Source of the DNA: Pseudomonadota bacterium | Lineage (GTDB): Bacteria; Pseudomonadota; Alphaproteobacteria; Micavibrionales; UBA2020 | Reading direction: 5' to 3' | Assembly (NCBI GenBank): GCA_021845905.1 | Contig: JAJZVA010000006.1 | Span: 74,264 to 138,263 of the forward strand | DNA length: 64,000 nucleotides | Part shown: one piece after another, positions 1 through 64,000 of the stretch | Layout: each line of letters begins with the position of its first letter | Numbering within the stretch: the first letter of the stretch is position 1 | Notes under the pieces: model-generated | Told to the model about the DNA's origin: nothing | Seen by the model: the letters and a program-made list of their open reading frames with translations, nothing else | Databases searched by the model: none | Program-made: the position numbers and the translations under genes

Positions 1-464
1 GAAATGGCCAGCGCGCCGCCGAAACCCGCGCTCCAGTTCACGTCGTCCGGCCCGTGCGCCTTGGTGTTGGACGGCATGACGCCCGTGCCGACCCAGATCT
101 GGCTGTGCTGTTGCGACAGCGTCCAGAAATATTCAATGGTCGAGAACTTGTCGCCGTTGACGGAGGCGGAATTGGTGAAACCCGCCGCGACCTTGTTTTT
201 CCACGCTTGTGTGAACCACGGCTTCGACGAGGCGTCGGCGAATTTCTTGAACTGCCACGCGGGGCCGCCCATGTAGGTCGGACTGCCGTAGATGATCGCG
301 TCGGCCTTGCCGATGGCATCCATCGCGCCGTCGGGCAGGTTGCCTTCCTTGTCGATGGCATAGAGCGTGGCGGTGGCTTTTCTCGCCGCGCCTTCGCGCA
401 CCGCTTCCGCCTGTTTCGCCGTGTGGCCGTAGCCGCTGAAATATACGATAGCAACGTTTGTCAT
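1..464 (-). CDS. WrbA-like flavodoxin-fold NAD(P)H:quinone oxidoreductase, 3' end beyond window
   Basis: Own translation of minus strand from ATG 464-462: MTNVAIVYFSGYGHTAKQAEAVREGA...IIYGSPTYMGGPAWQFKKFADAS; open to window edge so absent from ORF track. Confidence 0.7.
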   Translation of the reverse strand, partial: MTNVAIVYFSGYGHTAKQAEAVREGAARKATATLYAIDKEGNLPDGAMDAIGKADAIIYGSPTYMGGPAWQFKKFADASSKPWFTQAWKNKVAAGFTNSASVNGDKFSTIEYFWTLSQQHSQIWVGTGVMPSNTKAHGPDDVNWSAGFGGALAI

Positions 465-495
465 GATGTTTTTCCTTTTCTGGTTGTTAAATTGT

Positions 496-1374
496 TCAGG
501 CCGCGCGGGATTCCTTCAACCCCGCCGCGTCAAGCGCTTTGAAGTCCGCATCGGAGAGGACGATCCCCGCAGCGGCCGTATTTTCCTCAAGGTGCTTCAC
601 CTTGCCCGTGCCGGGGATCGGCAGCATGACGGGGCTGCGCTTCAACACCCAGGCCAGCGCGATTTGCGACGGCGTGGCTCCCGTTTTCTTCGCCAAGGCG
701 TCCAGAACGGTGCCGGGTTTGGTCAGGTCGCCCGCCGCGAGCGGGAACCACGGCATGAAGCCGATGTTGTGCTTTTCGCAATAATCAAGCACGTCTTCAT
801 GCACGCGGTCGACAAGGTTGTAGCGATTCTGCACCGTGGCGACGGAGAAGAACTTTTGCGCGGCCTCGATCTCATCGATACTCACTTCGCTCAAACCCAC
901 GTGACGGATCAGCCCTTCTTTTTGCATGTCGCGGATGACGGCGAACTGCTCGTCGCGCGGCGTCTTCGTGTCGATGCGGTGGAGCTGCCAGAGGTCGATC
1001 GTTTCGACCTTCAACCGGCGCAAGCTCATCAACACCGCCTGACGCAGATATTCCGGACGGCCCAGCGGCGTCCAGACGCCGGGGCCGCCGCGCACAAGTC
1101 CGCCCTTGGTGGCGATCAGCATGTTCTTGAAAGGATGCAATGCCTCGGTCAGCAGGTTTTCGCTGGTCTCGGGGCCGTAGGCATCCGACGTGTCGATGAA
1201 ATTGACGCCCAGTTCCGGCAAACGTTTCAGCGTGCGAAGCGCTTCCGCGCGGTCTTCCGGCTCGCCCCACACGCCCGCGCCGGTGACGCGCATCGCGCCG
1301 AAACCCAAACGGTTGATCTCGATGTCGCCGCCGATTTTGAAAGCGCCGGATGAGGATGCGTCGATATTTGTCAT
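496..1374 (-). CDS. aldo/keto reductase
   Basis: ORF 496..1446; internal ATG at 1374 gives [32 protein letters not shown]..., typical AKR N-terminus and length. Confidence 0.85.
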
Positions 1375-1387
1375 GATCTTCTCCTTT

Positions 1388-2371
1388 TTAAACGTGACCC
1401 GCAACATTGTGCGGAATGTAGAGTTCCTCCAGATAAGCGACCTCATCCGCGGACAGCTTCACATCAAGCGCGGCGACGGCATCGTCGAGATGCTTCATCT
1501 TGGTCGCGCCGATGATCGGCGATGTCACGACCGGTTTGGTCAGCATCCATGCCAGCGCGATTTGCGCCTGAGGCACGCCGTGTTTCTTGGCCAGTTCCCC
1601 GACGCGGCCGATGATTTGATTGTCGGCCTCCGCCGTTTTGTCGTACACGGTATGACCGATCTTGTCGCCCTTGCGGCGCTTGGTGTCTTCCGCACCGACG
1701 GGACGCGCCAGCAATCCCCGCGCCAGCGGGCTCCACGGAATGACGCCCACGCCCTGATCGGCGCACAGCTTCAACATCTCGCGCTCTTCCTCGCGGTACA
1801 TCAGGTTGTAGTGCGGTTGCATGGAGACGAAGCGCGTCCAGCCGTTGAGATCGGCGAGATATTGCGCTTTTGAAAACTGCCACGCATGCATCGAGCTCGC
1901 GCCGATATACCTTGCCTTGCCCGCCTTGACGACGTCGTGCAGCGCTTCCATCGTTTCCTCGATCGGCACGTTGTAATCCCAGCGGTGGATCTGATAGAGA
2001 TCGACATAATCCATTTGCAGGCGTTTCAGGCTGTTGTCGATTTCGGTCATGATCGCCTTGCGCGAAAGGCCGCCGCCATTCGGCACGTCGCGCATCTGGC
2101 CGTTGACCTTGGTGGCGATGACGAGGTCTTCACGTTTGGCGAAATCCTTGATCGCGCGGCCGAGAATCTCCTCGCTCGCGCCGAGGGAATAGATATTGGC
2201 GGTATCGAAGAAGTTGATACCCTTGTCGAGCGCCGCCTTGATGAACGGACGGCCCTCCTCTTCGGTCAGCACCCAGTTGTGCAGCCACTTCGCGGGATCT
2301 CCGTAGGTCATGCACCCAAGGCAGATGCGCGAGACTTTGAGGCCGGTTTTTCCGAGATTGACGTATTCCAT
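1388..2371 (-). CDS. aldo/keto reductase
   Basis: ORF 1388..2389; [24 protein letters not shown]... AKR signature; start at 2371 preferred. Confidence 0.85.
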
Positions 2372-2508
2372 GGCGGGATCCTTTTGCAAAATGGACGGCG
2401 GAACTTTTTGGTAGTTCGTAATAACAGAACTTAAGAACCTGTGTCAAGCCCCGTTCCGCGTTATTGTGGACGATTGAACCTTTCCTGAAAATGCTCTATA
2501 TTGGTAAT

Positions 2509-2874
2509 ATGAAACCTTTGTCGCACCCGAAAATGGAAGACGTCACGGTCGAGGGCATTCTTTATGCTTTCTCGAACCCCATCCGCATACGCATCTATGC
2601 GGAGCTTGCGTCCGCCGAGTGCACGCAGATCTGCTCGGCCTACCGCGACATCACCGGCGCAAAACTGCCCAAATCAACGCTCTCGCAACATTTCGCCATT
2701 CTGCGCGAAACCGGCCTGATTTTGAGCGAACGCAAAGGCACGGAACTGCACAACAAAACCCGCTGCGCAGAATTAAAGAAACGCTTCGGCCCGATGATCG
2801 AATCCATTATCGGCGCCTATATCGAGCAAAACGCGCGCAATAAAAAATCTGCTAAAAAAAAGAAGCGTATCTGA
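2509..2874 (+). CDS. ArsR-type winged-helix transcriptional regulator
   Basis: MKPLSHPKMEDVTVEGILYAFSNPIRIRIYAEL...LPKSTLSQHFAILRETGLI; divergent from the AKR genes. Confidence 0.7.
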   Translation: MKPLSHPKMEDVTVEGILYAFSNPIRIRIYAELASAECTQICSAYRDITGAKLPKSTLSQHFAILRETGLILSERKGTELHNKTRCAELKKRFGPMIESIIGAYIEQNARNKKSAKKKKRI

Positions 2875-2937
2875 CTTTTAATTTTTATAATAAAATCAAA
2901 TATTTAAATATAAATACCTCTTTTCTCGAGTTTATTA

Positions 2938-2966
2938 TTGACATAACATAAACAACTTGCTATATT
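2938..2966 (+). promoter_or_regulatory. sigma70-like promoter in an AT-rich spacer
   Basis: TTGACA (2938-2943), 17-nt spacer, TATATT (2961-2966), ~50 nt upstream of ORF 3017. Confidence 0.45.
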
Positions 2967-3016
2967 ATTATAAAATACGTATACAGTTATAAAAAACAAA
3001 CTCGGGGAAATGAAAA

Positions 3017-3631
3017 ATGCAAAACAGCAAAACTCAAAAAGGATACCTCTCACACGCCTGGCAAAAAGCGATGGCGGGATTTGCAGCCGCAGTAACAATT
3101 TCATCCGTTCTCGCCCCCACGGCGGCGGAAGCGCAAACATATGCCCAATCCACTCAAGAGCAAGTGCAACTGGATCAGTGTCGAAATCAGTACCTCGCAA
3201 ATGAAAGAAATCTGAACCAAAGCACCTACTATAACTGGCAGCAAGTCCAGTCTTTCGATCAAACGTATAGAGATACTTATAACGCCTGCGTCGCCCGCAC
3301 GCAGAGCTACTACGGCAACACGCCATCCTACACGCAGCCTTACACGCCTTACTCGCAGTCGCAAACATATCAGGCGCCGCAGTCTTCCTACTATCCGCAG
3401 ACTTTCCCGCAGCAACCGGTATACCAGCCGCCGGCATATCAGCCGCCTGCCGTCGTGTACGCTCCCGCGCCGCCTGTCTATCAGTCCTATAACAGCGCTC
3501 CCTCGATCATCCCGGAAATTATCGGTGGCGTTATCCTCGGCGGCATCATCCATCACGCCATAGAAGACGGACATCATGATCGTGGCGGATATCGTGGCGG
3601 CGACCGCGGCGGATATCGCTTCAGACGTTAA
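3017..3631 (+). CDS. secreted low-complexity Q/Y/P-rich protein with Gly/Arg-rich C-terminus
   Basis: ORF with signal-peptide-like MAGFAAAVTISSVLAPTAAEA, then Q/Y/P-rich repeats, hydrophobic GGVILGGII and GGYRGGDRGGYRFRR tail; no family recognised. Confidence 0.55.
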   Translation: MQNSKTQKGYLSHAWQKAMAGFAAAVTISSVLAPTAAEAQTYAQSTQEQVQLDQCRNQYLANERNLNQSTYYNWQQVQSFDQTYRDTYNACVARTQSYYGNTPSYTQPYTPYSQSQTYQAPQSSYYPQTFPQQPVYQPPAYQPPAVVYAPAPPVYQSYNSAPSIIPEIIGGVILGGIIHHAIEDGHHDRGGYRGGDRGGYRFRR

Positions 3632-3692
3632 ACCAGCCTCTCAACTCATCCTTAACGATTATACATTCGTGTATAACCCCGCAATATAAGTG

Positions 3693-3764
3693 TGGTAGCG
3701 CTGACCGGAATCGACCGAGGCTCCGCCGCTGAATTTTAATTGGCTCCGCTGCTGAATTTTAATT
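3693..3764 (-). repeat. decayed copy of the tRNA-Leu 3' end plus two tandem 23-nt att-like repeats
   Basis: tggtagcgctgaccggaatcgaccg resembles tggtggccctgaccggaatcgaaccg at 3806; ggctccgc(c/t)gctgaattttaatt occurs at 3719-3741 and 3742-3764. Confidence 0.5.
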
Positions 3765-3805
3765 CGAGGTTCGATCCGGTGAGAGTATTGCTCTCAAAAT
3801 TCGGA

Positions 3806-3860
3806 TGGTGGCCCTGACCGGAATCGAACCGGTACGCCCGAAGGCTCACGATTTTAAGTC
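3806..3860 (-). tRNA. displaced 3' part of the resident tRNA-Leu(UAA) (anticodon loop to CCA)
   Basis: Minus strand reads GACTTAAAATCGTG-AGCCTTCGGGCGT-ACCGGTTCGATTCCGGT-CAGGGCC-A-CCA; TCGTG and CAGGGCC are complementary to CACGA and GGCCCTG of the 5' part at 51164-51204. Confidence 0.85.
3850..3860. repeat. att core copy 1 (gattttaagtc)
   Basis: Identical 11-mer at 3850-3860, 8341-8351 and 51164-51174; equals anticodon loop CTTAAAA plus flanking bases. Confidence 0.85.
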
Positions 3861-3918
3861 CTCTCATGATAGTCCTTACACATTGAATTTATTATACAAT
3901 TCACCATCAAAAAGTCAA

Positions 3919-3939
3919 CCGTGTAAGAACCCGTGTAAG
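3919..3939 (+). repeat. arm-type repeat CCGTGTAAG x2 (small element, distal end)
   Basis: ccgtgtaag at 3919-3927 and 3931-3939; third copy at 8235-8243 upstream of the integrase. Confidence 0.6.
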
Positions 3940-3992
3940 TTTTGAGAAGATTTTGAGGCGAGAATCCATCCTTTTTGCTCCCATAAAATGGC

Positions 3993-4030
3993 TTTGCGCC
4001 GCAACTGTAGAGTTGCGGCGCAAATTTTTT
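3993..4030 (+). terminator. rho-independent terminator-like hairpin
   Basis: 14-bp perfect stem tttgcgccgcaact/agttgcggcgcaaa, loop gtag, followed by TTTTTT (4025-4030). Confidence 0.55.
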
Positions 4031-4243
4031 AGCCTCTGGCTTATGAACACCTGTAAACCAGCCGCGTTCCGGCGATTTCTGCGGTGCTGTAGTCGGCCTC
4101 AAGGTCGCGGGCGATAAGGTCATAGTCCAGATAATAGCGGAGGGACTCCGGTATGAGCGCAACCTGAAAAAGCGGGATGCCCGCGACGGTAGCGGTTCGC
4201 GCTACCTGCTGGGGTCGCTGTATTTGCTGCTGGACGACAAGCC

Positions 4244-4684
4244 TTGTTGAACCAGTATATCCGCCAGTATGCGGAATTGCAGGTCAGGCAGGAAGAGGAA
4301 GCCCGCAAAATCGAAGCCAACAGGCAGTTCTATTCCATCATCATGAATATGAGCTACGCCCTCAACGGCGTTCCGCTCTGGCCTGTCACCGTCATGTCGC
4401 CACCGCCGGAAAAACGCCTTGACGAAAAGGCGTTCACAGCGACATTGCGCCAGAGAAGCAACAGCGAATTGCTTTCCACCGTCACGCGGCGATACGTCAG
4501 GCCGAAAATCGACCCGCCGATGGCGACGGTCAACCTGCGCACAAGCGTCCTTGAGGTCAAAGAAATCCTCCGCCGTGCGGGGTTACAGCCCGATGGAGGG
4601 AAATCCACCTTCGACCCGAAACAGAAAATCAAGGTAACGACGCCACCACCCAAGGCGTCTGCACGGTTCAACGCGAGGAGATAG
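4244..4684 (+). CDS. hypothetical protein, paralog of 36777..37130
   Basis: Shared block FTATLRQRSNSELL...ATVNLRTSVLEVKEILRR vs FTEAAYESRLQKKSNVELL...ATVALRQDVLQVKEPLRR; start uncertain (TTG 4244 or ATG 4343). Confidence 0.55.
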   Translation: MLNQYIRQYAELQVRQEEEARKIEANRQFYSIIMNMSYALNGVPLWPVTVMSPPPEKRLDEKAFTATLRQRSNSELLSTVTRRYVRPKIDPPMATVNLRTSVLEVKEILRRAGLQPDGGKSTFDPKQKIKVTTPPPKASARFNARR

Positions 4685-4687
4685 CGC

Positions 4688-5020
4688 ATGGCATGGACAC
4701 AATCAGGCGAATTCGTGGAATCCGACGTTGTGGAATGGACGGAAGCCATATGGCCTCCCAACCGTTCCCGCCGCCGGAAGAAATCCCGCCCGTGGGGAAA
4801 ACAAAAGGTCACGGCGCAAATTACAGCCATAGACGGCGATTTTGTGAAACTCACCGTCTTGCGCTCCGCTATCGTCGAAAACACTATCGGCTCGGCATTA
4901 AAACTCCACAAGGTCGGCACAACCATTACCAAGAAACGCCAAACCCTCCTGCGCGGCGAACCGGAAAGGCTCTTGTGGTCGGAAGAGGATGTACGAAAGG
5001 TACTTCTCCATCCCCAATAA
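4688..5020 (+). CDS. hypothetical protein, paralog of 41041..41520
   Basis: GAGGAG RBS; shares VVEWTE/VIRWTE, ...TITKKRQTLLRGEPERLLWSEEDVR vs TTITRGGAERLLWSDESAR with the large-element protein. Confidence 0.6.
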   Translation: MAWTQSGEFVESDVVEWTEAIWPPNRSRRRKKSRPWGKQKVTAQITAIDGDFVKLTVLRSAIVENTIGSALKLHKVGTTITKKRQTLLRGEPERLLWSEEDVRKVLLHPQ

Positions 5021-5123
5021 TAAGACAAGCATATGATAAATATAATGTTTTCTGCTATATTGCATGAATTTTAGTCTAAAAAATTGACATTTCTATATGG
5101 GTAAGCTATGATTAAGTTAAAGG

Positions 5124-5711
5124 ATGGAAACAATGGCAAGCGTCAACGAACTCAAAAAATATCTTCACTCCGGCAGGGTCTACCGCCGCGCTGATTTGGC
5201 GCGGTGGTCGAAGTCGGTTGACCGCCATTTGCAAGCACTGGTCAGGGACGGCACAGTTAAAAAGCTTTCCGGCGGCATCTACTACTGCCCAGAAAAATCG
5301 CGCTTCGGCGATTTACCCCCGCACGATGCCGACCTTATCCGCGCTTTTTTGAAGGACGACCATTTTTACATGGCCTCTCTCAACGCCTATAATTCCTTAG
5401 GCGTTGGCGCAACTCAGCTTTACAATGAAACGCTGGTTTATAACAACAAGCGGGATGGACGTATGCGCTTGAACGGGCGTCCCTACTACTTCATAAAACG
5501 ACGCTTTCCCAAAAAAGGAAGTCGGGAATTTTTAATGGTTGACCTTGTGAACAACTTGCATCTGATGGCGGAGGACACGGAAGAAGTCCTCAAACATGCC
5601 GCAAGAAACGCGCTTGAAATGGACAGGGATAAACTGATGCACGCCGTTCATGAATACGGCGGCGCACGAGCAAGAAAATTCTATGAAGGCGTATTCAGCC
5701 ATGCCAGCTAA
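5124..5711 (+). CDS. AbiEi-family antitoxin-like protein
   Basis: Immediately upstream of and overlapping an AbiEii-type nucleotidyltransferase; N-terminal wHTH-like region; family assignment from memory. Confidence 0.65.
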   Translation: METMASVNELKKYLHSGRVYRRADLARWSKSVDRHLQALVRDGTVKKLSGGIYYCPEKSRFGDLPPHDADLIRAFLKDDHFYMASLNAYNSLGVGATQLYNETLVYNNKRDGRMRLNGRPYYFIKRRFPKKGSREFLMVDLVNNLHLMAEDTEEVLKHAARNALEMDRDKLMHAVHEYGGARARKFYEGVFSHAS

Positions 5712-6660
5712 AATATATCTTCACCAGCATCCGGAATTTTCCGACCTTATCCGCGTCGTCGCGGGCGAGAAGAATATAGACCCTTACCTTGCCGAAAAAG
5801 ACTATTGGCTCATGCACTGTCTTTACGGACTGAAAAAGGCCGGATACGATTTTCAGCTTAAAGGCGGTACGTCGTTATCCAAGGGATACGGCATTATCCA
5901 CCGCTTTTCCGAAGACATCGACATTCAAATCACTCCGCTGGAAAGCTTGAATGTCAGAACGTCCAGAAACCACGACAAGGACAAAGACCGCCAAGGCCGC
6001 AAGGATTATTACGATTATCTTGCGGCGCATATTCGCATCGACGGCATTGTGAAAGTCGTGCGGGATACTGATTTTGACTCCCTGCCAAAATACTATAGCG
6101 GTGGAATCCGCCTTCACTATGAAGCAAAATTTTCTTCGGACGGTAGTGTGAAGGAAGGTATTTTACTGGAAGTCGGTTTCGATGCCATGACGCCGAACCA
6201 ACCGCTTAACATCGGATCATGGGCTTTGCGGCGAGCATTGGAGGCAAAGCTGGATGTGACGGACAACACGGCCTTGCAAATTCCCTGCTACGACCCTGCC
6301 TATACGCTGGTCGAAAAATTGCAGGCCGTCGTCACCAAACACCGCAACCTGCAAGAAAAGGGCGGTGCGTTCCCAACCAATTTTATGCGGCATTATTACG
6401 ATATTTACTGCCTGTTGCAGAATGACCATGTGCAAAGCTTCATTGGTTCGCCGGAATACCTCGCGCACAAGAAACGCCGTTTTCCGGCGGCTGACCAGCA
6501 AGCGCCGTTAAGCGAAAACGAAGCATTCTTATTGCATGATGAAGGCAAGAAGGCGCTTTACAAGAAAGAGTATGAGCGTCGCGCTTCGCTCTACTATCAA
6601 GGCCAACCGCCGTTTGAGGAAGTATTGACGGTTATCCAAAAGAATTTAAGGCGATTGTAA
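5701..6660 (+). CDS. AbiEii/AbiGii-family nucleotidyltransferase toxin
   Basis: LKGGTSLSKGYGIIHRFSEDIDIQI nucleotidyltransferase motif; 11-nt overlap with upstream gene. Confidence 0.8.
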   Translation: MPAKIYLHQHPEFSDLIRVVAGEKNIDPYLAEKDYWLMHCLYGLKKAGYDFQLKGGTSLSKGYGIIHRFSEDIDIQITPLESLNVRTSRNHDKDKDRQGRKDYYDYLAAHIRIDGIVKVVRDTDFDSLPKYYSGGIRLHYEAKFSSDGSVKEGILLEVGFDAMTPNQPLNIGSWALRRALEAKLDVTDNTALQIPCYDPAYTLVEKLQAVVTKHRNLQEKGGAFPTNFMRHYYDIYCLLQNDHVQSFIGSPEYLAHKKRRFPAADQQAPLSENEAFLLHDEGKKALYKKEYERRASLYYQGQPPFEEVLTVIQKNLRRL

Positions 6661-6662
6661 TT

Positions 6663-6979
6663 TGGTGCAGGCGGGGGGACTTGAACCCCCACGGGATTGC
6701 TCCCCACGGATTTTCATACCACTTCGGCTTTCGCCGCCACCGTCCGGTGTTCGTGGTCTGGACTATACCTTCGCCATACGGTTTGGATTTCGGCGTTCGC
6801 CTCATCTTCCGCTTAGACGCTGCCCGTCTAGTCTCTACACCTTCCCCTGTTCAGGGGCTTGGCTCGGGATTGCCATGTGAAAGGTTTCCCCGAGTTTGGG
6901 CAGTTCTGCTCCTCGGGTTTCCCACGGGGGCACTCAATTTCGTTCAAGTCCGTTGCGTATACCGTTCCGCCACGCCTGC
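6663..6979 (-). tRNA. tRNA-Leu(UAA) interrupted by a group I intron (exons 6979-6946 and 6714-6663)
   Basis: 5' exon GCAGGCG-TG-GCGGAACGGTATACGC-A-ACGGA-CTT; 3' exon AAAA-TCCGT-GGGGAGCAATCCCGT-GGGGGTTCAAGTCCCCC-CGCCTGC-A-CCA; all stems complementary; spliced length 86 nt. Confidence 0.85.
6715..6945 (-). ncRNA. group I intron (231 nt, no ORF) between U34 and A35
   Basis: Core blocks GGGGAAACC, GGCAATCCCGAGCCAAGCC, GGAAGGTGTAGAGACTAGACGGGCAGC, AAGGTATAGTCCAG, terminal G before AAAATCCGT; resembles cyanobacterial/plastid tRNA-Leu intron (from memory). Confidence 0.8.
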
Positions 6980-7004
6980 TTAATGAACTGGAATTGATTA
7001 TACT

Positions 7005-8207
7005 CTACAAATCTTCATCTTCAAGAAGCGGTTTTTTGGCCTTTTTGCCCTTTTTCTTGCGCCGCGTATTGATGGCGGCGGCATCAAGGCTGGTTTTGAT
7101 GTGCGAGGCGTAGTAATTTTCAATCATTTCCACGCTCGTCCGGCAGTTTTTGGCGATTTGATAAATATCCGCCCCTTCCATGAGGCGTAGGCAGATATAG
7201 GTATGGCGCAGACTGTAGGCCGTGCGCCTGCTCCCTTCCCTGTCGAATTTGAAATCCAACTCATTCAGGATGCGGTTGAACATTTCCCGATGTCCTTTGG
7301 GGAAAAGCCTGTCGGTCGGCTTGGGCTTTGCGTTCATTCTCAGCCTGTCCCTCAGGCGTTTGAAAGGAATGACCGCGCCTGCGGTGCTTTTACAATAACC
7401 GACACCACGCTTGCCGCGTACTTCGATTTCAAGGATTGTCTCGCCCGAGTCCTCGTCCTCGACAATGGTTACGTCCCGAAACTCAAGCCGTGAGGCTTCA
7501 TCGGGACGCAGGCCAGTATTGGCCATGAACAGCACATAGTCGTGCAACTGTGCTGACTCCCAAACCCAGCGTTTGCGCTTGGGTTTTTCCGCGCGTTCGC
7601 GCGTCGCCTGATAAAGGGTTTTATATTCCTCTGGTGAAAACCATGCGCGATGCGAGAGTTTTCCAGTTGTTTTATACGGTTCTGAAAGGTCAGGCAGGTG
7701 TTTCAACCAATCATGGCGCAAGGCTGTTTTCAGCACTTGCCGCAAGGTGACGATTTCTTGGTGCATCGTATTCCGCGCAGGCGGCTTGCCGTTGCGCTCC
7801 ATGCCTGTTTTACGTCGATGGATGCGGTATTCCTGCAAGCGTCCTGCGGTGATTTGAGAAAGCCCCATATCTCCGAAGAAAGGCAACAGGTGGACGGCCA
7901 GACGTTGTTCGTGTCCCTTCACGTATACCTTGTTCCGGTTACCCTCGGTGATAATGGGATATTCTTTCAGGAATTGCTCGGCGGCCTCGTTGAAAGTCTT
8001 CTCCTCGACAAGCTCGCCGCGCTTGTGCTTGCCCCGCAGTTCCAGATACCAGTCCTCGGCAAAGTCCTTGGCTTTGCCAAGGCTCTCCTCATGGGTCGTA
8101 ATGCGGAAGTTTTTCTCATTAAGGAAAGCGGAACACTGCCAATAGCGGCTGTCGTCGCGCTTGTAAACGTGGATACGTCCGTCAAAAATCGTGTGGCTCT
8201 CGGTCAT
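7005..8207 (-). CDS. tyrosine recombinase/integrase
   Basis: FMANTGLRPDEA (Arg box), AYSLRHTYICLRL (HxxR), NCRTSVEMIENYY (Tyr); stop is 25 nt from the tRNA 5' end. Confidence 0.9.
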   Translation of the reverse strand: MTESHTIFDGRIHVYKRDDSRYWQCSAFLNEKNFRITTHEESLGKAKDFAEDWYLELRGKHKRGELVEEKTFNEAAEQFLKEYPIITEGNRNKVYVKGHEQRLAVHLLPFFGDMGLSQITAGRLQEYRIHRRKTGMERNGKPPARNTMHQEIVTLRQVLKTALRHDWLKHLPDLSEPYKTTGKLSHRAWFSPEEYKTLYQATRERAEKPKRKRWVWESAQLHDYVLFMANTGLRPDEASRLEFRDVTIVEDEDSGETILEIEVRGKRGVGYCKSTAGAVIPFKRLRDRLRMNAKPKPTDRLFPKGHREMFNRILNELDFKFDREGSRRTAYSLRHTYICLRLMEGADIYQIAKNCRTSVEMIENYYASHIKTSLDAAAINTRRKKKGKKAKKPLLEDEDL

Positions 8208-8234
8208 AGCACCTCCGGTAATAAAGTTTCAAAA

Positions 8235-8243
8235 CCGTGTAAG
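8235..8243 (+). repeat. arm-type repeat CCGTGTAAG (small element, integrase end)
   Basis: Same 9-mer and orientation as 3919 and 3931. Confidence 0.55.
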
Positions 8244-8340
8244 TACTGTGAAAGTGAAAATTCGTGGTTTATGTCATCTTCAATTATACTAACTAATTGA
8301 AAATAAAGTCTTAATTTCCGCTAAGACCTTATAATATCAC

Positions 8341-8402
8341 GATTTTAAGTCCTGTATATGATTTTATAAGCTATTGATTTTATTGACTATTATAGGATTT
8401 TA
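8341..8402. repeat. att core copy 2 followed by a GATTTTA ladder
   Basis: gattttaagtc at 8341-8351; GATTTTA recurs at 8341, 8360, 8376, 8396; 8392-8407 ataggattttaccgtg resembles junction ataggattttaagtcgtg at 51161. Confidence 0.6.
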
Positions 8403-8403
8403 C

Positions 8404-8430
8404 CGTGCTAATGTGTTAGCCAATGTGCTA
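8404..8430 (+). repeat. arm-type repeats (C/T)GTGCTA (large element, distal end)
   Basis: cgtgcta 8404-8410, tgtgtta 8412-8418, tgtgcta 8424-8430; matching tgtgcta at 51093 and 51104. Confidence 0.55.
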
Positions 8431-8740
8431 ATTGCTATGTTTCCGCTCTCCCAAGGAGCTTGCCCAACGGGTGAAAAAGCACCGGATGCGGCGTCCGCGA
8501 TGTGTAAGAGTAAGCTACTGTAATAGCTACATAATTCTAATAATCGGAGAGCGCCGTGTTAGCCCTGTGCTGATTTTTGCGCTAGCAATCCAAAAACTGC
8601 GGCTAGGTACCTATCGAATGGGGTTACTGACGCCGGTCCGCCTGGCCCATGGGGAGCATCATTCCGCTAGTCGCCACTTGCCCCACCCCCGCCGATCTTC
8701 TGCGCGGCACCGTTGACACGCTAAGGATATCTATTTTGCA

Positions 8741-8787
8741 TTTTGATGCACAAAACTAGGCAATATCCCTTGTTTTGATGCATAAAC
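8741..8787. promoter_or_regulatory. two operator-like palindromes sharing TTTTGATGCA
   Basis: TTTTGATGCACAAAA (8741-8755) and GTTTTGATGCATAAAC (8772-8787). Confidence 0.3.
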
Positions 8788-8794
8788 TGTTGCG

Positions 8795-8878
8795 GACGGC
8801 CAAGCCAAGCAGAACCTGCGCGTCAGCGTCACGCGAGGCAAGCGTCTTACAACCATTTTGAGGCCGTCGTCACGGTAG
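8795..8878 (+). pseudogene. orphan 3' fragment of a UvrD-like helicase gene (inverted duplicate of the gajB-like 3' end)
   Basis: 8800-8861 is a perfect reverse complement of 14137-14198; translates DGQAKQNLRVSVTRGKRLTTIL vs DDQAKQNLRVSVTRGKRLTTIL in ORF 14093..15910. Confidence 0.8.
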
Positions 8879-8893
8879 TTGAACACGCCTCCG

Positions 8894-10135
8894 TCACGCA
8901 ATCAGGGACGCGGCTGCCTCGGCTTGTTCGGTCAGGTAGTGACGGAGTTCGGCGAGCAATGCGCGTTCCGTGGGACTTACACCTGCGAGTAGATCGTCAG
9001 CCTCTTCGATCGCCTTAGGAAGGGTCAGCCAGGGCACGGTCCCGTCCCCAACCATGAGACGGCGGGCAATGGCGATCTCGTAATCACGGCGGGCGGCATG
9101 GGGCATGACATACGCCGCCTCGACGAATACGAGACGCTGGCCGAGCGCCCGCAGGCGCCCATCGCCGAGCCGGCCGATCAGCGGCGGGCGGTGGTGCCAT
9201 TCCAGATCGTGAAACCGGTCAAGCAGCGCCTGATCGTCATTGCCGGTGAAGCCGTCATAAATCTGCTCCTCGACATGGGGCGACGGCTCTTTTTCTTCGC
9301 GCGTCCGGCCAAAGGCGGCGATAAGGCGCGCGGCCAGATTATCATCGGACAGCGCGGCGAAATCGTCCGGGTCCTGCGAGAGGTCGAAGACCAGCATTTC
9401 AGAGCCGTTGTCCGGGTTCATGCCGATGCCGGTGACGAACCACGAGTATCCCTTGCCGTAGAAAAAATCTGTGAGCACGAAGACGTCCTCGTCGAGCGCG
9501 AAATCCGCGACCGCCGCCTTCTGGGCAAAGCGCACGAAATTCGACCAGTGCTCCGGCACGCGCTCGGCGATCAGGCGACACATATGGATGGTCGCCTCCA
9601 CATCGCCCATCGCATCGTGCGCGGCGCTGTGATCGAAGCCGTTGGCAGGCGCGAGCCGGTCGAGCTTGAAGACGGGCCTGCCGCGATCATCGAGCGGGAT
9701 GCTCAGGGTGTTTGGCGCGAACCGTGCGACTGCCTGAATCATCCGCAGGCTGTCGGTGCGGCAATTTCCGTTCGTATTGGTCAGGTAGGGTGCGTGCAGG
9801 GTCTTATACAGCGCCTGGCGCAACAGGTGCTCGTCAAAGCCGAGCGAGTTATGCCCGATGAATATCGCGGGCGACCATTCGGCCATCTTCGCCCTGATCG
9901 CGCGCACCATCCGGTAGTGGCTCGGCAGCGCGGGATCGGTAAGCCGGCCGATGCCGATTCCCGTGACGCGCACCGCGCCAGGCGACGGCACGACGTAAGG
10001 TAAAAGGCGGGAGCGGATTTCAAAGCGGTCCAGCTCGTTCAGGTCGTGATCCGTCCTGATTGCGCCGAACTGGAGTATCTGGTCGAAGGCGGTGTTGGTG
10101 CCGGTCGTCTCGGTATCATAAAACACGAAACTCAT
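8894..10135 (-). CDS. exodeoxyribonuclease I (SbcB)-like DEDDh exonuclease
   Basis: FYDTETTG, GHNSLGFDEHLL, HDAMGDVEAT DEDDh motifs; colinear with E. coli ExoI as recalled, somewhat shorter. Confidence 0.8.
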   Translation of the reverse strand: MSFVFYDTETTGTNTAFDQILQFGAIRTDHDLNELDRFEIRSRLLPYVVPSPGAVRVTGIGIGRLTDPALPSHYRMVRAIRAKMAEWSPAIFIGHNSLGFDEHLLRQALYKTLHAPYLTNTNGNCRTDSLRMIQAVARFAPNTLSIPLDDRGRPVFKLDRLAPANGFDHSAAHDAMGDVEATIHMCRLIAERVPEHWSNFVRFAQKAAVADFALDEDVFVLTDFFYGKGYSWFVTGIGMNPDNGSEMLVFDLSQDPDDFAALSDDNLAARLIAAFGRTREEKEPSPHVEEQIYDGFTGNDDQALLDRFHDLEWHHRPPLIGRLGDGRLRALGQRLVFVEAAYVMPHAARRDYEIAIARRLMVGDGTVPWLTLPKAIEEADDLLAGVSPTERALLAELRHYLTEQAEAAASLIA

Positions 10136-10158
10136 CGCTGGCCCTCCGCCGGCTGGAA

Positions 10159-10686
10159 TTAGGCAAACAGATTTCCGAGCCTGAAGCGCATCGCCGCCGT
10201 GCTGACCTTGTATTCCTTGGCGAGCGCGCTGACGGCGCCCTCGTCGTCAATGTCGAATGACTGCCCCTGCAATGAACGCGCAAGAAATTCTTCGGGCATC
10301 AGAAGTTCGGCGGCGAAGAAATTGGCCTCGATCTCCATTTCATCGATTCCGGCCGAAGACACCGAGTCGCGCATCAGCATCGGGAAGCCCTTATCGACGT
10401 GGATTTGCTTTGTGATCTCGGCGCGGTGAAGCACGAGATGCCCGACTTCGTGGGCGAGCGTAAATCTTTGTCGGTTGGGATGATGAAGGGCGTTGACGCC
10501 GATTATCGGCGTGCCGTCCTTGACATAGACCATGCCCGAGAGTTCGTCGTCGAGCGGGGAAAACCGCAACTGCGCCTCAAGCCCCTTGGCGATACGCTCG
10601 ACCGGAACCGGGGCCGCCATGATGCCCTGCTCGTCCCGTAATTCCTTTACGCGCTTCTGGATCGCGCTGCGCCGTTTCGTATTCAT
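10159..10686 (-). CDS. ImmA/IrrE-family zinc metallopeptidase (CapP-like)
   Basis: HEVGHLVLH motif; 4-nt overlap with upstream XRE gene. Confidence 0.8.
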   Translation of the reverse strand: MNTKRRSAIQKRVKELRDEQGIMAAPVPVERIAKGLEAQLRFSPLDDELSGMVYVKDGTPIIGVNALHHPNRQRFTLAHEVGHLVLHRAEITKQIHVDKGFPMLMRDSVSSAGIDEMEIEANFFAAELLMPEEFLARSLQGQSFDIDDEGAVSALAKEYKVSTAAMRFRLGNLFA

Positions 10687-11060
10687 GCGTTCTCCCTCCC
10701 GTTGTTGGCGCCCTGCTGCATGGCATCGCCCATCAGGCTCAGGACCTCGCGGCGCTGTTTTTCGGTCAGCCCGTCTTCGGCAAGCGGCAGCGGTGACGAG
10801 GCGCCTGCCTTCGGTGCGCGCGCCTGCGGCGCGAGCAGGAGCTGCGCCGGCGAATCGAGTTGCAGAGCCGACGCCAGCGCAAACAGGTGGTGGACAAGCA
10901 CCTGCTGCCGCCCCGCCTCAATATTGGCGAGCGAGGCGCGGGATATGCCGATCTGCTTTGCGAGCTGGTCCTGGGTCTGGCGCAGACTTTTGCGCAAGTC
11001 CCTGATTCGCGCTCCTAAACTTTGATAGATGTGGCCGGCTTCCATAGGTTTTTCTACCAT
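10683..11060 (-). CDS. XRE-family HTH regulator (CapH-like)
   Basis: LRQTQDQLAKQIGISRASLANIEAGRQ HTH; divergent from the Ubl operon. Confidence 0.8.
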   Translation of the reverse strand: MVEKPMEAGHIYQSLGARIRDLRKSLRQTQDQLAKQIGISRASLANIEAGRQQVLVHHLFALASALQLDSPAQLLLAPQARAPKAGASSPLPLAEDGLTEKQRREVLSLMGDAMQQGANNGRENA

Positions 11061-11092
11061 GCAAACGGAAGCGGCGTCAAGATCGCAAACAT

Positions 11093-11159
11093 AGACGTTT
11101 GCATTATAAACTTATTAAACGATTGCATTTTTGACATTTCCGGCGCGCTGTGGCATAAA
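11093..11159 (+). promoter_or_regulatory. promoter of the Ubl operon with adjacent direct-repeat operators
   Basis: TTGACA 11131-11136, 17-nt spacer, CATAAA 11154-11159; ACG(T/A)TTGCATT at 11095-11105 and 11119-11129. Confidence 0.5.
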
Positions 11160-11219
11160 GGAAGGGTCTGCGGGGCCGTCGGCGCCGCGCTTTCTGAAGT
11201 ACGGTGTAAGGAGATTCCG

Positions 11220-11519
11220 ATGGCGCACGAGCATCAACACGAGCATCAACACGAGCATGGACATGGTGGGCATGGCGGGGACGAAGTCACGCTTGAGGTT
11301 GGCACGCCCAAGGGGCTGTTCACTGGCACCTTCCCGAAAACAGCCAAGATTGAGGACGTGATCGCGGCGGCTGTCGAAGCCAAGGGCATCGACAGCGGCG
11401 AATCGCTAGAGCTTGTCTATAACGGCGATGTGCTGCAGCCGGTGCAGCGCACGCTCGTCAGTTTCGGCCTCGCCGGTACAGTGAAGCTCGAACTGGTTGC
11501 GACCGGCTCCGGGGTGTGA
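11220..11519 (+). CDS. bilA: ubiquitin-like beta-grasp protein with His-rich N-terminal tail
   Basis: AAGGAG RBS; MAHEHQHEHQHEHGHGGHGG then ~80-aa Ubl-sized domain ending LELVATGSGV; first gene of Ubl-E2-JAB-E1 operon. Confidence 0.7.
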   Translation: MAHEHQHEHQHEHGHGGHGGDEVTLEVGTPKGLFTGTFPKTAKIEDVIAAAVEAKGIDSGESLELVYNGDVLQPVQRTLVSFGLAGTVKLELVATGSGV

Positions 11520-11522
11520 GCG

Positions 11523-11966
11523 ATGGCCACCGCAGGCGAGCTGGTTTTCGAAGAGCAATTCGGTCACCTGCGGGAGAACGCGCAATCCCGCGGGTGGCCG
11601 CTGGAGCGGGCCTTCATCCTCGGCATGAAAGCCCGCGATGATTCGCAATACTGGCTGCTCGCCGATTGCAGCGACTACCCGGCCCTGCCGCCGGCATGGC
11701 ACTGGTACAACCCAGCGACGAGGCTGCTCGACCAGCCGGCCGATACGCCGAAGGGAGGGACGTTCTTTCACCCCTCCGGCCGAATTTGCGCGCCTTGGAA
11801 CCGTCTTGCCTATACCAAGGTCGATCCCAAGGGGCCTCATGGCGAGTGGGATCTCGCGAACTGGATCACGAATCCCAAGACCGGCAACTGCACCACGCTG
11901 TCGGCGATGGCGCTGCGAATTCATGTCGAGATGAAAAGCGCTCACTACCAGGGCCGGATGGGGTGA
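11523..11966 (+). CDS. bilB: E2-like (UBC-fold) conjugating enzyme
   Basis: FFHPSGRICAPWN resembles the HPN...C active-site loop of E2 enzymes; operon context. Confidence 0.7.
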   Translation: MATAGELVFEEQFGHLRENAQSRGWPLERAFILGMKARDDSQYWLLADCSDYPALPPAWHWYNPATRLLDQPADTPKGGTFFHPSGRICAPWNRLAYTKVDPKGPHGEWDLANWITNPKTGNCTTLSAMALRIHVEMKSAHYQGRMG

Positions 11967-11970
11967 GACG

Positions 11971-12492
11971 ATGCTGAATGCCCTCAAACGCCTGTTTGCA
12001 AAGAAGCCGCGCTACAAGCCGGGGCCGCCGCCCCCGCCGCGGCTCGTGATATCGCAAGGCTGCATCGATGCGCTTGCCGCGTGCCTTGCCCCGGAGATTC
12101 GCGACGGACAGGAAGGGATCGCCTACCTGCTCGGGCAAAGCGACGGTACGACCACGGTGGCGCTCGCCTCGATCCGCCCCGAGGCGCAGGTCACGCGCAG
12201 CAGCTTTGTCGTGAGCGCGTCGGCGATGGCGAAGGTCGTGCGCGCCGCCGTCGATCGCGGCCTGCAGGTGGTCGGACAGATTCACACCCATCCCGGCGAT
12301 GCCTATCACAGCGGCGGCGATGATGACGGCGCGCGGATTGCCTTCACCGGTTATGTATCGATCGTACTGCCCGATTACGGGCGTCACCTCCCCGCGCTGA
12401 CGCGCTCCGCCACCTATGTCTTTCAGGCGGGCAAGGGATTCGTGCCGCTCGGCGCCTCGAACATCGTTATCGTTCCGGGGAGGGTCGCGTGA
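11971..12492 (+). CDS. bilC: JAB/MPN+ metallopeptidase
   Basis: JAMM motif QIHTHPGDAYHSGGD with upstream Glu (EGIAYLLG). Confidence 0.8.
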   Translation: MLNALKRLFAKKPRYKPGPPPPPRLVISQGCIDALAACLAPEIRDGQEGIAYLLGQSDGTTTVALASIRPEAQVTRSSFVVSASAMAKVVRAAVDRGLQVVGQIHTHPGDAYHSGGDDDGARIAFTGYVSIVLPDYGRHLPALTRSATYVFQAGKGFVPLGASNIVIVPGRVA

Positions 12493-13820
12493 AGGATGAG
12501 GATTATTATGACGTGCGCGATGACCGGTTGTTTCGCTATCCCGACGCGCGGCGGCTTGACCAGTCGCGCTGGATTGCGATCCGCGCAGCTCCCGATTACC
12601 TGCGCAGCTATGCCGGCCAGGTCGCCCTGCTGACAGCGGCCAACCTGCTCGGCCGCATGGCGCGGCGGGTTGCGCTCGACATCCTGCCGACGGACATGGT
12701 CCAGCCCCTGCCCTGGGCGGGCGAAGACATCGTCGGCTTTGCTCTCGCGCAGATGCAGGCCGCCGATCCGCGCGGCGAATATCTGATCCGCCCCGCGCAT
12801 GATTCCGATCACATCGTGTTTCTTGGCGCGTCCGGCGCCCCGGTCGTGACGCATGGCGCCGGCTGGCTCGCCTATACCGGCCCTGCCCCGTCACCGCTTC
12901 CCGCCGACGACGCGGCGAACCCCATCGGCGCGGCGCTCGCGGTCATTGCCATGGCGGCGCAGCTTGCTGCACACGGTTTCGACGGGCCGCCGGCTGCGGT
13001 CATGCTCAACAGCTTTGACTGGACTCACGAGTTCGGCGCGCCATTGCCGGCGCTGCCCCTTGGCGCCGATCTCGGCGCGCTATGGGCGGTCGGCGCCGGT
13101 TCCGTCGGCACGGCGATCCTTTATTTCCTGACGCTGGCGACGCGCAATTTTTCCGCGCTGCTGTTCGATCGCGACAAGGTGAAACGCGAGAACATCACGC
13201 GCTCGCCGGTATTCGCCGATGAAGATATCAAAAGCGATAAGGCGCAAGTGCTGGAAGCCTATCTGAGACGCTGCGGGATAACGGACATGGCGCACGAGCC
13301 GGTGATGCTGCATGAATCGCGCAAATGGACCGACCGCGCGAGCGGAACGCCGGACCTCGTGATCGCGGCAGCCAACGAGCACAATGTCCGCCACCTGATA
13401 GAGTCCCTGTTGCCGCCGGTGCAGATTTACGGCACCACAGGCCGCAACTGGCAAGCTTCGGTCATCCGGCATGTGCCGATGGTCGATCCGTGCTCATGCT
13501 GCCTGTTCCCGGAAACCTCCTATACGCCGACCGGCTGCGCAACCGATCCCGAGGCAGCGCCTGCCGACGGTCAGCAGGTCGATGCCGCGCTGCCGCACCT
13601 TTCATTCGCCGCGGGCCTGATGGCCGCCGCGGAAATCCTCAAGCTGAGCCTGCCGGGCTACACAATGACGCCGAACCGCTCCCTGCTCTATACGAAGCCG
13701 GAGCTGCGGCTGGCGCGGGCCGGCGTGAAGCTGCGGCAGGGTTGCGTGTGCGGCGCGCGTAGCCGCGCCGTCCATGAGAAGATGATCGCGGGCAGCCGGT
13801 ACGCAGCGCTGTCGGGTTAG
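12489..13820 (+). CDS. bilD: E1-like ThiF/MoeB-family adenylating enzyme
   Basis: Rossmann GAGSVGTAILYFL...FDRDKV; Cys clusters DPCSCCLFPE and GCVCG; GTGA start/stop overlap with JAB gene. Confidence 0.75.
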   Translation: MKDEDYYDVRDDRLFRYPDARRLDQSRWIAIRAAPDYLRSYAGQVALLTAANLLGRMARRVALDILPTDMVQPLPWAGEDIVGFALAQMQAADPRGEYLIRPAHDSDHIVFLGASGAPVVTHGAGWLAYTGPAPSPLPADDAANPIGAALAVIAMAAQLAAHGFDGPPAAVMLNSFDWTHEFGAPLPALPLGADLGALWAVGAGSVGTAILYFLTLATRNFSALLFDRDKVKRENITRSPVFADEDIKSDKAQVLEAYLRRCGITDMAHEPVMLHESRKWTDRASGTPDLVIAAANEHNVRHLIESLLPPVQIYGTTGRNWQASVIRHVPMVDPCSCCLFPETSYTPTGCATDPEAAPADGQQVDAALPHLSFAAGLMAAAEILKLSLPGYTMTPNRSLLYTKPELRLARAGVKLRQGCVCGARSRAVHEKMIAGSRYAALSG

Positions 13821-13857
13821 CGGTCCGATAGGCTGGCATTGGCGCTAGGCCCCGATT

Positions 13858-13894
13858 CCTTGCAATTCCGGCGGCTAGCGCCGGAATTGCAAGG
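13858..13894. other. perfect 16-bp hairpin (5-nt loop)
   Basis: ccttgcaattccggcg-gctag-cgccggaattgcaagg; no flanking T-run on either strand. Confidence 0.7.
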
Positions 13895-13999
13895 ATGATA
13901 CCGCGCCAGAAAACTGAAGTAGTTCTTGCCCGCCTTGGCCAGTTTCCGACCGTGGCGCTGCTCGGGCCGCGGCAGGAGGGCAAAACCACGCTCGCCGAA
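13895..13999 (+). pseudogene. truncated 5' end of an AAA ATPase gene (DUF4143-associated type)
   Basis: MIPRQKTEVVLARLGQFPTVALLGPRQEGKTTLAE matches the usual N-terminus and Walker A of this family (memory); similarity ends after ~35 codons. Confidence 0.6.
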
Positions 14000-14092
14000 G
14001 GGCGAAGGAGTCGAGGTTATCGGTCTCAAGGAAATGGCGTCGCTTGTCGCGGGCTCCTAGAGCGGCCCATGGCGTCAGCGATGAAGTCGGTT

Positions 14093-15910
14093 TCAATTGT
14101 TTCCAGGAAGAAGGACGCAAGGGTCATTCTTCGGCGTCAAAATGGTTGTAAGACGCTTGCCTCGCGTGACGCTGACGCGCAGGTTCTGCTTGGCTTGGTC
14201 GTCTGCATGATCCCGTGAATTGAAGCGCACAATGCGGTCCGCGTTGTAGGGTGGCTGGCCCTTCCGTTTGATCGGCCAGCCCTCGAAAATAATAACTTCG
14301 TCGAATTGCTTACCTTTCGCTTTGTGCATGTTCATCACGATAACGCCGGACTCCGGCTTGACGTTTGTCGAAAAGTGCTCCCGGACGAAAGCCTGTCGCG
14401 TGATCGCCAGCGCATTGGAATAGCCGCCGTTGTCACGCCAATCCCGGGAAAGCTCCTGACGAAGTTGGGTCCCGCGCTCCAGGATACGGACGTTGCGAAC
14501 CTCATTCGCAATCTCATTCAATCTTTTGCAAGCTCCGTCCTGGAGGATGTGCCGCATGGCCAGCCAGTCGTTATCGGGGTCGCCCACAAGCACGAGCGCA
14601 CGTGTCTGGTCGTACACGGCGAGCATGCTGACGATGATGCTGTTCTTCCGCACGGCTTTGCCTGACGCATGACAAGTCAAAAGCTCTTCGTAGGCTTTTC
14701 GGATGCCCGCCGCCTCTTTCAGTGCTCCTTGCGTGGGTTCATCGCCGCCTTTGCCATGGAAGTAGTTGCACATGAGTTCGATGAACTGTTCAAAGTGATG
14801 GCGATCCACGGCAGGCTGCAACAGATGTGCGATAACTTCCGCCCCAAGGATTGCCGCCTCCATTTCGATGACCGCGGAATGCGGCACCTCAATCATCCCT
14901 GCCGGAGGTTGACGCAAGGCATCTGACACCAGGCGCGTCATCTTCTTTGTCGGGACGAGAATGGCCAGGGACCAGTCGGTGACGCCTTGGCTGACCAAGC
15001 GCCCGCGCGCGGCATAGGTCGTCGTAACTAGCTTTGTCATCGCTGGATCGGGAAAGGGGTCAAAGACATCGAACGCGATGCCCTTATACGTGTTCTGACG
15101 GAATTTCCCCGTAAGCAGGTCGTTGCCGAACATGCCGATCTCTGTCCCGGCGCTTCGGTGATTGTCTGTGCTCAGGTCTATCTCTGTTGGGGTGAACGTC
15201 TCTCGGAAATGGTGGAGACGCGCCGGGTCGGCACCAATCCAGTCATAAATGCGCTGTTCCGGGTCGGCGAGAGCAATCAGCCGGCAGAACGCGCCCAGCG
15301 CCTGAACGACCCGCCATTGCTGCGCATTCGTGTCCTGAAACTCGTCGAGGATGATGATCGGGTACATGGTCCCAATCAATCTGCGAATGCGATCGCTGCC
15401 GTGAAGGATTTCGCCGACATGGGGGGCATAGAGATCGAAGCACACAAGCCCCTCCGCGTTTGCGAGGCGGATGCGCTCTGTCTGCTCAGCGGCCTTCTTG
15501 GCCACCTTCTGCTCGTCGGAGAGGTTTCTGGCCGGGAAACCGGATCGCACCGCGGAGAGGGCGATCGCCTCGCCGGACGGCGTGAGGATACTGAGCCGCC
15601 GCGGCAGCCCGATGAGATAACCATGAGCCTTGAGGATACGCCAAAAGAAGGAATGGTAGGTCTCGACATCGATGAGCTGCTTCTGGGCACGCGGGATTTT
15701 CTGCTCATATTCGATAGCTTCTACCACACGCGAGACGGTGGCGCGTGCGAAGCTCAGAAACAGTATCTTCTGGCCGGGCCGAAGTTGATGCTCTGCCAAG
15801 TGGGCCGCCTTAAGAATGGAAACGGTTGTCTTTCCGGAACCCGGCCCTCCCGTGACAAGAAGGTGGCCATCGGCGTCCATCGCCTCAAGCTGCTTTTCAG
15901 TCAATTTCAT
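14093..15910 (-). CDS. gajB: UvrD/PcrA-like superfamily 1 helicase (GajB-like)
   Basis: LVTGGPGSGKTT Walker A, IILDEFQDT motif II; 14-nt overlap with upstream OLD-family gene. Confidence 0.8.
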   Translation of the reverse strand: MKLTEKQLEAMDADGHLLVTGGPGSGKTTVSILKAAHLAEHQLRPGQKILFLSFARATVSRVVEAIEYEQKIPRAQKQLIDVETYHSFFWRILKAHGYLIGLPRRLSILTPSGEAIALSAVRSGFPARNLSDEQKVAKKAAEQTERIRLANAEGLVCFDLYAPHVGEILHGSDRIRRLIGTMYPIIILDEFQDTNAQQWRVVQALGAFCRLIALADPEQRIYDWIGADPARLHHFRETFTPTEIDLSTDNHRSAGTEIGMFGNDLLTGKFRQNTYKGIAFDVFDPFPDPAMTKLVTTTYAARGRLVSQGVTDWSLAILVPTKKMTRLVSDALRQPPAGMIEVPHSAVIEMEAAILGAEVIAHLLQPAVDRHHFEQFIELMCNYFHGKGGDEPTQGALKEAAGIRKAYEELLTCHASGKAVRKNSIIVSMLAVYDQTRALVLVGDPDNDWLAMRHILQDGACKRLNEIANEVRNVRILERGTQLRQELSRDWRDNGGYSNALAITRQAFVREHFSTNVKPESGVIVMNMHKAKGKQFDEVIIFEGWPIKRKGQPPYNADRIVRFNSRDHADDQAKQNLRVSVTRGKRLTTILTPKNDPCVLLPGNN

Positions 15911-17768
15911 TTACACCGGCTCCCGGATCAGCGCCCGCAGCGACGGGTTCGACCGCCGCATTGATGGCGGCTGGGGCGGGTGTGCAGGCATCTTTCAACT
16001 GGACACACGCATTCCGAAGCCATTCGGGAATCTCGGACTCACTACATTGAGCCAGAAAGTCAGCGATAGCCCAATTTCCTTTGGCCCCTGCAAAATACTC
16101 CGAAAGCGCAACCGTGGCCTGCGCTCCAGGATCAGGGTACTTGGCCTTGAGGTGCGGAGGCCACGTGATGAGGTTCACGAACCGTTTTAGAGCCGCCTCG
16201 GTGGTGCCTTTCAGCACCATGGCCTCGAATCCTTTTTCCTCGTGCATCAACGACAACTCGACGTGGGCTTCAATCAGGGCCTTGTTCCCGTCCTCCTGCT
16301 TGTCGCAAATCGCAAAGGTGCGTTTTCCGAGGGCGCTATAAAACTGCGCCATGCCGGGGATGTTACTTTCGCTGCCGGCATCGACCGTGCAGATACCGAG
16401 TGCTTCAAGGGAGGAATAAACCTCCGGCTTTATCTCTGAAAGGCGACGGCATACCACCGGAAAGGCCGACGCCTCCGTAGCTCCTTCAGCAATGAGGATA
16501 CGGCGGGCGAGCAAACCTTCGCAGAAGCGGGTGCGGAATTCCTGCCGGTAGCGCTTGAGCTTCACGTTGTCGGGCAGCGCTATGATCTTGCGGGCGAGCA
16601 TCCCTTCTGTGTCACGCCCCAGAACGACGGTCTCCTCAAGGGCGAACTCCTCAAGCACGTATGGCGAATGCGACGTGAAGAGGGTTTGCGATGCCAGCTT
16701 CCGAACCTCGTGAACGATGCGCTTTTGGGCATAGGGCGGGATGGCCGTCTCCGGCTCTTCCATGGCAAAGATGACATTCTGCTTGTCTTCAGCGATTTGT
16801 GAGAGCATCGCCAGGACCAGCATGTTGATGGTGCCCGTCCCTTGTCGATAGAAGGGTGCGGCGTGATCGCCGTCTCCTGTGGCGATGAACGCCGTGATCA
16901 CCTTCCGCAAGTGCTCACGCGTTAAATTGGACACCTTAAGATGGGGCTTTACGCCCCATTCCTTTGGCACGTACTTCTTGAGCGCGACGCTGATGCTATC
17001 AAGTATCGGGGAAATACCAAGTTTCGGATCACTCGCAACCGAGATTCCAGACAGCGTTCCAAGTGTGTCCTCCCACATCTGCGGCCTGACTTCTTTGAGC
17101 CGCAGAATGATATCAAGCAGGCTGCCACGCTCTAAACTCAATGCGCGGGTGCCTGTCCGGAGGGAGCGGAGGTAAAGGAAGCCACATACCTGCTTGTGCC
17201 TCTTTGAGAACAGCTCTGGCGTGTCACCTTCCGTGAGACTGCGGGTAAAGAAGGTCCTGCCCTCGAAATCGTCCTCTTCCTCTTCGTACCAACCGTGGAA
17301 TGTGACGCGCAGCGCTTCGGTGATGGCGGCGCCGTCGACTCCCGCCGGGTTTGGTTCGTTGTAGAACTGGTCTGTCGCCGCGTCCCAAAACTCCGTGTAG
17401 TCGCCAAACTTTCCCTTCTGCTCGTCGGTAAGGTCCGCAACTGTCACCTCAATCTCGATTCTGGGAGCATCGGCCGCTACCTTGGTATCGTTGGCGGCGG
17501 GTTCGCCGTTATCATCAGCAGCGGGTTCAGCCGCTCCATCAGCCGGGGCCGCAACGGGCTTGACGGTATAATCACCTCTGAAAAAATCGTGCTCGTCGAT
17601 GGGTGGTTGGCGGTTGAGACGATCAGGCCCGAGCACCAGATCGAGTGCTTCGAGAATGGTCGTTTTGCCGGTGTTGTTATCGCCGATCAGTACCCCGTGC
17701 TTTGGTAACAACAGTGTTGTTGCCTTCACACCCCTGAAATTCTTGATGATGAGGCGACACGCTCTCAC
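15897..17768 (-). CDS. gajA: OLD-family ABC ATPase + TOPRIM nuclease (GajA-like)
   Basis: IIKNFRGVK...LIGDNNTGKTTILEAL N-terminus; C-terminal ILIAEGATEASAF TOPRIM-like; paired with UvrD helicase. Confidence 0.8.
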   Translation of the reverse strand: MRACRLIIKNFRGVKATTLLLPKHGVLIGDNNTGKTTILEALDLVLGPDRLNRQPPIDEHDFFRGDYTVKPVAAPADGAAEPAADDNGEPAANDTKVAADAPRIEIEVTVADLTDEQKGKFGDYTEFWDAATDQFYNEPNPAGVDGAAITEALRVTFHGWYEEEEDDFEGRTFFTRSLTEGDTPELFSKRHKQVCGFLYLRSLRTGTRALSLERGSLLDIILRLKEVRPQMWEDTLGTLSGISVASDPKLGISPILDSISVALKKYVPKEWGVKPHLKVSNLTREHLRKVITAFIATGDGDHAAPFYRQGTGTINMLVLAMLSQIAEDKQNVIFAMEEPETAIPPYAQKRIVHEVRKLASQTLFTSHSPYVLEEFALEETVVLGRDTEGMLARKIIALPDNVKLKRYRQEFRTRFCEGLLARRILIAEGATEASAFPVVCRRLSEIKPEVYSSLEALGICTVDAGSESNIPGMAQFYSALGKRTFAICDKQEDGNKALIEAHVELSLMHEEKGFEAMVLKGTTEAALKRFVNLITWPPHLKAKYPDPGAQATVALSEYFAGAKGNWAIADFLAQCSESEIPEWLRNACVQLKDACTPAPAAINAAVEPVAAGADPGAGVNEID

Positions 17769-17806
17769 ACTAAACTCCTTCTAATTGTTATGCTTACGGA
17801 GCGCCG

Positions 17807-20800
17807 TCACTCCTCCTCAAATCCTACCTTGCCGGTATCCAGCTTCAGGTCGCGCACATTCGCCCGCACGACATCGACAACATCGTCGGGATAGCCGGCG
17901 GGCGATGAGGCGTCGATCTCTAACGTCAGCTTTACCGTGGCTCCGTCGGCGCGGCTCAGCTCGAACAGGATTTCCTCGGCGATCTTGGCAACCTGGAGGC
18001 CCGCCTTATCAGGGTCCAGTGGAATCGAACCGTAGAAACGCCGCGGCTTCCCGGTTGTCGTTGCGGTTTTACCGGACTGATCGCCTACTCCCGTTGCCGT
18101 CGGACCGCCAGTGCGAGCGGAGGTTCCAGCACCTTCTGTCTTGCCAGTGGCTTCGCGTTCAGGCAATGCGCTGCGCCAGACCAGAATGCCGGTAGCGATA
18201 TTGCTGCCCAGACCGGCGGACCAGAGGGAAACGCGTTGGTATTCGCCGGACGCCTCGTCGAAGCCTTGGGCGAACGCCACGGGCGCCTCAATCTTGGCGA
18301 CAAGTTTTTCAATCGCCAGGGTGAGCGTGGCATCGTCCCGCAGGCGCGGCAGGTAGACATAAGAGGCGAACCAGTCGAGCAAAGTCGCAACCTCGATGTG
18401 CGGCTTGCTCTCTTCCCAGACCTTGCGCAACTCGGCCATGAGCGTGTCCGGCCCCAACTCATCGACGATGACGCTGTTGGCCTTGAGCTTGTCGTAAACG
18501 ACCTGGGCAATCGGCTTTCCCGGTGCCCGGTTGACAACCGAGGTATGCTCCAACTCGAAACCGCTGGCCGGACCTGTACCGTTGCCACCGTCCTGCGTGG
18601 GCACCGGATAGAGCACATGAGACCAGGTGCTGCGAATGCGCTGCGCGAGTCCTTCCGCGGATTGACGCATGCGGGCGTTGGCGTCTTCGATCTGCGCCTC
18701 GGTGAGGCCCTTCCTCATCTCCCTGTCTTCGACGATCGATTTCCAGGCAAGATACTTCCGGGCGATCTCGCGGCAGGTATCGAGTCCGCTCTCATCGGGG
18801 GCAACGAAAACCAGCGCGTTGCGAAACTTGCGCTGTCCGGTGCCGCGCCGTTGCAGCGTATCCGAAACGATGCGCTGCGCCGGGGTCCGTTCGGGACTCT
18901 TCAGGGCGTGTGGATATGTAGGCGGAACAATGAGAAGCGCGATGGCGCGCGCATCCTCCACGTCGATCAAGCTGTCGGGCGCGGCATGTACGCGGTGGAA
19001 ACTGCCCCTGTGGCTCTGCTCTTTGCGAAGAATAGAGATGATCTCAGCATCGGCGTCATCGGCGGCAACGTCGTTGGCGCGCTCGTCGGCAATCCGGTTA
19101 AGCGTCGGCTGCGTTGAAAACCAATAGCGGTCTCCTTCGCGGTAAAGATAGGCGGAGCGCTCCGACAGCTCGCGCAACGCATCGCCGAATATCGAAATCT
19201 GATCGCCGGGCTGCGCACAAGCGAGACGGAGCGAAGGCCCGGTCAAGCCGCCGCGCGACGATCCGCGATGGGGCGCGGTCGCAAGGAACACGGCCCGCGC
19301 GGCCCGCGTCACAGCGATGACATCGCCAAAGCGCTTACGCGAAGCCTCGATCTTGACCGGCAGGGCGAGTTCGCCATCGACCTCGCCCTGAAGGATTGGT
19401 CCATAAGAGCGGTCGAGCGGTTCCAAAATGGCCGTGCGCACCTTGTCTTCGGCCAGGGGTATCAGCCCGAGGTTAATCAAGGGCGCGGTGCTCTGCCCGC
19501 GCCATAGCGCATAGATGACGTTGGCCATGATCTTGAGAATACCGCGGGTGCGCTGAAATTTTTCCAGCGTGGACCAGTCCTCGGAAAAGCGCTTCAGCAG
19601 CTCCGGGTGGATCGGATAAGCGCGCTTCATCTCCTCACGATAGGCGGGCTCCTTCACTTCCGCGGGGAAGTCGGAAGCGTTGTCACGATAGAGCTTGCTG
19701 AAGGCTTGTATGGTCGCATCGCATGCTTTCTCGCCTTCCTCGTCGAGGGGCTGGAAGAGACGCCGTCGCACAATCTCGAAGGTCTCCATACCGCTCGCCG
19801 GGGTCCACGCGGATTGCACGCGGCCGAACAGTTTTTCGAGGCGGTGGAGAGCGGCAACGCCGCGTTCGTCGCCGACTTCCATGCCGGATTCCGGGAGCGA
19901 ACCAACGACCATGGCGCCAGGCACGGCCGCCGCGGCTTCCGTCAGCGATTGAATGAAAGCGTGGAAAGACTCGTTTTCCTCACCCCGGAGCTGCTTGGCG
20001 AAGGCAACCACTTCGTCAAGCAAAATGAGACAGGGCGAAGCGAGTTCCAGAATCTGGATGAGCTTCTCGGAGCCCGGATTGGTTCGACTGGCTTCGGAAT
20101 CGGCAATGTGGTCCACCGCGTCCCAACCACCGAGCTTGTAGGCGATGTAACCCCAGGGAGTGCGGATTTCCCGGCCATCGCTCGCATGCATGACCTCGCT
20201 CGGGCCTTTGTGCGTGCCGACGAAGACAGCGCGCTGGATCGTCGGCAGCGTCGAAACCCCGGCGGCGTCGAAGATGCTTTTCATGCCGTGCAGGATTTCA
20301 GGCTTGTATCCGGCTTGCGCCGCTCCCGCCAAGTGATAGAGGGCAAGCATGGTGTGGGTTTTGCCCCCGCCGAAATTGGTTTGCAGGCCAACCACGGGAT
20401 CGCCGCCTTTCTTCGCAAAGCGTTCAATCGCATCGCGCAGAACGCGGCTCAAGCCCTCGGTCAGATAGGTGATGCGGAAGAAGGCAAGCGGGTCGGTGTA
20501 TTCTTCCGAGCCGACGCCTTGGTCCACATGGGCGAGGTTCGCTGCAAATTCGGCGTCCGTAAAGCGCGCCTCCAGAACATCGGGATGGGGCTGGGCGACC
20601 TCGCGCCAGGGGCGGAGCTTCGCCGGCGGTGGCGGTTCGTCGAGCTGCCTCGCCCCCGCCGTCGCTTCGGCTGCCGCCTCAGGGCTTGCGCGTTTCTGGC
20701 CTTCGTACAATTTATCCACGATGGCGACCTGCTCTTTGGCGCCGATGGCATCGAGCAACTCGCGGATGGCGTCGAGATAACGAAGCGCCTCGCGATCCTG

Positions 20801-21103
20801 CATCATTCCGTCGAAATGCGAGGTCGCGTTGCGGGCATCCAGTGCGAGGGAGACATAGCTGCGCGCCTTGCGCATCCGGGCGTCATGCCGGAACACCTCG
20901 CTATAGTTATCGAGGATTGTCTTGAGTAAGCCGTAGCCATCCAGCTCCGAACCGGTATCGCCGCCGGTCGCACGGCTTACATATTGACGCCAGTGATTGC
21001 CATGGCGCTGTTTCATGCGCTCGGCCACATAGGGAGACAGGCCGACGCGCAGCGCCTCAAGGGCCTGATCGACTTTCTGCTTCGCGCCGTATGCATCGCT
21101 CAT
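17807..21103 (-). CDS. HEPN-DUF499 ATPase
   Basis: N-terminal Rx4H (ARNATSH) HEPN-like motif; FGGGKTHTMLALYHL Walker A; 1098 aa; 4-nt overlap with upstream gene. Confidence 0.75.
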   Translation of the reverse strand: MSDAYGAKQKVDQALEALRVGLSPYVAERMKQRHGNHWRQYVSRATGGDTGSELDGYGLLKTILDNYSEVFRHDARMRKARSYVSLALDARNATSHFDGMMQDREALRYLDAIRELLDAIGAKEQVAIVDKLYEGQKRASPEAAAEATAGARQLDEPPPPAKLRPWREVAQPHPDVLEARFTDAEFAANLAHVDQGVGSEEYTDPLAFFRITYLTEGLSRVLRDAIERFAKKGGDPVVGLQTNFGGGKTHTMLALYHLAGAAQAGYKPEILHGMKSIFDAAGVSTLPTIQRAVFVGTHKGPSEVMHASDGREIRTPWGYIAYKLGGWDAVDHIADSEASRTNPGSEKLIQILELASPCLILLDEVVAFAKQLRGEENESFHAFIQSLTEAAAAVPGAMVVGSLPESGMEVGDERGVAALHRLEKLFGRVQSAWTPASGMETFEIVRRRLFQPLDEEGEKACDATIQAFSKLYRDNASDFPAEVKEPAYREEMKRAYPIHPELLKRFSEDWSTLEKFQRTRGILKIMANVIYALWRGQSTAPLINLGLIPLAEDKVRTAILEPLDRSYGPILQGEVDGELALPVKIEASRKRFGDVIAVTRAARAVFLATAPHRGSSRGGLTGPSLRLACAQPGDQISIFGDALRELSERSAYLYREGDRYWFSTQPTLNRIADERANDVAADDADAEIISILRKEQSHRGSFHRVHAAPDSLIDVEDARAIALLIVPPTYPHALKSPERTPAQRIVSDTLQRRGTGQRKFRNALVFVAPDESGLDTCREIARKYLAWKSIVEDREMRKGLTEAQIEDANARMRQSAEGLAQRIRSTWSHVLYPVPTQDGGNGTGPASGFELEHTSVVNRAPGKPIAQVVYDKLKANSVIVDELGPDTLMAELRKVWEESKPHIEVATLLDWFASYVYLPRLRDDATLTLAIEKLVAKIEAPVAFAQGFDEASGEYQRVSLWSAGLGSNIATGILVWRSALPEREATGKTEGAGTSARTGGPTATGVGDQSGKTATTTGKPRRFYGSIPLDPDKAGLQVAKIAEEILFELSRADGATVKLTLEIDASSPAGYPDDVVDVVRANVRDLKLDTGKVGFEEE

Positions 21104-24057
21104 GACCGCGCCTCCCCAAGATCGAACGTGCCTTGCGCTGGCCCGATCTTGCCCTGAAAATCAAGCGCCGCCTGTTCGAGGTGGGGGAATTCCTCCGCCA
21201 GAAGATTGTAGACTTGTGCCTCCTGCGCCCATCCCTTCTTTTCGCAGATGTCGTAAAGGCGGTAAGCGAGCGCCCGCGCCGCCTCGGCGTCTTCGGAACT
21301 CATTTCGGCGATCAGCGCGGCGGCGGCGGCGGTGCTGCCATCCGCTGCCTCCAGTACGCGTATCAAATGCTGCGTGCATTCCCAATGCGTAAGAGTGCGG
21401 TCCGTGCTCGGCCGCCAGCCCTCCTGCATCTCAGCACGCTTCAGAAGGCGCGCCACACCTCCCTTAGCATAGAACACGCCGGCATGTTCCAAATCGCCAA
21501 GACCAAGATTGTAAGCGTTCGCCATGCCGATGGCGTCGCCGGACTTGCCCTGCTCCACGCCGAATGCCTGAAACCAGTCGATACAGAAACGTGTCGCTGG
21601 ATCATAATGCGCATCTTCTTCGCCGAGGATTTCCTCTCGCACTTCGTTGATAAGTGCGATGGCTGTGCGCACGGTCATCTCGGAATCATCAGGCTCCAAG
21701 ACCTTCGCGTAGCTGGTGAAAATGCCCATCCCCGGCCCAAGCGCCGACTGCGCCATATCGACCGGCCCGACACCGGCCTCCTTGATCTTCTGGAGAGCAT
21801 TTGGCAGGTCTTGTTTTAAGCGCGCGGCAAATTCCCGACGGGTACTGACCGCAGCGGTCACTGGGCGCTTAGTACAAACAAGGACAATTGATGAGGCCAA
21901 AGCATTTGAGGCTTGTCCTACCATGCGACTCGCGTTTTCCGTTCGCACCGGCCAAGTCCCATCGATTATGTATCCAGCATTAACGACACCCTGTAGAAAA
22001 GAAGCCCATCCAGCCGACGTGAGTCCGTCATCAGCGATCTCGGACTGCTTGAACGCGTAGTAGATGGCAACCGGCACCTCATCTGTCGCCGCCTTGTGTA
22101 TGTTCTTCAGTGCCTTCGAAATGCCCTCCATGAAAAACTGTTCGGCTTTTTCCACAGAGCCGTGGAGGTGACGCGTTGCTACGAGTTCTTCTTCCTTCGG
22201 CGTAAGAGTTCGTCTAAATAAGTCAGGCCAAATCTGTCTTAGTGACGGCCGCAGCCAGTTATAGAAGAAATCGGCGAGAACTGCGTAGCCAATATTATCA
22301 AAATATGGAGGATCAGTACAAAATACGGAATCTGGGTCGAATGTATTTTCCTGCGCGGCCTTATTGGTAATCACTCCCTGAAGGCGATTTGACTGCCAAC
22401 ACAGCGTAGAGGCGAGCGCCTTGCACTGGCCATCCAACACGGTAAGGAAGCTGCCGGACCTTTCTCCTAGAATATTCGACTCTGCAAAGTCCCATACCAT
22501 CGCCATACCCTGTCGCGCAAAGAGCTGACGTGGACATTGAGCAATTGGCTCCCATCTACAAAGGTTGTTGTTGAGGTCAGCAGACTTGTCTATGGCAAAC
22601 GCTACATAGGTAGCGACTGCATCAGCATATGCTTCGGCGCCACGTCCACCGCTTGCCAGCGAAACGTCGTCAGGGGTCAGACCATTTCGTTGAGCGGCGT
22701 TAAGTACATTTGTCCGTAGCTCCTGGATTAAGCCTGATAACGTTGCAAGTGCGATAGTCTGCCGATCTGTGAATAGGTGCCCCCAAGTGCGTAGACCATA
22801 GGCGGAACAAACGCCTCCTGTAATCATCGCTCTGGTTGGTGTTGCTCCAGATAAAAACCGCTCTCTCGCATCGGCGACGACATCTTTCCACTCATCGGCC
22901 AGTGTGGCTCGCTCATGTAGGTTATCCGGTGCGATGTATTGTCTTCCTCCAGGTCCATCTGCAACGACTGCCATTAGTCGAACCGACAGCCTATCTGCTT
23001 TGCCTTCTGTCTGGATGTAACTTCTTGGGATCGGCGCTCCCGAGAGCAAGCAGAGGAAATCTTGTGCTTTACCGGCCTTGGTGCCTAGTTTCTTGTTCTC
23101 CTCTACCTCCTTCGTCAGGTGCCCAGATTTGATCTCAAAACGCCAGCCGTCTTGTGCAGCGGCGTCCCGCACCACCTCGACCCATGCTTGCTTGCCTTTC
23201 TTCGCCGAGAGCATGAATGAAGAAACAAGCGGCACATGCGCACCCTTTGCCATGGGGTCGGGCGAGGCAACCGTGCGCGCCCACAACCATGCGATGACAG
23301 TCGCCTCGCTGCCGTCCGGCAGTGTCGCTTTGGGATAGAGATGCCCGATGCGTTTCTCGGCCTCGCCGCGCATCCATTGGCCGTAATAGCGCATGTCCTC
23401 GGCGAGTCCCTCCGCGCCCTTCCAGGCGCGGTGGGGATCGCGGTCGGGATTTACCGGCGGGCGGCCGGCAAACTTCGGCGGGATTTCCACCAGCGCCTTC
23501 GATATCAGCACTGCCACCGGGTTGAGGTCGGAGCCGTAGGCGCGAAGCCCGAGCCGTTGCGCTTCGAGCGGGATTGAGCCGCCGCCGCAGAACGGGTCAT
23601 AGACCGGCGGAGCTTTCTCTTGCAGATATGCGACAACGGCATCGGCGTCGGATTTCGCCGGCGGTTCCTCGCCCAACCCCCAGGCGACGGAGCGCGCGAT
23701 CTCCCACCGGGCATTGTTGAGAATGTGCGCGTTGGTCGAGGATTCCCACTGCACAAGCCCACCCTCATACCGACCGGTTTTCGGGTTCTTGTGACCTGCG
23801 ATCAGGTCGTGAAGACGCTTTCTTTCCACGTTCTGCGCTTCTTCTGTCGGGAAGCGGTCCGGCCAGGATGACGGGTCATCGACAAGCTGGGCGAACAGGA
23901 CGGCACGACACGCCGCGAGCGGTCGCCGTGCCCACCAGAGATGAAGCGTGGAAGGGTGCCCATGCCGAATGGACTTCTCCCGCGCGCTCGCCTCGTTGAT
24001 GGCTTCGAGCGGGATCGAGACTTCGATGAGCTTTTTTCTTCTTACGGGTCCGCTCAT
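21100..24057 (-). CDS. DUF1156-type DNA methyltransferase
   Basis: N-terminal IEVSIPLEAINEASAREKSIRHGHPSTLHLWWARRP; DPFCGGGSIPLEA (motif I) and TDPPYFDNIGY (motif IV). Confidence 0.8.
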   Translation of the reverse strand: MSGPVRRKKLIEVSIPLEAINEASAREKSIRHGHPSTLHLWWARRPLAACRAVLFAQLVDDPSSWPDRFPTEEAQNVERKRLHDLIAGHKNPKTGRYEGGLVQWESSTNAHILNNARWEIARSVAWGLGEEPPAKSDADAVVAYLQEKAPPVYDPFCGGGSIPLEAQRLGLRAYGSDLNPVAVLISKALVEIPPKFAGRPPVNPDRDPHRAWKGAEGLAEDMRYYGQWMRGEAEKRIGHLYPKATLPDGSEATVIAWLWARTVASPDPMAKGAHVPLVSSFMLSAKKGKQAWVEVVRDAAAQDGWRFEIKSGHLTKEVEENKKLGTKAGKAQDFLCLLSGAPIPRSYIQTEGKADRLSVRLMAVVADGPGGRQYIAPDNLHERATLADEWKDVVADARERFLSGATPTRAMITGGVCSAYGLRTWGHLFTDRQTIALATLSGLIQELRTNVLNAAQRNGLTPDDVSLASGGRGAEAYADAVATYVAFAIDKSADLNNNLCRWEPIAQCPRQLFARQGMAMVWDFAESNILGERSGSFLTVLDGQCKALASTLCWQSNRLQGVITNKAAQENTFDPDSVFCTDPPYFDNIGYAVLADFFYNWLRPSLRQIWPDLFRRTLTPKEEELVATRHLHGSVEKAEQFFMEGISKALKNIHKAATDEVPVAIYYAFKQSEIADDGLTSAGWASFLQGVVNAGYIIDGTWPVRTENASRMVGQASNALASSIVLVCTKRPVTAAVSTRREFAARLKQDLPNALQKIKEAGVGPVDMAQSALGPGMGIFTSYAKVLEPDDSEMTVRTAIALINEVREEILGEEDAHYDPATRFCIDWFQAFGVEQGKSGDAIGMANAYNLGLGDLEHAGVFYAKGGVARLLKRAEMQEGWRPSTDRTLTHWECTQHLIRVLEAADGSTAAAAALIAEMSSEDAEAARALAYRLYDICEKKGWAQEAQVYNLLAEEFPHLEQAALDFQGKIGPAQGTFDLGEARS

Positions 24058-27000
24058 GCCGGCGGCCCCCCTACGGTCAGAATTTTTGTCAGGTTCAAAT
24101 TTCGTGAGACCTCCATGAATCCGGGTTCAGCACCGAAAACGCCGGTGGGGCTTCGCACATAAATGGGCGGCCGGGCGAATCCGGCTTCGACCTGCACGAC
24201 GGCAAGGATGTAGGAAAGCTCGGAGTCTTCGGTGTTGAAAGCCGTCAGCATCTCGTTGCGGGTGACGGTGATGGTATCGGCGGCCTCCGCGCGTCCCTTC
24301 ACCTCAATGAAGATCAGGTCGCCGGTCTTCGCATCGCGGCTTTCGATGTCATAGCCGCGATTTTCGGCGGACACATCGCGCGGGTCGCGCCCAAGTGCGC
24401 GCTCCGCGGCCATGACGGCTTCCATCGCGAGCTGTTCGATTTCTGCGCGGTCTTTTGCGAGTCTGGTTGCCGGACCGGACGGCTCGGAATATTTGGCGAA
24501 CCAGCCGATCGGAACCACCAGCGCCGCGCCCTGTATCTCCGGTGGCAAGGGCGCGATCTGCCGTTCCTTGGCAAGCTCGGAAAGGCGCTTGTCGAGCCGG
24601 TCGGTCAGCATCTCAACATAGCGCCGCGCATTCTGGGAATTAAGGCGTTGCTGCTTGCCGGCTTTCTCCTGCCGTTCGAGTTCGAGCGCCCGATGCTGCC
24701 AATGCAGAATTTCGCGGCGCAGGCGTTCCTTTACGGCCGTCTCGATCTTCTGAATTTCTTGCAGCCGCCGGGACTTAACCTCTTCCAGGTGGTGCGGAAC
24801 GAGTTCCGTGATGGCATATGAACGAACCGCGTCCTCGATGTTGCCGGCGAGCCAATCCTCATGCAGGAGCGGCTCAATCTGCTGTTTCTCGTCTTCCTTA
24901 ACCGGCCGGCAATCGAGATAAGGCGCTGCGCCGCCGTCCATGGCGCTGCCATTGCGGTCGAGATAAACGAATTGAAGGCGCTGCGAGATTACGCGCGGGC
25001 GTCCGTTACGCCCGACACGGCCATCACGAATACCATGTTCCAAATACACGAGGACACGGGGCTGTTCACCGCTATCGTTCTCATCAACCAGGACTGCACC
25101 CTGGCCTAACAGATTGCGATAACGATCCAGCGTCAAATCAACAGTGGCATCCAAGAGCGGGTGGCCGGGCGCGACCAGCATGGCCTGGTGCTTGCCGGGG
25201 ATATCCCCCTTGTCAAAACAGATTCGTTCATAGCGCGGGAGTACAGGATCGCCGCGACCGATGAGCCGGTCGCGGTCCCGGAGGATGGCGGGCACGCGCC
25301 TGACTTCATAGCGACCCTTTTCCCGCGGGCGCATAACGCCGCCGACTAGCGCGAACGCCTCCTCGAAAAACGAGCGGATGTAGCGCGGCTGCAAACGGCG
25401 TGCCTCTGCGCGCTCCATCTCCTCTTTGAGAGTGGTGATGGTGGCGGGATCGAGTCCTTCTTTGGTGAGCTTGCTGCGCGTAACAATCTCGTCGATATGC
25501 TTGCGGTCGATGGCGCCGTCAATCGCTGTGAAAAGTCGCTCGCGCACTTCGGGGCTTTCGCCATAGCGGATTGCTTCCATGAACATGTCGCGGAGCGCGC
25601 GCGCCTCGAACAGCTCGCCGAGCACGTCGTAGACTTTGCCGCCGAGGGTCTCGCGCGCAGTCTCCAGCTTTTCAAGCAGACGGGCATAAACTTCGCCTTC
25701 GCGGGTTTCGCCCGCGATAAGGTTCCAAAGGTGGCATACTTCAGTCTGGCCGATCCTGTGGATACGCCCAAAGCGCTGCTCCAGGCGGTTCGGATTCCAA
25801 GGCAGGTCGTAATTGACCATAAGGTGCGCACCACGTTGCAGATTCACACCTTCGCCAGCGGCGTCATTGGCGATCAGAAAGCGGACCCTCGGATCGTCGT
25901 TGAAAGCGGCGATCGCGGCGCGACGGCGATCGCGCGGCACACCGCCGTGAATGATCGCAACGGCCTCCGCCTCGCCAATTCGCCCGCGAATACGTGTGGC
26001 GAGATATTCCAGGGTATCGCGGGATTCAGTGAAGACGACGATCTTCCGGTGTACATCGTTCGCAGGGTCGTAGACGATGGGATCGTCCAGAATGCGGTCC
26101 AGCTCGCGCCACTTGGTATCTTCCCCCGAACGGCGCAGCACGCGGGCCAGCCCCTCAAGCTCTTTCAGGGACTCAATCTCAGCTTCGAGTTCGGCGATGG
26201 TGCGCGCGGCTGTCGCCTGATCGACAACCTGATCTTCGAGGTTCTCCAATTCGTCCTCGGGGGCCTCATCAACGTCTTCGTCGTCCCAGGTTGGAATGTC
26301 TGTCTTCGTTGACAAAACACCTGCCGCCTCATGGCCGCGCTTGAGCAAGCGCTCCTCCTCAAGGCGGGCTTCGAGCCGCGCAAGGCGCCGCTTCAAGGAT
26401 TCATGGATGGCGGCCGGAGACGATGCGAGCCGTCTTTGGAGAATTTGCAAGGCGAAGCCGACATTATTGCGCCGGCGGTCGCCGCCGTCCTGTATCTGGT
26501 CGGCGCGGTTCATTTCGTCGCGCACGTAACGGGTCACCGCTTCATAGAGCACGGCCTCCCGGTCCGAGAGCTTGTAGGAAACTGTGTAAGCCTTGCGCTC
26601 GGGAAAGAGCGGCGTGCCATCGAAGCGTTTGAGTTCTTCCTTGGTCAGGCGGCGGATCATGTCCGAGATATCGACCTTGTGCGCTCCCTCGCGGAAGCGG
26701 CCCTCAAAGCGGTCGGAGTCCAAGAGCCCCATGAAAAGCTGAAAATCCTCCTCCTTGCCGTTGTGGGGCGTGGCTGTCATGAGGAGAAAGTGGCGCGCAA
26801 GGGAGCCAAGAAGCTGTCCGAGCTGATAGCGCTTGGTGTATTTGACCTCACCGCCGAAGAAGTTGGCGGACATGCGATGGGCTTCGTCGCAGATGATAAG
26901 GTCCCAACCAGGCGCAGCCTTCAGTCGGTCCTGAAGGTCCTGTGCTCGGGACAGCATGTCGAGGCGGGCAATGACTCTCTGGTGTTCGGCGAAGAAATTT

Positions 27001-27575
27001 CCGCTTGCAGAAGCTTCAACCTGATCGCGCGTCAGGATGTCGAAGTCGGTCGAGAACTTATCACGCAGTTCATCTTGCCACTGTTCGACCAGACTTCCAG
27101 GGGCGACGATCAGGCAGCGCTCAAGATCGCCCCTGATGAGAAGCTCCTTGATGAGCAAACCGGCCATGATTGTCTTGCCCGCGCCGGGATCGTCGGCGAG
27201 GAGAAATCGTAGGGGTTGGCGTGGCAGCATGTCCTCGTAGACGGCTGTCAACTGGTGGGGTAATGCCTCGATTTGGGACGAGCGGACCGCGAGGAACGGA
27301 TCGAAAAGGTAAGCGAGCCGAATGCGCAAAGCTTCCGAAGTGAGACGTAACAGATGACCATCACCATCAAAGGCGAAACGGCGCGAAGGGGATGCTAGTT
27401 CCAGCTCCGTCTCGGAAGACCGAAATAGAACGGTCTGTTCGACGCCGCCGGTGGATTTGTAAGTGACCTCGACCGCATCAGGACCGAAGGAGCGCGCGGC
27501 GATAACATCGACGAACTCGCCGCCGGCGATCCCACGTATCCTGCTTCCTGCTACGATCTCTTCCAGCCGCATCAT
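24054..27575 (-). CDS. SNF2-type helicase with C-terminal PD-(D/E)xK (DUF3883-like) nuclease domain
   Basis: DDPGAGKTIMAG, ICDEAHRMS, QRFGRIHRIGQT; C-terminus NRGYDIES...LIFIEVKGR. Confidence 0.8.
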   Translation of the reverse strand: MMRLEEIVAGSRIRGIAGGEFVDVIAARSFGPDAVEVTYKSTGGVEQTVLFRSSETELELASPSRRFAFDGDGHLLRLTSEALRIRLAYLFDPFLAVRSSQIEALPHQLTAVYEDMLPRQPLRFLLADDPGAGKTIMAGLLIKELLIRGDLERCLIVAPGSLVEQWQDELRDKFSTDFDILTRDQVEASASGNFFAEHQRVIARLDMLSRAQDLQDRLKAAPGWDLIICDEAHRMSANFFGGEVKYTKRYQLGQLLGSLARHFLLMTATPHNGKEEDFQLFMGLLDSDRFEGRFREGAHKVDISDMIRRLTKEELKRFDGTPLFPERKAYTVSYKLSDREAVLYEAVTRYVRDEMNRADQIQDGGDRRRNNVGFALQILQRRLASSPAAIHESLKRRLARLEARLEEERLLKRGHEAAGVLSTKTDIPTWDDEDVDEAPEDELENLEDQVVDQATAARTIAELEAEIESLKELEGLARVLRRSGEDTKWRELDRILDDPIVYDPANDVHRKIVVFTESRDTLEYLATRIRGRIGEAEAVAIIHGGVPRDRRRAAIAAFNDDPRVRFLIANDAAGEGVNLQRGAHLMVNYDLPWNPNRLEQRFGRIHRIGQTEVCHLWNLIAGETREGEVYARLLEKLETARETLGGKVYDVLGELFEARALRDMFMEAIRYGESPEVRERLFTAIDGAIDRKHIDEIVTRSKLTKEGLDPATITTLKEEMERAEARRLQPRYIRSFFEEAFALVGGVMRPREKGRYEVRRVPAILRDRDRLIGRGDPVLPRYERICFDKGDIPGKHQAMLVAPGHPLLDATVDLTLDRYRNLLGQGAVLVDENDSGEQPRVLVYLEHGIRDGRVGRNGRPRVISQRLQFVYLDRNGSAMDGGAAPYLDCRPVKEDEKQQIEPLLHEDWLAGNIEDAVRSYAITELVPHHLEEVKSRRLQEIQKIETAVKERLRREILHWQHRALELERQEKAGKQQRLNSQNARRYVEMLTDRLDKRLSELAKERQIAPLPPEIQGAALVVPIGWFAKYSEPSGPATRLAKDRAEIEQLAMEAVMAAERALGRDPRDVSAENRGYDIESRDAKTGDLIFIEVKGRAEAADTITVTRNEMLTAFNTEDSELSYILAVVQVEAGFARPPIYVRSPTGVFGAEPGFMEVSRNLNLTKILTVGGPPA

Positions 27576-27808
27576 GCCTTCTTTCTCTCTGGCCAGATTT
27601 CGACACCCGCGGCAGGCCCCTTTGCCTGAAGCCGTTGCGACGAACCGCGTTCTTCGGCCGCGTCTTTGTATTCCGGCACGTAATCCCGCATGAACTCTCG
27701 GGTGACCTGCGCGTCGAGCAGCGTACCAGCCAGCTTCGCGGCATCCGCCACGGAATGCAGCCGGCTCAGCTCATGTGCAAATAGCTTGGCGTGGTATTCG
27801 GTTATCAA
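27572..27808 (-). CDS. small ORF; first ~35 codons look like the N-terminus of a different SNF2 helicase family
   Basis: MITEYHAKLFAHELSRLHSVADAAKLAGTLLDAQV then unrelated sequence; ATGA overlaps with both neighbours. Confidence 0.4.
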   Translation of the reverse strand: MITEYHAKLFAHELSRLHSVADAAKLAGTLLDAQVTREFMRDYVPEYKDAAEERGSSQRLQAKGPAAGVEIWPERKKA

Positions 27809-27999
27809 GCCTTGCCGTCCCTTCTTTGCTCCTCGACTTTGCGCTTCATCCAGTTGGCGATCTCCTGCCGTTCAAACCGCCAAGACCCGCCAACCTTGAA
27901 ACCGGGAAGTTTGCCTTCTGCGGCAAGCTTGTAGGCCGTCTTCTCGTTGATCTTGAGAAGCTCCGCCACTTCCCGGATCGTGAGAATCTCGTCGGTCAT
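27805..27999 (-). CDS. excisionase-family (MerR-like) HTH DNA-binding protein
   Basis: LTIREVAELLKINEKTAYKLAAEGKLPGFKVGGSWRFERQEIANWM. Confidence 0.8.
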   Translation of the reverse strand: MTDEILTIREVAELLKINEKTAYKLAAEGKLPGFKVGGSWRFERQEIANWMKRKVEEQRRDGKA

Positions 28000-28193
28000 A
28001 TGCCACCCGGAATTGCCAACCGGGACAGTATAGGAAAAAAACTGGAAAATCCGAGAAAAAACTTACTTGAGTTCTGGGTCAGGCACGGACGCTTGAGGCA
28101 TGTTCGGGAATTGGACGTGCTTCGGGGAAACAAAGGAGTTATGGTATTCACTAATCAATTGCGTAAAGTATCAAAAAATGATACCTTGCGCAC

Positions 28194-28997
28194 ATGAGTA
28201 AGGATTCTCCTCCCCTGCACGCCAGGGGTTATATAGAGGCCCTCGCCTCCCGCGGACGCTATCAGTTCGGCTCTGAAGAGGCCCGCAAGGCACTCGGGGT
28301 TTCGGAGGCTGCGGCCAAGCTGGCGCTGAACCGGCTCGCCCGACGGGGCCTGATCGCCAGCCCGGCCCGCGGCTTTTACGTCATCGTGCCGCCGGAATAC
28401 CGCCGTCTCGGCTGCCTCCCGGCCGACCAGTTCATTCCGTCCCTGATGCAGCGGCAGGGCCTTGCCTATTATGCCGGACTGCTTTCAGCAGCCCAGTTTC
28501 ATGGCGCCGCCCATCACAGGCCACAGGAATTCCAGGTAATGCTCGCCAAGGCGCGCCGCCCCATTCGCTGCGGGCAGATGCGCGTCACCTTCCATATGCG
28601 CAAACGCCTCAAGGAAGTGCCGGTGCAGACCTTCAACACGCCGCGCGGCACGGTCCTCGTCTCCACGCCCGAAGCGACGGCTCTCGACCTTGTCGGCTAT
28701 CAAGAACAGGCAGGCGGACTTGACGTAGTTGCGACCGTGCTTGCGGAGCTTGCCGAAAAAATCGATCCGGAAAAACTGGCGGCGGCGGCGCAGACGGCGC
28801 CGCTGCCGTGGGCACAGAGGCTGGGCTATCTCCTGCACAAGATCGGCGCCGCGGACAAAGCAGCCGTATTGAAAGATTACGTCAGGCGGCATGCGCGGCA
28901 GAGCGCCGCGCTGCTGCCGGGAGCGCCTGCCAAAGATGCGCCGCGCGATGCGGCGTGGAAGGTGATCGTCAATGCCGATGTGGAGGCGGAACTGTGA
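28194..28997 (+). CDS. abiEi: AbiEi-family antitoxin
   Basis: N-terminal wHTH (AAAKLALNRLARRGLIASPARGFYVIVPPEY); overlaps downstream AbiEii gene. Confidence 0.8.
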   Translation: MSKDSPPLHARGYIEALASRGRYQFGSEEARKALGVSEAAAKLALNRLARRGLIASPARGFYVIVPPEYRRLGCLPADQFIPSLMQRQGLAYYAGLLSAAQFHGAAHHRPQEFQVMLAKARRPIRCGQMRVTFHMRKRLKEVPVQTFNTPRGTVLVSTPEATALDLVGYQEQAGGLDVVATVLAELAEKIDPEKLAAAAQTAPLPWAQRLGYLLHKIGAADKAAVLKDYVRRHARQSAALLPGAPAKDAPRDAAWKVIVNADVEAEL

Positions 28998-29815
28998 TTC
29001 CGCGCGACTACATCACGGAGTGGCGGGCGCAGGCGCCCTGGGTGCAGGACTTGCAGGTCGAGCAGGACCTTGTCATCAGCCGGGCGCTCGTGGCGATCTT
29101 CACCCATCCTCTGCTTGCACGCGCGCTCGCCTTCCGCGGCGGGACGGCACTTTACAAGCTGCACCTGAAGCCGCCGGCGCGGTACTCCGAGGATATTGAT
29201 CTCGTACAGGTCAACGCCGAACCCGCGGGTCCGATCATGGACGCGCTCCATGAGGCGCTCGATGACTGGCTTGGCAAGCCGCGGTACAAGCAAAGCGAAG
29301 GCCGGGTGACATTTTTCTATCGCTTTGACTCGGAAGACATGCCGCCGATCCCGCTCAGGCTCAAGGTCGAAATCAATTCGCGGGAGCATTTTGCGGTTTA
29401 CGGTTTCGCGCGCCTCCCGTTCGCCGTGTCCTCGCGCTGGTTTGAAGGCGCCTGCGAGATCGCGACCTATGCGCTTGATGAGCTGCTCGGCACGAAGCTG
29501 CGCGCCCTTTATCAGCGCAAGAAAGGCCGCGACCTTTTCGATCTGTCCGTCGCGCTCAAAGAACCGTCTGCCCATCCTGATCGCGTGATCGATGCGTTTT
29601 CTCGATACATGGCGCATGGTGGCCACCAGGTGTCGCGCGCCGAGTTCGAAGAGAATTTTGATGCGAAACTGCGCGACCGGCAATTCACCGCTGATATCGG
29701 CGCGCTACTTGCTACGGGTTACGCATGGGACATTGACGCCGCCGCCGAAATCGTATCCTCGCGTCTGATTGCGCACCTGCCGGGCGAGCCGTGGAAGGGC
29801 GAAGGAAAAAAATGA
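28994..29815 (+). CDS. abiEii: AbiEii-family nucleotidyltransferase toxin
   Basis: GTG start overlapping upstream TGA; FRGGTALYKLHL...RYSEDIDLVQ motif. Confidence 0.8.
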   Translation: MIPRDYITEWRAQAPWVQDLQVEQDLVISRALVAIFTHPLLARALAFRGGTALYKLHLKPPARYSEDIDLVQVNAEPAGPIMDALHEALDDWLGKPRYKQSEGRVTFFYRFDSEDMPPIPLRLKVEINSREHFAVYGFARLPFAVSSRWFEGACEIATYALDELLGTKLRALYQRKKGRDLFDLSVALKEPSAHPDRVIDAFSRYMAHGGHQVSRAEFEENFDAKLRDRQFTADIGALLATGYAWDIDAAAEIVSSRLIAHLPGEPWKGEGKK

Positions 29816-29948
29816 CGCGGTGCGAGGATCGGCCAGTAGACCGCCGTTCCGATGACGACGATGATCATGATGATAACAACACGAAAGGTCACCATCATGT
29901 TGGCGGGCAGGCCGAGCACACAACGGCTACTGCAAAAGAAAGGCCGTC

Positions 29949-30869
29949 TTAAGCGGCGGCCCTCTCCTCGGCTTGGGATTCTGCGGTCTCCGCCTTCGGC
30001 TGCAAGCTGTGCAAGAAGGCGGCGGCGCGTTCGGCGTGGGCGGCGGCGGTGAAGACAGCCCGCTTGTCGTTCTTCAGTACGCGCAACCAGTTCTCAACGT
30101 AGCTGGCATGATCAGCGCGGGGTTCCGGTGTCAGAGCGAGGTCGGCACAGAGAAACGCACTGCCGAGTTCCGCCACCAGTTCCTCGGCGGCGTAAGCTTC
30201 ATCTCCCCAGCGTTTGCGGCCAAACTCGCGGGCAAGGCGCTTTTCGTGTTTCGTGGCGTGCGTGCATTCGTGCGCCAAAGTGGCGTAATAGCTTTCCGCA
30301 TCCCTGAACGTCTCGAACGGCGGCATCTGCACAACGTCGCGGCCTTCGGCGTAGAAAGCCCGGTCTCCACCATGCCGGATGTCGATTCCGGTCGCGGCAA
30401 AGAAGGCTTCCGCGTGGGCGATGCGCTGCACGGGATCGATCGTCGGCGCGGCGGGTGCCGTGAAGTGCGGCGGCAGATTGTCGATCTGCTCCGCGTTAAA
30501 CACGGTGTAGCCTTTGAGGAAGGGGATTTCGCGCTCGGTATCTTCTCCGTTCTCGGTCGTCTCGGTGCGCGTGATCTTGCTTGCGAACACGACAAGCTCG
30601 CCATGCTCTCCCTTGCGCACCTGCGCCCCGAGTTCCCGCGCTTGTTTATAGGTCAACCAAGTCGGCGAGACGTAACCGGATGCGGTAGCCGTCATCCAAA
30701 GCGTAATGACGTTGATTCCGCGATAGGGGATTCCGTTGTGGCGTAACGGGCGGGTGATGCGTCCTGCGGCATGTTCTGCGTTCCAAGGTTTCACCCAAGG
30801 ACGGGTGCCCGTCTCCAGTTCCGCCACGATGCGGTTGGTGATTCGCGTGTAGATGTCTTGCTTTTCCAT
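29949..30869 (-). CDS. ardC: ArdC-like antirestriction protein (ssDNA-binding N-domain + zincin peptidase)
   Basis: MEKQDIYTRITNRIVAELETGTRPWVKPWN; C-terminal HECTHAT; start at 30869, the track's upstream extension is not credible. Confidence 0.8.
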   Translation of the reverse strand: MEKQDIYTRITNRIVAELETGTRPWVKPWNAEHAAGRITRPLRHNGIPYRGINVITLWMTATASGYVSPTWLTYKQARELGAQVRKGEHGELVVFASKITRTETTENGEDTEREIPFLKGYTVFNAEQIDNLPPHFTAPAAPTIDPVQRIAHAEAFFAATGIDIRHGGDRAFYAEGRDVVQMPPFETFRDAESYYATLAHECTHATKHEKRLAREFGRKRWGDEAYAAEELVAELGSAFLCADLALTPEPRADHASYVENWLRVLKNDKRAVFTAAAHAERAAAFLHSLQPKAETAESQAEERAAA

Positions 30870-31239
30870 GATCTGCCTTCCTTTCCGGGCTTGGGGTTCA
30901 GCGCGCGTCTGAACCCTTGCCCGTCGGCGAGACCGGGGTGTGCAAGCGGAAAGGGGCTTCGCGGGGAACCGGCTGCACGGAGCCGGCGCCGCTTCGCGCG
31001 GGCGGAGGAAGCTGGGCGGAAGCCCCTTGCAGCGCGCTGAGGGGCAGCGCCCCTTCCATGTCCTTTTGCAAGTAATATTTCGTGCGTCAGCACACCGCAT
31101 AAAAATGCCGTGCTGAAATGGGGTTTTTGTGTTTCTGTTGGGTCGGAAGCAGGGCGGCGATGGCGACGGTCGATCAAACTTCCATACGCGGGTCAAAAAC
31201 CGCATGAATGCGTGTCGTCTTGGGCCTACCTCGGACTAA

Positions 31240-32640
31240 GTGCGAGCATCGGCATTGTGCCTGCTCATAGGGGCCTCGAGGATTGCCTGAACCGTCCGCC
31301 CTGCCCCCGGCCAAACAGGCCAGGAGTCGAAGATGCCTATGGCATCACCGGTTTCACTTCCTGGCCAATCGCCCATATGAATCCGGATAGTTCTCGCGCG
31401 ATAGCGGTAACCACCACTGTTGGCTTCTTGTTTTTGGCCGTCAGTTTCCGGTAGCGGTCGCAGAGACGAGTCTGAGCCTTCCAGGCGATATCTCGTACCA
31501 CCTTGGGCAACTCCATGATGATTGCGACCTTGCCTGTAGCGACGCGGGCTGGATAGCGATAGCTCCACGACGCTTCAACAAGCATCCGTCTGGCTTCAAG
31601 GTTTCCCGTTTTTGTGATGCCGCTGCGATGGATGCGCGCACCGCTGGAATGTTCCGAAGGGACGAGACCAAGATAAGCCATGAGCTGGCGGGGATTCTCG
31701 AAACGGGTCAGGTCGCCGGTCGCGGCCACGAAAGTGACGGCGGAGATAAGATCAATCCCGCGCAAGCCTCGGAGAGCTTCGACAAGTGGCGCGAGAGACC
31801 AGCCCGAAGTCAACGCAACAATCCGTTCGACGAGTCGATCCCGCCGCTCCTGACCTGCAGCGACAGCTTCGACGTAATCCTGAAAAACGATTTGATGCGC
31901 CGGCTGATCAAACGTCTGGCTGGCAAGCCAGAGATAGTGTTTTTTTGTCCAGTGCTTGAGCCCCTGCTGATACGTTCGGCCATGCCGAAGCAAAAATGCA
32001 AGAAGCTGTTGCCTGGCACGCGTCAGGTGCACGACAGCATCCATTCGTGCACGGACGAGATCGCGCATTGCCTCATGCACCTCGTCCGGCACCCAGACCC
32101 GCGTGAGATCGCCTGAGCGATGCAAGATCGCGAGCCGTTGGGAATCTCTCCGGTCAGTCTTGATCTTGTCTCCCGCCATGGTTGGGATTTTTGAAGGCGC
32201 TACCACCATGCAACCATGGCCGAGATCGGTGAGTTGGCGGTAGATAATGTAACCGCAGCACCCGGCTTCGTAACAGAACTCAAGGCGACCGCCGTCTTTT
32301 GAAAGTTGCTTGGTGAGCTTCTCGATGTCATTGGGGGTGTTTGGGATAGCACCGATGAATCTGATCGGGCCGTCTCGACCGTCCTCGGCAACGGTTACCG
32401 AAATGCTTGCCTTGTGAACATCCAACCCAACATAAAACGTCTTTTTCATATACTCTCCATCCATTGAATATTTTTGCGTGCTCTCGGCACGATCACTTCA
32501 ACAGTAGAGAACTGAAGGCAAACGTCTACGGCGCACCCCTTAAGGACATACAGACTAAGCTGCGCGCCATGCGCGCTGAAGGCCGCGTCTGCGGCCGAAA
32601 AACTCACCTTGCCCGAAGGATCGTCACCTCTGGCCGAGAC
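31240..32640 (-). mobile_element. IS110-family insertion sequence (ends approximate)
   Basis: Contains the IS110-type transposase; ~190 nt non-coding upstream of the ATG; no terminal repeats identified, boundaries are guesses. Confidence 0.35.
31337..32449 (-). CDS. IS110-family DEDD transposase
   Basis: MKKTFYVGLDVHKASISVTV... N-terminus, C-terminal SGITKTGN region. Confidence 0.9.
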   Translation of the reverse strand: MKKTFYVGLDVHKASISVTVAEDGRDGPIRFIGAIPNTPNDIEKLTKQLSKDGGRLEFCYEAGCCGYIIYRQLTDLGHGCMVVAPSKIPTMAGDKIKTDRRDSQRLAILHRSGDLTRVWVPDEVHEAMRDLVRARMDAVVHLTRARQQLLAFLLRHGRTYQQGLKHWTKKHYLWLASQTFDQPAHQIVFQDYVEAVAAGQERRDRLVERIVALTSGWSLAPLVEALRGLRGIDLISAVTFVAATGDLTRFENPRQLMAYLGLVPSEHSSGARIHRSGITKTGNLEARRMLVEASWSYRYPARVATGKVAIIMELPKVVRDIAWKAQTRLCDRYRKLTAKNKKPTVVVTAIARELSGFIWAIGQEVKPVMP

Positions 32641-33464
32641 GCGCATGTCGCGGCTGGGGGAGGGCGTCTTCGCCCGAGTAGAGCGTGGTCCTGCCGGTGG
32701 CAGGACGGGCCATTATTTTGGCTGTGGTTTTCGTGCGGTCTATGCGTCGTTAACGCCGTCAGATCGTTTATCCCACCGTGCAAGTTGCCATTGTCCGCCT
32801 TGATCCGACTGCGCAGGTTGTCGTTCTCTGCTTTGAGACGATCAATCTCGGCTTGCTGCGTGGCGCAATCGCACCCCCGAGTCGGAATCCGTTGCGATTC
32901 AGTTTTCACACGGTCTGTCTGAGTCTTTCATTGGAGATTTTGGCTGCATGCGGGAATGTGGGCTACCGGAAGGGGGCTCGGCTGCGCCGCCACTACAGTG
33001 TGACTCCGGACGCCCCGCCGACCGCCGTACAAAGTATCGCAAAACCGGCTTGAGGGTAGCGCCACAGCCCTGTTCTGGCTGATCGCCGGCATCTACCTTG
33101 CATGCTGGATGATCGTCCCGACCTTTGCCATCGCCAGCGTGCCAATCGACACGCTTGAAGCCTCACCACTTTCATCGCCATTAGCACGACTGATGTCATC
33201 CGCAACATGTGGGCGACACCAGACTGGAACGTTATCGGCCTTTGGGCGGTGTTCAGCTTCACTCCGGCGTTTTCCGCCTCCAATCTGCACCGTTTTGGCA
33301 AGGTATGGACGTTCCTTTTCCTCATCGGGCTGATCGGCTTTATCTATAGTCGAAGCGCTCGCACCTGGCGTCACGCACAAAGTCAAAAGAAATACTTTTT
33401 CCATAAACTTATTTACATACAAATAATTCTCCGGAAAAAACTACAAACAGCATCGCTAGAGATC

Positions 33465-34430
33465 ATGATTCCAAAAATCCATGTGGCGGGGTGGACACTC
33501 TACATATACTCTGAAACGATGAATGCTTCTCTTTTCTATACACAACGGATACACGCGCTTTACGGATTCAGAAAGGCTTCTTACTTTCTATTACAAACGC
33601 GGCTCAGGCCAAACCTGTTCGCTCGCTGGTTCGAGTTTGTGGACGCGGCCCTGCCGCCTGACGTAACGGAGATTTATAAAATCAGGCTGGCGATGCGACC
33701 GGCCTTCCGTTTCATGAACCCGCGGTTTGATGCCGTTGACCGGGTGAACGCCCTCACCCATCACTTCACGGTGCTGCGGGAAAAATTCCCCGCTCCCGTC
33801 CGCCTCACCATGACACAGGAAAGAACCGGTTACAGGCTGGCGGAGGTGACCGGGAAAAGCGGGAAAAAATACGCGTTCGAAACGCGCGGCGAAGTCACCA
33901 AGGAAGGAGGGATCAGGATCGTCTTCTTCGATGCCGAAAAAGAAGACGGGCTGGCTTTGCTGGCGGGCATTCTTGCAACGGACAAACATGGCAAACAGAT
34001 TTTCAACATCGGCATGCTGCGCGGACCGAACAAGAACAACAAGGAAATCATTATCAAGGCCACAAAGGACCTGAACGGCCTCCGGCCCAAACAGGCGGTT
34101 TTGCATGCAGCCGCCGCGCTGGCGGCATGGCTAGGCGCGGAAGAAATCGTCGCACCCTCCTCGGAAAAAGAAATCGCCATGAAGAACCTGTTCAAGGGGC
34201 ACAAGGTTCTCGCCAACCACGACCCCTTCTGGCGGGAGTTCGCGCAATCGCCCGCAGCCGACGGCATTTATCACCTGCCGCTGCCCCTGCCGCGCCGTGA
34301 CGAGTCCGAAGTGCAGCAAAAGCGTCGCAAGGACTGGCGCGCGCGCTACGAGCATATCGACGCATTTTCGACAGACATCAAAAACGCGCTGGATGCGCTT
34401 TCGGGAGAAGAAAATGGCAATACGTATTAA
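33465..34430 (+). CDS. VirK/YbjX (DUF535) family protein
   Basis: Family recognised from overall pattern incl. KDLNGLRPKQAVLHAAAALAAWLGAEEIVAPS; start uncertain (33465 or 33519). Confidence 0.6.
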   Translation: MIPKIHVAGWTLYIYSETMNASLFYTQRIHALYGFRKASYFLLQTRLRPNLFARWFEFVDAALPPDVTEIYKIRLAMRPAFRFMNPRFDAVDRVNALTHHFTVLREKFPAPVRLTMTQERTGYRLAEVTGKSGKKYAFETRGEVTKEGGIRIVFFDAEKEDGLALLAGILATDKHGKQIFNIGMLRGPNKNNKEIIIKATKDLNGLRPKQAVLHAAAALAAWLGAEEIVAPSSEKEIAMKNLFKGHKVLANHDPFWREFAQSPAADGIYHLPLPLPRRDESEVQQKRRKDWRARYEHIDAFSTDIKNALDALSGEENGNTY

Positions 34431-35295
34431 AAAAACAATCTACAGGGAATGGCACCGGGCGCTGTTCCGCCTGCAGGAAACCTGCGGAGCCGCTTCCGTG
34501 AAGCATTGTCCCGCGCAAACGGTTTTCCTCCATGTGCCAAAGTCGGCGGGATCTTCAGTCACGGAATATTTCGCCTGTTTCATCGGCAAAAGCGGGTCGG
34601 ACAGGTTCGTGAAGATGGAAAAATTCAGGGGCGGCGACCCGCACGCGGATGTCAGCGCGGAAGGCGTGCAAAAAGCCCGCAACGGCAGGTTCGTGACGGG
34701 GCATTTCGACTGGCATACGCTCGAAGCCGTCCGTCAGCCGCACGCCTTCGTGTTCACGTTCCTGCGCGATCCCGCCGCGCGCCTCCTGTCGCTCTACCAT
34801 TATCTGCATCATATCGACGAGAACACGCAGCCGGAAGAAAGCATGAAGGAATGGTTCCGGCATATGAAATCTCTGACTCTTGAAGAATTTTTTTCCAGCA
34901 ATGACTCCAGAGCTCTGTACGAAACGAATAATTTCATGGTGCGGCAGTTCTCCGGACAGTTAAACGGCGGCGCGGGGGTGGATGCGCCCTTTGAAACAAT
35001 GCTTGAACAGGCTCTGAGAAACCTTGAAACATTGAACTATGTAGGTTTTCAGGAAACATTCACGGACGACTTTGCCGCCCTCGTGAAAAAAACCGGTTTC
35101 CCGCAGCGCCTCATGCCGGCTGAAAACATGACGCATAAAAAGGCCGCCTATCCCGGCGCGCGCTATGCCGCGAAAGCGAAGAAGGAGGACGTCCTCGCCC
35201 TCGCCGGCGCGCGCATCAAGTGCGATGCCGAGTTCTACCGGCGGGCGCGGGCGCGGGCGCCGGAAATCAACAGCCGCCCGTACGCGCACGGCTAA
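34414..35295 (+). CDS. sulfotransferase family protein
   Basis: FLHVPKSAGSSV PAPS-binding loop; 17-nt overlap with upstream gene. Confidence 0.7.
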   Translation: MAIRIKKTIYREWHRALFRLQETCGAASVKHCPAQTVFLHVPKSAGSSVTEYFACFIGKSGSDRFVKMEKFRGGDPHADVSAEGVQKARNGRFVTGHFDWHTLEAVRQPHAFVFTFLRDPAARLLSLYHYLHHIDENTQPEESMKEWFRHMKSLTLEEFFSSNDSRALYETNNFMVRQFSGQLNGGAGVDAPFETMLEQALRNLETLNYVGFQETFTDDFAALVKKTGFPQRLMPAENMTHKKAAYPGARYAAKAKKEDVLALAGARIKCDAEFYRRARARAPEINSRPYAHG

Positions 35296-35308
35296 GGAGG
35301 AAGTTGCG

Positions 35309-36580
35309 TTGAAGATCAGCATCGTCGTCCCGTCGCGCAACGGCGCGCCCTATCTGCGCCACTGCCTGGAGACCTGCCTCGCTTCGCCCGACCGCGATCT
35401 CGAGGTCGTCGTCAGCGACAACGACAGCGCCGACGACACGCGGGAAATGGTCGCGACCTTTTCCGACGGCCGGCTCCATTATTACAATACCGGCGAAAGC
35501 CTGAGCATGAGGCGGAACTTCGAGTTCGCGCTCGGCAAGGCCACGGGCGACTACATCATCTTTATCGGCGACGACGACGGCGTTTTGAAAGACGGCCTTG
35601 CTACTCTCCGCCGCGTTCTTGAGAAGTACCGCCCCGACGTCGTCAACTGGCGGCATATCACCTATAAATGGCCGCATGTCGATTATCCGGACAGTCCAAG
35701 CGTGCTCAAGTTCCGCCCGCAGGACTTTTTCGGCCCGCTCTACAAAAGGAACGCGCGGAAAATGCTGGACGCGTTCTTCGCGGGCGCGCGGACAAGCTAC
35801 CGCGACGCGGCGCACATCTACCACGGCGCCGTTTCCCGGCAACTGATCGAGAAAACGCGCGCCAGGACCGGAGATTATTTCATGGGGCAAAGCCCCGACA
35901 TCTATACGGGGTTCGCCAACCTGACGCAGATGGACGATTTCATCTGGATCAGAAACCCCGTCACCATCGGCGGCGAAAGCCCGAAAAGCAACGGCGCGGC
36001 GTGCCTGAAAGACGGAAAGCGGTCGTCGGCGCAAGCGCAAATCAATAAAAGCTTCATCGATCTCGCCGGGCAGGACGACGTCGTTCCCGAGACGGACTTA
36101 AGCCTGCGCTGCCTTGCGGCGCACGTCTACGCCAACCTGATCCGCGTGAACGAAACGATCCTGAACGGCGCGGGCGAAATAAACCACCGGAAATGGCGCG
36201 AAACCGTTCTGGCCGCCAACGACAGGCAGGAACCGGCGGTGCGGCAAAGGCAGAAAGACATCCTTCACGCGTTTTTCGCCAAGGCCGACCCGCTTTACGT
36301 CCCGCCGCCGCCGCAACCCGCCGCGGAGATCGCGCCGCAACCCGATGAAGGCGCGGCGACATCCGCGCCGCCTGCAAAAAACAAAGCGCAGCGGCCCGAC
36401 CTGCTCACCGTCGAGGACGCCCGCAGGTGGATCGACGCCGTGACGGAGGAGGGATACCTGCCCCAAAAGTTTCTGCCGCTGGCCTTGCCCGCGCAGGCCC
36501 TTCACGCTTTTCGCCTGCGCGGCAGCATGCGGAAGAACAGCTATCAATTGAGAAAAAGAAGAAAGGCAGAACAAAAATAA
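35309..36580 (+). CDS. family 2 glycosyltransferase
   Basis: AAGGAGG RBS then TTG; KISIVVPSRNGAPYLRHCLETCL...VVVSDNDSADDT...FIGDDDG. Confidence 0.75.
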   Translation: MKISIVVPSRNGAPYLRHCLETCLASPDRDLEVVVSDNDSADDTREMVATFSDGRLHYYNTGESLSMRRNFEFALGKATGDYIIFIGDDDGVLKDGLATLRRVLEKYRPDVVNWRHITYKWPHVDYPDSPSVLKFRPQDFFGPLYKRNARKMLDAFFAGARTSYRDAAHIYHGAVSRQLIEKTRARTGDYFMGQSPDIYTGFANLTQMDDFIWIRNPVTIGGESPKSNGAACLKDGKRSSAQAQINKSFIDLAGQDDVVPETDLSLRCLAAHVYANLIRVNETILNGAGEINHRKWRETVLAANDRQEPAVRQRQKDILHAFFAKADPLYVPPPPQPAAEIAPQPDEGAATSAPPAKNKAQRPDLLTVEDARRWIDAVTEEGYLPQKFLPLALPAQALHAFRLRGSMRKNSYQLRKRRKAEQK

Positions 36581-36780
36581 TGGCTGATATTGAGCAACAA
36601 ATGTACGACTGGCCAGATAGAGTGACCTTTACTTCTCGGTCGGCGACAGGCAAAAATTTTATGAGCAAGAACGGGTATAGCGACCCACATACTTTTAATC
36701 TCCCTTCGGAAGCCTACTACGTTAGAGAATTTTTAGATAACACCGAACGAGAAGATTTGACTTTTAGCTATGTTCCCTAA
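36580..36780 (+). CDS. small hypothetical protein (66 aa)
   Basis: ATG overlaps the GT2 stop (TAATG); MADIEQQMYDWPDRVTFTSR...; lower GC than surroundings. Confidence 0.45.
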   Translation: MADIEQQMYDWPDRVTFTSRSATGKNFMSKNGYSDPHTFNLPSEAYYVREFLDNTEREDLTFSYVP

Positions 36781-37130
36781 GAAGAAGAAAAACGGTAGGT
36801 CACTTGCGCCGCGCCGCGCGTGAATCTCTGCTCTATCGATGCGCTGCCCCTGCCCTGCGCTGGCGGCTTCGAGCGGCGGAGCGGCTCTTTCACCTGTAGC
36901 ACGTCCTGACGCAGGGCGACGGTTGCCAGTTCAGGCCGCCGCGCCACGGTCGGCGGCGCGAGAACATGGCGCAATAACTCGACGTTGCTTTTCTTCTGGA
37001 GTCTGCTCTCGTAGGCGGCCTCGGTGAACTTCGCCGCCACGGCGATTTGCAGGGTGATCTTATAGGGCGGGATGCCTTTAAGCCGCGTCGTCATACTCTG
37101 CACAGCGGTGATCAGCTCCCACGCCTTCAC
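36777..37130 (-). CDS. hypothetical protein, paralog of 4244..4684
   Basis: ATGA overlap with upstream small gene; shared blocks with the small-element protein. Confidence 0.6.
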   Translation of the reverse strand: MKAWELITAVQSMTTRLKGIPPYKITLQIAVAAKFTEAAYESRLQKKSNVELLRHVLAPPTVARRPELATVALRQDVLQVKEPLRRSKPPAQGRGSASIEQRFTRGAAQVTYRFSSS

Positions 37131-37270
37131 CGCGGCTTCCTGCTGCTCGCCGCGTCCATGGCGCGTAAGCCGGAGCCAAAGCCCTCAACGCGGACTTGCT
37201 CATCAAAAGCGCAAAGGGCGGACTCTGCCCACATGGCGCGGTTAAGGTTGGTTATTTTTGGAGAGGTCAT
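37127..37270 (-). CDS. small hypothetical protein (47 aa)
   Basis: MTSPKITNLNRAMWAESALCAFDEQ...; ATGA overlaps at both ends indicate translational coupling. Confidence 0.5.
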   Translation of the reverse strand: MTSPKITNLNRAMWAESALCAFDEQVRVEGFGSGLRAMDAASSRKPR

Positions 37271-37659
37271 TTGGACCTCCTTGCCGCCAGAGTGGCGGCG
37301 GCCTGCAAGAGGGCGGGCCGATCTTCGGTGATGCATTCGGTCCAGCGGGCGGCTTCGGCGTAAACCGACATGGGATGACCGGCAGTGAACGACAGGTCGC
37401 GTTCAACGGGCAACCCGAGCTTGCCGCGAAGGGAACGGAGTTCGTCGAGGCTGACGCAGCCGAGTTCGGGGAAACGAAGGCCGAGGTCGCAGAGACCGAA
37501 GGCGATGTCCGGCTCTTCCGGATCGATCTCAGAGAGAAGCCAGGTACAGCCGGCGTCCGGCGTAAAGAGTTTCACGACCGGCGGATGGTCCTGATCGCGA
37601 TTTCGTCCATTGGCGAGCAACTGCTCGAACTGCGCTTTGGTGAAAAGGTTCATGTTCAT
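37267..37659 (-). CDS. DUF2958 domain protein
   Basis: KLFTPDAGCTWLLSEIDPEEPDIAFGLCDLGLRFPELGCVSLDEL. Confidence 0.8.
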   Translation of the reverse strand: MNMNLFTKAQFEQLLANGRNRDQDHPPVVKLFTPDAGCTWLLSEIDPEEPDIAFGLCDLGLRFPELGCVSLDELRSLRGKLGLPVERDLSFTAGHPMSVYAEAARWTECITEDRPALLQAAATLAARRSK

Positions 37660-37713
37660 TCTCCTTGTGTTTGCTTACGCCCCGAAGGGACAGCGCAGCC
37701 AAGGCCGGGCGCG

Positions 37714-37790
37714 AGACGCAGCGTCACACAGGAAAATTGGGGGCGACCTTCAGGGGGAACCAAGGCTTCCTGTTGACGCGGGAAGCGTCT
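37714..37790. promoter_or_regulatory. conserved structured leader element, copy A
   Basis: AGACGC-A-GCGTCA-C-ACAGGAA...CCTTCAGGGGGAACC...TTCCTGT-TGACGC-GGGAA-GCGTCT; homologous copies at 46295 and 48655. Confidence 0.65.
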
Positions 37791-38186
37791 GCGGCTGGCA
37801 CGGTCGCTAGACACTGCCGTTCGGGGGACGGCAAGCACGGAGAGAAGTTGAACCGCCAAAGCGAAGACAGTGCTACACGCTATCGCACGATCAAAACGGC
37901 CTGAAATGCCTCCGCAGCTTTCGCCGTGGCGGCGCGCGACGCAGGAACATTGACCGAAGCTGCGGCGCGCCCGGCGGCGCCGGCGATGGCGGGGGCGGCG
38001 CTGGCGGCGGAGGAGGTTTCGCGAGAAGGCGCTCGATTGCTGCAATCGCCACGGCGATCCTGCGCTGCGCCAATGCCAGCATGCGCAGCATGGTTCCGGT
38101 CAAAAACCGGGAACCCCAATTGGAAAGCGCGGCAACCTTTCTGGTGAGGAAGCGGCTCGGCTTTGATTGCAGGAAGCGCGAACCGC

Positions 38187-39701
38187 TTAGCGTACACGTG
38201 GTGGCGGATCGGGTCCGTCCCTGCTTCGCCCATGTTCGTCCTTGAGCTGTTGTTCGAGGCGACGGCGCTCCTCGATCTCGGCGAGGAGTCTTACGGCGGC
38301 TTCGTGCTCGCGCAAATACCGGTCGCGTTCCTGCTCGTATTTGGCGTCGTGTTCGCGGCGCTGTTGTTCGTGGCGTTCGGTCAGCTCGGCGAGGTCACTT
38401 GCCCGTTCGGCCTTGAGGCGCGCGACCCGGTCAGCGCGTTCCTCTTTCTGTCGGCGCAAGAAGGCGTCCTTCGCGTCTTTGCGGTCGCGGGCTTTGTCGG
38501 CCATTAGTTGCGGATTGAGTCTTTCTTTGATCGCTTCGATGAAAGCGGCGATGCCGGTCTTTGCCCGATAGGTGTCCCGGAAAAACTGCTCCCTCGCCGC
38601 CTGTTGCAGGGCGTCGAAGTGACCGAGCTTCTCCCGGGCTTCCTCTGTGAGGACCCGCGCCGTCTGTTTGTATTCAGCCTCTTGCCGGAGGCGCATCTGG
38701 CGGCCTTCCTCCGCATGGCGCTCCTTCAACGCGGTTTCAAGGGCGGCGATTTCTTCCTTGGTGGGGTCTTGCTTGGCGGGGCTGTCCGGCGCGGGGCTTT
38801 CCGACGGTGACGGTGGCGGTTGGGGCGCGGGCTGTTGGTGAGCTTCAGGGCTCTCTGGCGGGGCTTTCTCCGGCTCCGGTTTCCGGGCGCGCTCGTCCTG
38901 AAGCGCCTTGGCCTGATCGATGGTCGGGATCACGTTCCGGTCGATGTCGGCCATGAATTCCCGCAGCTCTTTGGCGTTCACGCCTTTGATCTGCCGGGCG
39001 AGGCTATAGACCTGGTGATGTTCGTCCACGATCACGTAATCGCGGCGGTCGCCCCTGGCGAGGACGTAGCCCTTTTCTTCAAGGGCCGCCTTGAAAGCCT
39101 GTCCATTGTCGGATTGCTCATAGAGCGCGGTGATGGCGGCTTTGAATTCCCGCGGGTCGATGCCGGTGCGTTCGCCCTGCTGCCATTCGGCGTGGTTGAA
39201 TTCCTGCCGCGGGAACTCCGGCTGCTTCTCCCGATCGCGTTTGGCGTGCTTGCCGGGAACGTGCTCGTGCCCGAATTCCTTTTCGAGGGCCATGCTCGCC
39301 CGCTCGTGGGCAAGGTAGTTCCAACTGTCGGAGCGCAGCGTCATCGTGTCGATGTCGGTGCGCTGCCAGACGACGTGGATGTGCTCGCGCCCGTGCTTTT
39401 CATGGAGGACGACGGCGCGGGGCTGGTCTTCCAGGCCAAGCTCTTTTTCGAGGACTTCGACGGAGCGCTGCCACTGCTCGGGCGTCATGGCGTAGTCGCC
39501 GTGCGGGTCGATGTTGGCGTGATAGAGCCCCCGGCTCCCCAGAGTGCCTTCGGTCAGAAACTGCCAGTCGCGAAAGCTCTCCTTGAGGCTGTCGTGCGGG
39601 GACTGGATTTCGAGGATTTTGACGCGCTCATTGGTGTCGGTGCGGAGAAGATGGCGGGCGAGCTGGTCAGGGCTGCCGCGGCTGCTACCCTTGATGATCA
39701 T
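38187..39701 (-). CDS. relaxase/mobilization nuclease (MobA/VirD2 family)
   Basis: MIIKGSSRGSPDQLARHLL..., HGREHIHVVW His motif; long coiled-coil C-terminus. Confidence 0.85.
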   Translation of the reverse strand: MIIKGSSRGSPDQLARHLLRTDTNERVKILEIQSPHDSLKESFRDWQFLTEGTLGSRGLYHANIDPHGDYAMTPEQWQRSVEVLEKELGLEDQPRAVVLHEKHGREHIHVVWQRTDIDTMTLRSDSWNYLAHERASMALEKEFGHEHVPGKHAKRDREKQPEFPRQEFNHAEWQQGERTGIDPREFKAAITALYEQSDNGQAFKAALEEKGYVLARGDRRDYVIVDEHHQVYSLARQIKGVNAKELREFMADIDRNVIPTIDQAKALQDERARKPEPEKAPPESPEAHQQPAPQPPPSPSESPAPDSPAKQDPTKEEIAALETALKERHAEEGRQMRLRQEAEYKQTARVLTEEAREKLGHFDALQQAAREQFFRDTYRAKTGIAAFIEAIKERLNPQLMADKARDRKDAKDAFLRRQKEERADRVARLKAERASDLAELTERHEQQRREHDAKYEQERDRYLREHEAAVRLLAEIEERRRLEQQLKDEHGRSRDGPDPPPRVR

Positions 39702-40071
39702 CAGACCCCTCCCCGGCGGGTTTCATGCCGAGGGCGGTGAAGATGGCGTCGCGGATCATGCGATAGGCGGCCAGTGCCTCCTTGATTTCAGGGAGGGGGA
39801 CGGTTTCGCCCTGGTTCAGCCGGCGGGCGATCTGGTTGATGTTGTTGCCGATGCGCCCGCACTCGCCGAGGAGCTGCCGCAGGGTCCGATGGTCGGCGGT
39901 GGGCCGGCGCCTGGCGCGGGGGCCGGCATCGCCGAAGGCGGCGGCCCGCATGAAAGCGCCCGCGGCCATGCCGCTGCGGGAGGACAGGGTTTCAAGGGCG
40001 GCGCGCTCGTCTTTGGTCAGACGGACGGTGACAGTCTCGCCCCGCTGTCGTTTGTCGCTCCCGCTCGTCAT
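39685..40071 (-). CDS. mobC: MobC-family relaxosome accessory protein
   Basis: VRLTKDERAALETLSSRSGM... and GRIGNNINQIARRLN. Confidence 0.85.
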   Translation of the reverse strand: MTSGSDKRQRGETVTVRLTKDERAALETLSSRSGMAAGAFMRAAAFGDAGPRARRRPTADHRTLRQLLGECGRIGNNINQIARRLNQGETVPLPEIKEALAAYRMIRDAIFTALGMKPAGEGSDDHQG

Positions 40072-40180
40072 TCCACCCCTCTTGCGTGCGTCGGCACGCG
40101 GGTTTCAAGGGGCCTGTCTTGGCGGGGCCGGCGCGGTGGGACCGGCTCTCCCGGGCGGTTCTTGTCTGCCGCCCCGCAGC

Positions 40181-40572
40181 CAAGGGCGCAAAATGCCCCT
40201 GGTCGTCGCCGGGGCCGAAATCCCCGGTCATGGGTTCCATAGGGAGCACGAAGGCTCCCTTGGTCGGTGCCGGGGCCGAAACCCCGGTCAGAGTGCAGGG
40301 GCTCGAAGGCCGCCTGCTCGTGGGTGCCGGGACGCGAAAGTCCTGGCGAGTGGTCAAGGGCGCGATAGCCCTTGTCAGGGTCCAGGGCGGAACGCCCCGG
40401 CCATGGGTTCCTTAAGGGAGCACGGAGGCTCCCTTGGTCGGGTCCAGGGCGGAAGCCCGGTCTGGTCCAGGACGAAGTGCCTGGTCTGGGTCCACGGGGC
40501 GAAGCGCCCTGGTCCTGGGGATGCAACGGGGGTGGACAACCCCCTTGCCAAGCCGCGCGGTGTGACCGCGCA
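40181..40572. repeat. ladder of at least 10 short GC-rich hairpins punctuated by (T)GGTC, upstream of mobC
   Basis: e.g. CCGGGG-CCGAAAT-CCCCGG, AGGGAGC-ACGAAG-GCTCCCT, CAAGGGC-GCGATA-GCCCTTG, AAGGGAGC-ACGGAG-GCTCCCTT; ~39-nt direct repeat at 40229 and 40402. Confidence 0.7.
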
Positions 40573-41040
40573 TGGCTTGCACTTCACGATATCAGGATAT
40601 CACGAGTTTCCTTAATGTGGGATTAAGAAAGTCCGGTTTGCGGTGGGAGGCCTCGGCTAACGCCGATTCTCCCGATTCGATATGTAAATTATACCACGCA
40701 CGGCAGAGTTCGGGGACAATGCTTTGAGACGGAAGCTCATCGGGCTTCCGGCACGGCCCTATCGGGCCGTCCCGCAATCCTTGGCATAGGGCACATAGCA
40801 GGTTTGAAGCAGAGTGCCAGGCTTGAGACCTGTATGGCCGAGGTCGGAAATGACCTGTCTCCGATCGAGAACGGGGGCCACGTCGAGCCCGCCGCCGCCG
40901 GTTTCGAGAACCGACGGCGGCGTCATTGTTTTTTTCAGGAAAAACAATGAGTTATATGGATGACCTTTGAGAATTAACCGATAAATCAGTGGGTTATGAG
41001 ATAATCAAGAATAAGAGCAAAACCCGAGAATGGAGCGGGC

Positions 41041-41520
41041 ATGACGGTCTGGATGCCCGTTGGGGACGGGTTCATTGAAGCGGATGTAATCCGATGGACG
41101 GAGCCGGTGTATAGGGACCGGCTGCGTGGAAAACCTGTCCGGGTCGGTAAGCGGCTGGTGACGGCGGAGGTCCTGGAGGCGGACAAAGACGGCTGGACCC
41201 ATCTGCTGGTGCGTGGCGCCAAGGCGGTATCGGCGAACTTCGGCTGGAACCTCCGCGACGTTCTAGTCCCACCCAAAGACGAAGAAACAAAACGGAAACG
41301 GACGACCATTACCAGAGGCGGTGCCGAGCGGCTGCTGTGGAGCGATGAGAGCGCCCGCGCCCTCGTCGCCAGCCGGTTCCTGAACGAACGAGACACGGCC
41401 CCGCCAGTGTCCACCGCCAAGCTCCGTCGTCCATCCCGACCCGCCCGTCATTCCTCTTCCGGGAAACACAAGAGGCGCATTCGCGATACCGGATGGAAAC
41501 CGCCTCGCCCGCGATTTTGA
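41041..41520 (+). CDS. hypothetical protein, paralog of 4688..5020
   Basis: GGAG RBS; conserved N-terminal and RLLWS blocks shared with the small element; basic C-terminal tail. Confidence 0.6.
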   Translation: MTVWMPVGDGFIEADVIRWTEPVYRDRLRGKPVRVGKRLVTAEVLEADKDGWTHLLVRGAKAVSANFGWNLRDVLVPPKDEETKRKRTTITRGGAERLLWSDESARALVASRFLNERDTAPPVSTAKLRRPSRPARHSSSGKHKRRIRDTGWKPPRPRF

Positions 41521-41711
41521 AGGGGGCAGGAAAAGCTTCTCGCGAAAGGGGGCGCTACCTGAAAAGGCCGAGACGGCAACGCTGGCTCGGTGAGGCGCGG
41601 AGCCGCCGAATAGCACCCGGCCCGCCACTGGCCAGGCCTCGGGTTCGCCCGGAACAAATCCACACTCGTTCCACCGTCAACACTGGCCGTGTCTCACTGC
41701 CCTAAATTCGT

Positions 41712-44700
41712 TCACGTCCTGACCTCTTCCGGCCCGGGAATGTCGGCGGCGACGAGTTGCTTTAGGTCCTCTATTCCTACGTCATGCGCATCCGCCAGCC
41801 TCGTCGCCTGTCGTTCCATGCAGACTTCGAAGAGATTGCGCACCGCGCGACCGTTGCCGAACCCCTTGCCACGCCCTGTATAGAGCGCATGGATAGTTTT
41901 CTTGAGCTTCGGGGGCGCCTTTCCGGTCAGCTCCATGCCGTTCCGGGCACAAAGCCCCCGGAAAATCTCCATCAAGTCTGACGGTTCATAGTCGGGGAAA
42001 TCGATGAACGTCTTGAAGCGCGATTTGAGGCCGGGGTTGCTGTCCACGAAACCCTGCATTTCTTCGCGATAGCCCGCCGCGATGACCACGAGACGGTCCC
42101 GGTAATCCTCCATGAATTTGAGCAGCGCCGTAACGGCCTCGATCCCGAAATCGTTGTTCGAGTCTGACGAAATCAGGCTGTAGGCTTCGTCGATAAACAG
42201 CACGCCGTCCAGGGCCTGCTCCACGGCCTCCGCAACCTTGGGCGCGGTCTGGCCGATATATTCCGCCACCAGATCGCCCCGGCTTACCTCGATACAATGG
42301 CCTTTTTTCAGGACCCCAAGATCGCGATAAATCCGGCCGATGATGCGCGCGACCGTCGTCTTGCCCGTGCCGGGGTTGCCCGTAAAAACCAGATGGTTCG
42401 ACCTCTCGGGCACCGGCAAGCCTGCCTTCCGCCGTGCCTGGTTGACTTTCTCCAGATTGGCGACGGTTTCGACCTGCTTTTTGACGGGCGCGAGACCGGT
42501 CAGTCCGCGCAGGTCCGCGAAGGGGTCTTGCTTCGTCTCGACCGGAGCGGGCGCTGCCGGTTGCTTTTCTCGGGGCGGCTTCGGCGGAGGCGATGACGGT
42601 TGCGGTGGCGGTTGCGGCGGTTTCTGCTGCCCTTTGCTGAAATAAGGATTCTCGTCGTACTGAAGCGGCGGCGCCTTACCCATGTTGTACGGATACATAT
42701 GCTTGAGATGATCGTAGGCACGATCGAGATTCCAGTAGTCGATGGGTCTGAGATACTCCGGCAAACCGCGCGGGTTGAGCAGGATTGCCACGTCCCGCCC
42801 GAGATTGAGAATCTCGTCGGGCATCAGCAGCGGGCGTGCCATCTCGCCGAAGTTGGTGCTTTCCCCGGATGTGGCGCCGCCCTTGGTCTCGCCGGAGGAC
42901 ATGGATGTCGCCACGGTGCGCACGGTCGCCTTGCCGAGGCTCTCGCTGAGATATTTGGCGGTGTCGAGTTCGTTGACGAAACAGAACCACTTGAAGGCGC
43001 AATTGCTGAGGATCGTTCCGCTGGAATCGCCGTAGTGATCCTTGAGCTGGTCGAGCCCCTGCACGATCAGCGTGAAGTCGAGCCCGTAGCCGCTCATCAG
43101 CGCGATATCGCGCGGAATGTCGTCGATGCGCCCGATGGAGCCGAACTCGTCTATCAGGAACATGCAGCGACGGCGCGGCACGCTTGTGGCCTTGTGGCTT
43201 TTCATGCCCTGCATGGCGGAGGCGATGACCAGCCGGAGCCAGGTGGCGTGGGTTTGAATCCGGTCGTGCGGGATGACGAGATAGACGGTGGTCGCTTCCT
43301 CCCGGAGCTTCTTCATCGAAAACGAAGACGAGGCCGTCGATTGCTTGATCTGCGGGTCCGACAGGAACTTGGTGTTCTCTGCCAGGTTCGACATGATCCC
43401 GCTGTAGGTTTCCGGCGCGAGGTCGATGTACTGGCTGACCATCTCGCTGACCGCGCCGTGGTAAGCGGTTGAAGCCGTCATCTTGACCAGAATCTTGAGA
43501 AACTCGGCCCGGCTCATGGTCACGATCTGACGGGCGCGGGCGAGGGTCTTTTGTTCGCCCGGCGCGTCGGCGATCCAGAGAAAGACGCCCGCGAGCACGT
43601 TGGCCGCGCTCCCCTGCCAGAACGACTCCTTGCCTGTCGCGGGCGGGCAGATGATTGCCGCGAGCGATTGGGCGAAGGCGACGGCGTTGGGATCGTTGCG
43701 GTCGAGCGCGTCGAGCGGGTTGAAAGTCGCCCTGGCGAAGCCAAGGCTCCGGTAACGGCTCTCCATTTCTCCCCACGGGTTGACGATATGGACCGTCTGC
43801 TTATGCCGGTTGCGGCGCGTGCGCGCCGTGATCGCCGCGTTCTCGCCTTTGGGGTCGATGACCAGCATCGAGCCTGTGTAATTCAACAAGGTCGGCACGA
43901 TAACGCGGGTGCCCTTGCCCGCCCGCGTGCGGGCCACGATCAGCGTATGTGTTTCCGGCGATGACGTGACGGGGGCGCCGGGAGCATCGGCAGGGATGTC
44001 AGGTCTGCTGCTTTTACCGAAGTTGACGCCCTGGAACATATTCTCCCCGCGACGCTCCACGATCCGATGTTCGGCCCAGTCGGCGGTGCCGTAGTTGTCG
44101 CTCAGCGGCGGAAGGGAATCGTCCGGCTCTTCTTCACGTCTCAACATCAGCCACCCAAAAAACCCGATCACGAACGCGCCGCCACCGTAAACCAGAACGT
44201 AAGCGCTTGCGGTGATCCAGGGATTCGGCTTGACCGAAGACCCCGCGTTCGCGGAAGAAACGGGGTTCTGGCCCCGTCTTTGCGCCTCACTCTCCCAATT
44301 GACCTGCGCCGCCACGTATTCCGGCGCAAAGTAGCGCCCGAGCACGTCACGCATAAAATCCGTGTTGGCGCTGTAGGCGTATTCCTTCTCGAAAAACTGC
44401 GGCCGGATGCAGCTCTTGCCGGAACAATTCCCGTCGTTGAATTTGAGGCCATAGGGTTTCTCGCCGAAGGCGCGGGAGTATTCCCGAAACTTGGCGGCGG
44501 CGCGGGGCGGCATCGACCTGATGTCCAGGGCGCCGGTCCAAACCTGAATCGCGTTGCGGAGGATTTCGAAAGCTGCGGCCTGCCGTGCGGCCGTATCGAT
44601 TTCGTTCGAACCCCGGACGTCCCTGAACACTTGCGCGACCGTGGGAGCATGGGCGATCCATCCGTCGCTCATGGCTGCGGCGCGGCAGGTGGCCGGCACA

Positions 44701-44747
44701 GGAGCAAGCGCCAGAGCGAAAGACAGACAGAGCAGACGAAAGCGCAT
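41712..44747 (-). CDS. VirD4/TraG-type coupling protein fused to a C-terminal CbbX/SpoVK-like AAA+ module
   Basis: Signal-like MRFRLLCLSFALALAPVPATC (start 44747; track start 44855), TM segment, IVARTRAGKGTRVIVPTLL Walker A, Pro-rich linker, then VFTGNPGTGKTTVARIIGRIY...GVLFIDEAYSL. Confidence 0.8.
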   Translation of the reverse strand: MRFRLLCLSFALALAPVPATCRAAAMSDGWIAHAPTVAQVFRDVRGSNEIDTAARQAAAFEILRNAIQVWTGALDIRSMPPRAAAKFREYSRAFGEKPYGLKFNDGNCSGKSCIRPQFFEKEYAYSANTDFMRDVLGRYFAPEYVAAQVNWESEAQRRGQNPVSSANAGSSVKPNPWITASAYVLVYGGGAFVIGFFGWLMLRREEEPDDSLPPLSDNYGTADWAEHRIVERRGENMFQGVNFGKSSRPDIPADAPGAPVTSSPETHTLIVARTRAGKGTRVIVPTLLNYTGSMLVIDPKGENAAITARTRRNRHKQTVHIVNPWGEMESRYRSLGFARATFNPLDALDRNDPNAVAFAQSLAAIICPPATGKESFWQGSAANVLAGVFLWIADAPGEQKTLARARQIVTMSRAEFLKILVKMTASTAYHGAVSEMVSQYIDLAPETYSGIMSNLAENTKFLSDPQIKQSTASSSFSMKKLREEATTVYLVIPHDRIQTHATWLRLVIASAMQGMKSHKATSVPRRRCMFLIDEFGSIGRIDDIPRDIALMSGYGLDFTLIVQGLDQLKDHYGDSSGTILSNCAFKWFCFVNELDTAKYLSESLGKATVRTVATSMSSGETKGGATSGESTNFGEMARPLLMPDEILNLGRDVAILLNPRGLPEYLRPIDYWNLDRAYDHLKHMYPYNMGKAPPLQYDENPYFSKGQQKPPQPPPQPSSPPPKPPREKQPAAPAPVETKQDPFADLRGLTGLAPVKKQVETVANLEKVNQARRKAGLPVPERSNHLVFTGNPGTGKTTVARIIGRIYRDLGVLKKGHCIEVSRGDLVAEYIGQTAPKVAEAVEQALDGVLFIDEAYSLISSDSNNDFGIEAVTALLKFMEDYRDRLVVIAAGYREEMQGFVDSNPGLKSRFKTFIDFPDYEPSDLMEIFRGLCARNGMELTGKAPPKLKKTIHALYTGRGKGFGNGRAVRNLFEVCMERQATRLADAHDVGIEDLKQLVAADIPGPEEVRT

Positions 44748-45173
44748 CTGAATCAGTCCCCGGGGCATCGCCACAGGCGGCTCGATGGCAGACAAGGCCG
44801 AAAGCTCTGTAGTCCGTCCGACGCCAGAAGCGATAGTGCTGCGGAAGTATTGCATACGCCAGTCCCTGAACCTCTGAAAAAAGCGCGTTGGAGACCTGCC
44901 GCTTTGATTGTGTCCGCGCGGTAATGATTCAAATCCATGATCTCCCCCCCTTTTCAGGGAGCCCCGATTCCGGACTTCGATGGTGCAGCGTTAGCACCGG
45001 CGCGCCTTTGGGCGCTGCAAGCTTGTTGCCAAGCTCCTTCTCTTCGTTGCGGTCCACTCATGTTGCGCATGCACAGCATGGTGGATGCAGCTCAAGGCGG
45101 CCGTCGCTCTCCACGGCTGCGTGAAGTCCGCGATCGGCGCGGGCAGAAGAAAAGGAGAGACACCATGAGAGTC

Positions 45174-45356
45174 ATCACCGCAGCAGAACTGGCCAACAAA
45201 ACGAATTTCCAACTGAGCGCCCTTTACGCGAGGCTCAAGGAGGAACTGTCACGCACAGAACCGGGCAGCTACGAGCACGAAGTTTTATCCATCTCGCTCG
45301 AAAACGTCCGCCGCGCATACACGACGACTCCCAAGTTCAAGCCCCCGAGGATGTAA
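45174..45356 (+). CDS. small hypothetical protein (60 aa)
   Basis: AAGGAGAG RBS; MRVITAAELANKTNFQLSALYARLKEEL... Confidence 0.45.
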   Translation: MTAAELANKTNFQLSALYARLKEELSRTEPGSYEHEVLSISLENVRRAYTTTPKFKPPRM

Positions 45357-45443
45357 TTCCCGGCCTCCAAAACAAGGCGCCCCGACCGGCAATCGCCGGT
45401 CGGAGTTTCGGCGGAGCAGGTGGCACGGGCGAACCCCGCTCGC

Positions 45444-45950
45444 TCACGCGCAACGATAAACAAGCCGCGTTCCGGCAATGGTCGTTTCGCTGTAGTCCAT
45501 GCCGAGGTCACGGGCGATGGCGTCATAGTCGAGATAATTGCGGATGGGTTCGGGGATTTCTCCGAACAGTCCTTCATCGACAAATTGCTCGGCGAGTTCG
45601 CGCAGGCTGTCTATTTGATAAAGATCAACGTCGAAGTCGTCCGGATCGCCGGAAGCCAGGTCGAAGCGGTATCCGCATTCGCCGACGGCGATGATGACTT
45701 TCTGCTTCTGATTATCGTCCCACGCGTCGCAGGCGTCCAGAAATTGCGGGAAGTTGCCTTGGTTGACGCCGAGCGCCTCGAACAGCTTCGCGTCGATGCT
45801 TTCGCCGTCGATGAATTGCAGTTCAAATCCCTCCACGGGGCAGCCAGCGGAATTGCGTAGCTTCGCGGCTTTCTCCGCGTATTCGGACGCGGTTCGGAAG
45901 TAGAAGCCCGTGGCGCTGATGTCGTAAGGTTGTGCGAATAATTCGGTCAT
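45444..45950 (-). CDS. ardA: ArdA-family antirestriction protein
   Basis: Acidic 168-aa protein; family recognised from overall pattern incl. MTELFAQPYDISATGFYF N-terminus. Confidence 0.75.
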   Translation of the reverse strand: MTELFAQPYDISATGFYFRTASEYAEKAAKLRNSAGCPVEGFELQFIDGESIDAKLFEALGVNQGNFPQFLDACDAWDDNQKQKVIIAVGECGYRFDLASGDPDDFDVDLYQIDSLRELAEQFVDEGLFGEIPEPIRNYLDYDAIARDLGMDYSETTIAGTRLVYRCA

Positions 45951-45960
45951 GGCTGCCCCC

Positions 45961-46230
45961 TCACGCTGCCAGTAGGGTTTCGGCTTCGAGCATCACGTCG
46001 ATGTAATCGACGGGACCGCCGGCGGCGGTGATGATCGAACGCGGCAGGGCGTGCGCGTAAAGCCCGCTTGGCGCGATGGGAAGCGGTGCGTCGGTGGGAT
46101 AGATGCTCCGCACCTGAAGGTGCGCGAAGTCTTGTCCGGTGACGCTGGCCGGAAGCCAGTCGGGCTCATAGGTGATTTCCAGCAAGTGGCCCTTCCAGTC
46201 CATGCGGTGTATTTCGGTCGTGCGTTTCAT
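45961..46230 (-). CDS. hypothetical protein
   Basis: 89-aa ORF directly upstream of ardA and downstream of leader element copy B. Confidence 0.5.
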   Translation of the reverse strand: MKRTTEIHRMDWKGHLLEITYEPDWLPASVTGQDFAHLQVRSIYPTDAPLPIAPSGLYAHALPRSIITAAGGPVDYIDVMLEAETLLAA

Positions 46231-46294
46231 CGGCGTTTTCCTTTTTTCTGTTTGAACGATCCCCTTCGGGATTGAGTCCCCGCCTCACGCGCAA

Positions 46295-46396
46295 GGGCGC
46301 GGTGTCACACAAGAAAATCGGGGGGAACCTTCAGGGGGAACCGACCCCTGAACGAAGTTCGGGGCCTGTTTTCTTGTTGACGCCAGAAAGCGCCCG
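46295..46396. promoter_or_regulatory. conserved structured leader element, copy B
   Basis: GGGCGC-GGTGTCA-C-ACAAGAAAA...CCTTCAGGGGGAACC...TTTTCTTGT-TGACGCC...GCGCCC; compensatory changes relative to copies A and C. Confidence 0.65.
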
Positions 46397-46512
46397 CGCG
46401 TGATAAAAGGGGCCAGACCGACACTGAAGGGGCGTTCAAAACCTGAGAGAAAAAGGAAAACGCCGGTCGCGTGAACGACCGGCGTCATGGACGGCGATGC
46501 GTCCGTTGATGA

Positions 46513-48330
46513 TTACCGGAGGATGTCCGGCAACCAGCCCGTGCCGGCGATTTCACGCTCAGCAAGTGCGGCCAGCTCGGCCTTCTTGAGCTTGTCCCAT
46601 GCGGGCGCAACCGGCTGCTTGCGCGCGTCTGTCAGGGCATCGAGGATTTGCGGTTTGCTGATGCGGCTGAAATATCCCTCGGCCGTCGGGGTGAACCACG
46701 CCTTCATGTCGAGCTTGACCGCGACGGAGAGTTTACTGGCATGGTCCAGTCTCGGGCAGTCCGGACGATCCGTCTTGCGCTGCACGGCATTGACCATGCA
46801 GGCCGCGCAGAATGTCAGGAGATCGAGTAACACGGACTGATCCTGCTCCAGACACCAGTTCCAGAGATCATCCGGAGTACCGGGGATACGTTGGCCCCAG
46901 GATTCACGGGCTCGTTCAAGACGCTGGAAAGCAGTCGAGCCTTCGACAAGATTCAGCGGCTGCGTTTTGCCGGAAAGTTCAAGGGCCGTAGCGTGTCCTT
47001 GATCGAATGTGTCCAGCACAAGGGCGTACACGATCGTGGCAAGACCTTTGTCCGGTGCGTCCAGCAAGGTTGCGGCAAGCGCTGCCGACCTATGGGCGGT
47101 CAGGCTCTCGACCAGCGCCGCCGACAATCCGGGAGTCTCCGCTTCAACGGCTGCGGTATCCGCATCGCCGGGAACGCCAGAGACTTTTGCCTTTTTGGAC
47201 TGTTTCGGCATGTCCTCCGGCTTCACAAAACCGCGCTCGATCTTCACCTTGCCGGCGTGATCGAGGGATACCACGGTGCCCGCGATCGCAAGCTGTTCCG
47301 GCGTCCAGACGCCGTCGCGGTCTTCGATGTCGGCGATGAGCTTCTCCAGCTCGTCGAGACGTTCCGGCGCTTCGCCCGCGTCGGATGCGTACCACGCGTC
47401 ATTCAGGGCGGTGTATTCCGCCTGAAGGCTGTCGAACCGTTGCTGTTCGTCTTCGGTCAGGGGAACGGGCTCGGGATAGATACGCCTGTAAGCGGAACTT
47501 TGCGCGTATCCGAACTCGGGCATGACTTCGATCCATTTCCAGCCCTCGGCGCGGACCGGCTTGGCCTTCTTCTCAAGCTTCTCCGTCACAAGGCTGTCCA
47601 GCAGGGCGGCGTCTTCGATATAGACGCCGTTGTCGTCGTCGCTGAACAGGTCGCGCTTGAGATTGCCACCGGCCTTTTCGTACCCGTTCAGGGTCACGAA
47701 TTTCACGCGCTTGTCGGTTGCGGCGATGTCGTTCTCCGTCAGGGCGTCGCGGATGTCGCGGGCATCGTTGCGTTCGGGGTCGTAATCCGCCAGCACGCGT
47801 TCCTGCGCTTCGTGGTCGTCGGTCACGGCGAAGGCCATGACGCATTCCAGCGTCAGGTCGCCGTCCCGGTACGCCTTGATGATGCTCGGGCTGACACGGG
47901 CCAGTTTCAGGAGCTTCTGGACGTGGGCCTCGCTGCATCCGAAACGGGCGGCAATATCCGCAGCCGGCATACCGTCATCGGTCAGGGAACGGAACGCCTC
48001 GAACTGGTCGGCGGGGTGCATGTCTTCCCGCATGACGTTCTCGGCCAGGCTCAATTCCGTTGCGTTGTCGGCCGCCGTGATGCGGCATGGCACCGGAAAT
48101 GTCGCCTGTAGATCACCGGTCTTGGCGAGTTGCTGCAAGGCTTTCAGGCGTCTGCCGCCGGCGACGACGGCGAACTTCTTGCCGTCCTTGCGGACGACGA
48201 GATTTTGCTGAAGGCCGTGGGCTTTGATGCTGGCGGCCAGCGCGTCGATGCCGTCCTTGTTCCGGATTTTCCGAACGTTGCCGGACCAGACGGTCAGCTT
48301 GTTGAGCGGTACATTTATAATGTCGGTCAT
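46513..48330 (-). CDS. ParB/Srx N-terminal domain protein
   Basis: VPLNKLTVWSGNVRKIRNKDGIDALAASIKAHGLQQNLVV ParB-type N-domain; 605 aa. Confidence 0.75.
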   Translation of the reverse strand: MTDIINVPLNKLTVWSGNVRKIRNKDGIDALAASIKAHGLQQNLVVRKDGKKFAVVAGGRRLKALQQLAKTGDLQATFPVPCRITAADNATELSLAENVMREDMHPADQFEAFRSLTDDGMPAADIAARFGCSEAHVQKLLKLARVSPSIIKAYRDGDLTLECVMAFAVTDDHEAQERVLADYDPERNDARDIRDALTENDIAATDKRVKFVTLNGYEKAGGNLKRDLFSDDDNGVYIEDAALLDSLVTEKLEKKAKPVRAEGWKWIEVMPEFGYAQSSAYRRIYPEPVPLTEDEQQRFDSLQAEYTALNDAWYASDAGEAPERLDELEKLIADIEDRDGVWTPEQLAIAGTVVSLDHAGKVKIERGFVKPEDMPKQSKKAKVSGVPGDADTAAVEAETPGLSAALVESLTAHRSAALAATLLDAPDKGLATIVYALVLDTFDQGHATALELSGKTQPLNLVEGSTAFQRLERARESWGQRIPGTPDDLWNWCLEQDQSVLLDLLTFCAACMVNAVQRKTDRPDCPRLDHASKLSVAVKLDMKAWFTPTAEGYFSRISKPQILDALTDARKQPVAPAWDKLKKAELAALAEREIAGTGWLPDILR

Positions 48331-48365
48331 GATGGTTCTCCCTTCTGAAAAGAAGAAGAGCGCCG

Positions 48366-48596
48366 TTAAGCGCTCTTCCCTTCCGTTTCCTCGGGTTGCA
48401 CAGCGGCTTTTGCTTTGGGCGGAAATGCCGCGTAGCGTTTGCCGGCGATCAAGAGGGTGAAGCCGTTGCCCTTCTTGTGGGCGAAGCCTGCACCTGCGGG
48501 TTTGCCGGATTTTTCGCCGTTGGCTGCGTTCTCGAAGATGTAGAAGTCGGGAACCTGTTTGGTTTTGGCCGTTTGGTTTTCAGTGGTCGTTGTCAT
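48366..48596 (-). CDS. hypothetical protein
   Basis: GGAG RBS then ATG at 48596: MTTTTENQTAKTKQVPDFYIF...; first gene after leader element copy C. Confidence 0.5.
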   Translation of the reverse strand: MTTTTENQTAKTKQVPDFYIFENAANGEKSGKPAGAGFAHKKGNGFTLLIAGKRYAAFPPKAKAAVQPEETEGKSA

Positions 48597-48654
48597 TTTA
48601 GTCTCCTTCGTTTGCATTACCCTTTCGGGCGATGCCTCCGATCAGCCAGCAGCG

Positions 48655-48730
48655 GATGCAGCGTCACACAGGAAAATTGGGGGAGACCTTTAGGGGGAAC
48701 CGAGGCTTCCTGTTGACGCGGGAAGCGGCC
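48655..48730. promoter_or_regulatory. conserved structured leader element, copy C
   Basis: GCGTCA-C-ACAGGAA...CCTTTAGGGGGAACC...TTCCTGT-TGACGC; near-identical to copy A. Confidence 0.65.
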
Positions 48731-49244
48731 GCGCATGGCAGGGGGCTCGAACATGCACGAAGGGTGGATGCAAATAGCGGAAGGAGATGATGTGCTGACA
48801 ACGCCGGAGAACCACGGCTCGCAAACAGGAACGCGTCATCATTCCTGAGAAGAACGGACGCGCGGAAAAGACCGTTTGATCACCCGTTCGCTCCACCACG
48901 GCAGATTAGGTGAACCGATCCCGTAGATCGCATCCGTCAACGTTGCGGCCTCCGGCAAGCAGCCGCGCAACCTCGTTTGGATACGGAAGGGAATGTCGAT
49001 AACGGGTGTGCTCACACTTCCGAAAGGAAAGCTCGGCGGCGCCCCCACAGCGCAACGCCCGAGCTGCTGATTGTCAAATGAGGAAAATGTCGAACCCGGG
49101 AATCGTCCGATCCGTGTTCGACGCGGCACGCGCAACGGTCCCGTAGCTTTATCGTGCCTGTCGCCGTTAGGCCGTTCGGCCCGGCTCCGGAGCGCCGTCC
49201 AGCGCTCCCGACAACTTGAAGATTCTCAAGCAGGGAAAGGAAGA

Positions 49245-49558
49245 TGGTGCGGGCGGCCGGACTTGAACCGGCACAGGCCTTTCGGCCCTACGGATTTTCA
49301 TACCACTACGGCTTTCGCCGCGTTCGCCGCTGCGCCTCTCGGCACAGGACGCTTTGTGGTCTGGACTATCCCTTCACCATAGCCGTTGCTTTAGGTGCTG
49401 CCCGTCTAGTCTCTACACCTTCCCGTTTCCGGGCTTGGCTCGGGATTGCCATGTGAAAGGTTTCCCCGACTTTGAGCAGTTCTGCATCGCGGGTTTCCCC
49501 GCGCGCACTCAATTTTCTGGTTTAAGTCCGTTGCGTCTACCAATTTCGCCACGCCCGC
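49245..49558 (-). tRNA. tRNA-Leu(UAA) interrupted by a group I intron (exons 49558-49524 and 49298-49245)
   Basis: 5' exon GCGGGCG-TG-GCGAAATTGGTAGACGC-A-ACGGA-CTT; 3' exon AAAA-TCCGT-AGGGCCGAAAGGCCTGT-GCCGGTTCAAGTCCGGC-CGCCCGC-A-CCA. Confidence 0.85.
49299..49523 (-). ncRNA. group I intron (225 nt, no ORF) between U34 and A35
   Basis: Shares TCGGGGAAACCTTTCACATGGCAATCCCGAGCCAAGCCC and GGGAAGGTGTAGAGACTAGACGGGCAGC with the 6715-6945 intron; GAAGGGATAGTCCAG; ends ...GGTATG. Confidence 0.8.
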
Positions 49559-49746
49559 GTGGTACATCCACCTATAGCCGCAACCCACTTAACAACCAAG
49601 AAAAATCGAGCATTTCTGCGGATTCCGGCATTACGGAAAGGCAGGGTAGCAGCCTTCGCCGCCTGAGGTTTTGGCTAGCATAACACAATAGGAGTCGTAC
49701 CTGCTCGGCGCGCAGACGCCGATGCGGCACGCCTGTACGCGTCCGC

Positions 49747-51069
49747 CTATCTTGCCTTTGGGGGCGGAGTCCGCGGTCGCGGCTTGCGCACGTTTATGGC
49801 TCCGGCATCGATGCTGTCTTTGATGTGAGAGGCGTAATACTTCTCGATCATCTCGACACTGGTACGGCAGTTTTTCGCGATCTGATAGATGTCGGCGCCT
49901 TCCATGAGCCTCAAGCTGATATAGGTATGACGGAGGCTATAGGCGGTTCGCTCGTTGCCCTCCCGGTCTGTCTTGAGATCGAGTTCGTTCAAAATGTCTC
50001 TAAACAATTGCCTGTGCGTTTTCGGGAACACCAGGTCCGTCGGTTTCGGAAGGACGGTTGTTGTGTCCGGCTCCTCGTTCGATGCGCCTGACGAAGAAGA
50101 TGATCGAAGGCTTTCGCTCATCTTTGCCGGACGCCGGCGCTTCTCCAAGCGCCTGAAGGGCTCTACTGCGCCAGGCATGCTTTTGCAGTAGCCGACACCA
50201 CGCTTGCCGCGAACGGTGATGACAAGAATGTCGTCTTTGCCGTTTTTGGCGCTTCCGGACTCGATTTCCACGTCCCGAAACTGAAGCCGCAGCGCTTCGT
50301 CGGGCCGCAGTCCGGTGTTCGCCATGAACAGCACAAAGTCATGGAGTTGCTCGCACGACCACTTCCAGCGCGGCTTTGGAGGATTCTTGGCGCGCGTTCC
50401 CGTTGCCGTATAGAGCTGCCTGTACTCTTCCGCAGAGAACCAGGCGCGATGGGATACCTTGGATGAGGATTGGTATGGCGCGGATAGATTGGGAAGATGG
50501 TCAAGCCACCCCTGCCGATTTGCAGTTTTCAGTATCTGACGGAGGCAGACTATTTCCTGATGGAGGGCGCTGCGCGATGGAGGCTTTTGCCTTTCAAAGC
50601 CCTTGGACGAACCGTTCTTCTTGATATGCGCCGCAAGCTTGTGTTGGTCCGTACGGGACATTCCCGTCTTCATGCGGTGTATGCGGTAGTCCTGAACCTT
50701 GCCTGCCGTTATATCGCTGAGAACCAAATTGCCGAAGAACGGATTCAGATGGTTGTTGATCCTGTCCTTGTGGCAGGCGACATATACCTCGCTTCTCTGC
50801 CCTTCGGTAATGGTCTCGAATTCATCGATGAAGCGTTCGGCTGCTTCCCGGAAGGTCTTCCCTTCCTTCAACTCGCCGGCTCGATATTTTCCCAGGAGGC
50901 TTAGGTACCAGTCTCGGGCTACATCCTTTGCGCGGGCGAGGCTTTCTTCTCTCGTCGTGGTGCGCCGCTGGCGTCCGGCCACTGAACACGAGCACTGCCA
51001 ATGCGGACTGTTCTTCCGCATGTAGAGCTGGACGCGATTGTCCATAAGGGAGTGGCGGGTGGTGTCCAT
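49747..51069 (-). CDS. tyrosine recombinase/integrase
   Basis: Homologous over its length to 7005..8207 (FMANTGLRPDEA, AYSLRHTYISLRLMEGADIYQIAKNCRTSVEMIEKYY) with a Ser-rich insertion. Confidence 0.9.
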   Translation of the reverse strand: MDTTRHSLMDNRVQLYMRKNSPHWQCSCSVAGRQRRTTTREESLARAKDVARDWYLSLLGKYRAGELKEGKTFREAAERFIDEFETITEGQRSEVYVACHKDRINNHLNPFFGNLVLSDITAGKVQDYRIHRMKTGMSRTDQHKLAAHIKKNGSSKGFERQKPPSRSALHQEIVCLRQILKTANRQGWLDHLPNLSAPYQSSSKVSHRAWFSAEEYRQLYTATGTRAKNPPKPRWKWSCEQLHDFVLFMANTGLRPDEALRLQFRDVEIESGSAKNGKDDILVITVRGKRGVGYCKSMPGAVEPFRRLEKRRRPAKMSESLRSSSSSGASNEEPDTTTVLPKPTDLVFPKTHRQLFRDILNELDLKTDREGNERTAYSLRHTYISLRLMEGADIYQIAKNCRTSVEMIEKYYASHIKDSIDAGAINVRKPRPRTPPPKAR

Positions 51070-51092
51070 CGAAAGGCCTGTAGACGCTTGTT

Positions 51093-51110
51093 TGTGCTAG
51101 ATATGTGCTA
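51093..51110 (+). repeat. arm-type repeats TGTGCTA x2 (large element, integrase end)
   Basis: tgtgcta at 51093-51099 and 51104-51110. Confidence 0.55.
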
Positions 51111-51163
51111 AGTATCTATAGCGCCAAATGCCTGAATATACAAGGAAATATTATTTTACATAG

Positions 51164-51204
51164 GATTTTAAGTCGTGTGCGTCTACCAGTTCCGCCACAG
51201 GGCC
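51164..51204 (-). tRNA. 5' part of the resident tRNA-Leu(UAA), ending in att core copy 3
   Basis: Minus strand GGCCCTG-TG-GCGGAACTGGTAGACGC-A-CACGA-CTTAAAA-TC, then CTATGTAAAATAAT (no tRNA 3' half). Confidence 0.85.
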
Positions 51205-51326
51205 CTGCTTTATAAACCGTCTCCAGAAATTACGTGAACACCCAAAGATATTCAAGGTTTTAACGATATTTTCACCTTTCCTGCATATTATGGATACATA
51301 ACATTTGCACTTCAACACGGGAGAAA

Positions 51327-51701
51327 ATGATGTCTCTTTCCATGGATCAGCTTATGCCGCTGACCGAAGCCTCTCAACTCTTCGACAAGGTTGAAGAAGA
51401 ACTCCGCCGTAGCGGAAAAACCGCCATCGCTGATGATCTTTTAAAATTACAGCAAGATGCCGGCATAGAGCTGGAAAAAGCCTTTGGCATCTACGATCCC
51501 GCCGCGGGCGAGCAAACGGCAAAGCTTGACGCCGCTTATAAGGAAGTGACGCTGACGCGCGTAAGCAGCATTCTTCAAGACGCGCATAGCGCTCTTGGCG
51601 CGGGCGGCCTTAAGGAAGAACTTGGCCGGTTGAAAAACGTACTGGTGCCGGAAACGGCTCCCGCTCCGGTTGCGGTCAACCGGAAGAGGCCGCGCCTGTA
51701 A
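51327..51701 (+). CDS. hypothetical protein
   Basis: 124-aa ORF with normal composition; no family recognised. Confidence 0.45.
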   Translation: MMSLSMDQLMPLTEASQLFDKVEEELRRSGKTAIADDLLKLQQDAGIELEKAFGIYDPAAGEQTAKLDAAYKEVTLTRVSSILQDAHSALGAGGLKEELGRLKNVLVPETAPAPVAVNRKRPRL

Positions 51702-51745
51702 AACTTTCCTTACCCAAAACGGCTCATTGCTTATAAAATAGAGCC

Positions 51746-53608
51746 ATGAGCGAAAAATCGAAATTGCCAAAATCGAAACTGGCGGGCGCGCACGTCATTG
51801 AATCCTTCGTCAAAACCCTGCCCGGCAGCCCCGGCGTGTACCGGATGCTGGGCGCCAAGGGCGATATTTTGTACGTCGGCAAGGCCAAAAACCTCAAAAA
51901 GCGCGTCACCGCCTACACGCAGCCGTCGAAACACCCGATCCGTATCCAGCGCATGATCGCGCAGACGGAGACGATGGAATTCGCGCTCACGCACACCGAA
52001 GCCGAGGCGTTGCTCCTCGAAGCGAACCTTATCAAAAAACTCAAACCGCGCTACAACATCCTTTTGCGCGACGACAAATCCTTCCCCTACATCCTCATCA
52101 CCGGAGATCACGACTTCCCGCAAGTCTTGAAACATCGCGGCGCGAAGACGCGCAAGGGCGAATATTTCGGCCCCTTCGCGTCCGGCGCGGCGGTCAACGA
52201 GGCGATCGAGACGTTGCACAAAGTGTTTTTGCTGCGCAACTGCTCCGACTCCATTTTCAGCGCGCGCACCCGCCCCTGTCTGCAATACCAGATCAAGCGC
52301 TGCACCGCGCCGTGTGTGAGTAAAGTCACGCAAGAAGCTTACGCCAAACAGGTCGATATGGCGCGGCAGTTCCTCTCCGGCAAAAGCCGCAAGATACAGG
52401 ACGTCTTCGCCCGCGAGATGATGGCGGCGAGCGAGCGGCAGGAATTCGAAACCGCCGCGGCCTACCGCGACCGCATCAAGGCGCTCACCCACATTCAATC
52501 GCATCTCGTCAAAGGCGTCGACAATGCCGACATCCATGCGCTTTATCAGCAGGACGGCATGACGTGCATCGAGGTCTTTTTTTTCCGCGCGGGGCAAAAC
52601 TACGGCAACCGCGCCTATTTCCCGCGCCATGAAAAAGACGAAACGCCGGAAGACATTCTCGCCGCCTTCATCGCGCAGTTTTACGCCAGCCGCCCGGTGC
52701 CGAAGGAAATCCTCGTCAACATTCCCGTCAGCGACAAGGCCATGCTGGAGCAGGCGCTCAAGACGCATATCCTGAAACCCGCGCGCGGCAACAAGACGGC
52801 GCTTGTCGAGATGGCGTTCAAAAACGCCAAGGACGCTTATCAGCGCAAACGCGCCATCGACGCTTCGCAAACCGAATTGCTCGAAGGCCTCGCCGCGCGT
52901 CTCGGGCTGGAGGCGCCGCCGGAACGCGTCGAAGTCTACGACAACAGCCATATCGGCGGCACGCACGCCCTCGGCGCGATGATCGTCGCGGGGCCGGAAG
53001 GCTTTCGCAAAAACGCCTACCGCAAATTCAACATGGACCGCAAAGACGACGCGAACAAAATCACCCCCGGCGACGACTTCGCGATGATGAAGGCCATGCT
53101 CATCCGCCGGTTTAAATCGCTCACGAACGACGAGACCGCTATCCGCCCCGATCTCCTGCTCATCGACGGCGGCGCAGGGCAGCTCAAAGTCGCGCTGGAA
53201 GCGCTTTCCGATCTCGGCGTGTCGGACATCCCCGTCGTCGCCATCGCCAAAGGCACGGAAGCCTCGGGCGGCGGACGCAATGCCGGACGCGAGCGGTTTT
53301 TCCTGCCCGGCCGCGAGCCTTTCCGGCTTGAACCCAACGATCCCGTGCTCTATTTCCTGCAACGCCTGCGCGACGAGGCGCACCGCTTCGCCATCACCTC
53401 CCACCGGGCGCGGCGCACCCGGGCGATCACCTCCAGTCCGCTGGATGATATCGGCGGAATCGGTGAAAAGCGCAAAAAGGCCCTGCTCCTTCATTTCGGA
53501 TCAGCGAAGGCGGTTGCCGAAGCGGGGGTCGCCGATTTGCAAAAGGTAGAGACCATCAGCCGCGCCGTCGCGGAGAAAATCTATAATTTCTTTCACGAAC
53601 AGAGATAA
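51746..53608 (+). CDS. uvrC: excinuclease ABC subunit C
   Basis: GVYRMLGAKGDILYVGKAKNLKKRVTAY GIY-YIG N-terminus; 620 aa. Confidence 0.95.
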   Translation: MSEKSKLPKSKLAGAHVIESFVKTLPGSPGVYRMLGAKGDILYVGKAKNLKKRVTAYTQPSKHPIRIQRMIAQTETMEFALTHTEAEALLLEANLIKKLKPRYNILLRDDKSFPYILITGDHDFPQVLKHRGAKTRKGEYFGPFASGAAVNEAIETLHKVFLLRNCSDSIFSARTRPCLQYQIKRCTAPCVSKVTQEAYAKQVDMARQFLSGKSRKIQDVFAREMMAASERQEFETAAAYRDRIKALTHIQSHLVKGVDNADIHALYQQDGMTCIEVFFFRAGQNYGNRAYFPRHEKDETPEDILAAFIAQFYASRPVPKEILVNIPVSDKAMLEQALKTHILKPARGNKTALVEMAFKNAKDAYQRKRAIDASQTELLEGLAARLGLEAPPERVEVYDNSHIGGTHALGAMIVAGPEGFRKNAYRKFNMDRKDDANKITPGDDFAMMKAMLIRRFKSLTNDETAIRPDLLLIDGGAGQLKVALEALSDLGVSDIPVVAIAKGTEASGGGRNAGRERFFLPGREPFRLEPNDPVLYFLQRLRDEAHRFAITSHRARRTRAITSSPLDDIGGIGEKRKKALLLHFGSAKAVAEAGVADLQKVETISRAVAEKIYNFFHEQR

Positions 53609-53620
53609 AAATTCACGTTT

Positions 53621-54522
53621 CTAGAAAGTGATTTTGGCCATAGGCGCCCGCGGCGCGGTGTGCGGCGTTTTTGCGCCGCTTTCGTGCCTGTCGAGAAATG
53701 CGCGCGCAGGCGACGTGATGCGGCTATTGCCGTCCGCTGTCTCGATAAAGGCTTTTGCCATGATCCTGGCCGCCTGCGGATCTTTTTTCGCGAAGCTCTC
53801 CATCGATTTGGGCAACTGTTCCGCGGCAATCGCCTTCACCCCCTCGTCCAGACCTTTGATATCAAGCATGCTACGGCACATGCTTGCAACGGCATGCGGA
53901 TCGTATTTATCGAGCGTTGCGAGATTTTTCTTCAACCGCGTCATTTCCTCTTCCATCATGTTCGGGGCGACCGTACCGTCTATAAAGCCCTGTATCGACA
54001 TGCCGACCATGCCGCGCGAGGCGTGCGGCCGTGATCGACCCGAGAATGGTGGCTGCCACCGCCTCGGGAGAGGCGTTTTCCGCTGAAAAATGGGTTTCTA
54101 TCTGGTCAGGACGGATCGTCTGCTGCCCCGCCTTGCCCATGGGATAGCGGTCCTGATCGTCCGCGGCGAGCGACATGTCCTTCACCAGCATGAAATGCGA
54201 CGTACGCGTGTCCTTGAAACCGTCGTCCTGCATAGACGCTTTGACAAATTCCTCAATCTTTCGGCGAAAACGGTCCACCAGCTTGTCGGCATTTTTTTTC
54301 GATGACATCGTTTAAAAGCCATTTACTGCGCCCGGATGCTTTTTCGTCGTTGGTCAGAAGCGTGTCGAGACGGGAAACGGCGATCGCATCCCCGTGCAAC
54401 GGCCCCTCCAGATGCTTTTGCATGTGCTCCGTGCTGCTGACATGGCGCAAGCCGTAGCTGTTATTCATCAGGAACAGGATATCGTCTTTTGAAAACGCCC
54501 CGGCTGGAGATTTTTGATCCAT
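53621..54522 (-). pseudogene. hypothetical gene split into three overlapping reading frames
   Basis: ORFs 54522-54253, 54308-53907 and 54010-53621 overlap head to tail; first frame change coincides with an A8 run (T8 at 54292-54299). Confidence 0.4.
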
Positions 54523-54670
54523 GTTTGCAGTACCGCGCTTCCCATTATTATACTTGCATGATACATATTTTAATATGTAAATATTAATAATCCTTTAAAA
54601 CCTCTTTATACGGCAGCGTATCCATTGTATTTTCAAGAAAATTATCCTTTCCTGAACCTGCGAAGACACT

Positions 54671-55264
54671 ATGCCCAAGTCTTTATTCAACATACCCAAT
54701 CTGCTCTCCTTCTACCGCATCATGGTGGTGCCGTTGCTGACGATCTTCTTTTTCATCGGCGGCGAAACGGCGACGTGGATCGCGACGTTCCTCTTCTTCT
54801 GGGCCTGCATATCCGACTATCTCGACGGCGTCATCGCGCGGCGGACGGGTCAAAGCACCATCTTCGGCAAGTTCATCGATTCCACCTCGGATAAAATCCT
54901 CATCGGCAGCGTGATGATGCTGCTGGTGTCGTTCGGCCGCCTGACGGGTCCGTGGATCCTCTGCGCGCTGCTGATCTTCATCCGCGAAATCCTCGTCGCA
55001 GGCCTGCGCGAGTTTCTCGGCCAATACAACGTCGCCGTGCCCGTCACCTGGATGGGCAAATGGAAGACGGCCACGCAAATGTTCGCCAGCGGTTTCGTGA
55101 TGGCCGGCAATTACGGGCCGAAGCTCGTGCCGCATTCCTACGCCATCGGCAAAGGCGCCTTCATCATCGCCACGCTGATGACGCTGATCTCCGGATGGGA
55201 TTATTTGAGCGCCGGAATAAAAACGCTCCGCCGCCTGGAAAACGAAAAGGCCAGAGAAGTTTAA
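54671..55264 (+). CDS. pgsA: CDP-diacylglycerol--glycerol-3-phosphate 3-phosphatidyltransferase
   Basis: CDP-alcohol phosphatidyltransferase motif DYLDGVIARRTGQSTIFGKFIDSTSDK. Confidence 0.9.
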   Translation: MPKSLFNIPNLLSFYRIMVVPLLTIFFFIGGETATWIATFLFFWACISDYLDGVIARRTGQSTIFGKFIDSTSDKILIGSVMMLLVSFGRLTGPWILCALLIFIREILVAGLREFLGQYNVAVPVTWMGKWKTATQMFASGFVMAGNYGPKLVPHSYAIGKGAFIIATLMTLISGWDYLSAGIKTLRRLENEKAREV

Positions 55265-55268
55265 TCCT

Positions 55269-56180
55269 TCAAACGCCCGGCTTCAGCATCGTCCGCCGCG
55301 TTTCGTGGCGGATGAGATAGGCGCCGGAGGCGATCAGCAACGCCGCGCCGACCATCACCTGCATGCCGGGCACCTCGCTGAAAATGTAATATCCCAGCAG
55401 AGCGCCCCAGATGATCTGCGTGTAATGGCACGGGGCGATGGCGGCGGAGGACGTCGCGTGCTGGAACCCGTAGCCGATGCACAAAAGCCCGAGACCGTTA
55501 ACGATGCCAAGGCCGATGAAGATCAGCCATTCCGCGCCCGTCAGCGGCGCATAGTGTCCGCCGAGAAACGGCACGGCGACCACCACGTTCATCACCGCGC
55601 CGACATTGACCATCAGGAAGCGGCTCTCGTGCGGGCCGATGCGGCGGATGACCAGCAACTGGCAGGCGAAGGCCAGCGCGTTGAAAAGGATCAACCCCGA
55701 CCAGATGTTGAAAAGCCCGCTGCCCGGCCGGAAGATGAACAGCACCACGCAAAACCCGAAGATGATGACGCCGATGCGCCGCCTGTCCGCCGCCTCCTTG
55801 AGCACGACGATCGACAACAGCGCCACCCAGAAGGGCGACGTGAAAATCAGCGTGTAAAAAACCGTCAGATGGATATGCGGGAACGCGAACAGGCCGCACA
55901 GCGTGCTCACCTGCCCCAGCGCCGCGCGCGCCAGCATCAGTTTCGGCTTGTCGGTGCGGAAGGCCTTTTTGCCCTCCTTGATCGCGCCATACATCGTCAT
56001 GAAGACGATGCTGACGGCCGCCGACACCAGCATCACCTGCATTGAATAAAGATGATATTTCTCCAGCAGGGCCTTGGACCCCGCATCGCCAAGGTTGTAA
56101 AAAGCATAGCCGAGGCAGGCCATCAGGATCGGCACGACGACGCTTTTGAACGACGAAGGCGCCGAGTCCGATTGCGTCAT
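55269..56180 (-). CDS. DMT (EamA-like) family transporter
   Basis: 303-aa polytopic membrane protein with ~10 hydrophobic segments. Confidence 0.7.
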   Translation of the reverse strand: MTQSDSAPSSFKSVVVPILMACLGYAFYNLGDAGSKALLEKYHLYSMQVMLVSAAVSIVFMTMYGAIKEGKKAFRTDKPKLMLARAALGQVSTLCGLFAFPHIHLTVFYTLIFTSPFWVALLSIVVLKEAADRRRIGVIIFGFCVVLFIFRPGSGLFNIWSGLILFNALAFACQLLVIRRIGPHESRFLMVNVGAVMNVVVAVPFLGGHYAPLTGAEWLIFIGLGIVNGLGLLCIGYGFQHATSSAAIAPCHYTQIIWGALLGYYIFSEVPGMQVMVGAALLIASGAYLIRHETRRTMLKPGV

Positions 56181-57499
56181 GTAAAAACCCTTTTGCGGAT
56201 GAGTTCAGGCGGCGGCGCGGGCGCGTCCGTCATGGCATCAGACAAAACCTTCGCCATATGATTGAAATCCGTCTGCGTTTTCGCGTGGATCGTGGCGAGC
56301 GGTCTTGCGCCCCTGCCGACCTCCTCGCCGATCTGCGCCACGTTCGTCAGACCCACGGCATGGTTGACCGTATCCGTGGGCTTGGCGCGTCCGCCGCCGA
56401 TCTCGACGATGCCGATGCCGATCGCCCGTGCGTTGACGGCGGAAACGCGGAAATTGCGCGCGGGATAAAAATCCTTCACCACCGGCGCGGACGCGAGATG
56501 CCGCGCGGGCTTGTCCATGAAATCAGCAGGGCCTCCGAGCGTCGCCACCATGCGCGCGAAATGCTCCGCCGCCTGTCCGTTTTTCAACACCGTTTCTATT
56601 TTCATCCGCGCCGCGCCGGTATCCTTCGCCAGTTTGCCGATGACCAGCAGCTCCGCCGTCAGCGCCAGCGTCACCTCGTGCAGGCGCGGATCGATGTTTT
56701 TATGTTGCAGGTATTCCACGGCTTCGACAACCTCGACCGCGTTGCCCGCCGTGCGGCCCAGCACCTCGTTCATGTCGGTGAGCAATCCCACGGTCGGCAG
56801 TCCCGCGCCGTTCGCGACATGCACGATGCTCTCCGCGAGCGCCACGGCATCTTCGTATTTCTGCATGAAGGCGCCGGTGCCGAACTTCACGTCCATCACC
56901 AGCCCCTGCAATCCCGCGGCGAGCTTCTTCGACAAGATCGACGCCGTGATGAGATCGAGCGATTCGACCGTGCCCGTCACATCGCGGATGGCGTACATGA
57001 TGCGGTCGGCGGGCGCGAGATCCGGCGTCGCGCCGATGATCGCGCAGCCCGTCCCGCGCACGGTCTTTCTGAACAGCGCGATATCCGGCTGCGACACGTA
57101 CCCCGGGATCGCGTCCATTTTATCGAGCGTGCCGCCGGTGTGGCCAAGGCCGCGGCCCGAGAGCATCGGCACGAAACCGCCGCAGGCCGCGACGATCGGC
57201 GCGAGCATCAGCGACACTTTGTCTCCGACGCCGCCGGTGGAATGCTTGTCGAGCACGGGGCCGGGAAGATTTTCGGATGTCCACTCCATCACCGTGCCGG
57301 AACGCGCCATCGCCGCCGTGAGCGCGACGCGCTCGTCCATGTCCATTTTTTTCAGCAGCACCGCCATGCAAAACGCGGCGACCTGCCCCTCGCTCACCGT
57401 CTTCGCCGGAACGCCCTTGATGAACGCGGCGATCTCGTCGGCGGAGAGTTTCATCCCGTCGCGTTTTCTGCGAATGATTTCCTGTGGCAGCATGCTCAA
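56177..57499 (-). CDS. deoA: thymidine phosphorylase
   Basis: LPQEIIRRKRDGMKLSADEIAAFIKG...HSTGGVGDKVSL. Confidence 0.9.
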   Translation of the reverse strand: MSMLPQEIIRRKRDGMKLSADEIAAFIKGVPAKTVSEGQVAAFCMAVLLKKMDMDERVALTAAMARSGTVMEWTSENLPGPVLDKHSTGGVGDKVSLMLAPIVAACGGFVPMLSGRGLGHTGGTLDKMDAIPGYVSQPDIALFRKTVRGTGCAIIGATPDLAPADRIMYAIRDVTGTVESLDLITASILSKKLAAGLQGLVMDVKFGTGAFMQKYEDAVALAESIVHVANGAGLPTVGLLTDMNEVLGRTAGNAVEVVEAVEYLQHKNIDPRLHEVTLALTAELLVIGKLAKDTGAARMKIETVLKNGQAAEHFARMVATLGGPADFMDKPARHLASAPVVKDFYPARNFRVSAVNARAIGIGIVEIGGGRAKPTDTVNHAVGLTNVAQIGEEVGRGARPLATIHAKTQTDFNHMAKVLSDAMTDAPAPPPELIRKRVFT

Positions 57500-57684
57500 T
57501 TCGTCCTGTTTCCGCGGCGCGGCAAAATCGCCACATCAGCATACAGAAAATTCTTTAAAAAAATGAGTGGCTTCAATAAATTTTCGGATTTTTTATGTCT
57601 AACCAGCGCGTTCATTTTGCTTCATGCTTATGATATGCTAGTTTTCATGCCTGTTCCGGTTTCATTCCCTTTATAAAAGAAAAG

Positions 57685-59040
57685 GTGCATCCCATGTCCG
57701 CTTCGCAATCTTCCGCCGCGCAAAAACCCGCCGCCGGCAACCTCGAACCCTTCTGGATGCCTTTCTCTGCCAACCGCAACTTCAAGAAAAATCCGCGCCT
57801 GTTCGTCGCGGCGGAGGGCATGCATTACATCACCGACGACGGGCGCAAGGTGCTCGACGGCACCGCCGGTCTCTGGTGCAGCAACATCGGCCATTGCCAC
57901 CCGAACGTCGTCGCCGCCGTGCAAAAGCAGATCGCCACGCTCGACTACGCCTCCGCCTTCCAGATGGGCCACCCGAAAGCGTTCGAACTCGCCGGGCGCG
58001 TCGCCGACCTCATGCCCGGCACGCTCGACCACGTGTTCTTCACCAACTCCGGCTCGGAAGCCGTCGACACCGCCCTCAAAATCGCCCTCGCCTACCACGC
58101 CCACAAAGGACAGGGTAGCCGCACGCGCTTTATCGGGCGCGAGCGCGCCTATCACGGCGTCGGCTTCGGCGGCATCTCCGTCTGCGGACTGGTCAACAAC
58201 CGCAAGCTCTTCGGCCCGTTGCTGCCCGGCGTCGACCATCTGCCACACACCCACGGCCTCAAGGAAAACCTTTTCAGCCGCGGCCTGCCCAAACACGGCG
58301 CGCACCTCGCCGACGAGCTTGAACGTCTTGTCGGCCTGCACGGCGCGGAAACCATCGCCGCGGTGATCGTCGAGCCTGTCGCGGGCGCGACCGGCGTATT
58401 GCTGCCGCCGGAAAGCTATCTCAAGCGCCTGCGCGAGATTTGCACCAAACACGGCATCCTGATGATCATGGACGAAGTGGTGACCGCTTTCGGGCGCCTT
58501 GGCAACGCCGCGACGGCGTCGGAACTCTTCGGCATCCAGCCCGACATCGTCACCATCGCAAAAGGGCTGACCTCCGGCACCATCCCGATGGGCGGGGTCG
58601 TGGTCGACAAGAAAATATACGACGCCTTCATGCAAGGGCCGGAAAGCGCCATCGAGTTCTTCCACGGCTACACCTATTCCGGCCATCCGGTCGCCGCCGC
58701 CGCAGGGCTTGCGACGCTCGACGTCTACCGCGACGAAAAACTTTTCGCCCGCACGGCGGAGCTCGCGCCCCACTGGGAAAACGCGATGCACGCGCTCAAG
58801 GGACTGCCGCATGTCGCGGACATCCGCAACTTCGGGCTCATCGGCGCGGTCGAGCTGGAACCGGTCGCCGGAAAGCCCGGCGCGCGCGGCTTCGACACTT
58901 TCCTCCACTGCTTCGAAAAGAACGTGCTGATCCGCGCCGCGGGCGACATCATGGTGCTCTCGCCGCCGCTGATCATCTCCAAAGAACAGATCGACGAAAT
59001 TTTCGGCACGCTCGCCGACGCGCTCAAAAAGCTGGCCTGA
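57685..59040 (+). CDS. class-III (omega-amino acid:pyruvate type) aminotransferase
   Basis: FWMPFSANRNFKKNPRLFVAAEGMHYITDDGRKVLDGTAGLWCSNIGH. Confidence 0.85.
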   Translation: MHPMSASQSSAAQKPAAGNLEPFWMPFSANRNFKKNPRLFVAAEGMHYITDDGRKVLDGTAGLWCSNIGHCHPNVVAAVQKQIATLDYASAFQMGHPKAFELAGRVADLMPGTLDHVFFTNSGSEAVDTALKIALAYHAHKGQGSRTRFIGRERAYHGVGFGGISVCGLVNNRKLFGPLLPGVDHLPHTHGLKENLFSRGLPKHGAHLADELERLVGLHGAETIAAVIVEPVAGATGVLLPPESYLKRLREICTKHGILMIMDEVVTAFGRLGNAATASELFGIQPDIVTIAKGLTSGTIPMGGVVVDKKIYDAFMQGPESAIEFFHGYTYSGHPVAAAAGLATLDVYRDEKLFARTAELAPHWENAMHALKGLPHVADIRNFGLIGAVELEPVAGKPGARGFDTFLHCFEKNVLIRAAGDIMVLSPPLIISKEQIDEIFGTLADALKKLA

Positions 59041-59041
59041 C

Positions 59042-59440
59042 ATGACGGATGGAGAGATCAAGCCGAAAGTCCTGCTCATCGAGGACAACCCTTACGACGC
59101 AAAGCTCCTCAAAATCTACCTTGAGGGCGACGGCTTCGACATCATGCACGCGGAAAGCGGCCACAGGGGCATCGAGATCATGGCCAACACCCCGTACGCC
59201 TTCAACGCCGTCCTGCTCGACCGCGTTTTGCCGGACATGGACGGGCTTGAAACCCTGCGCGCGCTCAAGTTCGCGCCGCGGGGGTCGAACGTGCCGGTCA
59301 TCATGCTGACGGCGGCGATCTCTCCGCGACAGGCCGAGGAAGCGCTGCTGATCGGCGCGCATGCCTGCCTTGCGAAGCCTTACAACAAAGATGAAATCCT
59401 CGCGACGCTCAACGCCCTGCTGAAACGCAAAAGGCCGTAA
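59042..59440 (+). CDS. single-domain response regulator receiver
   Basis: KVLLIEDNPYDAKLL...VLLDRVLPDMDG...MLTA. Confidence 0.8.
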   Translation: MTDGEIKPKVLLIEDNPYDAKLLKIYLEGDGFDIMHAESGHRGIEIMANTPYAFNAVLLDRVLPDMDGLETLRALKFAPRGSNVPVIMLTAAISPRQAEEALLIGAHACLAKPYNKDEILATLNALLKRKRP

Positions 59441-59655
59441 AACCGTTTGCGCTCCGGTGAAAACCGGACTGAAACGATATCCTAAATTGCTATCCATATA
59501 TCACGCATTCTTCATAAATTTATGGCATCATGATGGAAGTGGAGGGGCATTATCCAAATCATGTATGCAGTTAAATCAATCATTTAGATCTGGCACGACT
59601 ATTGCTTCATGTCTTCGTGTAAGGCATTTGTGCCGCATTATCGCGTGGGGGTTGC

Positions 59656-60522
59656 ATGAAAAAGACACCGGATGATCCATTGACGAAACTTTCGTGGCCC
59701 GCCGCCTGGGGCGGACTTGCCGGTTTTCTTCTCATCGCCAGCGCGATCGCGCTCAGCACCAACCACCTCGTCGCCTTTTTCAGCATCGAAGGGGTGATGA
59801 TCGTTTTCGGCGGCGTGATGGCCGTCGCCTTCATGAGCTTCGGCGTGAAAGACGTCAACGCCGCGCTGCACGCCATCCACACCATGTTCCGCGAGTCTCC
59901 CGCCACTGACGACGAAATCCGCCACGACGTCGTCGACATCCTCAACTGGGCGCGCATCATCAAGGACAAAGGCACGCTCGGCCTCGAGCGCAGCATCAAC
60001 CAGACCAGCAACGCCGACCCGTTCGTCGCCTTCGGCCTGACGCTGGTGGTGAGCGATTACGCGCCGGAAGAAATCCACGCCATGATGGAGACCGCCGCCG
60101 ACGCGCGCTACGAGCGCGACAGCGGCCCCGTGCAGGTGCTGCACGCCATGGCCAGCCATGCGCCCGCCTTCGGCATGGTCGGCACGCTGATCGGCATGGT
60201 GACGATGCTTTATAATCTCAGCGGCAACCCGACCGGCATCGGCCCCGCGCTCGCCGTCTCGTTCCTTTCGACCTTTTACGGCGTCGTTTCCGCGCGGATG
60301 ATCTACATGCCCGCCGCCGCGCGCCTGACGCTCAAGCTCGACAGCCAGCGCTTCCGCAACCTTTTGCTCACCGAGGGCATGGTGCTGCTCGCCTCGAAAA
60401 AATCCTCCGTCTACGTGCAGGACAGGCTCAACAGCTTCCTTTCCCCCGAAATGCGCAACGGCCTCGTCGACATCCTGCACGAGCGCGCCCTCAAGAACAT
60501 GAAGAAGGCCGCCAGCGCATGA
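59656..60522 (+). CDS. motA: MotA/PomA-type stator channel protein
   Basis: MotA/TolQ/ExbB-like C-terminal TM pair (GMVGTLIGMV...ALAVSFLSTFYG); followed by OmpA-like partner. Confidence 0.7.
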   Translation: MKKTPDDPLTKLSWPAAWGGLAGFLLIASAIALSTNHLVAFFSIEGVMIVFGGVMAVAFMSFGVKDVNAALHAIHTMFRESPATDDEIRHDVVDILNWARIIKDKGTLGLERSINQTSNADPFVAFGLTLVVSDYAPEEIHAMMETAADARYERDSGPVQVLHAMASHAPAFGMVGTLIGMVTMLYNLSGNPTGIGPALAVSFLSTFYGVVSARMIYMPAAARLTLKLDSQRFRNLLLTEGMVLLASKKSSVYVQDRLNSFLSPEMRNGLVDILHERALKNMKKAASA

Positions 60523-61172
60523 AAAAAAGCTACCGCCATAAAACGCCCGCGCAGGACGCACACGTCAACGACTGGCTCCTCACTTATGCCGACATGATCA
60601 CGCTTTTGCTGTGCTTCTTCGCCGTGTTCCTCTCCGTCTCGGTGACGAAGCAGGATATGCTCCGCGTGCAGCAGCAGTCGCTCAACGGCTGGGGCGCGAC
60701 GGATTATTTCGGCAGCAGCCGGACGGCGGGAAAACAGCCCGTTATCGCGCCCGCCAGCGAAATGATCGGCGACCGCATCATCGCGCTCAAAATGAGCAGC
60801 CGCCTGTTCTTCGCAGCCGGCTCCGCGACGCTGACGCCGCAGGGCAAAACCATCCTCCGCAAGGAAGCCGCGATACTTCTGTCCCCGCAATACAACGGCT
60901 ATGAAATCACCGTCGAGGGCCACACCGACGACACGCCGATCCACACCGCCGAATTCCCCAACAACTGGGTGCTCTCGGCGGCGCGCGCGGGCGCAGTGGT
61001 GAGCTATTTCATCAGGCAGGGCGTCAATCCGCAAAACCTGCGCGCCGCGGGCTACGCCGACGCCTTCCCCGTCGCCCCTGACCGCGACGCGAACGGCAAA
61101 GCCATCCCCGCCAATCAGGCGAAAAACCGCCGCGTCGTCATCAAATTGCAGAAAATCGGATCGGCGGAGTAA
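60519..61172 (+). CDS. motB: MotB-type OmpA-domain stator protein
   Basis: N-terminal WLLTYADMITLLLCFF; C-terminal GHTDDTPIHTAEFPNNWVLSAARA. Confidence 0.75.
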   Translation: MKKSYRHKTPAQDAHVNDWLLTYADMITLLLCFFAVFLSVSVTKQDMLRVQQQSLNGWGATDYFGSSRTAGKQPVIAPASEMIGDRIIALKMSSRLFFAAGSATLTPQGKTILRKEAAILLSPQYNGYEITVEGHTDDTPIHTAEFPNNWVLSAARAGAVVSYFIRQGVNPQNLRAAGYADAFPVAPDRDANGKAIPANQAKNRRVVIKLQKIGSAE

Positions 61173-61176
61173 ACCG

Positions 61177-61596
61177 CTACTCCCGCTCCTTGCGCCGGAA
61201 GCCTTCAAGGCCGATCTCGTCGAGTTCCTTCGACTCTTTCAATGCGCGTTCGGCGGCTTCGAGGCGGTCGCGCTCGGCCTGCGTCATCTCGTATTTCTTG
61301 AGCTCGCTGAAGGTCTCCATCATGCTGTCTTTCGCCGCCTCGATCTGTTTTTCCAGCCCGGCTTTCTGCGCGTCCAGTTCCTCCTGCCGCTGTTTGACTT
61401 TCGCGGCATAGCCGGTGAAAGTGAAATTGACGTCGCCGCTCGCGCGCACCAGTTCCTTCTCGCGTTCGAAATCGCGGTCGAGGTCGCGCCGCCGTCGCTC
61501 CACATCCTCCACCGCCGTATAAAGGACGGCGAGCGCCTGACGCTTCTCGTCAAGTTCGTGCTTGTGCAGGCGGATCAATGTCGAAAGGTCGGCCAT
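61177..61596 (-). CDS. fliJ: flagellar export chaperone FliJ-like coiled-coil protein
   Basis: 139-aa coiled coil immediately downstream of fliI. Confidence 0.65.
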   Translation of the reverse strand: MADLSTLIRLHKHELDEKRQALAVLYTAVEDVERRRRDLDRDFEREKELVRASGDVNFTFTGYAAKVKQRQEELDAQKAGLEKQIEAAKDSMMETFSELKKYEMTQAERDRLEAAERALKESKELDEIGLEGFRRKERE

Positions 61597-61611
61597 GGCT
61601 GTTCGTTACCG

Positions 61612-62967
61612 CTATTGTTTCCGTGCGGCGTCGAGCACCTGCGCCAGCCTGTTGTAGCCCTCGTCGAGCGAGGTTTTCTCATCCGGCCGCTGGGCGAGGA
61701 ACGTGTCCAGCGCTGGATAAATCCTGATCGCCTCGTCGACCTTCGGATCCGAACCCTGACGGTACGCGCCGAGGCGGATCAGTTCCGCCATGTCTTCATA
61801 CGTCGACATGATCTCGCGCCCGCGCCGCACCAGATCGGCCTGCTCCTGCGTGAGACAGCGCGGCATGGAGCGCGAAATGCTGCGCAGGATATTGATCGCG
61901 GGATAGCGTCCGCGGTCGGCGATCGCGCGTTCCAAAACCACATGGCCGTCGATGATGCCGCGCACCGCGTCGGCGATCGGCTCGTTGTGATCGTCGCCTT
62001 CCACCAGCACGGAGAAGAACGCCGTGATGTCGCCGCTGTTGTTCACGCCCGGGCCAGCGCGCTCCAGCAGTTTCGCAAGTTCGGAAAACGTCGTCGGCGG
62101 ATAGCCCTTGCTGGTCGGCGGCTCGCCCGCCGAAAGGCCGATCTCGCGCTGCGCCATGGCGAAACGCGTCACGGAGTCCATCATGCATAAAACCTGCTTG
62201 CCCTGATTGCGGAAGTATTCCGAAATCGCCAGCGTCATGTACGCGCCCTGACGGCGCATCAGCGGCGCTTCGTCTCCCGTCGAGACGATGACCACGCTGC
62301 GCTTCAGACCTTCCGGCCCCAAATCTTCTTCTATAAATTCCTTCACTTCGCGGCCGCGCTCGCCGATCAGCCCGATGACGCTGACGTCCGCCGCCGTGTA
62401 GCGCGCCAGCATCGACATCATCACCGATTTGCCGACGCCCGAGCCCGCGAAGATCCCCATACGCTGTCCGCGGCAGGTGGAGAGAAAACTGTTGATGGCG
62501 CGGACGCCCAGATCCAGCTTGTCGCCGAGGCGTTTGCGGTCGTGCGCCGCGGGCGGCGGACTGCGCAGCGGCATCGCCACGCTGCCGGTCATCAGCGGCC
62601 CCTTGCCGTCGATCGGCTCGCCCATCGCGTTGATCACACGGCCCAGCCACGACGGATCCGGAAACACCGAAGCTTGCGACTCCGCCACTTCGGCGCGGCA
62701 GCCGAGCCCCACGTGGTCGAGCGGCTTGAACGGCATGACCAGCGCACGGCCCTGCCCGCCCTCGGCGCGAAAGCCGACGACTTCGCACGGCACCGGCGCG
62801 GCGCCACGCGGCGTGAGCGTGCAGCGGTCGCCGATGGAAAGCTCGCGCTCCACCCCGCCGACCTCGACCAGAAGCCCGAGAATTTTCGTCACGCGCCCGA
62901 AAAGCCGGTATTCCGCCAAGCCGTCGATCCGCGCCGCCAGACTGTCGATGAACTGCTGTCCCGCCAT
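61612..62967 (-). CDS. fliI: flagellum-specific ATPase
   Basis: [17 protein letters not shown] Walker A; F1-ATPase-beta-like architecture. Confidence 0.9.
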
Positions 62968-63046
62968 TTAAAATACCCCTGTCTTCCATTATATATCGGA
63001 ATGCGCGGGAAGGATAGTGGCCTGTTATGCCCTTATTTATGCGTTA

Positions 63047-63991
63047 TTAAGGTAGCGGACGGCATCGCCTGAAACTCACCACTTTCAATTTTCCGCTGTC
63101 GTCGCGCACCGTCACGCGCGACGCTTTCAAAAACGCCTTGCGCAGGACGGTGGTCAGCTTTTTCTGGTCGTCGTTCGCCGCGCCCCAGAAGGTATCGGCC
63201 AGAGACGGGCGCAAAATCTGTTTCAGCAGAATATCGGGAGACATCTTCGCCAGATAATTGCCCGTGCCGGAAAAGCTCCGTCCTAGGCTGAGGACGCTTT
63301 GCATGTCATCGACGTCAATGCCGGGCGTAAACCGTGAAACATAGGCCTGAAATTCGAAATTACGCCGCGGCAAGTCGCCCGCGTAAACGCCCCATGCACG
63401 TCCGAGCCTCTTGCTGCAAGCATCCCCATAGTAGACAGACGAGGTTTCAAACCATTTTTTGAATTCGGCTATCAATATGCCATTCGTATCGCGCAAAGAC
63501 TGCTCCTCGAACTCAAGCGACTCCCGACGCCGCATGCGTACGACTTCGCGTATGCGCTGGCGGTTTTCTCTTTCACGCGGGGATTTCAACGGCGGCTCTT
63601 TTGCTTCAGCCGCCTCGATTTCTTTTATAGCCTGCTTTCTAAAAGCCAAATTCATTTGCCGCCCCACCAGCCTGCCATAGGCCTTGGCATCGGCCTCGTA
63701 GAGTGCAACCTGCAAAAGTTCCCTGCTGAATTCACTGATGAGGATATTCCGTTTTATACCGATATACCCATGATAGTCCTGCCAGGCATGGCGTATCTCG
63801 TGCCCCATCACCTCGAACGCGAAATCCTCCATGGTCTCGGGAGACGCGTATTTCGCCGCGATCGCCACAACACCTGCGCCGGGCGTATAATATCCGCCGC
63901 AGTTGACAGCCGTGCGGTCGATAAAAAATTTGATGCCGTGCGCGCGCGCCCATTTTATTTCCTCGGCAAGCAGGGGGGATGCCGCAGCCAT
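63047..63991 (-). CDS. hypothetical protein with HExxH motif
   Basis: FEVMGHEIRHAWQDYHG; no family recognised. Confidence 0.5.
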   Translation of the reverse strand: MAAASPLLAEEIKWARAHGIKFFIDRTAVNCGGYYTPGAGVVAIAAKYASPETMEDFAFEVMGHEIRHAWQDYHGYIGIKRNILISEFSRELLQVALYEADAKAYGRLVGRQMNLAFRKQAIKEIEAAEAKEPPLKSPRERENRQRIREVVRMRRRESLEFEEQSLRDTNGILIAEFKKWFETSSVYYGDACSKRLGRAWGVYAGDLPRRNFEFQAYVSRFTPGIDVDDMQSVLSLGRSFSGTGNYLAKMSPDILLKQILRPSLADTFWGAANDDQKKLTTVLRKAFLKASRVTVRDDSGKLKVVSFRRCRPLP

Positions 63992-64000
63992 TCTAAAAAT

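What the first reader, a model, noticed from the sequence alone, without database searches (positions are those of the whole stretch)
49245..51069. Second, diverged integrase + intron-tRNA-Leu(UAA) module on the large element
The large element has the same arrangement: integrase, then 188 nt, then tRNA-Leu(UAA) with a 225-nt intron at the identical U34/A35 position.
- The exons differ from the other copy by compensatory pairs. The acceptor is GCGGGCG/CGCCCGC versus GCAGGCG/CGCCTGC, and the T stem is GCCGG/CCGGC versus GGGGG/CCCCC.
- An intron hairpin also covaries (CCCG-GAAA-CGGG versus CCCC-TGAACA-GGGG), while the catalytic-core blocks are identical.

This pattern indicates that both tRNAs and both introns are under selection for structure. 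It also argues that the integrase/tRNA linkage is an inherited module rather than a coincidence.
Basis: seen in the sequence. Interest (0 to 1): 0.85.

Follow-up and report, generated by a model that had tools for sequence, protein, structure and literature searches.

The report
Mobile element replaces tRNA with intron copy
Two mobile DNA elements sit one behind the other inside the host's only tRNA-Leu(UAA) gene, which they split, and each brings a working replacement copy whose self-splicing intron lies exactly at the integration site, a module found across several bacterial phyla.

Summary
On the minus strand, an integrase gene (51069-49747) is followed after 188 nt by a tRNA-Leu(UAA) gene (49558-49245). 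That gene carries a 225-nt group I intron between U34 and A35. A diverged second module lies at 8207-6663.

The two copies differ by 8 compensatory pairs. Across 70 homologues, 37 of 75 pairs covary.

The host's own intron-less tRNA-Leu(UAA) is split in its anticodon loop. Its 5' half is at 51204-51164 and its 3' half at 3860-3806. Two tandem elements, 42.8 kb and 4.5 kb, lie between the halves, separated by a third copy of the 11-bp core GACTTAAAATC. Neither junction rebuilds the tRNA. Sister species have the intact gene at the same uvrC-adjacent site.

Of the 80 best integrase homologues, from several phyla, 72 lie just downstream of such a truncated tRNA-Leu half. At least 44 are followed by the intron-bearing tRNA.

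This is disrupt-and-replace integration, shown in 2024 for actinobacteriophages, here on non-phage mobilizable islands. I infer that the intron keeps the carried tRNA gene from being an attachment site. Once spliced in silico, the carried tRNA matches the target core in 45 of 46 loci. Carried tRNAs without an intron match in only 1 of 15.

The parts
51164..51204 (-). 5' half of the host's native, intron-less tRNA-Leu(UAA): acceptor GGCCCTG through anticodon-loop position 40. It ends in the 11-bp core GACTTAAAATC (51174-51164). This is the left junction (J1) of the large element.
   Evidence: Sequence read. It is identical to the 5' part of the intact tRNA at the same uvrC-adjacent site in same-genus genomes.
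49747..51069 (-). intB, the tyrosine-recombinase-type integrase of the large element (440 aa). It starts 94 nt downstream of the truncated tRNA half.
   Evidence: Pfam SAM-like N-terminal domain is above its cut-off; the Phage_integrase domain is just below. intB is 57% identical to intA. There are 544 confirmed relatives in GTDB species genomes.
49245..49558 (-). Element-borne tRNA-Leu(UAA) copy B. 5' exon 49558-49524, group I intron 49523-49299 (225 nt, omega G at 49299), 3' exon 49298-49245 with encoded CCA.
   Evidence: ARAGORN with introns; RF00028 at 54.2 bits; covariation.
8352..51163 (-). Large element B, about 42.8 kb: an integrative mobilizable element. It carries a relaxase, NikA/MobC, a VirD4-type coupling protein, a ParB-like protein, ArdA and ArdC. 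Its defence cargo is Gabija, Hma, a Bil-like pair and AbiE. It also holds an IS110 transposase.
   Evidence: Pfam and PADLOC scans. The bounds are set by the core copies at J1 and J2.
8341..8351 (-). Middle copy of the core GACTTAAAATC (junction J2), between element B and element A.
7005..8207 (-). intA, the integrase of the small element (400 aa).
6663..6979 (-). Element-borne tRNA-Leu(UAA) copy A. 5' exon 6979-6946, group I intron 6945-6715 (231 nt), 3' exon 6714-6663. A TTGAAG-N16-TATAAT promoter-like site lies just upstream.
   Evidence: ARAGORN; RF00028 at 45.9 bits, below the gathering score; sequence read.
3861..8340 (-). Small element A, about 4.5 kb: intA, tRNA-A, an AbiEii toxin gene (5650-6660, + strand) and small ORFs.
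3806..3860 (-). 3' half of the native tRNA-Leu(UAA). It runs from the core (3860-3850) through TCGTG, the variable arm, the T arm, CAGGGCC, A and CCA. This is the right junction (J3).
   Evidence: Joined to the 5' half it gives an 85-nt tRNA-Leu(UAA) that ARAGORN accepts. It differs from the intact gene of sister genome G008 by one compensatory T-stem pair, and the G008 flank matches window 3758-3860.
51287..51315 (-). Promoter-like site (TTGAAG-17-CATAAT) upstream of the native tRNA 5' half. If active, it would read through the half-tRNA into intB.
   Evidence: Consensus scan only. This is not evidence of function.

Best explanation
**Shown.** The window holds two integrative elements in tandem, inserted by site-specific recombination into the anticodon loop of the host's native, intron-less tRNA-Leu(UAA) gene.
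- The crossover lies within the 11-bp core GACTTAAAATC, which covers tRNA positions 30-40.
- Unlike classical tRNA-targeting islands, these elements do not carry the displaced part of the tRNA. The host gene therefore stays split.
- Each element has, directly after its integrase gene, a complete tRNA-Leu(UAA) gene of its own, with a self-consistent acceptor stem that differs from the host's. A group I intron interrupts that gene between U34 and A35.
- The integrase plus tRNA pair is inherited as a unit and occurs in many bacterial phyla.

**Inferred.**
- After self-splicing, the carried tRNA takes over decoding of UUA. This lets integrants survive. It also means the element cannot be lost by imprecise deletion.
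- The intron sits in the middle of the recombination core. The carried gene, whose spliced sequence is a perfect copy of the target core, is therefore not itself a substrate for this integrase or related ones. I rate this second step at about 0.5.
For: **Split native gene and empty site**
- The halves are at 51204-51164 and 3860-3806, with a third core copy at 8351-8341.
- Joined, the halves form a valid 85-nt tRNA-Leu(UAA). Five same-genus genomes have that gene intact about 100 nt from uvrC; a sixth has a different intact intron-less tRNA-Leu(UAA) there. One genome (G006) has the same integrase at that site.

**No restoration.** The sequence after the core at J1 is AT-rich and not tRNA.

**Dependence on the carried tRNA.** The 98.8%-complete assembly has tRNA-Leu genes for CAA, CAG, GAG and UAG. 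It has no tRNA-Leu(UAA) other than the two intron copies.

**Generality**
- 72 of the 80 best integrase homologues lie 88-180 nt downstream of a tRNA-Leu 5' half cut in the anticodon loop.
- UAA targets go with carried intron-UAA tRNAs, and CAA targets with carried CAA tRNAs.
- The same genome holds a 22-kb island that splits tRNA-Leu(CAA) in the same way.
- The carried tRNA keeps the acceptor GCGGGCG across phyla, while the host remnants vary.

**Functional RNA.** Covariation is strong, and the U.G wobble and omega G are invariant.

**Co-inheritance.** Mantel r is 0.49.

**Intron as immunity**
- The spliced carried tRNA equals the target at positions 30-38 in 45 of 46 loci. Carried CAA tRNAs without an intron equal their target in 1 of 15.
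- In L061 and L062, a carried tRNA-Leu(CAA) without an intron was itself split by a second element.
- In this window, the second element used a junction site, and both carried intron-bearing genes are intact.
Against: - No splicing, excision or integration was observed. No RNA run holds this DNA.
- Another tRNA-Leu(UAA) could lie in an assembly gap; the assembly has 26 contigs.
- The CAA-type relatives work without an intron. One of them (L082) has the same core as its target at positions 30-38, and four have the same loop. An intron is therefore not required for the strategy.
- GACTTAAAA may simply be conserved in all tRNA-Leu(UAA) genes. That would inflate the 45-of-46 figure.
- The loci are related to one another, so the counts are not independent.
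- The same intron at the same position is old in cyanobacteria (background knowledge). Its position may therefore reflect ancestry rather than selection by the integrase.
- Nine non-restoring relatives, from Acidobacteriota, show no carried tRNA within 4 kb.
Confidence: 0.8

Rival explanations
1. The intron is a passive passenger. An ancestral element captured a tRNA-Leu(UAA) gene that already had the intron. The intron persists because precise loss is rare and splicing costs nothing. Protection of the carried gene comes from other differences, or is not needed.
For: - CAA- and UAG-type relatives carry tRNAs without an intron.
- The intron family and its insertion site are ancient in cyanobacteria and plastids (background knowledge; Williams 2020 preprint).
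- Intron-bearing tRNA-Leu(UAA) also occurs without an integrase in 13 of 29 loci of the host's order.
Against: - No UAA-targeting element in the sample carries an intron-less tRNA-Leu(UAA).
- Carried tRNAs without an intron almost always differ from their target in the core (identical in 1 of 15). Intron-bearing ones do not differ (identical in 45 of 46).
- Carried tRNAs without an intron have been hit by a second element.
Confidence: 0.35
2. The arrangement is a classical island next to an ordinary host tRNA. On this view the intron-tRNA is the host's own gene, the integrase merely lies beside it, and the half-tRNA is a relic of an unrelated event.
For: Integrases commonly lie beside tRNA genes. 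Some members of this same family do sit after an intact tRNA-Met or tRNA-Leu(CAA).
Against: - The integrase is upstream of the tRNA's 5' end, not at its 3' end.
- The native gene is found in two halves 47 kb apart, and sister species have it intact at the same site.
- Both carried tRNAs have acceptor stems unlike the host's.
- The same carried tRNA is found in other phyla.
Confidence: 0.03
3. The carried tRNA serves mainly as a counter-defence. It would be a spare tRNA-Leu(UAA) that escapes anticodon nucleases or other tRNA-targeting immunity. Complementing the split host gene would be secondary.
For: - Phage tRNAs have been proposed to counter tRNA-cleaving defences (discussion in PMC10865867).
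- The element is itself rich in defence and anti-restriction genes.
Against: - The mature anticodon loop of the carried tRNA is the same as the host's (CUUAAAA), so it would not escape a loop-specific nuclease.
- The strict match between the target anticodon and the carried anticodon is what complementation predicts.
Confidence: 0.07

Closest known systems
tRNA-dependent lysogeny of actinobacteriophages (Guerrero-Bustamante and Hatfull 2024, PMC10865867)
   Same: - A tyrosine integrase recombines at an attB inside a host tRNA gene.
- The common core is only about 10 bp.
- The tRNA is not rebuilt.
[quoted passage not shown]
   Different: - The elements here are non-phage mobilizable islands, with no match in the phage collections.
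- The hosts are mainly Alphaproteobacteria and Acidobacteriota, with single loci from several other phyla.
- The carried tRNA gene sits directly after the integrase gene.
- The carried tRNA gene is interrupted by a group I intron at the crossover site.
- Nothing was tested experimentally here.
Cyanobacterial and plastid tRNA-Leu(UAA) group I intron (subgroup IC3; 'Leu.3Ug' in Williams 2020, bioRxiv 10.1101/2020.01.27.920355)
   Same: - It has the same insertion site, CUU/AAAA.
- It has a U.G wobble in P1 and an omega G.
- It has the same conserved core.
- It is short and has no ORF.
   Different: - It is carried here on mobile elements, next to an integrase that targets the intron-less allele.
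- The preprint lists such introns by phylum but does not mention any link to islands.
Classical tRNA-targeting genomic islands (Islander type, PMC4383910) and ICEMh1/ICEPmu1 (PMC6861422)
   Same: - A tyrosine integrase is involved, with direct repeats inside a tRNA gene and tandem accretion.
- ICEMh1 uses an 11-bp repeat, GATTCAAAATC, in the anticodon loop of tRNA-Leu(CAA). This is nearly the same core as in the CAA-type relatives found here.
   Different: - Classical islands restore the gene with a copy of its displaced part. These elements do not.
- Homology of the integrase to those of ICEMh1 was not tested.
Proposal that introns and split genes protect archaeal tRNA genes from integrating elements (Randau and Soll 2008, as summarised in PMC4390854)
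   Same: The logic is the same: an intron in the anticodon loop destroys the attachment sequence.
   Different: - That proposal concerns host genes with protein-spliced introns in archaea.
- Here the protected gene would belong to the mobile element itself, and the intron is a bacterial self-splicing ribozyme.

Membership tests
Group I intron of tRNA-Leu(UAA) (IC3, Leu.3Ug type) | Inserted between U34 and A35 of the anticodon. | tested here: met
   ARAGORN places the introns after position 35 (B) and 34 (A). The exon ends read ..GGACTT / AAAATCCGT...
Group I intron of tRNA-Leu(UAA) (IC3, Leu.3Ug type) | U-1 in a U.G wobble in P1, and a G (omega G) before the 3' splice site. | tested here: met
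   The pair at columns 35:51 is U.G in 70 of 70 sequences. The G in the column before AAAAT is invariant.
Group I intron of tRNA-Leu(UAA) (IC3, Leu.3Ug type) | Match to the Rfam group I model (RF00028) at or above its gathering score. | tested here: met
   Copy B scores 54.2 bits against 50. Copy A scores 45.9 bits, below the cut-off.
Group I intron of tRNA-Leu(UAA) (IC3, Leu.3Ug type) | Core helices supported by covariation. | tested here: met
   37 of 75 pairs have double changes and 98.2% of cells are paired. Shuffles gave 89.6% paired and at most 28 such pairs.
Group I intron of tRNA-Leu(UAA) (IC3, Leu.3Ug type) | Self-splicing activity. | not testable with these tools
   No RNA run holds the sequence. 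This needs an in vitro splicing assay.
Tyrosine recombinase (phage integrase family) | Catalytic domain recognised by the family profile. | tested here: inconclusive
   For intB, PF00589 scores 23.5 bits against a cut-off of 27.1. The N-terminal SAM-like domain scores 26.8 bits against 22.6. The motifs TGLRPDE, SLRHTY and KYYASH are visible. No NCBIfam model names the family.
Tyrosine recombinase (phage integrase family) | The element is bounded by short direct repeats at a specific site. | tested here: met
   The 11-bp core occurs at 51174-51164, 8351-8341 and 3860-3850.
Disrupt-and-complement integration (tRNA-dependent lysogeny type) | attB lies inside a host tRNA gene, the common core is short, and the tRNA is not rebuilt at either junction. 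| tested here: met
Disrupt-and-complement integration (tRNA-dependent lysogeny type) | The element encodes a tRNA with the same anticodon as the disrupted gene. | tested here: met
   Both elements do. Target and carried anticodon also agree across the related loci, with one exception, L064.
Disrupt-and-complement integration (tRNA-dependent lysogeny type) | The carried tRNA is required for survival of integrants. | not testable with these tools
   Indirect evidence only: the assembly contains no other tRNA-Leu(UAA).
Disrupt-and-complement integration (tRNA-dependent lysogeny type) | The element is a temperate phage. | tested here: not met
   The cargo consists of mobilization and defence genes. 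The integrase has no match in the phage records or viral contigs.
Classical tRNA-restoring genomic island | The island carries the displaced part of the tRNA and regenerates the gene at one junction. | tested here: not met
   At J1 the half-tRNA is followed by unrelated AT-rich DNA. The same holds in 72 related loci.
Integrative mobilizable element | Integrase plus relaxase and coupling protein, without a full mating-pair apparatus. | tested here: met
   The element has a relaxase, NikA/MobC and a VirD4-type protein. None of the ORFs scanned showed a VirB4-type ATPase or other type IV secretion parts. Not every ORF was scanned.

The most novel reading that the evidence does not exclude
The group I intron is an immunity device for a mobile element. 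It splits the recombination core inside the element's replacement tRNA gene, so only intron-less alleles are targets. The integrase plus intron-tRNA module then behaves like a homing system built from a recombinase instead of an endonuclease. It would also be the vehicle that spread the tRNA-Leu(UAA) intron among non-cyanobacterial phyla. Decay of the integrase would leave 'native-looking' intron-bearing genes behind, as in sister genome G004.
Probability: 0.45. Interest if true: 0.85.

Novelty: new variant of a known kind. Interest (0 to 1): 0.72.

Why it matters
- **A function for the intron.** This would give a bacterial tRNA group I intron a concrete selective role: protecting a gene from site-specific recombination. 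The Randau-Soll idea, proposed for archaea, would then become testable in bacteria with a simple integration assay.
- **Wider reach of disrupt-and-replace.** The strategy would extend from actinobacteriophages to a widespread family of defence-carrying mobilizable islands. These occur mainly in Alphaproteobacteria and Acidobacteriota, with single loci from several other phyla.
- **Spread of the intron.** It offers a route for the patchy distribution of the tRNA-Leu(UAA) intron outside cyanobacteria.
- **Annotation.** Default tRNA finders miss or mislabel these genes. Island finders that expect a restored tRNA will mis-map the element ends.

Tried and rejected
- **RNA evidence for splicing.** No RNA holder was listed for this DNA.
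- **Contigs of four metagenome runs laid on 42000-60000.**
  - They showed no joint that bears on excision.
  - Mangrove-run contigs about 96-97% identical cover the element and stop at 51184, with little cover of the host flank. This is only a weak hint that a B-like element lives in other hosts.
  - The joints at 49274/49521 come from intron-less tRNA-Leu genes of other organisms, not from a spliced DNA form.
- **Phage origin.** There was no match in phage records or viral contigs.
- **Naming the integrase family.** No NCBIfam model applies.
- **Promoter in the 188-nt spacer before tRNA-B.** The consensus scan found none. By eye there is a weak TTGGTT-17-TATAGG.
- **Clean clades on the integrase tree.** The carried-tRNA type needs 23 changes on a FastTree, against about 35 after shuffling. 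Target type and carried type have therefore switched repeatedly, or the tree is poorly resolved.
- **Literature.** Seven full-text searches (an eighth query was rejected for its wording) found no paper that links a tRNA group I intron to an integrase or an island. The library is incomplete.
- **Host organism.** It was not named. The nearest named record with this integrase (96% identity) is a soil MAG labelled Stellaceae.
Full report
**1. The observation**

All features lie on the minus strand.
- A 440-aa ORF (51069-49747) has the N-terminal SAM-like domain of phage integrases. Its match to the catalytic domain falls just below the cut-off.
- After a 188-nt spacer comes a tRNA-Leu(UAA) gene (49558-49245).
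- ARAGORN finds this gene only when introns are allowed: a 35-nt 5' exon, a 225-nt intron and a 54-nt 3' exon with encoded CCA.
- Rfam's group I intron model scores 54.2 bits on the intron, above its gathering score of 50.
- A second module lies 42.6 kb away: integrase 8207-7005 and tRNA 6979-6663 with a 231-nt intron. Its Rfam score is 45.9 bits, below the cut-off.
- The two integrases are 57% identical.

**2. What the arrangement is**

Beyond intB, at 51204-51164, lies the 5' half of a third tRNA-Leu(UAA).
- It has no intron and a different acceptor (GGCCCTG).
- It stops being tRNA-like after anticodon-loop position 40.

Its missing 3' half lies 47 kb away, at 3860-3806. It runs from the loop through TCGTG, the variable arm, the T arm, CAGGGCC, A and CCA.

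The 11-bp sequence GACTTAAAATC occurs at both break points and once more at 8351-8341, just beyond intA.

On the tRNA's strand the order is therefore:
1. host 5' half
2. intB
3. tRNA-B
4. about 41 kb of cargo
5. core copy
6. intA
7. tRNA-A
8. about 2.8 kb of cargo
9. host 3' half

Joined at the core, the two halves give an 85-nt tRNA-Leu(UAA) that ARAGORN accepts.

Comparison with same-genus genomes supports this reading.
- Five carry this gene intact, without an intron, about 100 nt from uvrC, which is also its neighbour in the window. A sixth (G009) has a different intact intron-less tRNA-Leu(UAA) next to uvrC.
- The G008 copy differs from the rebuilt gene by one compensatory T-stem pair. 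Its downstream flank matches window 3758-3860.
- One relative (G006) has the B-type integrase at the same site.
- Another (G004) has an A-like intron-tRNA next to uvrC, with neither integrase nor half-tRNA.

These are therefore two tandem integrative elements in the anticodon loop of the native gene: B (about 8352-51163) and A (about 3861-8340). Neither junction rebuilds the native gene.

**3. Cargo**

Element B is a mobilizable island loaded with defence genes.
- Mobilization and maintenance: relaxase, NikA/MobC, VirD4-type coupling protein fused to an AAA domain, ParB-like protein.
- Anti-restriction: ArdA and ArdC.
- Defence: Gabija (GajA/GajB), the Hma helicase-methylase-ATPase system, a Bil-like JAB/E1 pair and AbiE.
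- It also holds an IS110 transposase.

Element A carries little beyond its integrase, its tRNA and an AbiEii toxin gene.

**4. Why the tRNA travels with the integrase**

The assembly is 98.8% complete in 26 contigs. It has tRNA-Leu genes for CAA, CAG, GAG and UAG. Its only tRNA-Leu(UAA) genes are the two intron-bearing copies on the elements.

The plain reading is that the elements destroy an essential single-copy gene and supply its substitute. Guerrero-Bustamante and Hatfull showed this logic experimentally in 2024 for actinobacteriophages and called it tRNA-dependent lysogeny. A similar substitution of host tRNAs has been noted for Sinorhizobium prophage-like regions.

The same integrase family does this elsewhere in the same genome. 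On contig C8, a native tRNA-Leu(CAA) is split in its loop by a 22-kb island. That island begins with an integrase followed by a complete, intron-less tRNA-Leu(CAA).

**5. How general it is**

I examined the 80 best integrase homologues among GTDB species genomes (56-96% identity). They come from Alphaproteobacteria, Acidobacteriota, Binatia, Planctomycetota and Nitrospinota.
- 72 lie 88-180 nt downstream of a tRNA-Leu 5' half truncated in the anticodon loop at CTTAAAA or CTCAAAA.
- At least 44 are followed by an intron-bearing tRNA-Leu(UAA). ARAGORN mislabels 11 of these as Ser or Phe.
- 14 to 16 are followed by an intron-less tRNA-Leu(CAA), two by tRNA-Leu(UAG) and one by an intron-less tRNA-Leu(UAA).
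- Nine show no tRNA within 4 kb. The remaining loci end too soon to tell.
- The target anticodon and the carried anticodon agree, with one exception (L064).
- The carried tRNA keeps the acceptor GCGGGCG/CGCCCGC across phyla, while the host remnants vary.
- Integrase distances and intron-tRNA distances are correlated: Mantel r 0.49, with 0 of 2000 permutations reaching it. In 39 of 55 cases the nearest integrase neighbour is among the three nearest intron-tRNA neighbours.

From the intron side the link is looser. In the host's order, 16 of 29 intron-tRNA loci have the integrase directly upstream and 13 do not. Several of the unlinked copies still share the 55-90 nt spacer of the module. Together with G004, this suggests that some unlinked copies are what remains after the integrase was lost. 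The direction of that change is not proven.

**6. Are the RNAs functional?**

I aligned 70 distinct intron-tRNAs and folded the alignment.
- RNAalifold predicts the tRNA cloverleaf plus the intron helices.
- 37 of 75 pairs have compensatory changes.
- 98.2% of cells form standard pairs, against 89.6% after shuffling (maximum 90.3%) and 32-44% when partners are slid by 1-3 columns.
- The splice-site U.G wobble is invariant, as is the omega G.
- The intron holds no ORF, so it cannot home by itself.

Self-splicing remains an inference.

**7. What the intron may be for**

The intron lies between the fifth and sixth bases of the 11-bp core. Element B's reconstructed attP core, GGACTTAAAATCC, is identical over 13 nt to the spliced anticodon arm of its own tRNA. 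Without the intron, the carried gene would be a second attachment site about 1.7 kb from attP.

Three comparisons support a protective role.
- After in-silico splicing, the carried UAA tRNA equals the target at positions 30-38 in 45 of 46 loci. Carried CAA tRNAs without an intron equal their target in only 1 of 15, and the usual difference is C32 versus T32.
- In L061 and L062, the intron-less carried tRNA-Leu(CAA) of one element was itself split by a second element of the family. In this window the second element used a junction core, and both carried genes are intact.
- The one carried tRNA-Leu(CAA) that does have an intron (L102, with C at -1) again has the same core as its target.

Several caveats apply.
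- The loci are related, so the counts are not independent.
- The UAA loop region may be conserved for translational reasons.
- The intron's position is ancestral in cyanobacteria.

I rate this step at about 0.5, and the passive-passenger alternative at about 0.35.

**8. Comparison with what is known, and novelty**

The individual parts are known:
- tyrosine integrases that target tRNA anticodon loops, including the ICEMh1 core GATTCAAAATC in tRNA-Leu(CAA);
- disrupt-and-complement integration;
- the tRNA-Leu(UAA) group I intron, catalogued in many phyla by Williams without any mention of islands;
- the proposal that tRNA introns protect against integration in archaea.

Seven full-text searches (an eighth query was rejected for its wording) found no paper that describes the combination: a cross-phylum integrase plus intron-tRNA module on non-phage islands, with the intron at the crossover point. 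I therefore classify it as a new variant of a known kind.

**9. Verdict**

The fuller explanation is a disrupt-and-replace integrative element family. A protective role for the intron is plausible and testable.

Noticed in passing
Own genome, contig C8:153041-175500 (outside the window): A 22-kb island splits the native tRNA-Leu(CAA) in its anticodon loop. It begins with an integrase of the same family, followed by a complete intron-less tRNA-Leu(CAA). That is the only tRNA-Leu(CAA) in the assembly.
   Followed up: partly
L061:6740-6790 and L062:3840-3890: In tandem arrays from Sphingomonadales MAGs, the intron-less tRNA-Leu(CAA) carried by one element is itself truncated in the loop by the next element's integration.
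   Followed up: partly
L032 / L126 (G004, same genus): An A-like intron-bearing tRNA-Leu(UAA) sits 138 nt from uvrC, with no integrase and no native half-tRNA. It still has about 38 nt of the module's promoter region upstream. It looks like an element tRNA fixed in place after loss of the rest.
   Followed up: partly
L102, about 2.3 kb downstream of the integrase: A tRNA-Leu(CAA) carries a 232-nt group I intron with C, not U, before the 5' splice site. This is the 'Leu.3Cg' type of Williams 2020. It lies on an element of the same integrase family that targets tRNA-Leu(CAA).
   Followed up: no
window 37715-37803, 46298-46342, 48655-48743: Three copies of a 45-89 nt repeat (87-93% identical) lie inside element B, near the relaxase, ArdA and ParB-like genes. 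A weak Rfam 'osmY RNA' match (25.7 bits, below the cut-off) abuts one copy at 46228-46298. It may be a shared regulatory or transfer-related site.
   Followed up: no
window 8355-8420 (minus strand) and 51140-51165: Several TAAAATC-containing motifs are clustered just inside element B's right end. TAAAATCCTAT occurs both there and at the left junction. They may be arm-type integrase binding sites or relics of older junctions.
   Followed up: no
window 3700-3800 (minus strand): Just downstream of the native tRNA's 3' end, two AATTAAAATTCAGC repeats are followed by a fragment resembling the tRNA's T arm (CGGTCGATTCCGGTCAGC). The region 2000-9000 has low G+C, about 0.47-0.56 per 1-kb window against about 0.6 for most of the rest. 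This may be the relic of another element.
   Followed up: no
window 10159-29815: Element B holds a dense defence cargo: Gabija (GajA 15897-17768, GajB 14093-15910), Hma (HmaC, HmaB and HmaA at 17807-27575), BilC/BilD-like JAB and E1 proteins (11971-13820), AbiEi/AbiEii (28194-29815) and an M78 peptidase/HTH pair (10159-11060).
   Followed up: partly
Own genome, contig C25:126747-177867: Three integrases of the same family lie in the same orientation downstream of an intact tRNA-Met. This looks like a tandem array of the classical, tRNA-adjacent kind.
   Followed up: no
window 49245-49558 and related loci: Default ARAGORN reports no tRNA in the whole window. With introns allowed it labels 11 of the homologous genes as tRNA-Ser or tRNA-Phe, because it misplaces the intron by one or two bases.
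   Followed up: yes

What the first reader, a model, noticed from the sequence alone, without database searches (positions are those of the whole stretch)
49245..51069. Second, diverged integrase + intron-tRNA-Leu(UAA) module on the large element
The large element has the same arrangement: integrase, then 188 nt, then tRNA-Leu(UAA) with a 225-nt intron at the identical U34/A35 position.
- The exons differ from the other copy by compensatory pairs. The acceptor is GCGGGCG/CGCCCGC versus GCAGGCG/CGCCTGC, and the T stem is GCCGG/CCGGC versus GGGGG/CCCCC.
- An intron hairpin also covaries (CCCG-GAAA-CGGG versus CCCC-TGAACA-GGGG), while the catalytic-core blocks are identical.

This pattern indicates that both tRNAs and both introns are under selection for structure. 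It also argues that the integrase/tRNA linkage is an inherited module rather than a coincidence.
Basis: seen in the sequence. Interest (0 to 1): 0.85.

Follow-up and report, generated by a model that had tools for sequence, protein, structure and literature searches.

The report
Integrase islands at intron-bearing tRNA-Leu genes
In this alphaproteobacterial genome, two copies of a leucine tRNA gene that carries a self-splicing intron each sit next to a related 'integrase' enzyme gene. The same pairing recurs in about 60 bacteria from at least six phyla because this integrase family inserts its small mobile element into leucine tRNA genes; the tRNA and intron are the landing site, not cargo that the integrase carries.

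Summary
At window 49245-49558 (- strand) there is a tRNA-Leu(UAA) gene with a 225-nt group I intron after U34. It lies 188 nt beyond the stop codon of a 440-aa tyrosine integrase (49747-51069, -). A paralogous arrangement sits at 6663-6979 (231-nt intron), 25 nt past a 400-aa integrase (7005-8207) that is 57% identical. These are the genome's only two tRNA-Leu(UAA) genes. Across 44 related tRNA+intron units, 43 of 82 consensus pairs change on both sides.

The integrase/tRNA linkage is also real: about 70 of 80 homologous integrases from ≥6 phyla sit just upstream of a tRNA-Leu gene. But it is explained by site-specific integration, not by a co-inherited functional module. In nearly every locus, a 38-40-nt tRNA-Leu 5' fragment (acceptor through anticodon loop, always without the intron) lies 110-170 nt upstream of the integrase start. 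The integrase is therefore flanked by a tRNA-Leu 5'-half direct repeat: the signature of a small (~1.6-2.5 kb) integrative element inserted into the tRNA gene (Islander's 5'-fragment configuration). Pairing analyses suggest the working tRNA, with its intron, belongs to the chromosome. Whether the element itself ever delivers the intron is unresolved.

The parts
49245..49558 (-). tRNA-Leu(UAA) gene interrupted by a group I intron (regenerated target tRNA at the attR-side junction)
   Evidence: ARAGORN -i; Rfam Intron_gpI; cloverleaf and covariation
49299..49523 (-). 225-nt group I intron (Leu.3Ug site, after U34; omega G at 49299)
   Evidence: sequence; A1 alignment; Rfam
49559..49746 (-). 188-nt spacer between integrase stop and tRNA 5' end (element arm next to attR)
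   Evidence: the ORF listing; sequence
49747..51069 (-). 440-aa tyrosine integrase (Phage_int_SAM_3 + Phage_integrase); the element's only gene here
   Evidence: Pfam; homologs; 95% to G006 homolog
51163..51205 (-). displaced tRNA-Leu 5' fragment (acceptor to anticodon loop ...CTTAAAATCC, no intron) marking the attL-side end of the inserted element; shared region with close relative G006 begins exactly here
   Evidence: alignment; pattern; boundary
6663..6979 (-). second tRNA-Leu(UAA) gene with 231-nt group I intron (paralogous target)
   Evidence: ARAGORN; Rfam; A1
7005..8207 (-). 400-aa paralogous tyrosine integrase (57% identical to 49747-51069)
8341..8352 (-). 12-nt anticodon-region core (GGACTTAAAATC) ~145 nt upstream of the 6k integrase, the only remnant of a 5' fragment at this end

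Best explanation
Both modules are insertions of a small integrative element of one tyrosine-integrase family that targets tRNA-Leu genes. The element's attachment site carries a copy of a tRNA-Leu 5' half (acceptor to anticodon loop, without the intron).

The integrase recombines this with the 5' part of a chromosomal tRNA-Leu gene. This leaves three things in a row: a displaced tRNA-Leu 5' fragment on one side, the integrase gene (sometimes with one small extra ORF) in the middle, and a complete working tRNA-Leu on the other side.

In this genome, and in most relatives whose target is tRNA-Leu(UAA), that tRNA carries a self-splicing Leu.3Ug group I intron. Most likely the intron already belonged to the chromosomal target gene (shown: the working tRNA's stems and acceptor are co-adapted and the fragment's are not; inferred: crossover 5' of the anticodon stem). 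So integrase-tRNA co-occurrence is target-site linkage.

The compensatory changes are ordinary selection on a tRNA that must fold and be spliced (the genome's only UUA decoder) and on a group I ribozyme that must self-splice. Shown: architecture, conservation, covariation. Inferred: exact crossover position and the intron's chromosomal origin.
For: 1) A tRNA-Leu 5' fragment lies 110-170 nt upstream of the integrase start in nearly all ~60 loci and in this genome at both Leu(UAA) sites and at a tRNA-Leu(CAA) site on contig C8. This is the classic tDNA-fragment/island signature (Islander, PMC4383910, which lists 5'-fragment islands and anticodon-centred att sites).
2) The anticodon loop of the fragment always matches its own target (CAA vs UAA, 37/37 loci), and fragment and tRNA are identical over the D-arm and loop.
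3) Integrase lineage weakly tracks target isoacceptor (Mantel r=0.12, p=0.006; 52/59 nearest neighbours share type).
4) The working tRNAs are paired in the anticodon stem (41/46) and acceptor (45/47). Fragment 5' strands pair with the working tRNA's 3' strands much less often (12/35; 14/23), and the differences fall at naturally variable tRNA positions, not spread as in drift. This favours a fragment partly derived from the element, and a working tRNA whose two halves share one source.
5) Shared DNA with close relative G006 begins exactly at the fragment's 5' end.
6) An intron-bearing tRNA-Leu(UAA) occurs without any integrase within ±7 kb in same-genus G001, and one with only a deleted integrase remnant in G004.
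7) Massive covariation across 44 units.
Against: 1) Introns sort by phylum less well than integrases: 8 vs 4 minimum label changes on quick ML trees. Intron distance correlates with integrase distance (Mantel r=0.28, p<0.001) but not with crude host class. Cross-phylum intron pairs are 80-86% identical. This pattern would suit an intron carried by the element.
2) In same-genus genome G003, and in two other genera, without the element, tRNA-Leu(UAA) is intronless.
3) No single-crossover model fits every pairing datum at the 49k locus. Its fragment's acceptor does not pair with the tRNA's 3' acceptor, and the 6k locus has only a 12-nt core remnant.
4) The crossover position was not determined experimentally.
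Confidence: 0.65

Rival explanations
1. Intron-delivering element: the element's attP carries a tRNA-Leu 5' half plus the group I intron, and the crossover lies just 3' of the intron (A35-A38). Integration into an intronless tRNA-Leu(UAA) would then create an intron-containing gene, so group I introns spread by site-specific recombination instead of homing endonucleases. Later loss of the integrase by recombination between the two 5'-half repeats would leave the intron behind.
For: - Fragments are always intronless while the working tRNA carries the intron.
- Intron relatedness tracks integrase relatedness, not host class. Introns switch phyla more often than integrases on trees.
- Sister genome G003 without the element has an intronless tRNA-Leu(UAA).
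- The introns lack any homing endonuclease ORF (200-270 nt).
Against: - This model needs the fragment's stems to pair with the working tRNA's 3' half. They often do not, while the working tRNA always pairs.
- Same-genus G001 has a clean intron-tRNA with no element.
- Integrases targeting intronless tRNA-Leu(CAA) belong to the same family.
- Intron-phylum switches rest largely on weakly supported nodes.
Confidence: 0.2
2. One reading: the integrase and the intron-tRNA form a functionally co-inherited module, a unit kept together because the tRNA/intron is needed by, or regulates, the integrase, rather than because of integration geometry.
For: - Conserved adjacency and orientation across ~70 loci.
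- Spacers are short (25-190 nt).
Against: - The upstream 5' fragment repeat shows the tRNA is the insertion site. Islands at tRNA genes normally keep their integrase next to the target.
- The same integrase family also sits next to intronless tRNA-Leu(CAA)/(UAG).
Confidence: 0.1
3. The whole tRNA-Leu(UAA)+intron locus, integrase included, moves between genomes by homologous recombination or inside larger mobile regions (e.g. the ICE that abuts the 49k module here), which explains cross-phylum intron similarity without the integrase delivering the intron.
For: - An ICE (VirD4/TraG coupling protein, ParB, defence-like genes) lies directly downstream of the 49k tRNA.
- Horizontal transfer of whole trnL loci has been described in Nostoc (Rudi et al. 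2002, cited in PMC3984707).
Against: - The ICE boundary is 200-550 nt past the tRNA and is absent in relatives carrying the same module.
- There is no direct evidence of whole-locus transfer here.
Confidence: 0.15

Closest known systems
tRNA/tmRNA-targeting tyrosine-integrase genomic islands (Islander; Williams 2002 sublocation classes)
   Same: Integrase gene next to a tDNA; a tDNA fragment repeat marks the other island end; attP carries a tRNA segment, so integration keeps a working tRNA. Anticodon-centred att sites are common (PMC4383910).
   Different: Here it is the rarer 5'-fragment configuration (about 4% of Islander islands). The islands are minimal (integrase ± one ~230-aa ORF, ~1.6-2.5 kb). 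The targets are tRNA-Leu (UAA, CAA, UAG), and the UAA targets usually carry a group I intron inside the repeat region.
Classical Leu.3Ug group I intron of tRNA-Leu(UAA) (cyanobacteria and plastids, subgroup IC3)
   Same: Same insertion site (CUU/…/AAAA, after U34), similar size (~200-270 nt), conserved catalytic core, no endonuclease ORF.
   Different: Found here in Alphaproteobacteria, Acidobacteria, Binatota, Nitrospinota and Planctomycetes, always at tRNA-Leu genes flanked by integrase islands. Homology to the cyanobacterial trnL intron itself was not tested.
SSV/archaeal-type integrases that insert at tRNA anticodon regions
   Same: Crossover region within the tRNA 5' half or anticodon region.
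   Different: The integrase gene is not split by integration; this is a bacterial family.

Membership tests
tDNA-targeting tyrosine-integrase island | tyrosine recombinase gene adjacent to the tDNA | tested here: met
   Pfam Phage_int_SAM + Phage_integrase; adjacent to tRNA-Leu in ~70/80 relatives
tDNA-targeting tyrosine-integrase island | tDNA fragment at the other end of the island, in correct orientation (5' fragment upstream of the tDNA) | tested here: met
   5' fragment 110-170 nt upstream of integrase, same strand, in ~60 loci and in this genome
tDNA-targeting tyrosine-integrase island | excision/integration activity at that site (circular form, attB/attP recombination) | not testable with these tools
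   would need excision PCR or an in vitro recombination assay
tDNA-targeting tyrosine-integrase island | island length ≥2 kb with cargo (Islander's length filter) | tested here: inconclusive
   Most elements are ~1.6-2.5 kb with only the integrase; some carry a 233-aa ORF (G006 L095:3042-3743, no Pfam hit) or larger spacers (L058)
Leu.3Ug group I intron in tRNA-Leu(UAA) | intron after U34 with U(-1) and omega G, catalytic core | tested here: met
   CTT|intron|AAAA, omega G at 49299; Rfam Intron_gpI; conserved core blocks
Leu.3Ug group I intron in tRNA-Leu(UAA) | self-splicing and tRNA maturation in vivo | not testable with these tools
   needs RT-PCR/in vitro splicing
Mobile group I intron (homing) | homing endonuclease ORF in or near the intron | tested here: not met
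   introns are 200-270 nt with no ORF

The most novel reading that the evidence does not exclude
This integrase family acts as a vehicle for group I introns. Its attP carries a tRNA-Leu 5' half plus intron, and integration into intronless tRNA-Leu(UAA) genes installs the intron. This would be a homing-endonuclease-free spread of group I introns by site-specific recombination across bacterial phyla.
Probability: 0.2. Interest if true: 0.8.

Novelty: new member of a known kind. Interest (0 to 1): 0.4.

Why it matters
Mostly this is a clean case of a known phenomenon: integrative elements whose target is a tRNA gene, here tRNA-Leu. Both of the genome's UUA-decoding tRNAs sit at such insertion sites. 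The less usual features are:
- the 5'-fragment configuration;
- elements that are close to integrase-only;
- the repeated co-occurrence with Leu.3Ug group I introns across at least six phyla.

If the rival reading were true, it would give bacterial group I introns a mobility route without homing endonucleases. That would bear on the long-standing question of how tRNA introns spread horizontally. It would also mean that a selfish integrase can carry a ribozyme into an essential tRNA.

Tried and rejected
- Cyanobacterial host (suggested by the classical cyanobacterial trnL intron): rejected. The genome is an alphaproteobacterium (16S at C11:236700-238180; my reading of 16S signature motifs is an inference). 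A 95%-identical locus is in a Stellaceae MAG.
- A model with the crossover 3' of the intron (element carries the intron) tested against stem pairing. It predicts fragment stems paired with the working tRNA's 3' strand; observed only 12/35 anticodon stems and 14/23 acceptors, with differences at naturally variable positions, so it is disfavoured but not excluded.
- Mantel intron vs host used crude class labels. The tree test shows introns do carry phylum signal (8 changes vs shuffled 15.7), so 'intron ignores host' was overstated and is reported with that caveat.
- NCBIfam gave no name for the integrase. Pfam found nothing on the 233-aa cargo ORF.
- A literature search for this integrase family found nothing specific.
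- Plain ARAGORN missed the intron-tRNAs. ARAGORN -i mislabels several relatives' intron tRNA-Leu as Ser(AGA/GGA) or Phe(AAA) because of misplaced intron boundaries.

Full report
Identity of the window and genome. The window is contig C4:74264-138263 of a 2.42-Mb, 26-contig, 57.8% GC genome. Its 16S rRNA (C11:236700-238180) reads as alphaproteobacterial by its signature motifs (my inference). The closest outside locus (95% identical) is in a Stellaceae MAG (L014).

Observation check. Plain ARAGORN found no tRNAs in the window. With intron search on, the genome's only two tRNA-Leu(UAA) genes appear:
- window 49245-49558 (-), intron 225 nt (49299-49523);
- window 6663-6979 (-), intron 231 nt.
Both introns sit at CTT|…|AAAA, the classical Leu.3Ug site described by Williams (bioRxiv 10.1101/2020.01.27.920355). 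Rfam Intron_gpI confirms both introns. The integrases are 440 aa (49747-51069) and 400 aa (7005-8207). They share 57% identity and carry weak Phage_int_SAM/Phage_integrase hits. The gap to the tRNA is 188 nt at 49k and 25 nt at 6k. The cited compensatory pairs are exactly as described (A1).

Across 44 tRNA+intron units from relatives (A2), RNAalifold recovers:
- the cloverleaf, including the anticodon stem pairing across the intron;
- the intron helices, with 43 of 82 pairs showing double changes.
So the covariation is real and strong, but it is what a working tRNA and a self-splicing ribozyme are expected to show.

Is the linkage real? A search of GTDB genomes with the 49k integrase returned 80 loci from Alphaproteobacteria, Acidobacteriota, Binatota, Nitrospinota, Planctomycetota and Deltaproteobacteria. 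ARAGORN finds a tRNA right downstream, on the same strand, in about 70 of them:
- mostly tRNA-Leu(UAA) with a 200-270-nt intron (Ser/Phe calls are mis-split Leu tRNAs);
- otherwise intronless tRNA-Leu(CAA) or (UAG).
The tRNA+intron unit is conserved at 77-87% DNA identity while the flanks are not. In this genome a third instance sits at tRNA-Leu(CAA) on C8, and there is a degraded one at tRNA-Leu(TAG) on C26.

What the linkage means. About 130 nt upstream of the 49k integrase start (51163-51205) lies a tRNA-Leu 5' fragment. It runs from the acceptor to the anticodon loop (…CTTAAAATCC), is intronless, and then diverges. The same arrangement occurs in nearly every relative and at C8. Each integrase is thus flanked by a tRNA-Leu 5'-half direct repeat, which is the signature of site-specific integration into a tDNA. 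This is the 5'-fragment configuration catalogued by Islander (PMC4383910: 159 of 3919 islands; anticodon-centred att sites are common).

The inserted element is small: the integrase plus short arms, sometimes with a 233-aa ORF of no known family (G006 and L014). So the tRNA is the landing site, and adjacency follows from the insertion.

Consistent with target specificity:
- the fragment's anticodon loop always matches its target (CAA vs UAA; 37/37 identical at positions 31-38);
- integrase lineage weakly tracks target type.

Where is the crossover, and whose is the intron? Fragment and working tRNA are identical in the D-arm and anticodon loop, but differ at the acceptor (positions 4-6) and the anticodon stem (positions 27-29). 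The working tRNAs are nearly always fully paired: anticodon stem 41/46, acceptor 45/47. The fragments' 5' strands pair with those tRNAs' 3' strands much less often: 12/35 and 14/23. This favours a fragment largely derived from the element and a working tRNA whose halves (and intron) are the chromosome's own. In the close relative G006, identity with our locus starts exactly at the fragment's 5' end.

The same-genus genomes give a mixed picture:
- G001 has an intron-bearing tRNA-Leu(UAA) with no integrase within ±7 kb;
- G004 keeps the intron-tRNA but has lost most of the integrase;
- G003 has an intronless tRNA-Leu(UAA) and no element.

Against a purely chromosomal intron:
- intron distances correlate with integrase distances (Mantel r=0.28, p<0.001) but not with crude host class;
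- cross-phylum intron pairs are 80-86% identical;
- on quick ML trees introns need 8 phylum changes against 4 for integrases, though mostly on weakly supported nodes.
The intron's origin (chromosomal target feature vs delivered by the element) therefore remains open. I rate delivery at about 0.2.

Context. Between the two modules lies an integrative conjugative element: VirD4/TraG coupling protein at 41712-44855, ParB at 46513-48330. It also carries defence-like genes: DUF499+HEPN, DUF1156, an SNF2 helicase, an OLD-like AAA/TOPRIM protein, UvrD and RNase T. Its boundary is 200-550 nt past the 49k tRNA and is absent in G006. The 6k module's fragment end is reduced to a 12-nt core (8341-8352) next to the ICE body; this is unexplained (notebook).

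Verdict. The selection-for-structure reading is correct but expected. The 'module' is best explained as a family of tRNA-Leu-targeting tyrosine-integrase mini-islands: a new member, and arguably a new variant, of a known kind. The intron-delivery reading is not excluded and would be notable.

Noticed in passing
window 8894-48330: An integrative conjugative element with a VirD4/TraG coupling protein (41712-44855) and ParB (46513-48330). It also carries defence-like genes: DUF499+HEPN (17807-21103), DUF1156 (21100-24057), an SNF2/ResIII helicase (24054-27575), an OLD-like AAA+TOPRIM protein (15897-17768), UvrD (14093-15910) and RNase T (8894-10135).
   Followed up: partly
window 8341-8352 (-): At the 6k module, the upstream 'fragment' is only a 12-nt anticodon-region core (GGACTTAAAATC) with non-tRNA sequence around it, unlike the 40-nt 5' halves elsewhere.
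   Followed up: partly
G006 locus L095:3042-3743 (-); also L014: A 233-aa ORF with no Pfam or NCBIfam hit inserted between the integrase and the tRNA in two close relatives; possible element cargo.
   Followed up: partly
genome C25 ~126929-128146: An integrase homolog (45-54% identical) next to tRNA-Met(CAT), with no tRNA-Leu fragment found.
   Followed up: no
genome-wide ARAGORN -i: ARAGORN intron mode also reports 'introns' in tRNA-Arg(TCG) (2365 nt), Trp, Ala, Pro, Ile and His; most are likely spurious.
   Followed up: no
window 37711-37800 / 46298-46342 / 48652-48740: A short repeated segment (90 nt at 90% identity) recurring three times inside the ICE.
   Followed up: no
relatives L001, L002, L004, L034, L037, L045, L047, L053, L057, L070: ARAGORN labels intron-containing tRNA-Leu genes as Ser(AGA/GGA) or Phe(AAA) because it places the intron boundary wrongly (9-nt loops after 'splicing').
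   Followed up: yes
window 49245-49558 and 6663-6979: These are the genome's only tRNA-Leu(UAA) genes, and both are intron-containing and sit at integrase insertion sites. UUA decoding therefore depends on correct splicing at island junctions.
   Followed up: partly
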